A stretch of 32,000 nucleotides of DNA, taken from assembly GCF_003231495.1 (NCBI RefSeq), contig NZ_PQWO01000001.1, positions 210,001 through 242,000 of the forward strand, written 5' to 3'. Positions 1 to 32,000 of this stretch are shown piece after piece. This DNA is from Acaryochloris thomasi RCC1774. GTDB taxonomy: Bacteria > Cyanobacteriota > Cyanobacteriia > Thermosynechococcales > Thermosynechococcaceae. The notes under the pieces were generated by a model, which worked only from the letters and a program-made list of their open reading frames with translations, did no database searches and was not told the DNA's origin. Each line of letters starts with the position of its first letter. Within the stretch, counting starts at the first letter, position 1. The position numbers and the translations under genes are program-made.

Positions 1-1887
1 ATCGTAAACCTGCTGTGAGAGGGCATGGACATCCTTAGAGATATAGCTTTTTTCCAGCTCAACTCTAAGCTGCGCCAGCGTTGCTTCTACTTGCGGCTGT
101 GGCAGTCGGGTCGTATGACGCTGTATCTGTCCACCGGGTAGCCTAACGATCACCTCGATTCGATCTGATAGAAGAATGGGGTAAATGAGAGCGGTATCTG
201 CAGCCAAGGGTTGCTGGGCTAAGGACACGATTGAGGCCAGGTCACAGCGTAGAAAATTTTCGAGTTCTACGCGCTGCAGAGTATCAATGACCTCCATTGC
301 CTGCTGTAGCCGAGCATTATTATTGAGATCAGGGGACTGCAGCAGTAAATCGACAAATTGGCGATACACAGGCTCGACGTCGGCCTGAAATGACGCTTGA
401 ATATTGCGGTCCAGGGCTAAGAGATCTCGGCGGTTGTTGGTGAGGGTTGCGATCGCAGCTTCATAGGCATTTAGGGCGGCGTCCCGCTGTCGGCGAGCTT
501 GATAAATCCGTCCCAGCTGCCACTGCCACTGACCCGCTAAGTCAGTTGCCCTAACGGTTTGGGCCTTAACCAATGCCTGCTCTGTCAATCGCTGCGACTC
601 TGCCCACTGCTGATTTTGCTCATAGATTTGCCCCAACAAACCGAGGGCGTGGGACTCAGCACGGGTATTTTGCAGTTCCTGGGCCTGTCGAAGGGCTGTA
701 TTGGCCATCGTGAGTGCCAAGGGCCGCTGCTCTGTGCCTAGACGCACGAGGCTCTGGGTAAAGTGGAGCTGGGCATTGACGGCCTGATAGCTAGTGGGGA
801 GATGGGCAATACCGCGACGACGGAGCGCGGCGATCACTTGATCAATCTGTGGCTTGTCTTGTAAGGACATCTGCCCTGCGGGGGGGGGGGCGTCTTGGTT
901 TTGCTGTAGCTCGATGCCTAGACTGAGCCGATGCAGTTGACTTTGCAACGCTAGAGCCTGAATCTGGGCATCGGAGGAGAGGGCTAAGTCTGCCTGCTGC
1001 CAGTAGGCTAGAGCCTGCTGGGCAGGGGCCAGGGCCGCGTCAGGCAAAATCGCGGCGCTGGTGATTAGGGGCCGTAGGTGCTGATACCGCCGATGCTCCA
1101 GCTTGCCGAGGTTCAACAGCGTGATGGCTCGATCAACCGGTGTTTGAGGCAGAGCTAAACTGGCCTGCAAAATAGTGCCCGCCGCGTCAAGCTGTCCCGC
1201 CAGCCGAAGGCTGTTGCCGAGGGTGCGTAGGCCCACTTGCTTAAGCTGCGGATCAGACTGAGCCTCAAAGTGACGCAGGACAGACCGCCACTGTTCTGGG
1301 GTGGACAGATCGCAATCAGAGGGCAAGTTGCTGGCCTGCAGCAGGGTTTTACAGGCGCGCCGATAAAGTCCTAGCACCTCCATTGCCTGGGCTTGGTTGA
1401 TCCGGCTACCGGCTGTGCCGGTGGCGTCATTCAACTGCTGATAAACGGCGGTCGCCTGCTGCCAGCTCGTGAGGGCGGCTTCCGGTTGCCCTAGAATGAG
1501 CCGCAGACGTCCTTGGGTATTGAGAGCTTGGGCATAGGGCTGCGATGGGCCAGACGATTGCAGGAGAGTGAGACTGGTTGCGATCGCATCTTCTGCCTCA
1601 GACAGCCGCCCCAGCTGCTGATAGGCCAGCGAGAGATAGTTCAAAACGGTGGCATGGCCGAGCACGTCACCTACAGAAAGCAATCTTTCTTGCTCCTGTT
1701 GCCAAATCCTCGCAGCTGCCGAAAACTGACCCTGCCGATATAGCGCGCGGCCCTGAGCAATGCCCTGCGAACTGTCTGCATCTATAGGTATCACTTCTGG
1801 CGTAGAGGATAAAACCTGAGCTGCCCCCAGCAGCATTGCCCCACTCAAAGCCGTCCCGATACACACAGAGGTCAACGAAGAACGCAT
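1..1887 (-). CDS. Secreted TPR-repeat / CHAT-domain protein, N-terminal 629 aa; the 3' end runs off the left edge
   Basis: The frame is open from ATG (1887-1885) to position 1. It is absent from the ORF track because it is edge-truncated. My translation gives MRSSLTSVCIGTALSGAMLLGAAQVLS (signal peptide), then TPR-like helices (ALYRQGQFSAAARIWQQ; LNYLSLAYQQLGRLSEAEDAI; GQIYEQNQQWAESQRLTEQAL). It continues with VEPVYRQFVDLLLQ...MEVIDTLQRVELENFLR...ALIYPILLSDRIEVIV, which resembles the start of CHAT domains. The start lies 22 nt downstream of the TPS gene stop. Confidence 0.7.
   Translation of the reverse strand, partial: MRSSLTSVCIGTALSGAMLLGAAQVLSSTPEVIPIDADSSQGIAQGRALYRQGQFSAAARIWQQEQERLLSVGDVLGHATVLNYLSLAYQQLGRLSEAEDAIATSLTLLQSSGPSQPYAQALNTQGRLRLILGQPEAALTSWQQATAVYQQLNDATGTAGSRINQAQAMEVLGLYRRACKTLLQASNLPSDCDLSTPEQWRSVLRHFEAQSDPQLKQVGLRTLGNSLRLAGQLDAAGTILQASLALPQTPVDRAITLLNLGKLEHRRYQHLRPLITSAAILPDAALAPAQQALAYWQQADLALSSDAQIQALALQSQLHRLSLGIELQQNQDAPPPAGQMSLQDKPQIDQVIAALRRRGIAHLPTSYQAVNAQLHFTQSLVRLGTEQRPLALTMANTALRQAQELQNTRAESHALGLLGQIYEQNQQWAESQRLTEQALVKAQTVRATDLAGQWQWQLGRIYQARRQRDAALNAYEAAIATLTNNRRDLLALDRNIQASFQADVEPVYRQFVDLLLQSPDLNNNARLQQAMEVIDTLQRVELENFLRCDLASIVSLAQQPLAADTALIYPILLSDRIEVIVRLPGGQIQRHTTRLPQPQVEATLAQLRVELEKSYISKDVHALSQQVYD
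880..890. repeat. G11 homopolymer (C11 on the coding strand) inside the TPR/CHAT CDS
   Basis: Direct read: ctgccctgc-ggggggggggg-cgtc. It is in frame here, encoding A-P-P-P-A. Confidence 0.9.
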
Positions 1888-1909
1888 AAGACTCCTAGAG
1901 TAAAAATTG

Positions 1910-4213
1910 TCAATAAGAGTGACAGGGAACAGCAGCCTGAGCAAAGGCATTCGGCGTCACGTTCGGAGCCTGAGCTAGCAGCACAAGATTCCCTCTAGCA
2001 TCTCTTGCCCACCCCTGGGCCTCTTGTAAAGGACGAATGGGAGATGGCAATTTTCGCAGACCAGTGGTCGCTCCTCGCCACCGAGACGGAGCCTTTACGG
2101 CCCGCCTGATAGATGAAGGCCGGAGATCATCCCAGATGCTTTGGCTCCCGATCTCCTGTGGCTCTGAAGGTTTCCCCCCCCGTCGAGTGTGAATGAACTG
2201 GCTGCCCTGCTGCCCGGCTTGGCATCCCTGAGTTAGTACCGCAGTTCGGATCACTTCCGGCAGCGCCACCGTATCCTTACTCGGGTCAATCTCGGGCGTA
2301 TTCACCTGTACCACCCCATCAAGACCAAATCGAGAGTTGGCCGTGATATCGTTCGTCAATCCCGTATCTAAAGGCGGACGACTGAACCCGAGCAGCCCAT
2401 CAGTATTGATAGAGACAGCACCTCCATTTCCGAGAAATGCATCGGTACGAATATCACTGTTTTCACCAGGGACCGCGACCACCAGCGGAGCCGCAATCCG
2501 AATATTGCCTCCATCCCCTCCCGCGTTCCCAATGCCGCCAGAGGTTGAGATCATGCTCTCTTGACGTAGAAGAATATAGTCTGCGGCCCGCAGCACAATA
2601 TTGCCGCCACTGTCGGTTGCCGTCTCTGCATTGAGCAGCCCCCCCTCCAGGCGAATGGTATCAGCAAGAACGCTAATATTACCTGCTGAACCCTCCTCTA
2701 GGCTGCTGACCGTGACGAGTCCCTGATCTTGAACCAAAAGTTGCCCCGTTCTCAATACCAGGCTCCCGGCCATGCCCTCACCCTGAGCTTCTGCAATCAA
2801 GGCACTGGGTTGCAGATCGCCATTCTCATCAATTCCCACCCCCGTCACCAGAATGGAATCGGTGGCCATGATGCTTAAGCTACCTCCATCGCCATTGCTG
2901 ACACCTTGGCCAAAGCCATTTGGATCTGGATCTTCCACAGCCCCCACTGATACCTGGCCACCATTTTCAACCACCAGTCGTCGTGTGGTGATTTTCACCC
3001 GACCGGCATTCCCTGTCGCCCCCGCCACACTCTGGGAAAAGATCGCACTTTGCCCGCGTCGGCTCGGGTTGCGACCACTTACCCGAATCAGATCGGTGGC
3101 ATTAATCACAACCCGACCCGCATCTCCAGAATTATTCTCCCCAACGGTTGAAGAGGTTACTGTGCCACCATCTCTCAAAATAAGCTGACCCGTCTCGATC
3201 AACACCGTTCCTCCACTGACCGGCGCTCGAGTACGTGTTGCCACTTCGCTGTCACCGCTAAGCACAATTCGACCTGGCACCCGAAGGCTAATCGTACCGC
3301 CCTGAAAAGTCATATCCACAGGGTTAGTACTAAGCGTCGCATTGATTTTGGCGTTCAAAAGCGTTAGCTTCTGCCCCTGAACCTGCACCGAACCCGTACC
3401 TCGCCCCCCAGCCGTCACTAATGACCCTTGCGACAAGCGAATATTGCCTAGAGTCGCTCCCTCTGGCACGTCTAATATCCAGTTTTGCCCGACGGCACTG
3501 AGATCTACGCGGCTACCGGGGCCAACGCTCGCTAACTCAACGCGCCCCCGTGCGGCGGTAAGGTTCCCCCCGAGGAGATCTATATCACCGCCCACCAGAG
3601 CCAAGGTTCTGCCTGCATTAACCTGCAGCCCCACTGTTCTATCGCCCAATCGTCTTCGGGAAGAACCTAACCTCCCCGTGGTGCGCGACTGGTTTTGAAT
3701 GGGGGCAGCTGTGGGACCAAATCCAAGACCGATAGGCGTGCGAACAGTCAACAAAGAGGTGGGCTGAGTGGCGCTAAAGCGATCGCCTCCTGCAAACAAG
3801 ATTTGGCTAGCGGTGCTCGCTAAGAAGGAACCGTCCAGACTCAGACGAGCATTGGGACCAAAAAAGATACCGTTGGGATTAATGAAGAAAAGGTTGGCAT
3901 CACTATTTGGGACCCGAATTAATCCGTCAATATTGGAGGCTGCGGAACCTGTTACCCGGCTAATGATGTTAGTGACAGTAGGTCCACTGTTGAAGTCAGC
4001 AGACCCATTTATGGGGACTGAGAAAGTTCTGAAGCTCTGAAATAGATTACCGCCAACTTGCCGACCGCCATCAATATCAAAATTGAGTTGATCCGACGAT
4101 GTAACCTGAGTTCCGACCGTTGCATCGCCTTGAACCTGAGCCTGACCGTCACCAGCCGCCATCCCAAGCACACAAAGGCTAAAGGTTGATAAAAACAGAC
4201 AATTTTTAACCAT
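1910..4213 (-). CDS. Filamentous-haemagglutinin N-terminal (TPS) domain exoprotein, beta-helix repeat protein
   Basis: 767-aa ORF with signal peptide MVKNCLFLSTFSLCVLGMAAG. The TPS secretion domain is recognisable: NFDIDGGRQVGGNLFQSFRTFSV...NIISRVTGSAASNIDGLIRV...ANLFFINPNGIFFGPNARL. A long run of G/N/S/T-rich beta-helix-type repeats follows (GGNIVLRA, GGDGGNIRIAAP). The C-terminus EAQGWARDARGNLVLLA resembles the tail of cyanobacterial FHA-like proteins. Confidence 0.9.
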   Translation of the reverse strand: MVKNCLFLSTFSLCVLGMAAGDGQAQVQGDATVGTQVTSSDQLNFDIDGGRQVGGNLFQSFRTFSVPINGSADFNSGPTVTNIISRVTGSAASNIDGLIRVPNSDANLFFINPNGIFFGPNARLSLDGSFLASTASQILFAGGDRFSATQPTSLLTVRTPIGLGFGPTAAPIQNQSRTTGRLGSSRRRLGDRTVGLQVNAGRTLALVGGDIDLLGGNLTAARGRVELASVGPGSRVDLSAVGQNWILDVPEGATLGNIRLSQGSLVTAGGRGTGSVQVQGQKLTLLNAKINATLSTNPVDMTFQGGTISLRVPGRIVLSGDSEVATRTRAPVSGGTVLIETGQLILRDGGTVTSSTVGENNSGDAGRVVINATDLIRVSGRNPSRRGQSAIFSQSVAGATGNAGRVKITTRRLVVENGGQVSVGAVEDPDPNGFGQGVSNGDGGSLSIMATDSILVTGVGIDENGDLQPSALIAEAQGEGMAGSLVLRTGQLLVQDQGLVTVSSLEEGSAGNISVLADTIRLEGGLLNAETATDSGGNIVLRAADYILLRQESMISTSGGIGNAGGDGGNIRIAAPLVVAVPGENSDIRTDAFLGNGGAVSINTDGLLGFSRPPLDTGLTNDITANSRFGLDGVVQVNTPEIDPSKDTVALPEVIRTAVLTQGCQAGQQGSQFIHTRRGGKPSEPQEIGSQSIWDDLRPSSIRRAVKAPSRWRGATTGLRKLPSPIRPLQEAQGWARDARGNLVLLAQAPNVTPNAFAQAAVPCHSY

Positions 4214-5088
4214 TTAGGAGTGAGAACTGACAGCGTAGTTTGGCCAAGTCATAAACAGATATCGAGCGTGGGATATACCGCTCTTATGACTAAGAGCGCG
4301 AAGAATTTTAATCTGTTATCTATTTCTAACTATGCAGTTAATCACAGTCTGTGCCCATGTTTATGAGGTCTCTCTAATTTTTCAGGGCTTCTTGCCTCTT
4401 GCCCTGACTCAGTTCAAAGGGAAAGAGATGCCCTCGCATCTGTCCTCAAAGCTATTGCTTCCGGAAACGCGACTCGCTCTTCAATCACAAGACAAAGACG
4501 CAAGTCCAAGCAAATTGTCGGTCAACGATTGATGACTTTAGCCCCGAATCTATTGCTTGAAGACAGCTGGGAATACAGATGCCTGCTGTTTCGTAGGAAG
4601 TCTCAAGAAATAATGCAAAGCATACGCATAAAAAATAACTATGGTCCTAGATAGAAATAATAGATAGCCAAAAGGCAGTCATGTCTAAATTCCTTTAGAG
4701 GCTTCTAGAAGCTCTGAATATATTAGAATATAGCTTCTTTTTCTCTGAGATATTCTCCGTTTTGCAGTTATCAAAATTTCTTTAACCTATTCTTTTCTCA
4801 GGCGACTCTCTTTTGATAATCCTCAGAACATAGACAGACTAAGTTTGATGAGGAACTTGGTTTCGAAAAATAGGCATATTTCACTTGTTCAAACAACTGG
4901 TGGCCAATTTGAGCCTGTACAGTTTGCCTTTGGAACCCAAGCAATCAACGTGCTAATTCTTCTGGAGCAGATGAACTTTTTATCGCGTTCGATGTATGCT
5001 TCTACCGTTCGCAGCTTGAGTTTACAGTTCATCCAAAGGCTTCTTCGACGAACTCAGCCTAGAATATGGCTAGCACTGCCTAACCGCA

Positions 5089-7575
5089 ATGGTTGATTCA
5101 GCTCCACCTATTCCACCTGCACCAACGCTGCCTGACTGGACACGGCTGCAGCGATCGCTCGCTGTCGAAGCCGAGCGCGGCTTTAGCGATCTCGAAGGCA
5201 AGGAATTTCGGTTTAGCCAATTCCTCAAGCAAAGCTTAGAAACCTCCGCCGTTCCCTTTTTGAAGCCTGATGAGCAGGAACGCTGGCAGCAAACCGCCGC
5301 CCGCTTTGAAAAATACTCTGAGCTGCCCCTCAACAAACGTCAGCATCTTGTCGCAGAAACTCGCCGTCTGCTCTACCACGCTCAGCAGGATTACCGTCGC
5401 GTCATAGAGCCAGAATCTGCCCCTAAACCCAAGCAACCTAAAACGACATCGCTAGAAACGAAGAATCGAGAGATTACGCTTGATCAAGAACTTACCTACC
5501 TTCCGGGTGTTGGCCCTAAAAGTGCTGATAAACTTGCCAAGCTGGGTCTGTATAGCGTTCGAGATATTCTGTTCTACTATCCACGCGATCACATCGACTA
5601 TGCTCGTCAGGTCAAAATCGCAGACCTCGAGGTAGGGGAAACGGTGACGCTGGTGGCAACGGTGCGTCGCTGCAACTGCTTCAGCAGTCCTAAAAACTCG
5701 AAGCTGACAATTTTTGACCTGACGATTCGAGATGCTACGGGGCAAATTAAACTGAATCGGTTCTTCGCCGGGAATCGGTTTCGCAGTCGCGGTTGGCAAG
5801 AGGGACAAAAGCGGCTCTATCCTCCGGGGGCGATTGTTGCGGCGTCCGGGCTGGTGAAAAGCAGCAAGTATGGCATTACCCTCGATAATCCTGATATCGA
5901 AGTGCTCGATCATTCTGGTGGTGAGATTGACTCGCTCACGGTGGGGCGGGTGGTGCCCATTTATCCTTTAACGGAAGGAGTGCAGCCTGCCTTAGTGCGG
6001 CGAGCGGTGATTGCGGCTCTGCCTGCAGCGAAGAAACTCAAAGAGCCACTGCCGGAAGCTTTGCTCAACAGCCATAATTTAGTAGGTATTGGAGATGCGA
6101 TCGCAAATATCCATTTCCCCGAAAACAGCACGGCCTTAGACCGCGCCCGCCGCCGCCTGATCTTCGACGAGTTCTTCTACCTGCAGCTTGGTCTGCTGCT
6201 GCGGCGTCAACAACAGCGTCAGACTCAACAGAGCAATCCCCTCAGCGCTCGAGGCGAACTCGTGGAGCGATTCTATGATGTCCTGCCCTTTCAGTTCACA
6301 GATGCCCAACAGCGCGTCGTCAAAGAGATACTGACCGATATTGAATCTCCTGAACCCATGAATCGTCTTGTACAGGGAGATGTTGGGGCCGGTAAAACGG
6401 TTGTAGCCGTGGTGGCATTACTGGCTGCGATACAATCTGGCTACCAAACCGCACTCATGGCTCCAACAGAAGTCTTGGCCGAACAGCATTACCGCAAACT
6501 CGTGGAATGGTTTAATCAGCTTCATTTACCGGTGGAGTTACTGACCGGCTCCACCAAAGCCGCCAAGCGCAGAGAAATTGCCAGCCAACTAGAAACGGGA
6601 GAACTACCGCTTCTAGTTGGCACCCATGCTCTGATTGAAGATAAAGTACAGTTTCAGAGCCTAGGCTTAGTCGTCATTGACGAACAACATCGCTTTGGCG
6701 TTCAGCAGCGAGCCAGACTACAGCAAAAGGGTCAACATCCCCACGTGCTGACGATGACGGCAACCCCCATTCCTCGAACTCTGGCGCTGACACTCCACGG
6801 AGATTTAGATGTCAGTCAGATTGATGAGCTGCCTCCAGGACGGCAGGCAATTCAGACCACGATGCTGACGCCCAAAGATCGCACCCATGCCTATGACTTG
6901 ATTCGGCGCGAAGTGGCAATGGGCCGTCAGGTTTATGTCGTTCTACCGCTAGTGGAAGAATCAGAAAAGTTAGATCTTAAATCTGCAATTTCTGAACATG
7001 AACGACTGCAAAATACCGTCTTCCCCAACTTTAAGGTGGGATTGCTCCACGGTCGCATGAAGTCCGCCGAGAAAGACGCTGAAATTAGCCGGTTCCGAGA
7101 TGGCGAGATGCAGGTGATTGTTTCTACCACCGTTATTGAGGTTGGAGTCGATATCCCCAACGCAACAGTGATGCTAATTGAGCATGCTGAACGATTTGGT
7201 CTCTCACAGCTTCACCAGCTTCGGGGCCGCGTCGGTCGGGGTGCTCACCAGTCCTTCTGTCTATTGATGAATAGCTCGAAGAATGAAACCGCTAAGCAGC
7301 GCTTGAAAGTGATGGAGCAGTCCCAGGACGGGTTTTGGATTTCTGAGATGGATATGCGCTTTCGAGGTCCGGGCGAAGTGATGGGGACGCGCCAATCGGG
7401 GCTACCAGATCTGGCTTTGGCAAGCTTAGTGGACGATCAGGAAGCGCTGGAGCTAGCGAGAGATGCGGCGGAGAAGGCGATCGCACAGGACCCAACCCTT
7501 GAACGCTGGCCTCTCATGCGAACAGAGCTGGAACAGCGCTATCAGCGCTTAATGGGTGGCGCTATTTTTACTTAA
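5089..7575 (+). CDS. recG: ATP-dependent DNA helicase RecG
   Basis: 828-aa ORF. It has a wedge/OB region, Walker A GDVGAGKTVVA, the DEQHRFG box, ATPIPRTL, helicase C motifs (VEESEKL, HGRMK, TTVIEVGVDIPNA, QLHQLRGRVGRG) and the RecG TRG-like tail RGPGEVMGTRQSG. Confidence 0.95.
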   Translation: MVDSAPPIPPAPTLPDWTRLQRSLAVEAERGFSDLEGKEFRFSQFLKQSLETSAVPFLKPDEQERWQQTAARFEKYSELPLNKRQHLVAETRRLLYHAQQDYRRVIEPESAPKPKQPKTTSLETKNREITLDQELTYLPGVGPKSADKLAKLGLYSVRDILFYYPRDHIDYARQVKIADLEVGETVTLVATVRRCNCFSSPKNSKLTIFDLTIRDATGQIKLNRFFAGNRFRSRGWQEGQKRLYPPGAIVAASGLVKSSKYGITLDNPDIEVLDHSGGEIDSLTVGRVVPIYPLTEGVQPALVRRAVIAALPAAKKLKEPLPEALLNSHNLVGIGDAIANIHFPENSTALDRARRRLIFDEFFYLQLGLLLRRQQQRQTQQSNPLSARGELVERFYDVLPFQFTDAQQRVVKEILTDIESPEPMNRLVQGDVGAGKTVVAVVALLAAIQSGYQTALMAPTEVLAEQHYRKLVEWFNQLHLPVELLTGSTKAAKRREIASQLETGELPLLVGTHALIEDKVQFQSLGLVVIDEQHRFGVQQRARLQQKGQHPHVLTMTATPIPRTLALTLHGDLDVSQIDELPPGRQAIQTTMLTPKDRTHAYDLIRREVAMGRQVYVVLPLVEESEKLDLKSAISEHERLQNTVFPNFKVGLLHGRMKSAEKDAEISRFRDGEMQVIVSTTVIEVGVDIPNATVMLIEHAERFGLSQLHQLRGRVGRGAHQSFCLLMNSSKNETAKQRLKVMEQSQDGFWISEMDMRFRGPGEVMGTRQSGLPDLALASLVDDQEALELARDAAEKAIAQDPTLERWPLMRTELEQRYQRLMGGAIFT

Positions 7576-7852
7576 ATCTGCTGCGTTGTACAGGATCAAG
7601 GAGAGAGGCTTAAGGAAGGCTACAAACGGCCAAGGCCCAGAAATTGGCTGCAGCGTTGCGATACCTGAGAGCGCGCTTGGCTATCGTTAGACTCTCAACC
7701 CATTGTCTGACATAGCCTCTAGGTATTTTCATGTCTGTGAATATTCGCTAAAAGGGAAAATATAAAGTATTGTTAAGCATGCGGCAGCGTTGTTAGGTTC
7801 TATTTTTGCTGCTGCTTATTAATAAACTTTTTTATTCCTTTGCTGTAGTGCT

Positions 7853-8653
7853 ATGAAATATTCGACTTTTAAAATTTGTTTGACAGGTTTCTTGGCAATG
7901 TTGATGAGTTTGGGGATAGCATTAGGTTCCCCAGCAGCTCTAGCGACCGATACTGCAATATCGTTGCCGACCGAGTCAACTGCAGTTCTCGATTTAGCGA
8001 AGTCACTCACCACAGTTCAAAAAGAGAATCTAGATCAGCGCTTGGCAGACTTTGAACAGGAAACAGGTTGGAAGCTCAGAGTATTAACGCAGCTTGAGCG
8101 GACGCCTCGACAGGCAATCAAAAAGCTATGGAGTCTAGATGACCATAGTGTATTGATCCTAGCCCAGCCACAGGAAGGGAATATCCTCAACTTCAGTATC
8201 GGAGATGCCGTTTACCAGATCTTGCCCCGTAATTTCTGGCTAGAGGTTCAAAATCGCCTCGGCAACAAGTACTACATTCAACAAAATGGCGAAGACCAAG
8301 CAATTCTAACGGCGATCAATTCGATTGAAGTGTGCCTCCGTCGGGATGGCTGCAGCGTCATGCCGGGGATCTCAGATGAGCAGTGGGTCTTTACTCTGAT
8401 TGCATCAATCTTAGGGGGACTCATTTGTGGCTTTGGGGCACAACCGCGCAATGCTGAAGAGCTATTTTCATGGCGATGGGCACTGATGTTTTCCCCACTG
8501 TGGGGTATTTTGTTCTTCGCGTTTGGTGTTGCCCCTGTCATGGCACGTACGTCTGATTGGCTCCCTCTAATGCGAAATATTGCAGGCTTTTTGTTTGCCT
8601 GTATTGGAGTTATTTTGGTCGGCTCTGGTCCATCTACAACAACAGAATCGTAG
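7853..8653 (+). CDS. TPM-domain (Psb32/TLP18.3-like) membrane protein
   Basis: 266-aa ORF. It has a signal peptide (LAMLMSLGIALGSPAALA), a TPM-like core VLDLAKSLTTVQKENLDQRLADFEQETGWKLRVLTQLE, and a C-terminal hydrophobic region with about 3 predicted TM segments. Confidence 0.6.
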   Translation: MKYSTFKICLTGFLAMLMSLGIALGSPAALATDTAISLPTESTAVLDLAKSLTTVQKENLDQRLADFEQETGWKLRVLTQLERTPRQAIKKLWSLDDHSVLILAQPQEGNILNFSIGDAVYQILPRNFWLEVQNRLGNKYYIQQNGEDQAILTAINSIEVCLRRDGCSVMPGISDEQWVFTLIASILGGLICGFGAQPRNAEELFSWRWALMFSPLWGILFFAFGVAPVMARTSDWLPLMRNIAGFLFACIGVILVGSGPSTTTES

Positions 8654-8743
8654 CTGATATTGATGCCTGGCCTGCTGGTTCACGGCACTCGGCATCTGCT
8701 GCTTCACCCCGTTGCTTTTATTCTTTCGCTCCATACTGATAAA

Positions 8744-8782
8744 CAGCCCCAGAGCATCCAGGCGTGCGATGCTCTGGGGCTG
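8744..8782. terminator. Hairpin between convergent genes, candidate bidirectional terminator
   Basis: A perfect 15-bp stem cagccccagagcatc / gatgctctggggctg with a 9-nt loop. It lies 17 nt beyond the stop of the minus-strand XRE gene, where the minus-strand trailer is TTTATCAG. It lies 90 nt beyond the stop of the plus-strand TPM gene. Confidence 0.6.
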
Positions 8783-8798
8783 GAGCGCAATCAAGCAA

Positions 8799-9452
8799 TC
8801 AAATTTTTGCCACTACCTGATTCTCTAGGCTTTCAAGATCAATTCCATACTGTTGAATCAATTGAGTGGGGCTGCTATCTATTTTTGCGAGTTGGATGAC
8901 CCCCCATAAAAGGTGTTCAGTCCCAATTGATTTTTGATCCTTGAGCTGAACGGTCTCTAATGATAGCTCTAGAACGGACTTACATTGAGAACTCAACTTT
9001 GGCTCTCCTTGAAATTCAAAAGAATGATCATCGGTTGGGACGTCTTGCTTTGCACCATTGGCACGCAGTAGACGAGCAGAGGTTGTCGTTGGATCAGCCA
9101 GTAACCCTACTAGTAAATGTTCTAGCTCCACTTGCGGTGCTTTGGAACGAGAGGCTTCATTACCGGCAAACTTGATCACGTTGATTGCTTTTTGAGCAAA
9201 ACGCTCACGGCCAAAATATTTTTTGAATCGTTTAATCTGTGGTTGCATGGGACTTTCAGCCTCATAGATGAAAACATTTTCGATCGCAACACTAAATAGA
9301 CTGGCAAGCTTGAAAGCCATCTCCAAACTGGGGTCAAACTTACCAGACTCAAAACCATTAACGGCCTGACGACTAACACCCAATTCCCTAGCTATTTCAG
9401 CTTGAGATTTGTGGTGAAGCTTCCGCAGTTCTTTCAATCGGTTTTTCATCAA
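8799..9452 (-). CDS. XRE-family HTH transcriptional regulator fused to a Clp N-terminal (ClpC/ClpA R-domain) double repeat
   Basis: 217-aa ORF. The N-terminus MMKNRLKELRKLHHKSQAEIARELGVSRQAVNGFESGKFDPSLEMAFKLASLF is a classic HTH_3/XRE motif. The C-terminus aligns by eye to the ClpC N-domain: FAQKAINVIKFAGNEA...LEHLLVGLLADPTTTSARLLRANGA and KSVLELSLETVQLKDQKSIGTEHLLWGVIQ, compared with ClpC FTEKAIKVI...TEQILLGLI and [28 protein letters not shown]. Confidence 0.8.
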   Translation of the reverse strand: MMKNRLKELRKLHHKSQAEIARELGVSRQAVNGFESGKFDPSLEMAFKLASLFSVAIENVFIYEAESPMQPQIKRFKKYFGRERFAQKAINVIKFAGNEASRSKAPQVELEHLLVGLLADPTTTSARLLRANGAKQDVPTDDHSFEFQGEPKLSSQCKSVLELSLETVQLKDQKSIGTEHLLWGVIQLAKIDSSPTQLIQQYGIDLESLENQVVAKI

Positions 9453-9494
9453 TGTCGTACATCTATTGTCAAGTCATACTTTACTTTGGGATTT

Positions 9495-9527
9495 ACAGCC
9501 TCGTCAAGCTCTACTTGACGAGGCTGT
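9495..9527. promoter_or_regulatory. Perfect 14-bp inverted repeat upstream of the XRE-ClpN gene, candidate operator or 5' leader hairpin
   Basis: acagcctcgtcaag-ctcta-cttgacgaggctgt. It sits 43 nt upstream of the XRE gene start (9452), in the divergent region shared with the kinase gene. Confidence 0.5.
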
Positions 9528-9738
9528 CTGCAGAGTTGGCGTGACAACGCTCATAGGCGCTTTACTCCTGAGCGCGGCCCCCTGATATGGCGGGAACTTA
9601 CACCGTGAGCACTGCGTCAGCTAGCGGGGGAGATTTTAAGAAATATCTCTGCCGACATCTCTATATCAAAATAATTCTGCAATTCCACCTTGGTAATGGG
9701 GCATACCAGTAGGGTGGAACGGTATCGCAAATTAAATC

Positions 9739-11517
9739 ATGATTGGTCAACTTCTCTCAGGACGCTACAAACTGATCCGTCCCCTCGGGGCTGGGGGTAT
9801 GGGACAAACTTATGTTGCTGAAGACACACAGCGCCCTGGAAACCCTGTTTGTGTTGTCAAGCAACTAAAGCCACCGACGAATGATCCGAGTTTTCTGACC
9901 ATTGCCAAACGCCTCTTCAATAAAGAGGCAGAGACTCTAGAGCATCTAGGTCATCACAATCAAATCCCACAGTTGCTGGCTTACTTCGAGCATGGCCAAG
10001 AGTTTTTCCTCGTCCAAGATTTTGTTGAAGGCCATCCCCTCAGCCAAGAACTCGGTCAGCGCTGGCCTGAAGATCAAGTGATTCAGCTCTTAGATGAAGC
10101 CTTGACGATTTTAGATTTTGTCCACAGCCAAAACGTCATTCACCGCGATATTAAGCCCGACAACATCATCCGGCGGCAAAAAGACGACAGGCTGGTTCTG
10201 ATTGATTTCGGAGCCGTTAAACAGGTTCGCTCTCAAAACACCGTCCTCGCCAGTCAGGTCAGCCAAAGCGTTGCGGTCGGTACACCGGGCTATATGCCCA
10301 GCGAACAGGTCAGCGGTCATCCCCGCCCCAGCAGCGATCTCTATGCCCTTGGGAAAATCGGCATTCAAGCGCTGACGGGCCTATTACCAACCCAGCTACT
10401 CGAAGATGCAGATGGTGAAGTGATTTGGCGTGAACAGGCACAAGTCAGTGAAGGGTTAGCGGCATTTCTCACCAAGATGGTGCGTCACTATTTCAAGATG
10501 CGCTATCAAACGGCAGGGGAGGCGCTAGAGGCGCTGCGTCAGCTTCGCGTTGCACCGACAGAAGTTGTAGCCCCTGTTCCGCCACCGATTCCACCGATTA
10601 ATGCTCAGCCCGTCGTCCCGACACAGCCTCAACCGGTGGCGACGGTACAGCCTGACTACACGGTACCTGTTGCGGCTCCGACTCCAGCACCGATTAGCCA
10701 ACCGGAGTCTTCTCGATCCCTAGTCCCTCTTTTTATTGGCGCGGGGTTGCTGGCTGCTGGCTTAGTGGGGGGTGCGGTTGCTTTGCAGTCTAGTTTCAAC
10801 AATTCGTCGCCAACGGTTGAAGTCACGCCTAAAGCAGATGCAGGTGCTGCGCTTTTAGTTCAGGCACAGGATGAAGCAGAGACAGGAGATCTAGGGGAGG
10901 CCGTTGCGATCGCAACCCAAATCTCAACCGACAGCGACAGCTATGCAGGGGCAACAGAATCCATCGAACAGTGGCAGACCGACTGGGATGAACAGAATGA
11001 CCTGTTTGAAAGAGCTGAAACCGCCCTCTCTGCGGGCCGCTGGATTGAAGCGAGAAATGCCGCTCGGGCACTTCCCAACAATGACTACTGGGAACCTAAA
11101 ACAACCCCCATCATTGCTAAAGCCAAGCGCGAACTAGATGCCATTAAAGCGCCTAAGCCGACTCCGACCCCAACCGCAACGCCCACCCCGACCCCGACTC
11201 CAACGCCCACCGCAACGCCCACGCCTACCCCTGGCTCACCCTCAGGAACGTTTCAAGATGACACTTGGCAGGTCACCCTGCGGGGAGAAAACAGCAACTT
11301 AACTTACGAGGGACGCAACCTCAAAACAGGCGATTCTCTGAATCTATCGGGAGCCACGGTTGCCACCAGTCAAGATCGCAAAGTTTATACCTGGTACAAC
11401 GGTGACTATCAGTATCGAGTGAGCTGGCGGCCCAGTGACGCCTCGGTCCTCCGGCTGCAGGTGATCACACCCAAGGGCAGAGAACTGATCAATAGCCTTC
11501 TCTATGAGAGGACTTGA
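9739..11517 (+). CDS. Membrane Ser/Thr protein kinase (Hanks type) with an extracytoplasmic C-terminal domain
   Basis: 592-aa ORF. Kinase motifs are GAGGMGQTY (G-loop), VVKQL (Lys), HRDIKPDNI, DFG and GTPGYMPSEQ. A Pro-rich linker follows, then the TM segment LVPLFIGAGLLAAGLVGGAVAL, then a helical region, a PT repeat and a C-terminal beta-rich domain. Confidence 0.92.
   Translation: MIGQLLSGRYKLIRPLGAGGMGQTYVAEDTQRPGNPVCVVKQLKPPTNDPSFLTIAKRLFNKEAETLEHLGHHNQIPQLLAYFEHGQEFFLVQDFVEGHPLSQELGQRWPEDQVIQLLDEALTILDFVHSQNVIHRDIKPDNIIRRQKDDRLVLIDFGAVKQVRSQNTVLASQVSQSVAVGTPGYMPSEQVSGHPRPSSDLYALGKIGIQALTGLLPTQLLEDADGEVIWREQAQVSEGLAAFLTKMVRHYFKMRYQTAGEALEALRQLRVAPTEVVAPVPPPIPPINAQPVVPTQPQPVATVQPDYTVPVAAPTPAPISQPESSRSLVPLFIGAGLLAAGLVGGAVALQSSFNNSSPTVEVTPKADAGAALLVQAQDEAETGDLGEAVAIATQISTDSDSYAGATESIEQWQTDWDEQNDLFERAETALSAGRWIEARNAARALPNNDYWEPKTTPIIAKAKRELDAIKAPKPTPTPTATPTPTPTPTPTATPTPTPGSPSGTFQDDTWQVTLRGENSNLTYEGRNLKTGDSLNLSGATVATSQDRKVYTWYNGDYQYRVSWRPSDASVLRLQVITPKGRELINSLLYERT
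11158..11230 (+). repeat. Imperfect tandem Pro-Thr codon repeat (PTPTPTATPTPTPTPTPTATPTPTP linker) inside the kinase gene
   Basis: Direct read of repeated ccg/ccc/cca-acc/acg/act units. Confidence 0.85.
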
Positions 11518-11546
11518 AGACCAAGGCATCAACTGATACGGGCCAT

Positions 11547-12062
11547 TTACCCCCTATCCTCGCTAGTATCGAGTTCTAGTGCGTCTGCTTGGCTATCGAT
11601 GTATAACATCAGCAATCCGAGGATGAGCGTGAGTAGCGATCGCAACCAAGCCCGCACCGGAATATCTAGCACCAACCCCCAAGTGCCACACCAGCAGAGG
11701 GCAATGCCCAGAATGGTGTACAGCGACGCCAAGTGCGGGAAGTGCTGCCGCAGAAAATTAAACAGCGCTTGGCGGCTATCAGCAGAGGTAGAATTCTGCG
11801 GCGTCTTCATCGTCACGAGTACCTGCAGCGATGCATCTTCCAGTGACAATAGCGTCAGACCCACGATCAATAAAACAAGATGTCGTAACGGAGTCCAAGC
11901 GGACTGAAGCTCAATAGTAACCGTTAGATCTTGCCCTGCTGCCCAAGCATCAGCAAAGCACCAAATCGCGCTCCAGATAAACACCAGGCTGAACAAGTGA
12001 TAAACGGCATAGAGGGGCTGAGTTTTGAACTGTGATAACAGTCGAGGACTACCGTTGCCCAC
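11547..12062 (-). CDS. Hypothetical integral membrane protein (about 4 TM)
   Basis: 171-aa ORF with a GTG start that overlaps the upstream PEP-CTERM gene stop by 14 nt. Hydrophobic segments are LYAVYHLFSLVFIWSAIWCF, LVLLIVGLTLLSL, LYTILGIALCWCGTWGLVL and LLTLILGLLMLYI. I recognised no family. Confidence 0.5.
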   Translation of the reverse strand: MGNGSPRLLSQFKTQPLYAVYHLFSLVFIWSAIWCFADAWAAGQDLTVTIELQSAWTPLRHLVLLIVGLTLLSLEDASLQVLVTMKTPQNSTSADSRQALFNFLRQHFPHLASLYTILGIALCWCGTWGLVLDIPVRAWLRSLLTLILGLLMLYIDSQADALELDTSEDRG

Positions 12063-12807
12063 TTAATGTTTTCCGCTTTCTCATGACAAGCAATCCTAGC
12101 CCTGTGAGGACAAGTCCTGCGACACCGCTAGGTTCAGGTACCGCTCGAAGACTGAGCGCATTAATGCCGATGGCACGATTTGGGACTGAAGAACTAAATT
12201 CGAGTCGAGAAATGTTTGCGGTATCACTCAAGGCTCCGAGAAATAGGGCCGAGTTATCTAAAGCCAGGGAAGCCGTACCCGGCGCAGAGAAGTTACCGAG
12301 CAAATTATTGTCACGATCAAAAGCCGAAATAAAGGCGTCAAACATCGGCGTATCGTCCACCGCAATTTGGGCACCCACGGCTCTAACCGGCGTTTCAAAG
12401 CTCAGCGACAGGGGGCCTGGGTTTCCGGGTGCTGGGAACTGGGTGGGATCTAACCCAGTAAATAGAACAAAGTCGTCAGGCGCAAAATTAGTGGCAATAC
12501 CAGCAGCAGTTGTTTGAAATAGCAGGGGTGGCGTAATTGTAGGATCGCCCGTTGGCGGAATATCAATATTCACCTGTAAGCCATTATCTGAAGTGGCTGT
12601 AGAGGCAAAGGGTAGAACTCGAAAAGGCTGGGGTGGATCAATCGGACCTAGGCTAGCCCAATCTAACCGATCGTTGCTGCGCAGATCTGCACGACTGGTT
12701 GTAAATGAAAGAGAGGCACCCAAGGACGGCAGTGCCATGACGGAGGTAACAAGGACTGTTCCAGCCAAACCAAGCAACGGTCGGGTCAATCGCTTTAGTG
12801 AAGTCAT
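12049..12807 (-). CDS. PEP-CTERM sorting-domain secreted protein
   Basis: 252-aa ORF with signal peptide LLGLAGTVLVTSVMALPSLGA. The C-terminal VPEPSGVAGLVLTGLGLLVMRKRK is a canonical PEP-CTERM motif followed by a TM segment and a basic tail. Confidence 0.85.
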   Translation of the reverse strand: MTSLKRLTRPLLGLAGTVLVTSVMALPSLGASLSFTTSRADLRSNDRLDWASLGPIDPPQPFRVLPFASTATSDNGLQVNIDIPPTGDPTITPPLLFQTTAAGIATNFAPDDFVLFTGLDPTQFPAPGNPGPLSLSFETPVRAVGAQIAVDDTPMFDAFISAFDRDNNLLGNFSAPGTASLALDNSALFLGALSDTANISRLEFSSSVPNRAIGINALSLRAVPEPSGVAGLVLTGLGLLVMRKRKTLSGQR

Positions 12808-12952
12808 GATTAAAAATCAGTAGATTTGAACAAATCATTACCTAGCGCCAATCCTTGCACATCAACATCAACCAGGCCGGAAAACACACTAAGTTTTACA
12901 TCGCGTCTACAGGTTCTCGCGAGACTTCTGGAAGTACTTCGGCATCCTTCTG

Positions 12953-13597
12953 TTGAACAGACTGATTGTTCCCAGTCCTGTCTATGATGTGGAAGAGATG
13001 TTTGTAGATTCGACGATTCCTATGCCTCTGCAGCTACAGTGCCACAGTTCCCCGCAGTGGATTGATGCCGTCCTCGCGGACTTCGACCCCTTCTTGCTTG
13101 ATCATGCTGCCAACGAGAAGAAAGCCTCAGGCGTAGCCATGAACTTAGCCGCCCACTATCCCGACAAGCCGGAACTAGTGGCCGAGATGATTGATTTAGC
13201 AATTGAGGAACTGAGCCACTACCGCGATGTTTTTAAGCTGATTCGAGAGCGCCAGCTTACGATCCCCCCCGATCAGAAAGATCCCTACGTGAATCAGCTC
13301 CGCGCCCTGATTCGGAAAGGAACTGAGTATTATTTTTTAGATCGGCTCCTGGTGGCAGGCATCATTGAAGCCCGTGGGTTAGAACGGTTTACCTGCATTG
13401 CTGACGCGCTCCCAATGGGCAAGCTGAAAGGATTTTATGTTGCGATCGCACGTTCCGAAGCCCGCCATGCCGACCTATTCCTCTCCTTAGCACAACAGTA
13501 TTTTGACCCCAACGCCATCACAACGCGGCTTGAAACCTTGCTCACCCAGGAAGCAAATTTGTTAGAGAATCTACCCGTCAGAGCTGCACTTCATTGA
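12953..13597 (+). CDS. miaE: tRNA-(ms2io6A37)-hydroxylase MiaE (ferritin-like di-iron protein)
   Basis: The longest ORF starts at TTG 12953. An in-frame ATG at 12998 would give 199 aa and may be the true start. MiaE-like motifs are LLDHAANEKKASGVAMNL, AIEELSHYRDVF, GIIEARGLERF and ARSEARHADLF, which are E/H di-iron ligand helices. Confidence 0.78.
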   Translation: MNRLIVPSPVYDVEEMFVDSTIPMPLQLQCHSSPQWIDAVLADFDPFLLDHAANEKKASGVAMNLAAHYPDKPELVAEMIDLAIEELSHYRDVFKLIRERQLTIPPDQKDPYVNQLRALIRKGTEYYFLDRLLVAGIIEARGLERFTCIADALPMGKLKGFYVAIARSEARHADLFLSLAQQYFDPNAITTRLETLLTQEANLLENLPVRAALH

Positions 13598-13646
13598 GTT
13601 CTCTACCTAGTCAAATTGCAGCGAACCAGCCACAGCTTTCAGCCGT

Positions 13647-13675
13647 CTCTCCCCAGAATTGGGGGGTCGGGGGGC
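13647..13675 (+). repeat. G/C-rich palindromic dispersed repeat, copy A
   Basis: ctct-cccc-agaatt-gggggg-tc-gggggg-c. It belongs to the same family as the copies at 25922-25953 and 26152-26183. Confidence 0.8.
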
Positions 13676-13810
13676 GAGTGCAACACCCGTAGATTGTTTC
13701 CCAGTTGCTGTATACCGATATACATAGTCTGCTGGAAGGAATAAGCATTGCCTCCGATAAAGCTCTTCTATTAAGAATCCTTCCCGCACATACCCTCCGG
13801 TCCCCCAGCA

Positions 13811-15124
13811 ATGCCATCTAACCCATACCGTCCCTATTTAGATCGCTACGCAGAACCGATCGCAACTGAACTAGAGCCTAAAGTACTGCTGCCGCATACC
13901 TATCAATTTGTCATTGTCATTCCAGCCCACAACGAACCCCCTGACAGTCTAGACAGAGTTCTCCCTCAAGACCTGCAGAACACCTTAGTGATCGTGGTCG
14001 TCAACGCAGCAGAAGCCGAGAAACCAGCAGCAGCAACTGCTGAATACACTGCAGCCTTGCGAAACACGCAGATCTTCCTTGAGCAGTTTTACCCCAAAGG
14101 CGCTCTGTTCACCATCGTGCCCCAACAGAATCAGTCCACCCTACTGATTGTGGACTGCTGCACTGCCGGACGTTTGCTGCCGCATAAGCAGGGCGTCGGA
14201 CTCGCGCGCAAAATTGGCGGAGATCTAGCCGTTGCCTGCATTGCCGAACAGGTTGTAGTCTCCCCCTGGATTCACTGCACCGATGCAGACGTCGAGCTTC
14301 CCCTTGGCTATTTAGGAGAGGTAGATCCAACGGTTGCCGTCGCAATTTATCCGTTTCGTCACTGCCCACCCCACCGCAATATTTTGCAGTATGAGATTTC
14401 ACTGCGCTACTACGTGCTGCAGATGGCGGCGGCAGGGTCTCCCTATGCGTTTCAAAATATCGGCAGCTTACTGAAAATCAACGTCCGCAACTACGTCGCG
14501 GTTCGGGGGTTCCCAAAGCGGCAGGCTGCAGAAGATTTTTACATGCTCAACAAGCTCACCAAAACAGGCCCCGTTGAACGGCTGAAAGCACCCGTCGTTT
14601 CTCTCTCTTCACGAGTGTCAGGGCGTGTGCCCTTCGGGACGGGGGCAGCAATGGGGCGATTAACCACTGAACCTGACCTGCAGCTCTATAATCCTGACAT
14701 TTTCCGACAGCTCAAGACTTGGCTAGCCTTAGTGGAAAAGCTGTGGTGCAGTCTCAGCTTAATTCAGCAGCAGGGACTCGCCAAGTGGTGGCCTGCGGAT
14801 CCACTGCTGCTTGATGTTCTTCAGGAGATGGGGCTAGAGAAGATACTGGTGCAGGCCGAACGACAGTGTCGAGACTTTCCTCACTTTCGGTTCTTTCTCT
14901 GGGGCTGGTTTGATGCCTTTCGGACCTTGAAATTTGTCCACGCGCTACGCGATCGCAAATATCCGTCACTTTCAATCTGTGAAGCAGTGGCCCAATCGGA
15001 CGGCGACTTAGATTTATCTCAGGCCACATCCGATATATCCACGTTACAAACCATCAATGACCGGCTGATTGATCAAGAAAATCAGTTGCCATCTCTGATT
15101 GGTCCCACCCTCCAAACGCTTTAG
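13811..15124 (+). CDS. GT-A fold (family 2-like) glycosyltransferase candidate
   Basis: 437-aa ORF. VIVIPAHNEPPDSL is a typical GT2 N-terminal strand. Also present are GVGLARKIGGDLA, the DxD-like motif CTDADV, and EDFYMLNKL. The family assignment is by motif only. Confidence 0.5.
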   Translation: MPSNPYRPYLDRYAEPIATELEPKVLLPHTYQFVIVIPAHNEPPDSLDRVLPQDLQNTLVIVVVNAAEAEKPAAATAEYTAALRNTQIFLEQFYPKGALFTIVPQQNQSTLLIVDCCTAGRLLPHKQGVGLARKIGGDLAVACIAEQVVVSPWIHCTDADVELPLGYLGEVDPTVAVAIYPFRHCPPHRNILQYEISLRYYVLQMAAAGSPYAFQNIGSLLKINVRNYVAVRGFPKRQAAEDFYMLNKLTKTGPVERLKAPVVSLSSRVSGRVPFGTGAAMGRLTTEPDLQLYNPDIFRQLKTWLALVEKLWCSLSLIQQQGLAKWWPADPLLLDVLQEMGLEKILVQAERQCRDFPHFRFFLWGWFDAFRTLKFVHALRDRKYPSLSICEAVAQSDGDLDLSQATSDISTLQTINDRLIDQENQLPSLIGPTLQTL

Positions 15125-15184
15125 CAAGCGGGGATATAGAGGCGTTAGGAGAAGAAAACAGCAGAACATCGACGAACGACATCC

Positions 15185-15514
15185 CTAATCAGTGGTGATG
15201 CCTTCAAAAAGTCCTGAGAGGGTCTCCATCCCTGCCTCGATAGCCGTAGCGAAGCCTTCGGTTGCACCTTCGACACTCCTTGCAGCTCCTTCATAGACAT
15301 CTGAGGAAACAGCAATACAGTCGGTATCAGAGGTCAGCAGGGTGGCGTCGATAGGATTTAGATGATGCTCGATCGGTTGATCCTGCGGCCCATCAGGAGG
15401 CTGAAGCTGTTGCCGAAAAGGTCGCGCCAATCGATCTAACAGCTTGATGGCCACAACAAGAACACTTACGGTCGAAAGACAGATTAAAAGGAAGAGTGCA
15501 GAATTGAGTGACAT
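15185..15514 (-). CDS. Hypothetical small N-terminally anchored acidic protein
   Basis: 109-aa ORF with a single N-terminal TM (ALFLLICLSTVSVLVVAI). Codon composition resembles the neighbouring genes. I recognised no family. Confidence 0.4.
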   Translation of the reverse strand: MSLNSALFLLICLSTVSVLVVAIKLLDRLARPFRQQLQPPDGPQDQPIEHHLNPIDATLLTSDTDCIAVSSDVYEGAARSVEGATEGFATAIEAGMETLSGLFEGITTD

Positions 15515-15576
15515 GGTTCAATTTGCTTATTTGCTCAAGCCTAGCAAACGCATTGGATAGACTGCTTAGAAATCGT

Positions 15577-16542
15577 CTACGACCAAGCCCGGAAGAACGT
15601 ATTTTCTTCCCAGATATTTGCGGTTAAACGCTCAATGTTTTCCCTGTCGGCTTGGGCTAAGGGCTGGTATTGCTGAGCAACAGCAATATTCCCTGCAAGC
15701 TGCTCCGGCGTCTCAGCAGCAATGATGCACCCGTGAACCCCATCGAGTGATAGCGTATAGCCCATCGCTTGACGCATATCTAAGGCACCAGGTTTTAACA
15801 GCCTGCCGTAGGCTGGGACTTTCATGGCAATAACGCCCACGTTCTGCTTTTGAGCCACTGGCAACACGGTGGTGGCAAAAGGGCGGGGGTGGTGAATATC
15901 GGCGGCGTTAATAGAAACAAGTGTGGTATCAAACGGATAGCGCTGCAGACCTTCGGCAATAATATCGGGTTCATGGTGTCCGGTGATGCCGCTGAAGCGA
16001 ATCAGCTTCTGCTCTTTGGCTTCTTTAATCGCTTCAATAGCTCCATCTTTAGCAAAGATAGCCTCTAAATCTTCTGGGTAAGACACATGGTGAAGCTGCC
16101 ATGAATCAAGGTGGTCAGTTTTGAGTCGATTCAGCGAACGCTCTAAATTCCGCCAGGCTCCGTCGCGGTCTCGGGCTGCGGTTTTGCTGGCGAGGAATAC
16201 CTGCTGTCGGTACTGGGGCAAAATCTTGCCGAGATACTCTTCACTGGGGCCGTAGCTGGCGGCGGTGTCGAAGTAGCGAATACCAAGCTGGAGGGCTTTT
16301 TCGATAATTGCGATCGCATCTCCCTCTTGCCCTGATCTTGACAGAGGTGTTTGCCCTGCTCCGCCCAGCCCTAAGATCGGCAGCGCTACCCCCGTCTTCC
16401 CCAGTACGCGTTCAGGCATTTGCCCCGTTGTGAGATCAACTTGAGATGCAGCACGGGGTGGTTGAGTGAGAGCTTTACAGCCTACGGCTCCAGCCGCAGC
16501 CAAGCTAGAAATCAAAAAGTTTCGTCTCGTTTTTCGCGCCAT
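15577..16542 (-). CDS. Aldo/keto reductase with a twin-arginine (Tat) signal peptide
   Basis: The ORF is open from GTG 16566, but ATG at 16542 gives MARKTRRNFLISSLAAAGAVGCKA, which is a T-R-R-x-F-L Tat motif plus h-region. The AKR core includes LGLGGAG, IRYFDTAASYG, HLDSWQLHHV and the GITGH region. Confidence 0.88.
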   Translation of the reverse strand: MARKTRRNFLISSLAAAGAVGCKALTQPPRAASQVDLTTGQMPERVLGKTGVALPILGLGGAGQTPLSRSGQEGDAIAIIEKALQLGIRYFDTAASYGPSEEYLGKILPQYRQQVFLASKTAARDRDGAWRNLERSLNRLKTDHLDSWQLHHVSYPEDLEAIFAKDGAIEAIKEAKEQKLIRFSGITGHHEPDIIAEGLQRYPFDTTLVSINAADIHHPRPFATTVLPVAQKQNVGVIAMKVPAYGRLLKPGALDMRQAMGYTLSLDGVHGCIIAAETPEQLAGNIAVAQQYQPLAQADRENIERLTANIWEENTFFRAWS

Positions 16543-16696
16543 TTTGGCCCCCTGTGCGATGGACACCTCTCTAAACTAACGAATCAACCCGCAAGAAGGG
16601 CAGGCCCCTTTATCCGGCAGCACCCTTGCAGTTGAGCTTAAGACGTTTCGTTTTTTCTCCCCGAAGGGCTGAAATAGCGGCAACAGAGGCAAAAAG

Positions 16697-18445
16697 CTAT
16701 TTCAGGTTTGCTTCTAGCTTTTGCTTATCCCAGAGAGATTGATAAAGACCCGGTTTGCCGATTAGGTCTGTATGGGTTCCTTCTTGAACAATGGTGCCGT
16801 GGTCCATGACTAGGATGCGATCGCAAATGGCTGCCGCCGACATCTGGTGTGAAATGAACAACACCGTTTTCTGTTGATGGGCCAGTTCCTGCAAAATCTT
16901 GGTGGCCGTTTGATTATCAACGCTAGATAGCGAATCATCCAAAATCAAAATGGGCGCATCTAAAATCAAGGCTCGTGCTAGAGAGGTACGCTGTCGCTGG
17001 CCGCCGGAAAGCGTCACGCCCCGTTCCCCGACCAGGGTTTGATACTGTTTCGGGAACGTCAGTACGTCGCTCTGAACCTGAGCTTGCTTCGCCGCGTTTT
17101 CGACATCAGACTGCTCTTGATGGGGAACGCCATAGCGAATGTTGTTCTGTAGGGAGGTGCTGAATAAAAAGCTGTCTTGAGGAACATAGGCAATCGCGCC
17201 CCGGAGATCGTTGAGCGCCAGTTGCGTAATATCTTGACCATCAATGAATAACTGCTCTGCGGGGATATCGAGCAGTCGCGGAATCGCATTAGCAAGGGTT
17301 GATTTGCCCGACCCAATCGGACCCACCACCGCCACCATCTCACCGGGTTGAATCTCAAAGTTAACGCGATCCAGCGCTCGCTCTTTGCCGTAGTGAAACG
17401 TCAGATTACGAGCCGTCAGTTGCCCTTTGACCTCAGATCTAGGCAGCGGCAGGCTGTCGGGTCGGGTTTCGACTTTAGGCTGCACCGAGAGAATGGCTTG
17501 GATGCGGTCGATGCTCACCTCACCCCGCTGATAGGCCGTAATCGTGAAGCCCAAAATCGCGGTGGGAAAGATCAGCTGCTGGGCGTAGATCAGCAAAGAA
17601 ACAAAATCGCCAACGGAAATCGTGGCACTTGCGATCGCACGTCCACCAAAGAACAGCAGCACTAGCAAACTAATGCTAGCAAAGCCCCCCACCACCGGGA
17701 AAAGAATATTGCGCGTTTTCAGCAGAGCCACCTTGGCCTCGAGCAGCTCTTGATTGCGTGCCTCAAAGGCCTGCTGCTCCATCGGCTCTTGGGCATAGAT
17801 CTTAATCAGCGCCATCCCGCTCATGTCTTCTTGCACAAGCTGACTGAGTTCAGACAAAGAGTTCTGAACAGCGGCCTGCTGCTCCCGCAATCGGTGGCTA
17901 AAGACGTTCACCACAATCATGACAATGGGGTAGACCGCCAGGGTTGCCAACGTCAAACTGACGTCAATTTTCAGCATGTAGGGCAGCCGCAGCGCATAGG
18001 CAAAAGTCGTATTGGCAATGCTTAGGATTGAAAAGCCCACCAACCGCCGAATATTTTCGACATCGCTGGTGGCTCGGTTAATCAGATCGCCCGCGCTATT
18101 GGTGGCAAAGTAAGACGGCTCCAGGCGCAGCAAATGTTCAAAAATTCGCTGCTTAATATCAAACTCAACCAGACGACCGGCACCAAAAAGCCACATCCGA
18201 GAGGCCATCCGAATCACCCACATCACAGAAGCCAGCAGACAGAACTGTAGAACGTAGCCTCGTACCTGCTCCATGCTGAAAGCAATCTGTAGATCATCGA
18301 CAACCCGGCCGATCAACAGCGGCAGATAAGTCCCTAGACCATTGACAAGCAGCAGCGCAAAGACGCCCAAAAACACCTTCCTTCGATGCGGCTGCAAATA
18401 GCCAAGGAGAATTTTAAGGCGCTGCGGTTGTGGTTTAGCGGTCAT
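16697..18445 (-). CDS. ABC exporter, fused permease/ATPase half-transporter (MsbA/CydDC-like architecture)
   Basis: 582-aa ORF with a six-TM N-terminal domain. ATPase motifs are Walker A GPIGSGKST, the Q-loop, signature LSGGQRQR, Walker B LILDDSLS and H-loop ISHQ. Confidence 0.92.
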   Translation of the reverse strand: MTAKPQPQRLKILLGYLQPHRRKVFLGVFALLLVNGLGTYLPLLIGRVVDDLQIAFSMEQVRGYVLQFCLLASVMWVIRMASRMWLFGAGRLVEFDIKQRIFEHLLRLEPSYFATNSAGDLINRATSDVENIRRLVGFSILSIANTTFAYALRLPYMLKIDVSLTLATLAVYPIVMIVVNVFSHRLREQQAAVQNSLSELSQLVQEDMSGMALIKIYAQEPMEQQAFEARNQELLEAKVALLKTRNILFPVVGGFASISLLVLLFFGGRAIASATISVGDFVSLLIYAQQLIFPTAILGFTITAYQRGEVSIDRIQAILSVQPKVETRPDSLPLPRSEVKGQLTARNLTFHYGKERALDRVNFEIQPGEMVAVVGPIGSGKSTLANAIPRLLDIPAEQLFIDGQDITQLALNDLRGAIAYVPQDSFLFSTSLQNNIRYGVPHQEQSDVENAAKQAQVQSDVLTFPKQYQTLVGERGVTLSGGQRQRTSLARALILDAPILILDDSLSSVDNQTATKILQELAHQQKTVLFISHQMSAAAICDRILVMDHGTIVQEGTHTDLIGKPGLYQSLWDKQKLEANLK

Positions 18446-18673
18446 CTAGGGGCAATTCCCAGCTCTTGAAGTTTGGTCGCGATTCGCTTGACCCAACGCT
18501 ATAGCTAGAGAGGTATTGGTTAGGACCTTTTTTGACTGAAACCCATTTTGGATAAAGATTCAGTGTCTTAACCAGCCACTCGACCGCTATAAATCGGCTT
18601 CAAGTAATCTCGTGCCTAATTGTAGCGAACATAACCATATGTCCCTACAGCACCTTCGCGCCCCATGCCCCCG

Positions 18674-19282
18674 CTACTGAAAGTAAAAGGCCAGGAAGAT
18701 ATGAAACGCCAGCATCACCATAAAGAGACTGACAAAAATGATGTGACTCGATAGCCAAATCAGCCGCAGCCCGCGAATCAGTGGCCCCTTTGTAGTGGTG
18801 GGGAACACTTTCGCAACGGCACCTAGCTGCAGCGGTACCAAGCCAAAATATTTACGAGGCGATTCTAAAACACCCGTTTCAGCCACAACACCCATCAGTG
18901 CGGAGAGAGAGGTGCCCCAGAAAATCCAGAGGAAGATCATGTTGAAGTTGTCCCCCACCTGGCCGCCGGTATGAACCAAAATCATCGCGATCAGACCCAC
19001 GCCCAGGAAAATATGCAGGCTCCGCCACAGCACCATCGATCCTGGGATGCTGATTTTCCAGCGACGGCCTCGCTTTCGCACCGTCAACAGCATCTCCAAA
19101 ATCACAAAGGCCAGGGCGGTAAACCCTGTAATCATTTTATACAAGTCACCCTGCAAGGCCTCTAAGAGGTCAAAGGAATGCTCGCGCATTAACGGAATAT
19201 AGAGGGGACTAAACGCGAACGGCAGTAAAACGGCTGCCGTAATCAGCAGCAGAACAATGAGGGTTGAGAACTTGGGTTTCAT
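18674..19282 (-). CDS. Integral membrane protein with two H-X13-H pairs, candidate di-heme cytochrome b
   Basis: The ORF is open from GTG 19327, but ATG at 19282 (MKPKFSTLIVLLL) is the more plausible start. About 5 TM segments are present. Two of them carry histidine pairs 14 positions apart: SLHIFLGVGLIAMILVHTG and SSHIIFVSLFMVMLAFHIF. This is the bis-His ligation spacing seen in bc1 cytochrome b and ferric-reductase-type domains. It is the last gene of the heme operon. Confidence 0.55.
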   Translation of the reverse strand: MKPKFSTLIVLLLITAAVLLPFAFSPLYIPLMREHSFDLLEALQGDLYKMITGFTALAFVILEMLLTVRKRGRRWKISIPGSMVLWRSLHIFLGVGLIAMILVHTGGQVGDNFNMIFLWIFWGTSLSALMGVVAETGVLESPRKYFGLVPLQLGAVAKVFPTTTKGPLIRGLRLIWLSSHIIFVSLFMVMLAFHIFLAFYFQ

Positions 19283-19370
19283 ATCGTGGCCGTGAATAAA
19301 GCAGCGCAAAACCCCAAAGGGTTCCACGCTGCACCGTCAATATCACGGAGCCTGAGTCACCGATGTGAGC

Positions 19371-20021
19371 CTAGGCACCTTCCAGCGGAATGTTGATCAT
19401 GATGCCGCCCATGACATCGTCGAGCTTGAAGACCTTGTCGGGGTAACGCTCTTTGTGAATCGGGTGGGTGTTGTGGCAGGTGACGCAGGCCTCTGCCACA
19501 GCCTTATCAGGATAGAGAGCCGAGAAATACTTCTGGCCGCCGACCTCCTGATATTCCTTGTAGGGTTCTCCTGTTTCGTTCACTTGCTCAATGGCCGTTT
19601 GCTCAAAGTCACTCTTTGGCCCCTGATTGTCATTGATGTACCAGGAAGAGATTAGGTTATAGGTAAAGGTGCCATCTTCTGAGGCTATCTCAGACCCCAG
19701 CCGAAACATTTGGGCCGGTAGCGGAATCCCGTTGGTCTGCTCCCACCCTTCGGTGGCTTCAATCTCAAGGACACCATCGTCTTTGGGCTTGCCTTCTAGT
19801 TTCTTGGCCCGATTAACGACGTGCTTCGTGTAGGCTGTGCGGTCTGAAGCCAGTGCGGTATGAATATAATCAGCTACTAACTCGGGCTGAACGCCCCCGG
19901 CCTGTGTCTGGGCACCGCCACCGCTACAGGCTACGGCGGTGAAGCAAATAACAATCGCCAGGGCAAATAAACCTAGGGTTCGTTGACGAAATCGTCGGAT
20001 TTGTCTGTTCGCAGAAATCAT
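19371..20021 (-). CDS. DUF3365 / Tll0287-like monoheme c-type protein (possible lipoprotein)
   Basis: 216-aa ORF. The signal peptide ends AVACSGGG. DUF3365-like blocks are IPLPAQMFR and LISSWYINDNQGPKSDFEQTAIEQV, with a single CVTCH heme site and the C-terminal FKLDDVMGGIMINIPL. Confidence 0.8.
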   Translation of the reverse strand: MISANRQIRRFRQRTLGLFALAIVICFTAVACSGGGAQTQAGGVQPELVADYIHTALASDRTAYTKHVVNRAKKLEGKPKDDGVLEIEATEGWEQTNGIPLPAQMFRLGSEIASEDGTFTYNLISSWYINDNQGPKSDFEQTAIEQVNETGEPYKEYQEVGGQKYFSALYPDKAVAEACVTCHNTHPIHKERYPDKVFKLDDVMGGIMINIPLEGA

Positions 20022-20093
20022 GTCGTCTGTTTCCTCTCAAGTAATCAAAGTGAAGCTGAGATCCAGGGGCCGATGGTTATGCGTGCAGCGGCT

Positions 20094-20891
20094 CTAATTG
20101 CCCGACCGCTGTTTTTCTAGGGCGCGGACCATCTCTAGGGTTTGCAGGGATTCAGTGGGCGGTCGGGCAAAGTTGGAGGCCACTAGGTCATCATCGAAAA
20201 TGCTTTTGTAGGCGTATTCCATACCGTGACAGTTCATACAGACTTCTTTGACCATGCGATCGCGAGGCAACAGTGTATACGTGTTGTTGTGATTGACTTG
20301 AGTCGGCTTTCCACTGCCTGCGTCATGGCGCGGGAGATGGCAGGCCGCACAGGTTGTGGACTGTGCAGAGGGGCGAGGCAGCGTTCCTTCCTGCTGCCAG
20401 AGCTGGGCGTGTTTTGAGTTTTTGTAGTTGCGAGAATGATCGTCGTTGTGACAGCTTAGGCAGCTATCGACTGCTGCTGTTTGGGTCTTAACCGTGTGGA
20501 CATCGTGACAGGTGTTGCAGTTCATGACCTGGTTTTGGGCCTCAACTTTCATGGGCAAGTGGGCCATGGCAGGCGTCAGCGGCGACTCCCCCTCCAGCAG
20601 ACGAATGCCGTGCTTACCGAGCAAGAACGTATCCACCGCCTGTTCGTGGCAGGAGCGACAGCTCTCGTGGTCTGGCTGAGCAATAAACTGCTTGCTCTTT
20701 GAATCTTGATGGCAGCTAGAGCAGTTCACTTCGGCAAGGGCATGGGCACTTCCCTGCCAGCGTTCGGTGATCTCCTGAAGTTCAGCTTCTGTAGATGCTA
20801 TTGCATCTACAGAAGAGCCAAAAAACGGCTCTAGGAAAACGCCCCCCATAAGGCAGTACAGAGAAATGAGCAAGACACTCAGCACCTTCAT
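20094..20891 (-). CDS. Hexaheme c-type cytochrome (periplasmic/lumenal)
   Basis: 265-aa ORF with a signal peptide. Six CXXCH motifs are present: CSSCH, CRSCH, CNTCH, CLSCH, CAACH and CMNCH. Its start overlaps the upstream gene stop by 4 nt (ATGA). Confidence 0.9.
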   Translation of the reverse strand: MKVLSVLLISLYCLMGGVFLEPFFGSSVDAIASTEAELQEITERWQGSAHALAEVNCSSCHQDSKSKQFIAQPDHESCRSCHEQAVDTFLLGKHGIRLLEGESPLTPAMAHLPMKVEAQNQVMNCNTCHDVHTVKTQTAAVDSCLSCHNDDHSRNYKNSKHAQLWQQEGTLPRPSAQSTTCAACHLPRHDAGSGKPTQVNHNNTYTLLPRDRMVKEVCMNCHGMEYAYKSIFDDDLVASNFARPPTESLQTLEMVRALEKQRSGN

Positions 20892-21535
20892 GAGCGCCCC
20901 CCTTTGAACTCTTGCGATAAATCAGGTTTCGGGGCTGTTTGAACTTTCGTTGTCACCGTTCGCACGGGCAAAGCAGGCTGGGGCATAAAGTCAGGCTGAT
21001 CAAGGTTCTGGCGCAGAAATCCTGTGGAAATAGTGCGATGGTCATGGTAGTTGTGGCATCCGGCCGTCCAGCAGCCATCAGCGGTGAACCCATCGTGGCT
21101 TTTCAGATCACCCTCAATGATGCCCTGATGGCAAGCCATACAGAGATCGGGCTTTAGATTGACGCCCCGGCCAAACATATGGACGTGCTCGTTATGGCAG
21201 GTGGTACAGGTCAACGCAGCTATTTTTTCTAAGTCACCTGCCCATCGAGGATCACGGAACTTCTTCGCACCGTGGGCATCCGTCGCCATCTCGGCTTCGT
21301 GACAGCGCAGGCAGGTTTCATTGCTGACAGGTTTAAATCCTTCATGACAAGAGGCGCAAGAGGCTTCGAATAAAACGTGGCCATCCGAGGTTGTGCCCGG
21401 GAGAAACACCGTCTTGTGATCGGTGGCAAAGGCAGCCCCGAGCCAACAGGTCAACAGCAAGCAGAGCGTCACCACAGCCGTTTTGACACTCAACAAATTC
21501 CCGATGCGGAAACGTCTGCGGGTGTTGGCAGTCAC
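20888..21535 (-). CDS. Cytochrome c3-like pentaheme protein (4 x CXXCH plus 1 x CX4CH), N-terminally anchored or secreted
   Basis: 215-aa ORF. The GTG start is preceded by GGAGG 7 nt upstream. Heme motifs are CASCH, CLRCH, CTTCH, CMACH and CWTAGCH (21053-21073). The last resembles the CGTAGCH site of Desulfovibrio tetraheme cytochrome c3. Confidence 0.9.
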   Translation of the reverse strand: MTANTRRRFRIGNLLSVKTAVVTLCLLLTCWLGAAFATDHKTVFLPGTTSDGHVLFEASCASCHEGFKPVSNETCLRCHEAEMATDAHGAKKFRDPRWAGDLEKIAALTCTTCHNEHVHMFGRGVNLKPDLCMACHQGIIEGDLKSHDGFTADGCWTAGCHNYHDHRTISTGFLRQNLDQPDFMPQPALPVRTVTTKVQTAPKPDLSQEFKGGRS

Positions 21536-21549
21536 ACCGAGCCTCCGGT

Positions 21550-22620
21550 CTATACCAGCAGGGCGATCACGATCACGGCAATCACCCCCCCGGCAATGAG
21601 GGCGAGCAGACCTTTTTCACTACCCTCCTCTAAGTTCTCCGCAACGCTGGCCTTTGGCTCGCCTTCAGCATTCGCCATTGTGACCGGCTCTGCATGTGTA
21701 GGCGACTCAACTGCAGGCGGAGACGTTTCTAGCTGCACCTGCTGCTGGGTATAGTCTGCACCATCCAACATGATCTCAGTAATGGTGCCGTAGGCATCGA
21801 CCCAGGCCTCTTTGACCTCCGGTCTCCAGTCTTGACCGAGATACTGCTCAAAGGTCTTCAGCAAAGAGTTACCCACCAGCGGATAATGCTCTGGCAGTGC
21901 CCCATACTTTACATGGCGCGCCCCCAGCCCTCTCAAGCTTTTGCTCAGAACCTCAGGGTTACGCAAGTTCTCAATCACAAGCACCAAAGACTGCAGTAGC
22001 TTCTGCTCCTGCTCCTTCATATGGGTGTTCTCAAACAGCGGCTTCGCGGCTGGATAGTCGGTGAACAGATTTGTATAAAAACTACCGACAAACGCACTTG
22101 CCTCAGGCGTAATCTGGGCAAAACTCTTCTCCAGTAACTGCACCTGATGCTCGGCGGCATCCGGCTCAGCGACGCTAGGTGCACTCGCGCCTTCCAGCTC
22201 TAGATCCGCTGCGTTATAGTCTGCACCTGCGAGCATCGTTTCACTGATGGCTCCGTAGGCATCAACCCAGGCCTGCTTCACTTCTGGGGTCCAGTCCTTG
22301 CCGAGGTACTGCTCAAAGGTCTTCAGCAAAGAGTTACCCACCAGCGGATAATGCTGCGGCAGGGCACCATACTTCACATGGCGCGCGCCTAAGCCTTCCA
22401 GGGCGTCACCAAGAATCTCAGGGTTACGCAGATTTTGAATCACAAGCACGAGAGATTTAAGCAGCTTTGGCTTTTGCTCCTCCATTGCGGTGCCTGCAAA
22501 CAGCGGTTCAGCCGCAGGATAATCTGTGAATAAGTTGTCGTAGAAGCTAGTGACAAAATCATCAGCCATCGGCTTAATTTGGTCAAAACTACGCTCTAAT
22601 GTTTCTACTTGTAAAGACAT
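21550..22620 (-). CDS. Tandem (two-domain) Vitreoscilla-Hb/flavohemoglobin-type 3-on-3 globin with a C-terminal TM anchor
   Basis: 356-aa ORF with two copies of a globin fold (aa 3-135 and 158-290). Each aligns by eye to VHb: FY(D/T)NLFTDYPAA.PLF (B10 Tyr), EEQKPK/KEQEQK (E7 Gln), LGARHVKYG (F8 His) and HYPLVGNSLL...AWVDAYG. The C-terminal LLALIAGGVIAVIVIALLV is a TM tail. There is no N-terminal signal peptide. Confidence 0.85.
   Translation of the reverse strand: MSLQVETLERSFDQIKPMADDFVTSFYDNLFTDYPAAEPLFAGTAMEEQKPKLLKSLVLVIQNLRNPEILGDALEGLGARHVKYGALPQHYPLVGNSLLKTFEQYLGKDWTPEVKQAWVDAYGAISETMLAGADYNAADLELEGASAPSVAEPDAAEHQVQLLEKSFAQITPEASAFVGSFYTNLFTDYPAAKPLFENTHMKEQEQKLLQSLVLVIENLRNPEVLSKSLRGLGARHVKYGALPEHYPLVGNSLLKTFEQYLGQDWRPEVKEAWVDAYGTITEIMLDGADYTQQQVQLETSPPAVESPTHAEPVTMANAEGEPKASVAENLEEGSEKGLLALIAGGVIAVIVIALLV
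21751..22614 (-). repeat. Internal tandem duplication of the globin domain (period 465 nt)
   Basis: A 49-nt identical block tactgctcaaaggtcttcagcaaagagttacccaccagcggataatgct occurs at 21842-21890 and at 22307-22355. The flanking sequence is similar across roughly 400 nt per unit. Confidence 0.85.
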
Positions 22621-22900
22621 AGACTAGGAACGCTCCATCAGAAAAGATTGAGTCAGAAACATTGTTTTATGTATGCGTTGCAGGTCGATGATAGACACGT
22701 AAATCAAAGATCTAGGTCATATAAACCACCTACTCATGACCTGTCAGCTTGGTCAATACCTGAAGGAATTTCAACATTGTAAGCTACAGTTCATCTTGAT
22801 CAGAAGGTCTTCATACCTTAGACCTAAAACCTACTATTAAAGAAGGTTTACACCAATGAGATTTTATTTTTTAGACCTCTAATCTGAACAGTATTTGAAT

Positions 22901-22942
22901 AAGTTAAAGAAGGTTCCGGATCACATTCGTAGCTCTTGCTAC
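22901..22942 (-). promoter_or_regulatory. NtcA-type class II promoter architecture (GTA-N8-TAC, N22, TAN3T) oriented toward the globin operon
   Basis: Minus-strand read: GTAGCAAGAGCTAC (22942-22929), then 22 nt (gaatgtgatccggaaccttctt), then TAACTT (22906-22901). It lies about 280 nt upstream of the globin start at 22620. Confidence 0.35.
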
Positions 22943-23276
22943 TAAAAAAGAACATCCTTTGCAAATAAGGCATGAAAGAATTTCTTTTTTTGCATATCAG
23001 TGAAGATAGGAATAGAAATACAAAAGATGGCGGGAAAAAAGCTGTTGATAGACATAGTAATAAGATCACTATTTGCATCCAAAAACACGAATACAAATAG
23101 TGATTGAATGTGTACTCTTGAGCGCTAATTTTTTGCAGGTTATAGCCGTACGCAGCCGAGTCGAGGTAGCGAGTTACTGCTTTGGGTACCTCCGTTAGTG
23201 TGCCGCCACATTCCTCTGCCTAATTGTGGTGCACTGGAACGGTCCTATCTTCCCTGAGGTCACCAGCCACCAAGGG

Positions 23277-24197
23277 TTAAAGGTTTAAAGCCCGTCCACG
23301 TATCAGCGTTTGATGCTGCTGTTCAGAGAGTCCTTTCGCATTGGTAAAGACAGCGCCAGCAACCACACAGTCAGAAAAATCAACGTTTGTTAGAGTCGTA
23401 CTTTCCAAATTGGCATCTCGAAAATCTGCGCCGGTCACAGTTGCGTCTGAGAGGTCAGCTCCCTCCAAATTAGCGCTGTAGAAGGATGCTTCTGTCAGAT
23501 TGGCTCCCACAAGCTGAGTCTGCAGCAGCTCTGCATGGTCGAGGCTGGCTTGCTGGAGCTGAGTTGCCTGCAGAATTGCGCCCCGCAGCTTGGCGGCAAT
23601 GAGGTCAGCGTTAGTTAGATCCGCTCCCCGCAAATCTGCTTGCTGCAGAAGACAACGTTCTAGAGCCGCTCCCATCAGTTGAGCGTTGGGCAGTTGCGTC
23701 CCCTTGAGAACGGCATCATTTAGTTTTGCGCCGCGCAGATCGGCCTGCGGAAACTGTGCTGCTGTTAAATTAGCCTTCATTAAAATGGCGTCTCGGAAAC
23801 AGACGGTCTCTCCCTGGGCTTCTGTAAAATCAGCATGTTCCAAGATGGCTCTAGAGAAATCAGCCCGATCTAAGGTAGCTTTAGGAAGCTTGATGCCTGA
23901 AGCATTCACGGCCTGTAGCTGCGTTCCCTCTAGGTGAGCGGCGTTCAATAGCGCCTGTGAGAGGGTCGCCTGCTGAAAGTTCGCCCCTGAGAGCTTCGCT
24001 AACATCAAGGTCGCGGCGGTGAAGTTCGCGTGGCTGCATGAGGCTCCGGTCAGGTTTGCCAACCGAAGATAAGCTTGCTCAAACTGTCCCTGATCGAGCT
24101 GGGCGTTCTGCAAGTCAATATTGCTCAGTTCAGCGCCCTGGAGCGATTGCCCCTGCTGAACCTGGCTCTGGACTTCTGCCGCCGTCATGGTTGTCAT
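23277..24197 (-). CDS. Pentapeptide-repeat protein
   Basis: 306-aa ORF made almost entirely of A(D/N)LxG-type pentapeptides (ANLTGASCSHANFTAATLMLAKLSGANFQQATLSQALL...). No signal peptide is present. Its ATG at 24197 (or 24188) overlaps the 3' end of ccsA. Confidence 0.9.
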   Translation of the reverse strand: MTTMTAAEVQSQVQQGQSLQGAELSNIDLQNAQLDQGQFEQAYLRLANLTGASCSHANFTAATLMLAKLSGANFQQATLSQALLNAAHLEGTQLQAVNASGIKLPKATLDRADFSRAILEHADFTEAQGETVCFRDAILMKANLTAAQFPQADLRGAKLNDAVLKGTQLPNAQLMGAALERCLLQQADLRGADLTNADLIAAKLRGAILQATQLQQASLDHAELLQTQLVGANLTEASFYSANLEGADLSDATVTGADFRDANLESTTLTNVDFSDCVVAGAVFTNAKGLSEQQHQTLIRGRALNL

Positions 24198-25863
24198 AAT
24201 TTTGCACCGCTGCTGTAAACCTCAAGCCGCCTTGATGACGGACGATTGCACTCAACACAAAGAGCAGATCTAGCCCGACGAAACCCGCCACAATCAAGGC
24301 GGAGCCACCGGTACTAAAGCCATAGCTGTGCAGTCCAGTCCCCAAAACAAAGTTGACGCCGTACCAAGCCATTAGCACGGCGTTGAAGGAAACGACGCTG
24401 GCAATGGTGAGACCAAAGGCACCGATCCAGCCCACTAAGCGACCGTGAAGTGGAGCCAAGTAGCACAGCAGCGCAATCAGCGCCCAGGTCTCTTTTGGAT
24501 CCCAGCCCCAAAACCGTCCCCAGGAGAAGTGCGCCCAGATGCCGCCCAAAATGATGCCTGCCGTTAACAGTAGGATGCCGACTTGCAGAACCTGATAGTT
24601 CCAGCGGGACAGCTTCTGAATCTGTTGGGATTGAGGCAAGAACAGATAGTAGCCCAGGGTCACGTGGCCTAGCCCCATCGCTAGGGCGAAGCTAGCGTAG
24701 CCGAGGGTAATCGTAGGGACATGGATGCTGAGCCAAAAATTATCCCGTAGAACTGGCACCAGGGGGCTGATGCTGGGGTCGAGAACAGCGGGAAGGCTGT
24801 CGGCTAACACCAAACACAGAACCGATAGAGGGGCTGCTGCCAATAGGTAGTAGTGGGCTTTGGATCGCCACTCGAAGAGCAGGGCCAGCGCTGCAATGCC
24901 AAATCCGACCCAGATCACGGATTCGTACATATTAGTGACGGGGGGACGATCTGCAATCTGTACCCGCAGGAGAAAACCATAGCACTGGGTCAATAATCCG
25001 GCACTGAAAACGCCCATTGCGCTCCAGTACAGATTCCATTGGGGAAAGTTGAGCGCCATCAGCATCAAAATAAATGCGATCGCATATAGCCACCAAGCTT
25101 TGGCAAAGGGATGGAAGTGATTGAAGAACACCTCTCGCTGGAGGATGCGATCGCTTGGATAGATCTGCGGGCTCAAGTCCACAAGCTGCTGACGCAAAGT
25201 CTCTGCCTGCTGCCCCACCGCCGCTAGGTTCTGCGGATCTTGCAAATAGGTCTGCTGGAGCTGCTCAAACTGAGCGATCAGGCGACTGGAGTTAGGGTAG
25301 TAAGCCTCGCTGTCGGTTAGCCCGAGCCATTTGCCCTTTAGATCGCTGGGATGGGGAACCAGCGGTAGAGATTGAGACCCGACGGTCTGCATCATCAGAT
25401 CAATGCGATCGTAGAGGTTGAGGGCTTCTCGTTCATCTCGCGTCAGGGTTTGATCTTGGCTTTGCTTCTGTTCTGCTGTTTGCAGAAGGTTGCCTAAGTC
25501 AGACTGCGCTAATGCCGCAAAGGAAAAGTGTTTTTGGTCGGGATTAAGACCTAGTTTTTCTTTGAGCGGACGATAGCTCAATAGAATGAACGGCTCCTGA
25601 TTCCAGTTGCGATCGTTCCACCACAGGGAGAGGTAGGTTTGCTGGCTGTTTAGGCGCTGCCCTGTCTCAGTGCGGTAGCTCGGAGAACCGTGAATCTGGG
25701 CTACGGTCTCGCGGGCCACGGTATCTAGGGGCTTTTTACGGCCTTCAAGCTGAACGGCAAAGGTGGACAGCGAGTCTAAGGGGTGGTCTTGAGATTGGCT
25801 GAGGGGCGCTAGGAGAATGAGTAAGCCCAGACAAAGACTCAGGAGAAATTTAGGAGTTTTCAT
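24130..25863 (-). CDS. ccsA: Cytochrome c biogenesis protein CcsA/ResC-type (System II heme-handling WWD protein) with a long N-terminal extracytoplasmic extension
   Basis: The ORF is open from 25977, but that extension is translated repeat sequence. ATG at 25863 gives MKTPKFLLSLCLGLLILLAPLSQS. After a soluble region of about 250 aa come about 8 TM segments and the W-rich motif WGRFWGWDPKETWALIALL, with conserved His residues in the flanking loops. Confidence 0.87.
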   Translation of the reverse strand: MKTPKFLLSLCLGLLILLAPLSQSQDHPLDSLSTFAVQLEGRKKPLDTVARETVAQIHGSPSYRTETGQRLNSQQTYLSLWWNDRNWNQEPFILLSYRPLKEKLGLNPDQKHFSFAALAQSDLGNLLQTAEQKQSQDQTLTRDEREALNLYDRIDLMMQTVGSQSLPLVPHPSDLKGKWLGLTDSEAYYPNSSRLIAQFEQLQQTYLQDPQNLAAVGQQAETLRQQLVDLSPQIYPSDRILQREVFFNHFHPFAKAWWLYAIAFILMLMALNFPQWNLYWSAMGVFSAGLLTQCYGFLLRVQIADRPPVTNMYESVIWVGFGIAALALLFEWRSKAHYYLLAAAPLSVLCLVLADSLPAVLDPSISPLVPVLRDNFWLSIHVPTITLGYASFALAMGLGHVTLGYYLFLPQSQQIQKLSRWNYQVLQVGILLLTAGIILGGIWAHFSWGRFWGWDPKETWALIALLCYLAPLHGRLVGWIGAFGLTIASVVSFNAVLMAWYGVNFVLGTGLHSYGFSTGGSALIVAGFVGLDLLFVLSAIVRHQGGLRFTAAVQNYDNHDGGRSPEPGSAGAIAPGR

Positions 25864-25921
25864 GTTCGCGGGTGGTGACTGGGCGATTGAGAATGGGAGA
25901 GGTTCCAGATTGATTTGCACT

Positions 25922-25953
25922 GCCCCCCCGGCCCCCCAATTCTGGGGGGAGAG
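25922..25953 (-). repeat. G/C-rich palindromic dispersed repeat, copy B (inverted relative to copy C)
   Basis: The reverse complement reads ctct-cccccc-agaatt-gggggg-cc-ggggggg-c. It has 1 mismatch to copy C over 32 nt. Confidence 0.85.
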
Positions 25954-26151
25954 AGGCCGAGGTTCTGCATTTCCCAATAGATATCGCTACGGGAGCATTG
26001 TCTGTTGATAAAAATGGCGTAAGCAGACGCTTGGGAAGATCGTGGAGTACCTGTATTCGTCCCCAATATTCGCTGACACTGCGGGACTTCAAGTACTCAA
26101 TGATTTTTATCAAACTCGAAAGCTGTTGCGAACTTGAGAGGATGCTGTCGA

Positions 26152-26183
26152 CTCTCCCCCCAGAATTGGGGGGCTGGGGGGGC
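26152..26183 (+). repeat. G/C-rich palindromic dispersed repeat, copy C
   Basis: ctct-cccccc-agaatt-gggggg-ct-ggggggg-c. Confidence 0.85.
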
Positions 26184-26226
26184 CAATGCAGAACGGAGCG
26201 GTTTTTACTCCAAAAAGGAAAGAGCA

Positions 26227-28065
26227 TCACGTCTCTACCTGGACTGTGCTGTTTGCGAGGGGCTCTGACCGACCTGCCCCTAAAGGAGAAGCTTTGCTAA
26301 CGGCCATCGCATCTTCCTCCACAAACCTCTCTGTAGGTCCTGAGGTCATCGTTCGCCAATATTTGCCGAGATGTTTGCCATAGAACATCGTGCTAATGCC
26401 GCTCACCACGAGCAGCGCCCCACTCCAGGTCAAAGCCGTTACCCACAGCGGTTCTCGCTTGACCTGCAGCGTAGACTGATTCAAATCACCTGGATTCCAG
26501 GAGGCTTGGGCAATCTTCCAGCCCTGATACCAAGTGGGGTGATTCATCCAGACATCTCGATGCTCAACGCTGCCCGTGTGGGGATCCTGCAGCTTGACTT
26601 TGCTGGTCCACATGGCGACGGACTCATCCCCTTCATTGCGCTCGACAATGAAGTCTTCAAGGCCCAGGTCAAAGGGGAGCGCCAGCGATCGAGGACTGAA
26701 AAAGGCAAATATGGCCCCCGCTGCATCGTTCAGTTCCGATGGTTCGCCCCAAGGTAGCCACTGTTCAGCGCCGGTTGGGGTCGTCACGAGCAAACCAGGG
26801 GAGCCTTCTTGATCAGATGGCACCACCTGACGCTGCACCTGCGCCTGGGTCAGCTCATTCACTAAGGTGATCTGAAAATCTGCCCAGCCCGTCTGAACAG
26901 GCTGTCCCGGCACCAACGGTTCTGAGGTAAACTCTTGAGCAGAGCGGAGGCCATAGAAAATCTGCCCCTGAGAATCGGCAACGACGCGGAAGAGACGGTC
27001 CGCAACGAGCGGGGCTGTCTGATAGGTAATTTCTAGATTTTGGGCGTTAATGTTGGGGCTGAGTTCAGTTCCTGACAGGACGGTCCGCACGGGGTCAAAC
27101 CCTTCCTGAGCAAAGACATACCAGCGCTCAACGCCAGTTGAATGCTGGACCTCAAGGCCCAAAACGGGGTTCCGTAGCTCTTGGGAAATCGTGATCGGCT
27201 GTGATTGATTATTAAGGCGAAAGTCAGGCCAAACATGGCTCACGGTTACCTGCAGATCGCGATCCAGCTTAAGGGGGTGATCGAGGGCCTGCTCGACATC
27301 TAAGGTCTGCTTTTTACCTCTTGTCTCAATCTGCATCTGCCCCCATCGGCCAAGGACTGAGTTCTGAGATTCAGATAAAAGCTGCTGTAGCTGTTGGTCG
27401 TCTTCAGCCTGCACTAGCTCTAGCTGGGCAGGGCCAAGCGTTGTCTGGCGATACGCACGCGGAAAGTCAGCTAGCCAAACCTGCGTCGATTGGCCCATAC
27501 GATCGCTGTTGAGCTGTAGCTGCACCGCTCGATTGGGAACCGCGCCCCCTTCGGCAAACTGAATGGTTTCAACGACGTGATCGCGATATCCCAGCAGGGA
27601 CAGACCATTAAACTGAGCAGGTGACACGGACTGATCTGGATTCACTCGCAGCAGAGTTTGCTGCGGCTCTTGCCCCCATTGGGCCACCTCCAGCATGTCT
27701 CCTTCCGTACTTAGTTGATGCTGAGGGGGGCCGTCTGTGCGCAGCACGAGCATCCCTTCAGCACCCAGATGGATCACGGCAGCGGAGCCAGCAATCAAGA
27801 CAATCAGGCCCAGATGCGCTAGCGCGAAGCCGATCTTCCGCGCTCCTTTCCAGGGATAGCGAGATAGGGCAGAAACACCAAGATTGACGGCGAGCATCAA
27901 CATCAAGGCCCCAAACCAGGGGCTCTTATAGATCAGCTGCTGGACTGCTGCGGAACCCACCTGAGTTTCGTAAAACGTTGCGCCGATCAGGATAGTTGCG
28001 ATCGCACTGAGCAGCGGCACCGCCAGCTTGATGGACCCTAAAAATGGATAAACTTTGGCGAACAT
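26227..28065 (-). CDS. ccsB: Cytochrome c biogenesis protein ResB/CcsB(Ccs1)-type (System II)
   Basis: 612-aa ORF. The ResB-like N-terminus is FLGSIKLAVPLLSAIATILIGATFYE...SPWFGALMLMLAVNLGVSALSRYPW...FALAHLGLIVLIAGSA. A large extracytoplasmic domain follows, then the C-terminal WMNHPTWYQGWKIAQASW and a final TM segment. Confidence 0.85.
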   Translation of the reverse strand: MFAKVYPFLGSIKLAVPLLSAIATILIGATFYETQVGSAAVQQLIYKSPWFGALMLMLAVNLGVSALSRYPWKGARKIGFALAHLGLIVLIAGSAAVIHLGAEGMLVLRTDGPPQHQLSTEGDMLEVAQWGQEPQQTLLRVNPDQSVSPAQFNGLSLLGYRDHVVETIQFAEGGAVPNRAVQLQLNSDRMGQSTQVWLADFPRAYRQTTLGPAQLELVQAEDDQQLQQLLSESQNSVLGRWGQMQIETRGKKQTLDVEQALDHPLKLDRDLQVTVSHVWPDFRLNNQSQPITISQELRNPVLGLEVQHSTGVERWYVFAQEGFDPVRTVLSGTELSPNINAQNLEITYQTAPLVADRLFRVVADSQGQIFYGLRSAQEFTSEPLVPGQPVQTGWADFQITLVNELTQAQVQRQVVPSDQEGSPGLLVTTPTGAEQWLPWGEPSELNDAAGAIFAFFSPRSLALPFDLGLEDFIVERNEGDESVAMWTSKVKLQDPHTGSVEHRDVWMNHPTWYQGWKIAQASWNPGDLNQSTLQVKREPLWVTALTWSGALLVVSGISTMFYGKHLGKYWRTMTSGPTERFVEEDAMAVSKASPLGAGRSEPLANSTVQVET

Positions 28066-28218
28066 GCATCACTCACGGGTGCAGGACTAGCCCCATTTAT
28101 CCTGATGTTCAGCTTGTAAACGGTATTGGTTTTGACAAGAAGCCCCTTCAAGGATGCAGGAACAACATACTTCTTATGCATCAACGGCAGAAAAGACGGC
28201 GCTCGGCGGAGGCGCACA

Positions 28219-28252
28219 TAGATCCGTGGTTGCGATTGCAACCACGGATCTA
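28219..28252. promoter_or_regulatory. Perfect 15-bp inverted repeat with a 4-nt loop in the divergent ccsB / surface-protein intergenic region
   Basis: tagatccgtggttgc-gatt-gcaaccacggatcta. It lies about 155 nt upstream of the ccsB start (28065). Confidence 0.45.
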
Positions 28253-29062
28253 CTCTTTAGCAAACACGCTTAGATTGCATTGCGGCCCCTATGCCACACG
28301 AAGAGAGAAAGGTAAAGGCAACCCCCACTAAAGCCGATAGGACTTCAAAGAAAAATGCAATTGAGCTGGAAAATACGATTTTTGTTCAGGGTCAGTTTCA
28401 CGATTGAGAAAGCAGAGAACCGCTGATTTTAGCCTCAGTTGATAATTTTAGAAATTTGTTTTTTGGGCCAATCCCGTATTTATACGGAGGGGATTAGTAA
28501 GCAAGCTGTGACTGAAATCACAGAAAGAACAGGTAGAGAACTCAACATCCGTAAAAACACGGATTCACCATCGGGAAAGCCTATAGAAAGGAGCTTTGCA
28601 GCTCAATGGTTGGTCGAAAACCTGACGTTGATGTTGAATTGAGCTGATATCAGGTGCGTTTTCAAACCTGAAAATATACATTCATTTTCAAGATTTCTCT
28701 TTTTTGCGACAAAAAGCGAGCATTGTGTGATTTGAATTCCAGTACGTTTCCGGAGTTCAGCATGGGCATACTAACGACTAAGTTAGGAACAAGCGGGGGG
28801 CAGTGTGACCCGAAAGGTGATCAAACTTGCCCCTATCCTGACATCAATGACTCTATCCAGTGTTCGAGTCTCTCACTCTAAAACACCTGTCCTTAATTCA
28901 TATAGAAACAGAGGCGGTGTGACGAGAGTTTGTTCTGAGGTTCCAGCTCAAAGCAAACACGGGTGCAACACACACCCAGTCGAATTGAGGTCACACCGTA
29001 CCTCTGCCAGACGATGCCTATCTCTCGCAAGTTTGTTCATTTCACCAGCTAAGAAGACACCT

Positions 29063-31681
29063 ATGACACACGATACATCACAACCCAAAAGACGAGGAAG
29101 CAAGCTTTATCGGCCAGTGGCGATCGCAGCAATGATTGCCGGTGGTTTGACTCAGTCCCTCCTTCCGGCCTTCGCTGCCGGTACTGCAGCAGGCGTCAGC
29201 ATTAGTAACACCGCCACAGCCACCTACCGCGATGCTCCCGGCGGTAACGTTATTGATGCCACGTCCAATACTGTTAACATCACCGTTGCTGAGGTTGCCG
29301 GTGTAACCGCAGTAGCTTCTGGCTTTAATGACACTGATGGTGGCGCTGTTGAAGCAAATGATATCCTCGAATTCACCTTTGACATCACCAACATAGGTAA
29401 CGCAGCAACAGATCTCTTCATCCCCGGCCTGAATGGTCTCATCGAAGAAAACTTTGATGCCACCACAGTCGAGATCATCAGCGTCAACGGAACTGCCGTA
29501 GGCCCCGTCGCTGTACTCGCTAATGGTTCTACCCTTGGTAGTCTAAGCCTTGACGACCTCGACCCCGACGCAATTGTGCAGGTTAGAGTCACCGGTACTC
29601 CTGCAGTGAACACACCTGCAGGTGCAGACGTCGGTGTCACGATCGGTAACACAGGCCCCAATAACAACAGCCCTAGCACGCAAAACCAGCCTGACGATCC
29701 CACTGGTGATGGCACCAACAACGACGAGATTCGTACAGTTGACGCTGATGCAGGCAATGGCGCCCCCGTTAACGGTGAGCGTGAAGCCAGTGCCGAGAAT
29801 AGCATTCCCTTTGCTAGTTCCGTTGACCCTCTCGCGTTAGCCACGGTCACGAAAGAAGTTGCGACTTTGCTTCCGGGTGCTGGCCCCACTGCTAGCGACG
29901 ACCTGATTACCTACAACTTGGGCTTGACCGTTGAGGGTAGCTCCCCCAACGCAGCCTTCGTTGCTGAAGACCTCGTTGGTACGCCGATGACCATTGACGG
30001 CAGCACTGAGACTCGCATTCTCGTTTCTGATGCTATTCCCGCCGGAACAGTTCTGAATGCAGTGCCCACCGCACCTGCAGGCTGGGAAGTGGTTTACTCC
30101 ACAAACGATCCATCAGCGACAGCACCCATTGGAACTGGCCCTAATACAGCAGCGTGGATTCGCAACAGCGTAACTCCTTTGAATGCAGGTAACTTTGCAT
30201 CCGTGGAAAGAGTGGGTTTCATTCGCACAGCGACGACTCCGCTAGCCGCAGGTACTGATGTTACGGCAACAACTCCGTTCCAATTTACCGTGATTACTTC
30301 TGGCCTCGCTCCAGAAGGTGGCCAAGTTGCTAACATCGCTCAGGTCTTTGGTCGCACCTTCGATGATCCCGCGATTGCTGGCTCACCCACTGATCAAGTT
30401 GTCTACGACGAATCTGGAGACAGCCAGCCCAACAACTTCAACGATAATCAAACGCCTCCCAATCCAAACGGCAGCAACTTCGTTCCTGCTGAAGATCGAG
30501 GGGTTGCAGATCCAGTAGCTCAAGGCACTGACACTAACGGCGACAATACAGGTTCAGGTCCTGATGGTGAAGCCAACGTTGTTAACATCGGCAATGTTGC
30601 TGGTGCTGATGACATTCTTAACGGTACCGATGGTGTTCCAGGTGCCCAAGGCCCCACCGACCAAAATGACGATTTTACAAACCTATCTACTGATGTCCCA
30701 GTGGGTACAGGTCCTGCAGATACTTTCAATCCAGCTGCAGTTACCTTTGATAACACCATTCAGAACCCATCTAGTGCTGGCTTCATTGCTGACGTGACGC
30801 TGCAGCCCATTTCTCCTACCCAGGCAGAAAACGCAGACGACAGTCCTCTGACAGGACAATACGATGGTGCTGATGCTATTCCTTTCGGCACTCAGGTCAC
30901 GATTACTGCTACGGATGAGAACGGTGACGTTTTAACGGCAACCTATACCTACGTTAATCTTGCAGGTGTTCCCACCTTCCGGCTTGATAGCAGCACAACC
31001 ACTGCTGGTGGCGGCGGCGCAATACCGACGCCCGGGGGCCCTGTTCACGTCAACTATGGTGACCTACCTGCAGGTCAGACCCTTGACTACACAGTCTCGG
31101 TTGATTTACCACCTACTGTCACACCTAACCAAGAGATCTCGATTCCGGTTGTAGCCTTCCCGGATGACAATCCAACTACAGCCCCTGGTTTAACTGGAGA
31201 GTCAACCAACAACATAACGATTGACCGCATCTATACCGGCTTCATGCAGCTCACGAAGCAAGCTCAGGTTCTGGATCAGAATGGCGTAATTGTGCAGCCA
31301 TTTGCCTCCGATTTGACTGGCGTTGAGTTCCGACCGGGTTACCAAATCGACTACCGGATTGGTTACGAAAACATTTCAACCCCTGTCGTAGGTACCGGCA
31401 ACGTGGGCCTCACAGCCTTTGAATTTGAAGTTGTAGAAGATGGTACCGTCGCCACTGGCACTAGCACCACTCAAAACAACTGGGCGGCTTTCACGGATCA
31501 TGAGCAGAACACCAGCGCCACGCAGGGCGATGTGGAATTCTTCACCAACAGTGGTGATGCTACACCCCTGACAACCACAGATCCTCTCGCCAATACTCAG
31601 GTTGAGAAGTATGAGAACCCGGTTGGTCAGGTTGATCCTGGTCAAACAGGTGAGTTCCAATTCCGTCGCCGCCTCCAGTAA
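29063..31681 (+). CDS. Large secreted, Cys-free, acidic DUF11/SpaA-like beta-sandwich repeat surface protein
   Basis: The frame is open from GTG 28805, but ATG 29063 gives MTHDTSQPKRRGSKLYRPVAIAAMIAGGLTQSLLPAFA, a signal peptide. The mature protein begins ISNTATATYRDAPGGNVIDATSNTVNITVAEVAGVT and ends PGYQIDYRIGYENIS...VDPGQTGEFQFRRRL, both DUF11-type strand motifs. It is rich in T/N/D/G/A, has no Cys and has very few basic residues. Confidence 0.7.
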   Translation: MTHDTSQPKRRGSKLYRPVAIAAMIAGGLTQSLLPAFAAGTAAGVSISNTATATYRDAPGGNVIDATSNTVNITVAEVAGVTAVASGFNDTDGGAVEANDILEFTFDITNIGNAATDLFIPGLNGLIEENFDATTVEIISVNGTAVGPVAVLANGSTLGSLSLDDLDPDAIVQVRVTGTPAVNTPAGADVGVTIGNTGPNNNSPSTQNQPDDPTGDGTNNDEIRTVDADAGNGAPVNGEREASAENSIPFASSVDPLALATVTKEVATLLPGAGPTASDDLITYNLGLTVEGSSPNAAFVAEDLVGTPMTIDGSTETRILVSDAIPAGTVLNAVPTAPAGWEVVYSTNDPSATAPIGTGPNTAAWIRNSVTPLNAGNFASVERVGFIRTATTPLAAGTDVTATTPFQFTVITSGLAPEGGQVANIAQVFGRTFDDPAIAGSPTDQVVYDESGDSQPNNFNDNQTPPNPNGSNFVPAEDRGVADPVAQGTDTNGDNTGSGPDGEANVVNIGNVAGADDILNGTDGVPGAQGPTDQNDDFTNLSTDVPVGTGPADTFNPAAVTFDNTIQNPSSAGFIADVTLQPISPTQAENADDSPLTGQYDGADAIPFGTQVTITATDENGDVLTATYTYVNLAGVPTFRLDSSTTTAGGGGAIPTPGGPVHVNYGDLPAGQTLDYTVSVDLPPTVTPNQEISIPVVAFPDDNPTTAPGLTGESTNNITIDRIYTGFMQLTKQAQVLDQNGVIVQPFASDLTGVEFRPGYQIDYRIGYENISTPVVGTGNVGLTAFEFEVVEDGTVATGTSTTQNNWAAFTDHEQNTSATQGDVEFFTNSGDATPLTTTDPLANTQVEKYENPVGQVDPGQTGEFQFRRRLQ

Positions 31682-31688
31682 AGCCTCA

Positions 31689-31737
31689 GTCATGGGTGAG
31701 TGCGATGAGACTCACCCATGACGCCACAACTGTTTTT
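31689..31737 (+). terminator. Hairpin plus T-run after the surface-protein gene, candidate terminator or attenuator
   Basis: 13-bp stem gtcatgggtgagt / actcacccatgac with an 8-nt loop. A TGTTTTT run follows about 10 nt later. It sits between the stop at 31681 and the next start at 31778. Confidence 0.45.
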
Positions 31738-31777
31738 GAAGTCGACTGTAGTTTTTGAATTTTAAGGTTTTCTAATC

Positions 31778-32000
31778 ATGAAACGACGTTTATCTATGGG
31801 TCTCGGTATTCTAGCCGTCGCCATTGCCGTTCCCTTTGCCAGCAGCACTCCCGTTCTTGCCAATTTGCAAGAAGCCGGTGAAGCACTGGTTCAGCAGATT
31901 CTTCAGCCCCAGGTCAAGTTGGCCCTTTCTGCCGAGAAGCAAGTGATCACCACTGATGCTGAAGGCAACAAAGCGACCGCTTGGGAAGCTATTGAAGGAG
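31778..32000 (+). CDS. Secreted protein, N-terminal 74 aa (runs off the right edge), possibly a second DUF11-type surface protein
   Basis: My translation is MKRRLSMGLGILAVAIAVPFASSTPVLANLQEAGEALVQQILQPQVKLALSAEKQVITTDAEGNKATAWEAIEG. It has a clear signal peptide. The VKLALSAEKQV...W block resembles the first strand of DUF11 repeats. It is absent from the ORF track because it is edge-truncated. Confidence 0.5.
   Translation, partial: MKRRLSMGLGILAVAIAVPFASSTPVLANLQEAGEALVQQILQPQVKLALSAEKQVITTDAEGNKATAWEAIEG

Follow-up and report, generated by a model that had tools for sequence, protein, structure and literature searches.

Several described systems resemble individual parts of the locus reported here. 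Wolinella NrfI, CcsA1, and CcsA2 are substrate-dedicated System II heme lyases. In Bradyrhizobium, a single-domain globin (Bjgb) and a flavoprotein (Flp) are encoded in a nitrate-assimilation operon (narK-bjgb-flp-nasC) under NasS-NasT control and remove the NO that comes from nitrate assimilation (PMC4724949). Heme b binding has been shown for DUF4405-type proteins with four central His (PMC11334425). Tll0287 has His/Cys heme ligation, according to PMC12889525, which cites its crystal structure. Tight NO binding is a property of Cache-heme domains without this Cys but not of Cys-ligated ones, and Cache-heme proteins exposed to O2 readily generate superoxide (PMC12889525).

We analyzed a 32,000-nt stretch of DNA from Acaryochloris thomasi RCC1774 (hereafter the window). 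It contains an operon which appears to encode a chain of approximately 16 hemes across a membrane, connecting two tethered globins with twelve c-type hemes. No published description of this five-gene operon was found in the literature.

Organization and Conservation of the Gene Cluster

The original prediction, made from the sequence of the window, was an operon of five heme-protein genes. Reading of the ORFs bore out all five genes on the minus strand (18674-22620), their coordinates, and their spacings (14 nt, a 4-nt ATGA overlap, 72 nt, and 43 or 88 nt), and the gene order proved to be tightly conserved. However, the conserved unit is larger than predicted, with ResB-like, CcsA-like, and pentapeptide-repeat genes upstream on the same strand. 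The ResB/CcsA pair, which is involved in heme attachment and was absent from the prediction, is counted here as part of the unit, so that the whole unit in the window spans 18674-28065. Its features are as follows:

26227..28065, minus strand: ResB/CcsB-like System II cytochrome c maturation protein, 612 aa (Pfam ResB PF05140)
24130..25977, minus strand: CcsA-like System II heme-handling protein, 615-aa ORF from TTG (Pfam Cytochrom_C_asm)
23277..24197, minus strand: pentapeptide-repeat protein, 306 aa (Pfam Pentapeptide, E 2.1e-56)
22901..22942, minus strand: NtcA-type promoter candidate (GTAGCAAGAGCTAC, 22 nt, TAACTT)
21550..22620, minus strand: tail-anchored di-globin, 356 aa (Pfam Globin twice, E 2.6e-37)
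20888..21535, minus strand: pentaheme cytochrome c (c5), 215 aa (four CXXCH and one CX4CH; Cytochrom_c3_2)
20094..20891, minus strand: hexaheme cytochrome c (c6), 265 aa (six CXXCH; Cytochrom_c3_2)
19371..20021, minus strand: Tll0287-like (DUF3365, sCache_heme) monoheme c lipoprotein, 216 aa (Pfam PF11845)
19301..19332, minus strand: 14-bp GC-rich hairpin, then TTTATT (terminator-like scan)
18674..19282, minus strand: five-helix membrane protein (Mem), putative di-heme cytochrome b, 202 aa (four invariant His)

A neighborhood search for the same gene order, as had been proposed with the prediction, found each gene in its place in 78-83 of the 83 related cyanobacterial loci (c5 in 83, c6 in 83, the Tll0287-like gene in 82, globin in 80, and Mem in 78). 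Every one of these loci with a long enough contig has globin-c5-c6-Tll-Mem on one strand. The order is the same in about 80 cyanobacterial species, and this arrangement is far beyond chance. The hexaheme c6 has 492 homologs, all named ones being cyanobacterial, and its relatives were detected in 178 species genomes. The hosts are mostly marine benthic cyanobacteria, largely mat-forming; some of the mat formers tolerate sulfide, for example Geitlerinema from black band disease. As predicted, the operon matches none of nrf, hao, otr, mtr, or cbc, and no named pathway fits.

Additional genes are linked to the operon in some cyanobacteria, including a Tat-lipoprotein Rieske protein (PetC3-like) in 35 other loci and a ChaN-like heme-binding lipoprotein in 13. 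The window has no Rieske gene.

Multiheme Cytochromes

All 12 c-heme sites of the operon are invariant in homologs. Their predicted number (5+6+1) is right, but the fifth site of c5 is CX4CH (CWTAGCH) and not CXXCH. The c5 gene starts with GTG, preceded by GGAGG, and c6 is translationally coupled to it through the ATGA overlap. Multiple alignment of 82 c5 sequences revealed five invariant heme motifs and at least five further invariant His; c6 has six CXXCH and six further invariant His (20 sequences). Neither a CXXCK motif nor another open catalytic site was found in c5/c6. All 11 hemes are apparently bis-His ligated, which gives the pair the appearance of a wire and not of an enzyme.

The two proteins had been described as a c3-like pentaheme and a hexaheme cytochrome. 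Pfam Cytochrom_c3_2 is indeed matched by both, but sequence comparison shows that they are instead two halves of an undecaheme family: c5 (35% identical to residues 2-187 of a Haloferula undecaheme protein) is the N-terminal half and c6 (37% identical to residues 215-440) the C-terminal half. Densely packed CXXCH motifs and candidate bis-His ligands are shared with the c3/NrfB/MtrA/HAO superfamily. Weak matches were obtained with the Kuenenia HAO-like protein Kustc0458 (6h5l, E 3e-7), 6r2q chain A (a decaheme protein, presumably MtrA from the MtrCAB complex; E 5e-5), NrfA, and the family models for DmsE and QrcA; apart from the generic Cytochrom_c3_2, no family cut-off was reached by c5/c6. 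Unlike that superfamily, their true relatives form an unnamed family of 420-480-aa undecaheme proteins with a fixed CX4CH fifth site, which is distinct from UndA, OccP (922 aa), and UetJ (eleven CXXCH, extracellular).

Tll0287-Like Cache-Heme Lipoprotein

The fourth protein was predicted to be a DUF3365 heme protein, and Pfam PF11845 supports this assignment (73.9 bits against a cut-off of 24.1, E 2.4e-20), but the axial Cys that defines Tll0287 is missing. The protein has a lipobox (AVAC|S) and a CVTCH heme motif, and no Cys outside CXXCH occurs in the mature protein of the window or of 80 homologs. His/Cys ligation is thus impossible. M105 (LPAQMFRLG), H54, H67, H186, and H189 are invariant. 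Because there is no Cys ligand, the sixth position of the heme is probably labile; it is also possible that the heme is His/Met-ligated via M105, in which case the protein would be a plain electron carrier.

Similar to Tll0287 and other sCache_heme proteins, this protein has one CXXCH near the C-terminus and is stand-alone and extracytoplasmic. It differs from Tll0287 and the Pseudomonas putida stand-alone protein in lacking the axial Cys, and from Tll0287 also in being a lipoprotein that is always encoded beside undecaheme genes. In its Cys-less state it resembles the NO-binding signalling subgroup, but it has no signalling domain. Its sequence is approximately 38% identical to partner proteins of the non-cyanobacterial operons described below, and is too diverged for a PDB sequence match, none being found even by profile.

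Di-Globin

In the product of the first gene, two globin domains of the VHb/flavohemoglobin type are joined by way of a linker to a transmembrane helix at the C-terminus. The predicted membrane-tethered di-globin of this type was supported by Pfam/NCBIfam matches and by a C-terminal hydrophobic 20-mer in 53 of 53 full-length sequences, including that of the window; no N-terminal signal peptide was found. Of the family models, NCBIfam NO-inducible flavohemoprotein matches best (E 1.7e-41, over its globin part only), and register with this model assigned Tyr B10, Gln E7, and His F8. The nearest solved relatives are the Methylacidiphilum globin HGbI (3s1i, E 6e-25) and VHb.

Five-Helix Membrane Protein

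The ORF of the membrane protein spans 18674-19327 from a GTG and 18674-19282 from an ATG. The ATG at 19282 (202 aa) is most likely the start, since homologs have 202-204 aa and the hairpin fills 19301-19332. The AlphaFold2 model (pLDDT 80.5) has five transmembrane helices; the H90/H104 pair lies on helix 3 and the H180/H194 pair on helix 5. Conservation of these His pairs had been set beforehand as a test of the di-heme cytochrome b prediction, and all four His are kept in 25 of 25 aligned homologs. The prediction also agrees with consistent sub-threshold matches to di-heme cytochrome b families, namely Ni_hydr_CYTB in 25/25 members and DUF4405 in 23/25 (13.8 bits for the window protein against a cut-off of 26.7). 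Weak matches to PepSY_TM and Ferric_reduct were also obtained. No Pfam family was reached, and Foldseek gave no PDB match. In two cyanobacteria (2/83 loci), the protein carries an N-terminal winged-helix domain.

Four His on two parallel helices, the possibility of two stacked b-hemes, and a cytoplasmic N-terminus would be shared with DUF4405, MsrQ-like, and PepSY-like di-heme b proteins and with NOX/FRE (PMC11334425). In contrast to this group, the protein has five helices, not six, and its acceptor would be an undecaheme cytochrome instead of O2, Fe(III), or a flavinylated protein.

A Related Module in Other Phyla

The cyanobacterial operon is a rearranged form of a wider module, which was also detected in Verrucomicrobiota, Methylomirabilota, and many metagenomes; the system is thus not specific to cyanobacteria in kind. 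Outside cyanobacteria, both cytochromes form one undecaheme protein (c11), and a NirB-type NAD(P)H/FAD/[2Fe-2S] reductase is joined to the membrane domain in a single protein; the Cache-heme protein and a soluble globin come next. Among 83 such loci, c11 is present in 83, Mem in 75, the Tll0287-like gene in 70, the flavoprotein in 63, and globin in 37. Short contigs are frequent in this set, but globin may be optional in this module. In aerobic Verrucomicrobiota, the module occurs beside ordinary oxidases.

By sequence, the fused reductase is equivalent to the first half of NirB (E 5e-109), and NorW is matched as well; overall, the membrane domain is joined to NAD(P)H reductases of two kinds. 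The window protein aligns with the last 150-170 aa of the NirB-type flavoproteins (E 1e-17, 3e-12, and 1e-9) over both H-X13-H pairs. On the basis of this fusion, the membrane protein is best interpreted as a transmembrane di-heme electron conduit that would trade electrons with a cytoplasmic partner and not with quinol. The quinol-linked entry point proposed originally was therefore not upheld. A NOX-like logic would operate in these phyla (electrons pass from NAD(P)H through flavin and two b-hemes to the outside), although the reductase precedes the membrane domain and is NirB-like with [2Fe-2S], whereas NOX has a C-terminal FNR-type domain. One fusion bears two cyclic-nucleotide-binding domains.

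Nitrogen-Related Context

In 17 of 73 related loci, and in the window (322 nt ahead of the ATG), the globin gene is preceded by the NtcA-type promoter architecture GTAN8TAC-N20-24-TAN3T, compared with 0.79 +/- 0.81 (maximum 3) in GC-matched control windows of the same loci, an enrichment that is overstated because related loci are not independent. In other phyla, 16 loci contain an ANTAR response regulator (NasT-like), 11-15 of which also have nitrate ABC transporter genes (TIGR01184, 348 bits, above the cut-off). These promoters and neighbors lend indirect support to the N-oxide hypothesis of the original prediction. Operons of other phyla share with Bradyrhizobium Bjgb-Flp a single-domain globin of the FHb type, an NAD(P)H flavoprotein encoded with it, and a nitrate-assimilation context, the nitrogen context in cyanobacteria being the NtcA-type promoters. 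However, Bjgb-Flp is wholly cytoplasmic and has no membrane cytochrome b, c-type hemes, or Cache-heme protein, whereas the window lacks a flavoprotein and its globin is duplicated and tail-anchored.

Proposed Function

Our preferred, though tentative, hypothesis, to which we give somewhat less than an even chance, is that the operon encodes an NO/N-oxide-handling membrane heme relay tied to nitrate/nitrite assimilation; heme occupancy, topology, physical association, electron-flow direction, and substrate are as we infer them. The membrane protein would have its N-terminus in the cytoplasm, since its N-terminal fusions are cytoplasmic reductase domains and, in two cyanobacteria, a winged-helix domain, and helices 3 and 5 would hold between them a stack of two b-hemes that spans the bilayer. 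The Cache-heme lipoprotein would lie with c5/c6 on the outer face (periplasm or thylakoid lumen) and the di-globin on the cytoplasmic face. NO or a close N-oxide would arise during nitrate and nitrite assimilation; the globins might act as NO dioxygenases (NO + O2 + e- -> nitrate), with the relay keeping them reduced and/or sending reducing power to an NO-binding heme across the membrane. The invariant heme motifs and His, heme b binding by DUF4405-type proteins, the conservation of the module, the relation of the fused reductase to NirB and NorW, the nitrogen links, the FHb-type globin, the Bradyrhizobium precedent, and NO binding by Cys-less Cache-heme domains favor this reading. It is weakened because a cytoplasmic NO dioxygenase has no obvious need for 12 extracytoplasmic c-hemes, globin was detected in only 37/83 non-cyanobacterial loci, NtcA-type sites occur in only about a quarter of cyanobacterial loci, the Rieske linkage would fit a quinol-oxidising variant, and an M105-ligated Cache-heme would be a plain electron carrier. 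A further weakness is that no reductase, and hence no evident electron source, was found within 10 kb of the cyanobacterial operon.

An unlikely but substantial alternative is outward electron export, in which a NOX/ferric-reductase-like relay sends cytoplasmic reducing power via two b-hemes and the multiheme wire to an extracytoplasmic oxidant (for instance Fe(III) or Mn(III) chelates, reduced so that they can be taken up, or another soluble oxidant) and the globins are accessory. The two kinds of reductase fusion imply such a flow, and the H-X13-H geometry with weak DUF4405/PepSY_TM/Ferric_reduct matches points to transmembrane reductases (PMC11334425); the linked ChaN-like lipoprotein and the marine benthic hosts are also consistent with it. 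However, the conserved neighbors include no outer-membrane porin or surface cytochrome and show no consistent linkage to iron-regulation or iron-transport genes, the cyanobacterial form lacks the reductase, and the recurrent globin, NtcA-type promoters, and NasT/nitrate-transporter neighbors would be left unexplained. It is distinctly unlikely that relay-fed globins serve as a low-level terminal oxidase or O2 scavenger, shielding O2-sensitive processes or shedding surplus reductant in mats with alternating oxic and anoxic phases. O2 is bound avidly by VHb-type globins, HGbI is the closest solved relative, the globin is tethered beside a heme conduit in largely mat-forming, benthic hosts, and Cache-heme proteins make superoxide with O2 (PMC12889525); yet globins are poor oxidases, the operon has no link to oxygen regulation, the nitrogen-related regulatory context would not be accounted for, and aerobic Verrucomicrobiota have ordinary oxidases beside the module.

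A quinol-linked respiratory branch, as in the original prediction, would have plastoquinol feeding a periplasmic/lumenal multiheme wire through the membrane protein for anaerobic respiration or N-oxide reduction. Di-heme b subunits are often quinol dehydrogenases, with which the weak Ni_hydr_CYTB match agrees, and the PetC3-like protein of other loci might form a small Rieske/cytochrome b quinol oxidase. But the homologous domain is fused elsewhere to NAD(P)H reductases and not to quinol-handling subunits, the window has no Rieske gene, a catalytic subunit is lacking, invariant His suffice for bis-His ligation at every heme, and CXXCK is absent; we therefore consider this branch improbable. 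There is slight probability that the relay is a sensing device informing the cytoplasm of extracytoplasmic redox or NO status: globin and Cache-heme domains are common in gas or redox sensors, Cache-heme domains are mostly sensor modules with NO-binding Cys-less members (PMC12889525), and winged-helix and cyclic-nucleotide-binding domains occur in fusions. Nevertheless, the window's proteins have no output domain, the winged-helix fusion is limited to 2/83 loci, and eleven wire hemes with a dedicated maturation system are a costly outlay for a sensor. Sulfide/thiosulfate oxidation, by analogy with the His/Cys-ligated hemes of Tll0287, SoxAX, and TsdA, is extremely improbable: the family name, the ligation given for Tll0287 in PMC12889525, and sulfide-tolerant mat hosts such as Geitlerinema suggest it, but the Cys is missing and no sulfur-metabolism genes are linked.

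Heme-Attachment Pair and Other Features

The ResB-like protein scores 47.2 bits with Pfam PF05140 (cut-off 24.6; E 1.9e-12) and is a divergent copy, because an NCBIfam search gave no match. The CcsA-like protein matches Cytochrom_C_asm (E 1.1e-30), has the WGWDPKETW (WWD) motif in its translation, and scores 155 bits with TIGR03144, under the equivalog cut-off of 187.6; its homologs have 566-580 aa, and translation probably begins at the Met near 25863, for a protein of about 577 aa. In 53/83 related cyanobacterial loci, a ResB homolog is encoded no more than 10 kb from the five genes, and the CcsA-like gene is linked in 49/83. The pair would mature the 12 c-heme sites. As in Wolinella, a separate ResB/CcsA-type pair stands beside the cytochromes presumably matured, which here include one with a non-standard CX4CH site; a specificity for CX4CH or for one membrane is purely conjectural. 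In contrast to the Wolinella lyases, non-cyanobacterial relatives of the operon almost never carry the pair (1/83 loci).

The pentapeptide-repeat gene adjoins CcsA in Acaryochloris-type loci (50-67% identity) and lies within 10 kb in 47/83 loci, but its membership in the unit is weakly indicated because such proteins are abundant in cyanobacteria. The hairpin (a stem of 14 pairs, of which 8 are G-C, and a 4-nt loop), found by a terminator-like scan in the 88-nt gap between the Tll0287-like and membrane-protein genes, is a possible partial terminator or mRNA stabilizer.

Organization and Distribution of the Operon

The originally predicted coordinates of all five open reading frames were confirmed, as were their spacings of 14 nt, a 4-nt ATGA overlap, 72 nt, and 43 or 88 nt. 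The predicted 5 + 6 + 1 covalent heme sites also hold as a count, but the fifth site of the pentaheme protein is a CX4CH (CWTAGCH) rather than a CXXCH motif.

Genes of the operon, the hairpin before its last gene, and genes upstream on the same strand
26227-28065 (-): ResB-like gene; PF05140, 47.2 bits against a cut-off of 24.6
24130-25977 (-): CcsA-like gene; PF01578, 107.3 bits against 29.9; WWD motif WGWDPKETW
23277-24197 (-): pentapeptide-repeat gene, upstream of the operon
21550-22620 (-): di-globin, 356 aa; two Pfam Globin domains
20888-21535 (-): pentaheme cytochrome (c5), 215 aa; Pfam Cytochrom_c3_2
20094-20891 (-): hexaheme cytochrome (c6), 265 aa; Pfam Cytochrom_c3_2
19371-20021 (-): Tll0287-like protein, 216 aa; Pfam PF11845, formerly DUF3365
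19301-19332 (-): hairpin of 14 pairs, 8 of them G-C, with a loop of 4, followed by TTTATT
18674-19327 or 18674-19282 (-): membrane protein (Mem); no Pfam match

For the Mem gene, the ATG at 19282 is almost certainly the true start, because its homologs have 202–204 aa and the 14-bp hairpin fills 19301-19332. This hairpin sits within the 88-nt gap between the Tll0287-like and Mem genes, and could attenuate or stabilise the transcript, thereby fixing how much Mem is made relative to the cytochromes.

Homologs of c6 were detected 492 times, and the named ones are cyanobacterial without exception; the closest (93% identity) comes from a marine cyanobacterial genome bin. No exact match to the window c6 was present in public assemblies. 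When one genome per species was scanned, c6 relatives were found in 178 genomes. Among the best 80 of these, all named organisms are cyanobacteria, largely marine, benthic or mat-forming (Acaryochloris, Moorena, Coleofasciculus, Lyngbya, Spirulina, Halomicronema, Pleurocapsales, Leptolyngbyaceae, and Geitlerinema from black band disease). The order globin-c5-c6-Tll0287-like-Mem on one strand is kept in 83 cyanobacterial loci wherever the contig reaches (c5 in 83, c6 in 83, the Tll0287-like protein in 82, globin in 80 and Mem in 78), with protein identities of about 60–70% across cyanobacterial orders.

Heme-Attachment Genes and Other Linked Genes

The five-gene operon is real, but the conserved unit is larger than was originally described and extends upstream on the same strand. 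Of the 83 cyanobacterial loci, 53 have a ResB homolog and 49 a CcsA homolog no more than 10 kb from the operon, in varied orientations; the arrangement in Acaryochloris is identical to that in the window. The ResB and Cytochrom_C_asm domains and the WWD motif expected of System II are all present. The pair is divergent, since the CcsA-like protein scores below its NCBI equivalog cut-off (155 vs. 187.6) and the ResB-like protein also falls short of such cut-offs. Both are, as we understand it, much longer than expected of housekeeping versions. We read the two genes as a putative System II pair dedicated to attaching heme at the 12 c-type sites.

The starts of these genes are uncertain. As called, the CcsA-like and pentapeptide-repeat open reading frames overlap by 68 nt (24130-24197), and the former begins at a TTG 38 codons before a Met that fits the homolog lengths. 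With the Met start (25863), about 360 nt separate the CcsA-like gene from ResB, and a 126-aa open reading frame in an alternative frame (25850-26230) partly occupies this interval.

Additional genes accompany the operon in other cyanobacterial loci: in 54 loci a thioredoxin that is anchored in the membrane and carries a WCTTC motif, in 35 a Rieske protein that is a Tat lipoprotein and is closest to PetC, in 13 a heme-binding lipoprotein of the ChaN type and, in some, an extra single globin after Mem. An example is locus L003 (3009-3533, 12542-13069, 13174-13659 and 16483-17373). None of the four was found in the window by tblastn. In Synechococcus 7002, Rieske lipoproteins of the PetC3 type are exposed to the periplasm (PMC12341915); the linked Rieske proteins thus hint, by analogy, that the extracytoplasmic side of the system may be the periplasm rather than the lumen.

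Di-Globin

The first gene product contains two Globin domains (128 bits vs. a cut-off of 22), and its best family match is the globin part of NO-inducible flavohemoprotein (E = 1.7e-41). Its domains are single-domain globins of the VHb/flavohemoglobin type, and the closest relatives of known structure are Methylacidiphilum HGbI and Vitreoscilla hemoglobin. In the second domain, register with the Hmp model NF009805 would put Y182, Q206 and H236 at positions B10, E7 and F8. In contrast to Hmp proper, the match covers only model positions 12–136 of 399 (142 vs. 432 bits), and the C-terminus consists of a linker and a transmembrane tail rather than an FAD/NAD(P)H reductase domain. No signal peptide was detected in the di-globin, and all 53 full-length di-globins, including that of the window, end in a hydrophobic 20-mer with nothing beyond it; the protein is therefore tail-anchored, with both globins in the cytoplasm.

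The globin domains also match that of a 1468-aa nitric oxide synthase (9q05 and 9q15, E about 9e-6), which we take to be a cyanobacterial enzyme and which is a further example of globins of the flavohemoglobin type paired with NO chemistry.

Multiheme Cytochromes

In c6, six CXXCH motifs and six further His are invariant; in c5, four CXXCH motifs, the CX4CH motif and at least five further His. Neither protein has a CXXCK site. Because the extra invariant His suffice for bis-His ligation of every heme and CXXCK is absent, c5 and c6 look like a wire and not an enzyme, a reading based on counting of His. By the same count they differ from NrfA, HAO and the octaheme reductases in having no open or unusual distal heme position. 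They also differ from porin-cytochrome/Mtr conduits, as no outer-membrane beta-barrel partner was seen in the 83 cyanobacterial loci, in 83 loci from other organisms, or in Pfam scans of the window.

The description of the pentaheme protein as c3-like did not survive: against the class III cytochrome c3 family (PF02085), c5 gave no match and c6 reached 16.9 bits against the required 22.9. Only the generic Cytochrom_c3_2 family was passed by c5 and c6 (32.5 and 38.3 bits vs. 25). Matches in PDB and NCBIfam were weak and generic, including the Kuenenia HAO-like protein Kustc0458, a decaheme chain of 6r2q (presumably MtrA), NrfA, DmsE and QrcA. An AlphaFold2 model of c6 from a 20-sequence alignment was too poor to use (pLDDT 44).

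Tll0287-Like Protein

This protein has a lipobox and a single CXXCH, and matches PF11845 with 73.9 bits (cut-off 24.1) over profile positions 12–144 of 144; PDB sequence and profile searches gave no meaningful match. The CVTCH motif is invariant in 81 sequences, and neither the mature window protein nor its 80 homologs have a Cys outside it. Tll0287 is defined by His/Cys ligation, whereas the axial Cys is missing here and such ligation is therefore impossible; a role in sulfide oxidation was rejected on the same ground. The invariant Met of the motif LPAQMFRLG is a candidate for a labile sixth heme ligand. According to a recent preprint, Cys-less Cache-heme domains bind NO tightly, and Cys-ligated stand-alone ones are redox proteins (PMC12889525).

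Membrane Protein Mem

A di-heme cytochrome b had been proposed for Mem from two H-X13-H pairs, and these are conserved: all four His are invariant in 25 of 25 sequences. An AlphaFold2 model (pLDDT 80.5) has five transmembrane helices, with H90, H104, H180 and H194 on predicted helices 83–105 and 165–200. The positive-inside rule puts the N-terminus of the model in the cytoplasm, which would bring H90 and H180 close to the cytoplasmic side of the membrane and their partners H104 and H194 close to the opposite side, on two parallel helices. This predicted placement is the geometry of two stacked b-hemes.

Four His on two helices is also the pattern of the di-heme cytochrome b clan (DUF4405, Ni_hydr_CYTB and Ferric_reduct). 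Weak matches to Ni_hydr_CYTB were obtained for all 25 family members (best E = 1.3e-3) and to DUF4405 for 23 (best E = 1.2e-4); the window protein itself lies below the gathering scores (8.1 vs. 30.1 and 13.8 vs. 26.7 bits, respectively). A Foldseek search of the model against PDB gave nothing below E = 7, and PDB sequence and profile searches found no meaningful match. DUF4405 was recently demonstrated to be a four-His, heme b-binding transmembrane cytochrome, heme b having been determined by pyridine hemochrome assay with the purified protein (PMC11334425).

In a Xenococcaceae genome bin and in Oscillatoria sp. SIO1A7 (L027:2730-3668 and L029:12412-13344), Mem is extended in frame at its N-terminus by about 100 aa that resemble a winged-helix (MarR_2-like) domain; proteins P0148, P0159, P0181 and P0191 are of this type. 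The extension argues for an N-terminus in the cytoplasm and hints that this variant of Mem is regulatory.

A Wider Module outside Cyanobacteria

We searched exhaustively with a c6 profile; among the matches, all cyanobacterial members fell under a single representative. Most other strong matches were proteins of 420–480 aa with the c6-like part in the C-terminal half. These are c5-c6 fusions, that is, undecahemes, in which all eleven sites, including CX4CH, are invariant, and which have 9 invariant and 2 near-invariant extra His for the 11 hemes. Named carriers are Verrucomicrobiota (Opitutaceae, Opitutales and Haloferula) and Methylomirabilota. Public annotation of the fused proteins is limited to "cytochrome c3 family" or NrfA. 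For instance, a protein of Haloferula helveola (P0512, L084:8001-9413) is named "NrfA- nitrite reduction protein", which is probably an over-annotation because it has no CXXCK and only a faint Cytochrom_C552 match.

Gene contexts of undecahemes on three contigs
Haloferula: 660-aa Pyr_redox_2 + BFD flavoprotein, undecaheme, Tll0287-like protein, globin
Second contig: flavoprotein, undecaheme, Tll0287-like protein
Third contig: flavoprotein, undecaheme, Tll0287-like protein, then monoheme cytochrome c, truncated hemoglobin and FNR-like reductase

The window Mem aligns to the C-terminal 150–170 residues of the flavoproteins (E = 1e-17, 3e-12 and 1e-9), with both H-X13-H pairs kept. The N-terminal 470 residues correspond to the NADH/FAD/[2Fe-2S] half of the nitrite reductase NirB (E = 5e-109) and also match NorW. 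A metagenome scan revealed more than 416 relatives. In 83 non-cyanobacterial loci, many of them on short contigs, the usual pattern is flavoprotein-Mem fusion, undecaheme, Tll0287-like protein, sometimes a monoheme cytochrome c, and globin (Mem in 75, Tll0287-like protein in 70, flavoprotein in 63, globin in 37 and monoheme c in 22).

An 870-aa protein (L152:4253-6865) is a second, independent reductase-Mem fusion. In it the NirB-type module is replaced by two cyclic-nucleotide-binding-like domains, a BFD [2Fe-2S] domain and an FNR-type FAD/NAD(P)H reductase, and undecaheme and Tll0287-like genes follow. The reductase fusions indicate that Mem has its N-terminus in the cytoplasm and exchanges electrons, in one direction or the other, with a redox partner there, a logic resembling that of NADPH oxidases and ferric reductases.

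By this comparison, the cyanobacterial operon is a rearranged version of this broader module, with the undecaheme split in two, the reductase lost and the maturation pair added, and the globin duplicated, tail-anchored and moved to the first position. No stand-alone NirB-like or FNR-like reductase was found within 10 kb of the cyanobacterial operons.

The original prediction found no named pathway with this gene combination, and that still holds. The published undecahemes OccP and UetJ were rejected as relatives, as they differ in size, motif set and gene context, and a literature search found no paper on the cyanobacterial operon or the wider module. Each part belongs to a known superfamily. 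Conserved in no fewer than 178 cyanobacterial species and in several other phyla, the combination of a trans-membrane di-heme b protein, eleven plus one c-hemes, globins with a tail anchor and a putatively dedicated heme lyase appears to be undescribed. The cross-phylum comparison reveals a widespread and apparently unstudied operon in which a NirB-type reductase fused to a di-heme membrane domain is encoded together with an undecaheme, a Cache-heme protein and a globin. Cyanobacteria are usually said to have only monoheme c-type cytochromes. Contrary to that picture, at least 178 species would have 11 wire hemes, a Cache-heme and their own heme-attachment genes.

Association with Nitrogen Metabolism and Possible Function

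About 44 of the non-cyanobacterial loci have enough flank for analysis. A NasT-type ANTAR response regulator occurs in 16 of these, mostly directly upstream, and nitrate ABC transporter components occur in another 11–15; the transporter ATPase passes the curated nitrate-transporter cut-off. In cyanobacteria, the 350 nt preceding the globin gene contain GTAN8TAC in 31 of 73 loci, whereas control windows of matched GC content from the same loci give 10.0 ± 2.5. For the full NtcA-type architecture (GTAN8TAC, 20–24 nt, TAN3T), the corresponding figures are 17 of 73 and 0.79 ± 0.81. Both comparisons overstate the significance because related loci are not independent; even so, the spacer sequences of the sites differ between groups of loci. 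The window contains one candidate:

22901-22942 (-): NtcA-type promoter candidate, GTAGCAAGAGCTAC-N22-TAACTT

Two independent lines, gene neighborhood and NtcA-type motif enrichment, thus appear to tie the module to nitrogen oxides. In Bradyrhizobium, a single-domain globin and a flavoprotein encoded in a nitrate-assimilation operon under NasS-NasT control remove assimilation-derived NO (PMC4724949). Of the two components of this Bjgb-Flp system, the window has the globin; a flavoprotein is absent from the window and all cyanobacterial loci, but in 63 of the 83 non-cyanobacterial loci it is present and fused to Mem.

It is very probable that the operon products form a membrane-spanning heme relay. 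Our preferred, though far more tentative, reading of its function is that it handles NO or other N-oxides. On this proposal, the globins would act as NO dioxygenases, and the Cys-less Cache-heme would be a likely NO-binding end point across the membrane. Electrons might flow inward in cyanobacteria, with photosynthetic or periplasmic carriers supplying c5/c6 and Mem passing the electrons on to the globins; this would account for the tail anchor and for the loss of the reductase. Alternatively, they might flow outward, presumably as in the other phyla, where NAD(P)H would drive the flow. The most specific version is rather doubtful: that the products form a hitherto unrecognised type of trans-membrane redox complex, in which the small di-heme b protein electrically joins cytoplasmic tail-anchored globins to twelve c-hemes across the membrane, so that nitrogen-controlled NO dioxygenation is driven by, or balanced against, extracytoplasmic carriers. 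It would be the answer of one lineage inside a more widespread, unstudied bacterial system of the type "reductase-cytochrome b / undecaheme / Cache-heme / globin".

Electron export of the ferric-reductase kind fits the architecture, but it leaves the globins and the nitrogen context unexplained, and no outer-membrane partner is conserved. A sink for O2 or reactive oxygen species is possible, but it has no regulatory support. The quinol-linked respiratory branch originally proposed is weakened: the reductase-Mem fusions and the lack of a catalytic heme speak against it. The unit also differs from Rieske/cytochrome b complexes (bc1 and b6f), as there is no PF00033-type cytochrome b match and the window has no Rieske gene. 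In species with a linked Rieske protein (35 other cyanobacterial loci), the quinol-linked proposal retains some plausibility. Eleven wire hemes make a pure sensor unlikely.

The operon suggests a likely function for a hitherto unclassified family of membrane proteins and a candidate answer to the old question of what reduces single-domain bacterial globins; an NO- or N-oxide-handling relay would also connect NO handling to nitrate assimilation in mat-forming phototrophs. As a natural trans-membrane electron conduit in phototrophs, the system would also be relevant to biophotovoltaics. Culturable carriers exist, among them Acaryochloris marina MBIC11017, whose operon lies within NC_009925 4,424,913-4,445,638 (locus L009).

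Other Features of the Window

An ABC exporter gene (16697-18445) lies between the operon and an aldo/keto reductase gene (15577-16566, minus strand), the second gene downstream. The reductase has a twin-arginine signal (RRNFLISSLAAAGAVG) and is therefore probably exported, which is unusual for its family. Neither gene is conserved beside the operon in other species. A TPS-domain two-partner-secretion exoprotein of 767 aa (1910-4213, minus strand) and a DUF7925 protein of 958 aa (28805-31681, plus strand) seem unrelated to the operon; the stretch 4001-5000 beside the former has an unusually low G+C content (0.416).

The 656-nt region upstream of the globin gene (22621-23276) is also low in G+C (0.455 for 22001-23000), and contains a long imperfect hairpin of 17 pairs (23065-23104) and a probably spurious 82-aa hydrophobic open reading frame (22848-23096). 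A sigma-70 promoter scan gave fewer sites than shuffled sequences, and an Rfam scan of the whole window matched no RNA family. In keeping with a cyanobacterial origin of the window, the HIP1 octamer GCGATCGC occurs in it 18 times, against 0.76 expected.

Follow-up and report, generated by a model that had tools for sequence, protein, structure and literature searches.

Two globin domains in tandem, followed by an acidic tether and a C-terminal transmembrane tail anchor, are encoded by one gene of the window (the whole 32,000-nucleotide stretch of Acaryochloris thomasi RCC1774 DNA that was analysed). The architecture is confirmed as real and belongs to a tail-anchored multi-globin family that is widespread in cyanobacteria. 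The gene is the first of a conserved cyanobacterial operon, and its conserved place before multihaem cytochrome genes suggests that the globin is wired into a membrane electron-transfer chain. The gene and the parts of its product are laid out as follows.

21550-22620, minus strand: tail-anchored di-globin gene, 356 aa (P0001), gene 1 of the haem operon (ORF list, translation)
22201-22620, minus strand: globin domain 1, residues 1-140 (HMM envelope, invariant columns, AF2 pLDDT mostly >90), with Tyr27 B10, Phe41 CD1, Gln49 E7, Leu53 E11, His81 F8 and Tyr91 G5
22156-22200, minus strand: short acidic inter-domain linker, residues 141-155 (AF2 pLDDT <50 at 145-152)
21736-22155, minus strand: globin domain 2, residues 156-295 (HMM envelope, alignment, AF2), with Tyr182 B10, Phe196 CD1, Gln204 E7, His236 F8 and Tyr246 G5
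21613-21735, minus strand: acidic disordered tether rich in Pro/Ala/Ser/Thr, residues 296-336 (pLDDT 40-51)
21553-21612, minus strand: C-terminal transmembrane tail anchor GLLALIAGGVIAVIVIALLV, residues 337-356 (hydropathy, AF2 helix 344-355)

The stop codon (21550-21552) immediately follows the tail-anchor codons. The initial annotation had read tandem 3-on-3 globins in this gene, and this is borne out by two Pfam Globin (PF00042) matches (E 2.6e-37, 128 bits against a cut-off of 22) and by two confident globin folds in the AF2 model (pLDDT mostly >90), which does not fix the mutual placement of the domains (pTM 0.51). By sequence and predicted fold, the units are single-domain-type 3-on-3 globins of the flavohaemoglobin lineage (F/M family). 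The label "VHb-type" in the initial annotation holds for the family, but among solved structures Hell's Gate globin I (HGbI, 3s1i) is nearest and matches the di-globin with an E value of 6e-25 compared to 3e-16 for VHb. Foldseek superimposes globin domain 2 on 3s1i with a TM score of 0.88, an rmsd of 1.6 Å and 38% identity; the TM score to VHb is 0.74. Alignment to the O2-bound form of HGbI places Tyr27/Tyr182 at B10, Gln49/Gln204 at E7 and His81/His236 at F8. The B10 Tyr, E7 Gln and F8 His had been recognized in both domains from the start, and these three residues, together with Phe CD1, Leu E11 and Tyr G5, are invariant in both domains among 58 homologues. Both globin domains would, on this pattern, bind haem b.

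The protein falls outside two familiar globin classes. A flavohaemoglobin (Hmp/FHP) is ruled out since the C-terminal FAD/NAD(P)H reductase domain is missing: a Pfam search detects no FAD or NAD domain, and the NCBIfam flavohaemoprotein model NF009805 scores 142 bits against a cut-off of 432, its match (profile positions 12-136 of 399) covering the globin part only. A globin-coupled sensor is likewise ruled out, the Pfam Protoglobin score of 16.6 bits being below the cut-off of 25. After the globins, Pfam and AF2 find nothing except the linker and one transmembrane helix, and no transmitter domain.

The AF2 helix at residues 5-33 is globin helix A; as the N-terminus is occupied by this helix, the di-globin has no signal peptide, in agreement with the initial annotation. 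The acidic linker and terminal helix described there are also seen, with 9 D/E against 2 K/R in the residues before the tail, and a tail of 20 apolar residues that is predicted to be helical and has a mean Kyte-Doolittle hydropathy of 3.17 over the last 19. The single predicted transmembrane helix is terminal and is accompanied by no N-terminal signal, as in tail-anchored proteins. We infer that the tail is inserted in the membrane and that the globins lie on its cytoplasmic face. Among the best 120 of the relatives described below, the C-terminal tail is present in 116, with a GG motif in 103 of those 116; its median apolar run is 22 aa with no residues following, and K/R is found just upstream in 72%. 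The tether in the family is 13-68 aa long (median 25), 48% of it P/A/S/T. It should be mentioned that one genome (G344, locus L030) has an intact operon with a single-domain globin without a tail; the anchor can therefore be dispensed with.

The GG/GGG motif conserved in 103 of the 116 tails could also be taken as part of a PEP-CTERM/GlyGly-CTERM sorting signal, by which the globins would be exported or surface-sorted and act with the cytochromes c outside the cytoplasm. We regard this as highly implausible, as the protein begins with globin helix A and has neither an N-terminal signal nor a twin-arginine motif, the PEP motif is absent, no NCBIfam CTERM model gave a match, and there is no basic cluster past the helix because the di-globin ends with it.

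A protein-database search with the di-globin returned 626 relatives that have the N-terminus and the tail in common, and nearly all of those with a named source are cyanobacterial. The best 120 of the 626 contain two globin units in 99 cases, three in 20 and at least four in one. The window gene has all the family traits: HGbI-like units, an acidic tether, a terminal GG-containing transmembrane helix and the first position in the operon. The architecture had been called unfamiliar in the initial annotation. It turns out to be common in cyanobacteria, yet a search of the mainly openly accessible literature found no description of a tandem tail-anchored cyanobacterial globin, which is to be read as not found rather than absent. 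The form is common but, as far as this search shows, has no paper characterising it, and the initial claim stands.

The two globin units share 70% amino acid identity (BLASTP, E 2e-80) and about 70% identity at the DNA level. The offset of 465 nt reported for them earlier is reproduced by a direct repeat of 300 nt at a spacing of exactly 465 nt, and the reported 49-nt identical stretch, which codes for HYPLVGNSLLKTFEQY, is present in both units.

22307-22355, minus strand: 49-nt identical run, domain 1 copy (equals 21842-21890)
21842-21890, minus strand: 49-nt identical run, domain 2 copy (equals 22307-22355)

The run is non-random: none of 20000 codon-column shuffles reached 49 nt (mean 16.8, max 42). 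Either a recent duplication or ongoing gene conversion had been proposed as the source of this identity. The duplication is not recent, because third-codon identity between the units is 55% and the di-globin form is common to 99 of the best 120 relatives; gene conversion, on the other hand, is supported. In the domain tree there are 138 maximal position-pure clades, and in 92% of protein pairs the domains within one protein are closer to each other than orthologous domains are, by which an ancient split between first and second domains was rejected. The globin repeats evolve in concert, and the multi-globin family offers a clear-cut natural example of how a prokaryotic globin undergoes concerted evolution and changes its copy number (one to at least four units). 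The 49-nt run inside the repeat might raise the suspicion that the second unit is a repeat expanded by the assembler. We consider the chance of such an artefact negligible, since units only about 70% identical in DNA are too different for an assembler to confuse, and most independent assemblies and contigs from metagenomes among the search returns, complete genomes included, have the di-globin form.

The genes that accompany the globin gene are listed below.

20888-21535, minus strand: pentahaem cytochrome c with an N-terminal membrane anchor or signal sequence (Pfam Cytochrom_c3_2)
20094-20891, minus strand: hexahaem cytochrome c with a signal peptide (Pfam, motif count)
19371-20021, minus strand: Tll0287-like (DUF3365, haem-c Cache) protein (Pfam PF11845, E 2.4e-20)
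18674-19282, minus strand: five-helix membrane protein of 202 aa, putative transmembrane dihaem-b cytochrome (alignment, AF2)
23277-24197, minus strand: pentapeptide-repeat protein of 306 aa (Pfam; position conserved in the cluster)
24130-25977, minus strand: CcsA-type cytochrome c synthase subunit, a second, cluster-associated copy (Pfam Cytochrom_C_asm)
26227-28065, minus strand: ResB/CcsB-like synthase partner (Pfam ResB)

The same order is found in all eight loci compared: the globin gene, directly followed in 8/8 by the pentahaem gene, then the genes for the hexahaem cytochrome, the Tll0287-like protein and the five-helix protein with four conserved histidines. Here the gap between the globin stop and the pentahaem start is 14 nt, and the hexahaem gene overlaps the pentahaem gene by 4 nt. 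Four clusters are intact among 401 species genomes, the globin being first in 4/4, and in the two decayed clusters of this set the globin and the cytochromes have been lost together. The co-encoded exported cytochromes c of the initial annotation are recognizable by their signal or anchor sequences and multihaem motifs, which in the pentahaem protein are four CxxCH and one CWTAGCH. The exported cytochromes resemble HAO/NrfA-type proteins weakly, and in the PDB the best sequence match of the hexahaem protein, the HAO-like protein 6h5l (E 4e-5), is itself a weak one. The Tll0287-like protein, whose family has been described (PMC12889525), has a lipobox-like N-terminus (AVAC) and one CVTCH motif.

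Full-length orthologues of the pentapeptide protein are present in four clusters (L001, L018, L019 and L030), and remnants in the decayed clusters. The CcsA-type gene adjoins the cluster in L001, L018, L019, L030, L036 and L038, and the ResB gene does so in five of the other loci (L001, L018, L019, L030 and L036); a second ResB/CcsA pair is near the cluster in 6/8 loci. A GTA-N8-TAC sequence (NtcA-type) lies at -322 of the operon here; it is not found within 700 nt upstream in two of four orthologous loci, and is at different distances in the other two. A scan for sigma-70 promoters and terminators returned nothing beyond shuffle expectation.

In the five-helix protein, His90, His104, His180 and His194 are invariant in alignment A1 (58 of 474 homologues) and form H-x13-H twice. 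The pairs are on two helices, and basic loops put one His pair near each membrane face. The two H-x13-H pairs look like ligands of two stacked b-haems, and the protein is a putative cytochrome. Pfam and NCBIfam searches gave no match and the AF2 model (pLDDT 86.6) has no PDB fold match; as no fold or sequence relative is detectable, the term dihaem b is taken from the His pattern.

We propose a globin tethered in the cytoplasm, fed via a membrane relay and doing NO/O2 chemistry as the best explanation of these observations as a whole, and give it about an even chance of being right. The architecture, its conservation, the linkage in an operon and the concerted evolution of the repeats are observations, whereas haem binding, topology, electron flow and substrate are inferred. 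The double globin would hang from the cytoplasmic face of the membrane on its flexible acidic tether and tail anchor, the tether most likely holding the globin haems beside the inner haem of the four-His membrane protein. Electrons could then pass through this protein between the exported multihaem chain (11 c-haems in two cytochromes) and the globin, whose Tyr-B10/Gln-E7 pocket may bind O2, dioxygenate NO to nitrate, or otherwise turn over O2 or N-oxides. The place of a flavohaemoglobin's FAD reductase domain would be taken by the membrane relay. A more specific form of the proposal, which we put forward tentatively and with some doubt, is a new NO dioxygenase or oxidase, with the globin as the inner end of a hitherto undescribed haem wire: 12 c-haems would lie outside, two b-haems in the small four-His membrane protein, and on the inside the two to four haems of the globin units. 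If true, the reductase would be an extracytoplasmic multihaem chain, and a phototroph would couple outside or periplasmic donors to cytoplasmic O2/NO chemistry, or the reverse. For any bacterial single-domain globin it must be asked what re-reduces it, and the four-His protein with the 11-haem chain, always co-encoded with the globin, is a fixed and testable candidate. Should the wiring be real, this globin would be the first known to be linked to a cytochrome relay across the membrane, and the system would be among the few known uses of cyanobacterial multihaem cytochromes and would bear on the handling of NO/O2 stress by marine mat-forming and epiphytic cyanobacteria.

The same pocket could serve as an oxygen buffer or delivery system, in which the tethered globins, like VHb, would only gather or trap O2 (or NO) at the membrane and exchange no electrons with the cytochromes, protecting or feeding the neighbouring haem complex or respiratory oxidases. 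A Tyr-B10/Gln-E7 pocket is typical of bacterial globins with high O2 affinity, VHb is counted among the membrane-associated globins (PMC3820574), and one to four or more units on a flexible tether resemble binding-site dosage, not a fixed redox contact. The long tether (13-68 aa), which fits a loose scavenger no less than a docked redox partner, is a point against the relay reading. However, ferrous globin needs a reductase to stay active and the cluster encodes no other, and the globin is inherited and lost together with the membrane protein and cytochromes more strictly than a generic buffer would need, so that we judge buffering unlikely. Less probable again is a gas or redox sensor that would sense cytoplasmic O2 or NO and gate or regulate the relay, possibly with the pentapeptide-repeat protein and with no turnover. 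A role as lipid-dependent sensor has been suggested for HGb-I, which interacts with lipids (PMC11203436), the 306-aa pentapeptide protein keeps its position in the cluster, and cyanobacterial relatives fuse one or two globins to a membrane hairpin and a pentapeptide-repeat domain. On the other side stand the lack of a transmitter domain, the sub-threshold Protoglobin match and the rarity of tandem amplification in sensor domains; nor is the fused pentapeptide domain specifically nearest to the pentapeptide protein of the cluster.

It is also conceivable, though very improbable, that the tethered multi-globin stores haem b and hands it over beside the cluster's own CcsBA-type synthase, which exports and attaches 12 haems per set. 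The ResB/CcsA pair accompanying six of the eight clusters and the variable number of haem-binding domains would fit such a capacity role, but the distal residues Tyr B10, Gln E7 and Leu E11, all of them invariant, handle ligands and have no part in mere storage, and globins bind haem very tightly. We know of no precedent for a haem reservoir role of a globin.

The proposed globin-relay system can be compared with several known systems. HGbI from Methylacidiphilum infernorum (3s1i, 3ubc) and the HGbRL globin domain (3wfw) are the best sequence and fold matches. HGbI has Tyr B10, Gln E7, His F8 and the HYPLVG G-helix in common with the di-globin, but is one soluble domain of ~133 aa, without tandem repeat, tether, membrane anchor or multihaem operon. 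VHb (1vhb) and the flavohaemoglobin globin domains (Hmp 1gvh, FHP 1cqx) are members of the di-globin's own 3-on-3 family and carry its distal and proximal signature residues, and NO dioxygenase and O2 chemistry are their established functions (PMC3820574). The flavohaemoglobins differ by their FAD/NAD(P)H reductase domain, and the membrane association of VHb is peripheral only, whereas the di-globin encodes a transmembrane tail. Closest to the proposed logic is Bjgb-Flp of Bradyrhizobium (narK-bjgb-flp-nasC), in which a single-domain globin and a separately encoded reductase detoxify NO (PMC4724949); a globin is likewise co-encoded there with a separate electron supplier. That partner is, however, a soluble flavoprotein in a nitrate-assimilation operon, in contrast to the candidate partners here, the four-His membrane protein and the exported multihaem cytochromes.

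Tandem units are also known in multidomain truncated haemoglobins, according to the passage in PMC7475203 that cites Hade et al. 2017, and in animal poly-globins such as the sea-urchin multi-domain globin (P0245). These are actinobacterial 2-on-2 truncated or eukaryotic respiratory-type globins, and all of them lack both a C-terminal tail anchor and a cytochrome operon. Globin X and a crab gill globin are held at the membrane, with a proposed protective or redox role (PMC3820574, PMC7475203), but by N-terminal acylation and not by a transmembrane helix, and both are eukaryotic and single-domain.

A Rosetta-stone link between the globin and the pentapeptide protein of the cluster was considered and rejected, as the best matches in this genome of the pentapeptide domain fused to globins elsewhere are other pentapeptide proteins; the positional conservation remains. 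In those cyanobacterial fusions (L020-L027, L032, L033) a single or double globin of this kind is joined to a membrane hairpin of two helices plus a pentapeptide-repeat domain, and a di-globin of Haliangium (Myxococcota) carries C-terminal transmembrane helices. Both are uncharacterised relatives that place tandem flavohaemoglobin-lineage globins on a membrane as the di-globin does. Unlike the window operon, they have no multihaem cytochrome neighbours, and their anchors differ, being a hairpin plus pentapeptide domain in the fusions and two transmembrane helices ending in a basic GYFWGKR in Haliangium.

The di-globin gene heads a row of genes on the minus strand, and 14 nt lie between its stop codon and the first codon of the gene that follows. 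The features of this region are:

26227-28065, minus strand: ResB, upstream of the di-globin
24130-25977, minus strand: CcsA, which with ResB forms the ResB/CcsA pair
23277-24197, minus strand: pentapeptide-repeat protein, upstream of the di-globin
21550-22620, minus strand: di-globin of 356 aa (ORF list and translation)
20888-21535, minus strand: pentahaem cytochrome c, next after the di-globin, with four CxxCH motifs and CWTAGCH
20094-20891, minus strand: hexahaem cytochrome c, sharing 4 nt with the pentahaem gene
19371-20021, minus strand: Tll0287-like haem-c protein with a lipobox-like N-terminus, after the hexahaem gene
18674-19282, minus strand: membrane protein (His4) of 202 aa with five helices, after the Tll0287-like gene; Met16 of the ORF is the true start; unmatched in Pfam and NCBIfam

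Pfam Globin matches the di-globin twice, with 128 bits (cut-off 22), and BLASTP aligns its two halves over 154 residues with 70% identity (E 2e-80). The exact 155-aa (465-nt) offset between the units given in the initial annotation is borne out by a direct repeat of 300 nt, spaced by exactly 465 nt, or 155 codons. The 49-nt identical stretch described with it was located at 22307-22355 and 21842-21890, as the codons for HYPLVGNSLLKTFEQY. When the 145 codon columns were shuffled, the longest identical run had a mean of 16.8 nt and a maximum of 42 nt in 20000 trials; the 49-nt run is thus a real local feature. The whole repeat has ~70% nucleotide identity, with 55% at third codon positions, and the same codon is used at only 59 of the 102 residues conserved between the units. 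As a whole, the repeat is not young.

The duplication had been ascribed to a recent event or to ongoing gene conversion. Within-protein and orthologue identities, the domain tree and the divergence of the units support gene conversion and not recent duplication, since the units of one protein resemble each other more than they resemble orthologous units. Units within one protein have a median identity of 84% (maximum 99%), whereas orthologues across lineages are only ~60-70% identical, and in 92% of 4851 di-globin pairs the units of one protein are closer to each other than orthologous units are. No ancient d1/d2 split was found in the domain tree, which has 138 position-pure clades. Some positional signal persists, with orthologous identity exceeding cross identity in 46% of pairs. 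The pair of units in the window (70%) is among the most diverged, and its 49-nt tract resembles a short patch of gene conversion; the longest identical runs between units in four other loci are 13-35 nt. Units have been gained recently in places, for example in Acaryochloris CCMEE 5410, which has a tri-globin with d2 and d3 95% identical; A. marina has a di-globin.

A search of a 5.8-billion-protein collection returned 626 relatives, and where a source is named it is nearly always cyanobacterial (Acaryochloris, [Leptolyngbya] PCC 7376, Leptolyngbya iicbica, Hyella, Moorena, Symploca, Pleurocapsa and Xenococcaceae). Their only annotations are 'globin family protein', 'hemoglobin-like flavoprotein' or 'nitric oxide dioxygenase'. 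Two globin units are present in 99 of the best 120 relatives and three in 20; the one left, which is a partial sequence, has at least four. The di-globin is thus a family member, not a curiosity or an artefact. Both the conservation of the multi-globin form in these 120 relatives and the 30% by which the two units differ in DNA sequence contradict a second unit made by the assembler, the probability of which we consider negligible; for practical purposes, it is ruled out on these two grounds.

The solved structures closest in sequence are Hell's Gate globin I (HGbI) from Methylacidiphilum infernorum (3s1i/3ubc, E 6e-25) and the globin domain of HGbRL (3wfw), with Vitreoscilla haemoglobin (VHb) and the flavohaemoglobins ranking after them. 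Alignment to HGbI places Tyr27 and Tyr182 at B10, Gln49 and Gln204 at E7, and His81 and His236 at F8 of domains 1 and 2, respectively. Across 58 aligned homologues, neither domain shows any variation at these residues or at Phe CD1, Leu E11 and Tyr G5, in agreement with the retention of B10 Tyr, E7 Gln and F8 His reported initially. An AlphaFold2 model built on the alignment of the 58 homologues (mean pLDDT 83.9) predicts two globin folds with confidence (most blocks >90), disorder at 145-152 and 305-344, and a terminal helix at 344-355. Its pTM of 0.51 means that the mutual placement of the two globin domains is not fixed by the model. The best single-domain Foldseek match is HGbI (TM 0.88, rmsd 1.6 Å, 38% identity), and the two-globin chains found in the PDB are engineered di-alpha haemoglobins only. 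No reductase domain is present in the di-globin, for which the NCBIfam flavohaemoprotein model scores 142 bits versus the 432 required, over the globin part only.

The chain begins directly with globin helix A, leaving no signal peptide or twin-arginine motif. At the other end, GLLALIAGGVIAVIVIALLV is followed by the stop codon; the last 19 residues have a mean hydropathy of 3.17, and an acidic, Pro/Ala/Ser/Thr-rich linker of 41 residues precedes the tail. The absence of a signal peptide and the single C-terminal TM helix after an acidic linker, as first proposed, are upheld by these features. Based on the sequence, the C-terminus is a predicted tail anchor, with the globins cytoplasmic. A hydrophobic tail of the same kind ends 116 of the best 120 of the 626 relatives (median apolar run 22 aa; GG motif in 103 of 116; K/R just upstream in 72%), and the four tail-less sequences look truncated. 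A PEP-CTERM or GlyGly-CTERM sorting signal was rejected, as there is no signal peptide and no basic cluster after the helix, and no CTERM model was matched in an NCBIfam search. The same points make it very improbable that the di-globin is exported or surface-sorted.

The order of globin, pentahaem and hexahaem genes is common to all 8 loci compared (the window, PCC 7376, three species genomes, Acaryochloris CCMEE 5410, Hyella patelloides and the MAG contig L037). Six of the 8 also have the Tll0287-like gene with that of the membrane protein after it, and one locus keeps the gene order with a single-domain, untailed globin. L037 is partial and stops before the remaining genes; at 1579-6390, multi-globin genes of 615 aa and 513 aa flank its Tll0287-like gene and precede the pentahaem gene. 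In a set of 401 evenly sampled cyanobacterial species genomes, a globin of the same clade, in any architecture, occurs in 38 (24 of 156 genera), and the membrane protein in only 6, each from a different family. Four of these six hold intact clusters, all with the globin first. The other two, L034 (genome G074) and L035 (G334), are decayed, having lost both globin and cytochromes and keeping only a truncated His4 protein, a frameshifted ResB and pentapeptide fragments. Because the four intact clusters start with the globin and the two decayed ones lost both, globin and cytochrome genes are inherited and lost together; the remnants are evidence for loss of the cluster as a unit. The intact cluster of genome G344 has a single-domain, tail-less globin in this position, so tail and duplication are usual, not obligatory. 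It is noted that an NtcA-like GTAGCAAGAGCTAC motif lies at 22901-22942 (minus strand), at -322 relative to the globin start; the 700-nt upstream regions of loci L001 and L030 lack GTA-N8-TAC, and in L018 and L019 it stands at other distances.

The 202-aa membrane protein has 474 relatives, every named one 'hypothetical'. His90, His104, His180 and His194 are invariant, forming H-x13-H on two helices. The basic segments RKRGRRWK and KGPLIRGLR probably mark cytoplasmic loops, which would place His90/His180 near the inner face and His104/His194 near the outer face of the membrane, a geometry that we infer to suit two stacked bis-His b-haems. Foldseek with the confident AlphaFold2 model (pLDDT 86.6, pTM 0.76) found no PDB structure at E <1, and the protein could be a new kind of small transmembrane cytochrome of the dihaem-b type. 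A second, single-domain globin of the same genome (C7:214424-214840; L031 9820-10395, minus strand) is 50% identical to the di-globin units and is extended at the C-terminus by a conserved segment, ELTFY(D/E)W(V/L)DLYGE(G/S)SP...F(Q/K)YG. Its orthologue is the sixth operon gene, directly after the His4 protein, in genomes G264 (L018 5831-6361) and G298 (L019 5660-6190).

The di-globin can be described from its sequence as a reductase-less, cytoplasmic-type double globin with ligand-handling pockets and a membrane tail, co-inherited with exported c-cytochromes and the His4 protein. A relay function in NO/O2 chemistry has, in our view, about an even chance of being correct. The tail would hold the globin haems beside the membrane protein's inner haem, electrons would be exchanged between the exported cytochrome chain and the globin, and the globin would spend them on O2-dependent dioxygenation of NO or on related reactions of O2 and N-oxides. 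This relay fits with the suggestion of Gardner that membrane association may aid reduction by membrane reductases (PMC3820574), with the Bradyrhizobium Bjgb-Flp pair of a single-domain globin and a separately encoded reductase (PMC4724949), and with the interaction of HGb-I with lipids (PMC11203436). The hexahaem protein, with its sole PDB sequence similarity to an HAO-like protein (E 4e-5) and a faint one to NrfA-type nitrite reductases, gives a weak hint of nitrogen-oxide chemistry. That the di-globin serves to buffer or deliver O2 is doubtful, and a gas or redox sensor is unlikely. Residue 155 of the pentahaem cytochrome (20888-21535, minus strand) marks one non-canonical CX4CH site (CWTAGCH) beside the four CxxCH, which may be linked to the cluster's own CcsBA-type synthase; a di-globin acting as haem reservoir for this synthase seems somewhat less probable still than a sensor.

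With HMMER, an exhaustive search of 1.84 billion cluster representatives yielded 8009 matches at E ≤0.001. Many tandem globins are among the best 150 of these: additional cyanobacterial forms with a tail anchor, cyanobacterial globin(s)-2TM-pentapeptide fusions, di-globins whose C-terminus has one or two TM helices and a basic GYFWGKR-type end (one from Haliangium, Myxococcota), a sea-urchin poly-globin and a 14-unit metagenomic protein. On the evidence of these several architectures, tandem globins of the flavohaemoglobin lineage and their membrane attachment have arisen more than once. In the fusions (L020-L023, L025-L027, L032 and L033; 468-672 aa), one or two same-clade globins are joined by a long linker to a membrane hairpin of two helices and a pentapeptide-repeat domain. 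They have no cytochrome operon nearby and are a second, independent way to tie a globin of this clade to the membrane. In a Haliangium sp. MAG (L039 7992-9560, plus strand), a 522-aa di-globin carrying two TM helices at its C-terminus is flanked by Ser/Thr kinase genes, with no recognisable multihaem cytochrome genes among ORFs ≥120 aa at the locus; it is therefore a tandem globin that became anchored to the membrane in parallel. The linkage to a cytochrome operon is the cyanobacterial speciality. Globins, tandem globins and membrane-associated globins are already known separately. The combination of multi-globin, tail anchor and multihaem operon was not found in a literature search that had most subscription journals outside it; what appears to be new is an HGbI-like unit amplified from 2 to at least 4 times, with a transmembrane tail anchor, at the fixed head of a multihaem operon. 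The 14 consecutive units of the metagenomic protein P0241 (2461 aa, JGI) are related to the di-globin family with 37% identity, and its cluster mate P0403 is a giant protein of 3326 aa.

Follow-up and report, generated by a model that had tools for sequence, protein, structure and literature searches.

Cytochrome c biogenesis in cyanobacteria has been treated as a single Ccs1/CcsA pathway that serves a few monohaem photosynthetic cytochromes (PMC5526843). The 32-kb stretch of DNA analysed here (the window) encodes a ResB-like protein and a long-form CcsA close to genes for multihaem cytochromes (Table 1), which raises the question of whether this pair is the housekeeping synthase of its host or a second one and, if the latter, which proteins it serves. 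The reading favoured here, at a probability of roughly 60%, is that the pair is a functional CcsBA-type second System II synthase, probably dedicated to the neighbouring haem cluster rather than specific to its CX4CH haem site.

Table 1. Features of the synthase pair and the neighbouring haem cluster, with positions in the window.
Feature	Position	Strand	Details
ResB-like gene, CcsB half of split CcsBA-type cytochrome c synthase (putative)	26227..28065	-	612 aa
MITE-like insertion, resB-ccsA spacer	25922..26183	.	32-nt terminal inverted repeats, 198 nt between
Long-form CcsA, CcsA half of split CcsBA (putative)	24130..25866	-	578 aa
Pentapeptide-repeat protein	23277..24197	-	306 aa; overlaps ccsA 3' end; PF00805 187 bits
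Tandem-globin protein, C-terminal TM anchor	21550..22620	-	356 aa; PF00042 matched twice
Membrane-anchored pentahaem cytochrome c	20888..21535	-	215 aa; four CXXCH + CWTAGCH
Secreted hexahaem cytochrome c	20094..20891	-	265 aa; six CXXCH
Tll0287-like (sCache_haem) lipoprotein	19371..20021	-	216 aa; one CVTCH; PF11845 74 bits
Five-TM membrane protein	18674..19282	-	~203 aa; start 19282 from orthologue alignment

The long ResB of 612 aa reported in a preliminary description of this DNA was found as an open reading frame at 26227-28065 on the minus strand. In profile searches its product scores 47 bits against PF05140 (cutoff 24.6), and no NCBIfam profile was matched. Three N-terminal TM helices (residues 5-23, 50-68 and 74-92), a periplasmic domain of ~440 aa and one C-terminal TM helix (540-558) are predicted. 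Residues 10-120 and 452-565 align by phmmer with residues 10-118 and 220-329 of Helicobacter hepaticus CcsBA, and in the same alignment H84 (ALAHLG) faces the His of the LLHASF motif and is the TM-His1 candidate. It is kept in eight orthologous sequences (seven cyanobacterial and one bacterial). The ResB-family match, TM helices, TM-His1 and large periplasmic domain that mark a CcsB/ResB protein are all found in the 26227-28065 product.

The long CcsA scores 107 bits against PF01578 and is predicted to consist of an N-terminal TM helix (residues 7-25), a periplasmic domain of ~230 aa that extends to about residue 250, and a C-terminal haem-handling core. This core carries the WWD motif (residues 449-461, WGRFWGWDPKETW) together with P-His1 (H382, WLSIHV), TM-His2 (H474, PLHGR) and P-His2 (H513, GLHSYG). 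The three histidines align with the matching motifs of H. hepaticus CcsBA, and they and the WWD motif are invariant across all 28 aligned CcsA sequences; the protein therefore combines PF01578, the WWD signature W-G-x-[FY]-W-x-W-D-x-K-E and all three histidines of a System II CcsA component. Additionally, residues 39-544 align with residues 293-805 of Bacteroides thetaiotaomicron CcsBA and 411-905 of H. hepaticus CcsBA (phmmer, E ~1e-48), and an AF2 model of the whole protein matches 7S9Y over 594 columns (TMq 0.68, E 1.8e-16). The ~250-aa N-terminal extracytoplasmic region that had been described as extra is thus real, but it is no addition, since it corresponds to the mid-protein periplasmic domain of CcsBA.

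Because the ResB-like protein and the long CcsA are collinear with fused CcsBA, both in sequence and in predicted fold, the pair is best described as a split CcsBA, broken where the fused protein joins its CcsB and CcsA parts. The collinearity with the fused enzymes of H. hepaticus (PDB 7S9Y/7S9Z) and B. thetaiotaomicron (PDB 25vk) covers the full length, the N-terminal third of CcsBA corresponding to the ResB-like protein and the mid periplasmic domain and WWD core to the long CcsA, and all four essential histidines and the WWD motif are shared. Unlike fused CcsBA, the pair comprises two polypeptides, encoded by genes 48-360 bp apart; the periplasmic domain of the ResB-like protein is about twice as long, and identity is 24-25%. 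By analogy with CcsBA, haem would enter at a cytoplasmic-side site formed by TM-His1 (ResB-like H84) and TM-His2 (CcsA H474), and would then pass to the external WWD site between P-His1 (H382) and P-His2 (H513), where the presumably active pair would link it by thioether bonds to the Cys-X(n)-Cys-His sites of secreted apoproteins.

The preliminary description placed the co-oriented ccsB and ccsA immediately upstream of a multihaem operon. The upstream position and the common strand hold, but strict adjacency does not, because a pentapeptide-repeat gene, a 656-bp spacer and the tandem-globin gene intervene. The pentapeptide-repeat protein lacks both a TM helix and a signal peptide; with orthologues (~307 aa, 34-42% identity) in the clusters of four other cyanobacterial loci (L001, L003, L164 and L167), its gene is a conserved member of the cluster. 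The tandem-globin gene, which is the first of the haem-protein block, encodes a TM helix at residues 338-356, and has orthologues in the same four loci (a single globin in L001) as well as in L005 and L166, there at the edge of the contig. The pentahaem and hexahaem genes overlap by 4 nt, and the CWTAGCH site previously noted at 21053-21073 maps exactly there (residues 155-161 of the pentahaem protein). The CVTCH of the Tll0287-like lipoprotein is kept in orthologues, and covalent haem c is the defining feature of this family (bioRxiv 10.64898/2026.02.01.703092). The pentahaem, hexahaem and Tll0287-like proteins are the presumed substrates of the synthase. The last conserved gene of the cluster encodes a five-TM protein with orthologues (58-63% identity) in L001, L003, L164 and L167; a Pfam search gave no match for it, and its two intramembrane His pairs (H105/H119 and H195/H209, H-x13-H twice, in the numbering of a 217-aa ORF) mark it as a candidate for a transmembrane electron carrier of the dihaem b type. 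Three distant cyanobacteria with the whole gene set have CWTAGCH letter for letter, and this site is the same in the L001 and L003 orthologues. Since the whole set recurs in distant cyanobacteria, with this site unchanged, the features of the locus are not attributable to chance.

Among ten independent cyanobacterial loci, the pair adjoins the haem cluster in five (the window, PCC 7367 [L001], L003, L164 and L167), which show three different gene orders. Two more (L005 and Myxosarcina L166) have the first cluster gene, the globin, at the contig edge and give partial evidence; in another two the pair is not adjacent to the cluster, and one locus is uninformative. The conserved linkage to substrate genes that marks a dedicated isoenzyme is therefore present, and the originally described link between the pair and multihaem genes extends to most related loci, even where gene order is rearranged. 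It is not universal, and thus a broader clientele is possible. For instance, the ResB-CcsA-Rieske unit of Coleofasciculus (L168) neighbours cyd genes, and no gene for a c-type cytochrome was found there from -8 to +10 kb; in L004 neither a ResB nor a cytochrome gene was found within the 8.8-kb contig around CcsA. Additionally, the most constant neighbour of long CcsA is a TAT-lipoprotein Rieske gene (L001, L003, L005, L006, L007, L164, L167 and L168). A thioredoxin-like gene (a CcsX/ResA-type candidate) lies within the cluster in L001 and L164; neither of these two cluster genes was found in the 32-kb window.

These exceptions bear on the possibility that the pair is a general synthase of one membrane system (e.g., plasma membrane/periplasm), with canonical Ccs1/CcsA serving the thylakoid lumen. 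Any c-type cytochrome exported to the pair's own compartment would then be matured by the pair, and the multihaem cluster would simply be its most frequent neighbour. Such a role would accommodate the gene or pair away from the haem cluster in L168 and L004 and the prominence of a Rieske gene, which does not encode a c-type cytochrome, and a compartment-based placement of System II has been proposed for anammox bacteria (PMC4222556). It would also agree with the general-purpose appearance of related pairs outside cyanobacteria. These ResB and long-CcsA pairs, from soil and other metagenome contigs, have the same two-gene architecture and 35-47% identity over the full length, and are sister groups of cyanobacterial long CcsA in the tree described below. 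For most of them, no cytochrome gene lies within 10 kb; they are unlinked to the 11-haem family discussed below, their neighbours being unrelated genes or alternative complex III (ACIII), and some precede an ACIII operon with CXXCH sites only. Long architecture in itself is therefore no sign of dedication, and was rejected as a mark of specialisation, as many other bacteria have proteins of this build with no cytochromes nearby. Against a compartment-wide role, however, the cyanobacterial pair and the haem cluster remain neighbours in at least three different arrangements of the genes. Furthermore, in many well-studied cyanobacteria the canonical system alone matures both periplasmic and lumenal cytochromes. 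A compartment-specific general synthase is thus considered unlikely.

A narrower role was also considered, in which the pair would be required for nothing but the CX4CH site in the pentahaem protein, and all other haems would be left to the canonical system. The preliminary description had tied the pair to this site, a connection that proved to be one of analogy only. Sequence comparison indicates that the pentahaem and hexahaem proteins correspond to the N-terminal and C-terminal halves, respectively, of an 11-haem family. Outside cyanobacteria, where the family occurs in Burkholderiales, Gammaproteobacteria, Myxococcota and Planctomycetota, a single protein of 430-480 aa comprises both halves and has 11 haem sites. 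Of the 53 family representatives with a recognisable site, 50 have C-x3-G-C-H as the fifth site; three representatives have plain CXXCH there, so the site tolerates either form. CX4CH is an ancestral hallmark of the family across several phyla. In the two contexts examined, Polyangium and Burkholderiales, the 11-haem gene has the CX4CH site and no ResB/CcsA gene was found within 10 kb; a Tll0287-like gene adjoins it in both, and nas/nrt/nirBD nitrate-assimilation genes are nearby in a Burkholderiales contig.

A family-wide site that has no lyase gene within 10 kb in the two contexts examined in other phyla, and can be replaced by CXXCH, argues against a motif-specific enzyme. Similarly, Desulfovibrio relies on a general system for the CX4CH sites of its cytochrome c3, and monohaem proteins are the only known clients of the canonical cyanobacterial Ccs1/CcsA, to which this role would assign the remaining haems. 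Its attraction lies in the invariance of CWTAGCH in cyanobacterial orthologues, and in a His substitution of the cyanobacterial long-CcsA clade inside the WWD motif (WAHFSW; H446 in the window protein). This His is present in 119 of 120 cyanobacterial long CcsA sequences, whereas all other groups, including the non-cyanobacterial pairs, have N, D or E at the position. Motif specificity also has precedents, in the Wolinella succinogenes isoenzymes NrfI (for CXXCK) and CcsA1 (for CX15CH) and in the altered WWD of a second anammox pair. Even so, the role seems improbable.

Comparison with the precedents shows how far they extend to the pair. W. succinogenes encodes dedicated System II isoenzymes beside their substrates (PMC12285233), and its NrfI, CcsA1 and CcsA2 (for CXXCH) resemble the present case in that several CcsBA-lineage synthases occur per genome, here in relatives of the host. 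However, dedication was shown genetically in W. succinogenes and is suggested by synteny for the cyanobacterial pair; the isoenzymes are fused proteins, whereas the pair is split; and their substrate motifs are beyond general systems, whereas in other phyla CX4CH can apparently do without a lyase encoded nearby. In anammox bacteria, which are rich in multihaem proteins and have internal membrane compartments, an altered WWD motif is likewise found in a second, adjacent CcsA-CcsB pair (e.g., kuste3100/3101) that is additional to a canonical one (PMC4222556). The anammox proteins are short (257 and 322 aa) and their motif is strongly modified (WGxxAWGxYFLWDAK), whereas both window proteins are long, with a WWD motif that is canonical except for the one His substitution.

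The canonical cyanobacterial/plastid CcsA belongs to the same PF01578 superfamily as the long form, with which it shares the WWD motif, the histidines and host genomes. It is of the TIGR03144 type and, at ~330 aa, has neither the N-terminal TM helix nor the periplasmic domain of long CcsA; the WWD motifs read WANEAWGSYWSWDPKE and WAHFSWGRFWGWDPKE in the canonical and long forms, respectively. In contrast to canonical CcsA of the same genomes (360 bits), long forms miss the TIGR03144 equivalog cutoff of 187.6 (155 bits for the window protein, 159-163 for P0060 and P0103), and the window CcsA is thus set apart from the canonical type by both score and layout. The long family is widespread in cyanobacteria and keeps ~65% identity across cyanobacterial orders, whereas core identity between a long and a canonical CcsA from one MAG is 31%. 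A CcsA phylogeny, as proposed in the preliminary description, agrees with this: an NJ tree groups the cyanobacterial long forms in a single clade (bootstrap 100) nested within bacterial long forms (100), and cyanobacterial short forms make up a separate clade (100). Therefore the first impression of a pair unlike the housekeeping Ccs1/CcsA was sound, and on identity and tree position the long pair is a separate lineage.

Seven relatives have both the long and the canonical short CcsA, a count based on CcsA. One 3.9-Mb contig (ERZ26696514:ctg303834) encodes both, with the long form at 3.25 Mb and the short form at 0.885 Mb. The two forms also co-occur in MAGs J06635_1, J06628_6 and P01_H01_bin.21, in Leptolyngbya SIO3F4 and the isolate Romeria LEGE 07310, and in an Almyronema sp. 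MAG paired by genus name only. The query for canonical CcsA was an approximate Synechocystis-like sequence, and the retrieved loci were verified with TIGR03144. A search for ResB beside short ccsA, with an approximate Ccs1 N-terminal fragment as query, retrieved only deltaproteobacterial loci and none among cyanobacterial housekeeping loci. That the pair is the sole ccsA/ccsB pair of its organism and matures all its c-type cytochromes, with which the lack of any further ccs gene within the window would agree, is therefore very improbable, given these relatives and a long form below the TIGR03144 cutoff and outside the cyanobacterial/plastid-type clade.

The favoured reading is thus of a cluster-dedicated synthase that would act beside a canonical short Ccs1/CcsA, which matures the monohaem photosynthetic cytochromes and is presumably also present in the window's own genome. 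In this it would differ from H. hepaticus and B. thetaiotaomicron CcsBA, each the general synthase of its organism. Its most likely clients would be the five-haem (including CX4CH), six-haem and Tll0287-like proteins, with 12 haem sites in all. Substrate-linked System II synthases are a known class, of which the pair, as far as homology and synteny indicate, is a new member in cyanobacteria; full-text literature searches found no description of cyanobacterial multihaem cytochromes or of a second cyanobacterial synthase, and searches on CcsBA with CX4CH and on undecahaem with nitrite returned nothing relevant. The locus points to a second synthase lineage in many cyanobacterial lineages and to an uncharacterised 12-haem protein set that is likely dependent on it. 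For the question of why an organism would maintain several System II synthases, be it for motif, haem number or compartment, the locus is a natural test case. As a practical lead, the expression of multihaem cytochromes in cyanobacteria may require a ResB-like/long-CcsA pair. The locus also brings out an unstudied 11-haem family that, in a Burkholderiales contig, is near nitrate-assimilation genes.

A wider joint reading, which is doubtful as a whole, is that a sizeable subset of cyanobacteria has a self-contained electron-transfer module, with its own synthase, a WWD-His adaptation and a role in N-oxide chemistry. The module would consist of an 11-haem cytochrome split into 5 + 6, the sCache-haem protein, the dihaem-b membrane protein, the tethered globin, the Rieske lipoprotein and the pentapeptide-repeat protein. 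It would have its own CcsBA-type synthase because canonical cyanobacterial Ccs could not mature multihaem or CX4CH proteins, and the clade-specific WWD His would be an adaptation to such substrates. Chemistry on NO, nitrite or hydroxylamine may be suggested by the nas/nrt/nirBD context of the proteobacterial homologue and by a faint resemblance to known enzymes, as the hexahaem and 11-haem proteins have weak similarity to NrfA/ONR/HAO. For the fused 11-haem protein, AF2 gave a poor model (pLDDT 63), whose single weak match, Brocadia HAO (E 4e-3, TM 0.30), is a hint only.

The spacer of 360 bp between resB and ccsA, and a false TTG start further upstream in the CcsA ORF, are due to a MITE-like insertion. 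A start at TTG 25977 (615-aa ORF, 24130-25977) was rejected, since the frame then runs through one inverted-repeat arm and the N-termini of orthologues disagree; these align at ATG 25866 (MKTPKFLL..., 578 aa), which was taken as the start. Look-ups of the exact CcsA sequence with either start, and of the ResB-like protein, gave no hit. The closest sequence, a fragment of 97% identity, comes from MAG P01_A01_bin.17, which is absent from the list of canonical CcsA. A promoter and terminator scan gave counts no different from shuffled sequence. The arms of the insertion (25922-25953 and 26152-26183) are 97% complementary, and its core CCCCCCAGAATTGGGGGG was found again at 13649, where 0 matches are expected by chance.

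The closest structural relatives of the ResB-like protein and the long CcsA are fused CcsBA enzymes. In phmmer searches against PDB sequences, long CcsA residues 39-544 align to residues 293-805 of Bacteroides thetaiotaomicron CcsBA and 411-905 of Helicobacter hepaticus CcsBA (E ~1e-48), and the ResB-like protein aligns to CcsBA residues 10-118 and 220-329, with its H84 (ALAHLG) opposite the His of the LLHASF motif. The N-terminal CcsA region, regarded in the preliminary description as an unusual extra, is thus identified as the periplasmic domain preceding the WWD core of fused CcsBA. When the entire long CcsA is modelled with AlphaFold, confidence is higher in the N-terminal domain (pLDDT 80-90) than in the membrane core, and the model matches 7S9Y with a TMq of 0.68 (594 columns, E 1.8e-16); the next match is CcmF. 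All 28 aligned sequences retain CcsA H382, H474, and H513 together with the WWD motif, and H84 is conserved in all eight ResB-like sequences compared. Together, the CcsBA alignments, the 7S9Y fold match, and the conserved histidines and WWD motif show that the pair is a split CcsBA; none of the residues known to be indispensable for handling haem is missing, and the enzyme is presumably active.

Features of the cluster in the window, and of two cluster genes at cyanobacterial loci: PCC 7367 (L001), two ERZ25070591 genomes (L003, L167), a 3.9-Mb contig (L164), and Coleofasciculus (L168)
Feature	Locus	Coordinates	Strand	Remarks
ResB-like protein, 612 aa	window	26227-28065	-	PF05140, 47 bits (profile search)
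MITE-like element, 262 bp	window	25922-26183		32-nt terminal inverted repeats, 97% complementary
CcsA, longest ORF	window	24130-25977	-	PF01578, 107 bits over C-terminal 200 residues
Pentapeptide-repeat protein, ~306 aa, cytoplasmic	window	23277-24197	-	overlaps ccsA 3' end
Tandem globin, C-terminal TM anchor, cytoplasmic	window	21550-22620	-	ORF list and profile searches
Membrane-anchored pentahaem protein	window	20888-21535	-	sites CASCH, CLRCH, CTTCH, CMACH, CWTAGCH
Secreted hexahaem protein	window	20094-20891	-	4-nt overlap with pentahaem gene
Tll0287-like lipoprotein	window	19371-20021	-	one CVTCH site
Five-TM protein	window	18674-19282	-	two H-x13-H pairs; last conserved cluster gene
Pentapeptide-repeat protein	L001; L003; L164; L167	12658-13584; 8925-9848; 767-1693; 8978-9901		34-42% identity
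Rieske gene	L001; L003; L164; L168	11849-12319; 8496-8909; 11854-12321; 10071-10535

In profile searches, the ResB-like protein had no NCBIfam match, and the window CcsA scored 155 bits on TIGR03144, below the cutoff of 187.6. No further ccs genes besides the pair were found within the 32-kb window. The CcsA start is ATG 25866 (MKTPKFLL...), where orthologue N-termini coincide; an upstream TTG was rejected and lies inside the MITE-like element, which occupies the spacer between the ResB-like gene and ccsA and accounts for the false upstream extension of the ORF. The core palindrome of this element, CCCCCCAGAATTGGGGGG, has one further copy in the window (13649-13666), and the element may uncouple resB-like and ccsA transcription. 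The CWTAGCH site of the pentahaem protein maps to 21053-21073, exactly as first described. The five-TM protein had no match in a Pfam search; its His pairs are intramembrane (H105/H119 and H195/H209), a pattern that is seen in dihaem b-type transmembrane electron carriers and makes it a candidate for this role. Combined with the anchored cytoplasmic globin, the His pairs suggest a route for electrons across the membrane that joins the multihaem proteins to the globin. A 767-aa TPS-domain (two-partner secretion) protein (1910-4213) and a 958-aa DUF7925 protein (28805-31681) flank the cluster, and these surface/secreted genes appear unrelated to the synthase finding.

Comparative data show that the original observation of these genes is correct and well grounded. 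In PCC 7367, L003, L167, and L164, the pair lies beside the full set (ResB-like, long CcsA, pentapeptide protein, globin, pentahaem, hexahaem, Tll0287-like, and five-TM proteins) in varying gene orders and orientations, and the pentapeptide-repeat protein is kept. At locus L005 and in Myxosarcina (L166), a divergent globin gene is truncated by the contig end. In other cyanobacteria, the most constant neighbour of long CcsA is a small Rieske protein bearing both a TAT signal and a lipobox; its gene is frequent in the clusters and a thioredoxin gene is occasional, and both are missing from the window. In Coleofasciculus, the ResB-CcsA-Rieske unit adjoins cyd genes and has no c-type cytochrome gene nearby, cytochrome genes are likewise absent around the long CcsA on the L004 contig, and L007 is uninformative for haem-gene linkage. 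Linkage of the pair to the haem genes is strong, yet not universal. The best-supported reading, with a probability of approximately 0.6, is that a functional split CcsBA would be a second synthase reserved for the multihaem proteins encoded alongside it, a function that is predicted throughout. A general synthase specific to one compartment is the leading alternative but an unlikely one.

The distribution of the long architecture speaks against reading it as a mark of specialisation. Soil and other metagenomes contain many full-length homologues (35-47% identity), usually preceded immediately by a ResB-like gene, and most of these non-cyanobacterial loci are without a CXXCH-rich gene within 10 kb. 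Five contigs (L059, L067, L069, L074, and L075) carry the ResB-like and long CcsA genes followed by a pentahaem gene, and a monohaem gene about 5 kb further on. Pfam identifies the L059 region (8538-19737) as an alternative complex III operon with ActA-like (pentahaem), ActB-like (molybdopterin/FeS), NrfD-like, and ActE-like (monohaem) genes and only CXXCH haem sites; Pfam was applied to L059, and the other four share the haem-gene pattern only. None of the non-cyanobacterial long CcsA loci examined is near a homologue of the pentahaem or hexahaem protein.

The pentahaem and hexahaem genes (20094-21535) each correspond to one half of an uncharacterised family of 11-haem cytochromes, which outside cyanobacteria is a single protein of 430-480 aa with 11 sites. 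Only 372 representative clusters among 1.84 billion proteins were found when the pentahaem protein was used in an exhaustive search. The family (P0242-P0300 and P0391-P0507) has ten invariant non-motif His and one invariant Met and no curated family model; it is faintly similar to NrfA/ONR (E ~1e-4) and, in a Foldseek comparison with a poor structural model, to Brocadia HAO (E 4e-3). Gammaproteobacteria, Burkholderiales, Polyangium, and Phycisphaeraceae supply the named members, whose sole annotation is "cytochrome c3 family protein". Of 53 representatives, 50 have C-x3-G-C-H-N-[YF]-H as their fifth site and three have CXXCH. In Polyangium spumosum (L169) and on a Burkholderiales contig (L170), the 11-haem gene carries the CX4CH site, has no ResB/CcsA genes within 10 kb, and lies directly after a NirB-N-terminal-like flavoprotein gene (Pyr_redox_2 + Rubredoxin_C + Fer2_BFD) and before a Tll0287-like gene. 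On the Burkholderiales contig (1-21437), a monohaem cytochrome and a globin gene are also adjacent, and the 11-haem gene is inside a nitrate-assimilation cluster (nasA / nasT-like ANTAR regulator / nrtABC / nirBD), which hints at an N-oxide-related function of the module. CX4CH is thus characteristic of the 11-haem family as a whole, and other phyla apparently mature it through general systems. A lyase specific to CX4CH, as first suggested from the site beside the pair, is thus unsupported and somewhat less probable than a compartment-specific synthase.

A dedicated second synthase should coexist with a canonical one. Relatives of long CcsA number more than 120 in cyanobacteria, at 61-79% identity and with lengths that all fall within 546-607 aa; carriers include PCC 7367, Myxosarcina GI1, Coleofasciculus, Romeria LEGE 07310, Leptothoe, and many marine MAGs. 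An approximate Synechocystis-like CcsA query against species-representative genomes found short ccsA loci (~330-350 aa) in 60-odd cyanobacteria. In MAG J06635_1, the short CcsA scores 360 bits on TIGR03144 and the long CcsA (P0060) 159 bits, and the two share 31% identity over the core. With this short CcsA as query, short forms were also found in the long-form genomes J06628_6, P01_H01_bin.21, Leptolyngbya SIO3F4, and Romeria LEGE 07310; an Almyronema sp. MAG has both, matched by genus name only. Additionally, contig ERZ26696514:ctg303834 (3,935,139 bp) carries a long ccsA (P0037) and the whole cluster at 3.25 Mb, and a short ccsA at 0.885 Mb. In an NJ tree built from the core domain, the cyanobacterial long CcsA form a single clade with bootstrap 100 inside the bacterial long forms (100), and the cyanobacterial short forms are separate (bootstrap 100). 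Since relatives carry both CcsA forms, in one case on a single contig, the refuting condition of the preliminary description, that this be the sole ccsA/ccsB pair, does not hold for the family; for the window's own organism, a housekeeping role is highly improbable.

Literature searches found no description of a second System II pair or of multihaem cytochromes in cyanobacteria, and a review on maturation in plastids and cyanobacteria regards CcsA/CCS1 as the single pathway (PMC5526843). The closest conceptual precedents are the Wolinella succinogenes isoenzymes NrfI, CcsA1, and CcsA2 (PMC12285233) and, in anammox bacteria, a second CcsA-CcsB pair with a modified WWD motif (PMC4222556). The principle of substrate-linked System II is already established; what is new is the phylum of the host, the split form of CcsBA, and the family of substrates. 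This may mildly surprise cyanobacterial bioenergeticists, and it opens a clean experiment on synthase specificity.

A final clade-specific feature lies at the start of the WWD motif, where long CcsA has His446 (codon 24529-24531) within WAHFSW. Among the cyanobacterial long CcsA (P0001-P0120), 119/120 have His there and 117 have exactly WAHFSWGRFWGWDPKE; the corresponding stretch is WANEAW in canonical cyanobacterial CcsA, and long forms from outside cyanobacteria carry N, D, or E in place of the His. From this residue pattern, the His could be an adaptation of the clade.
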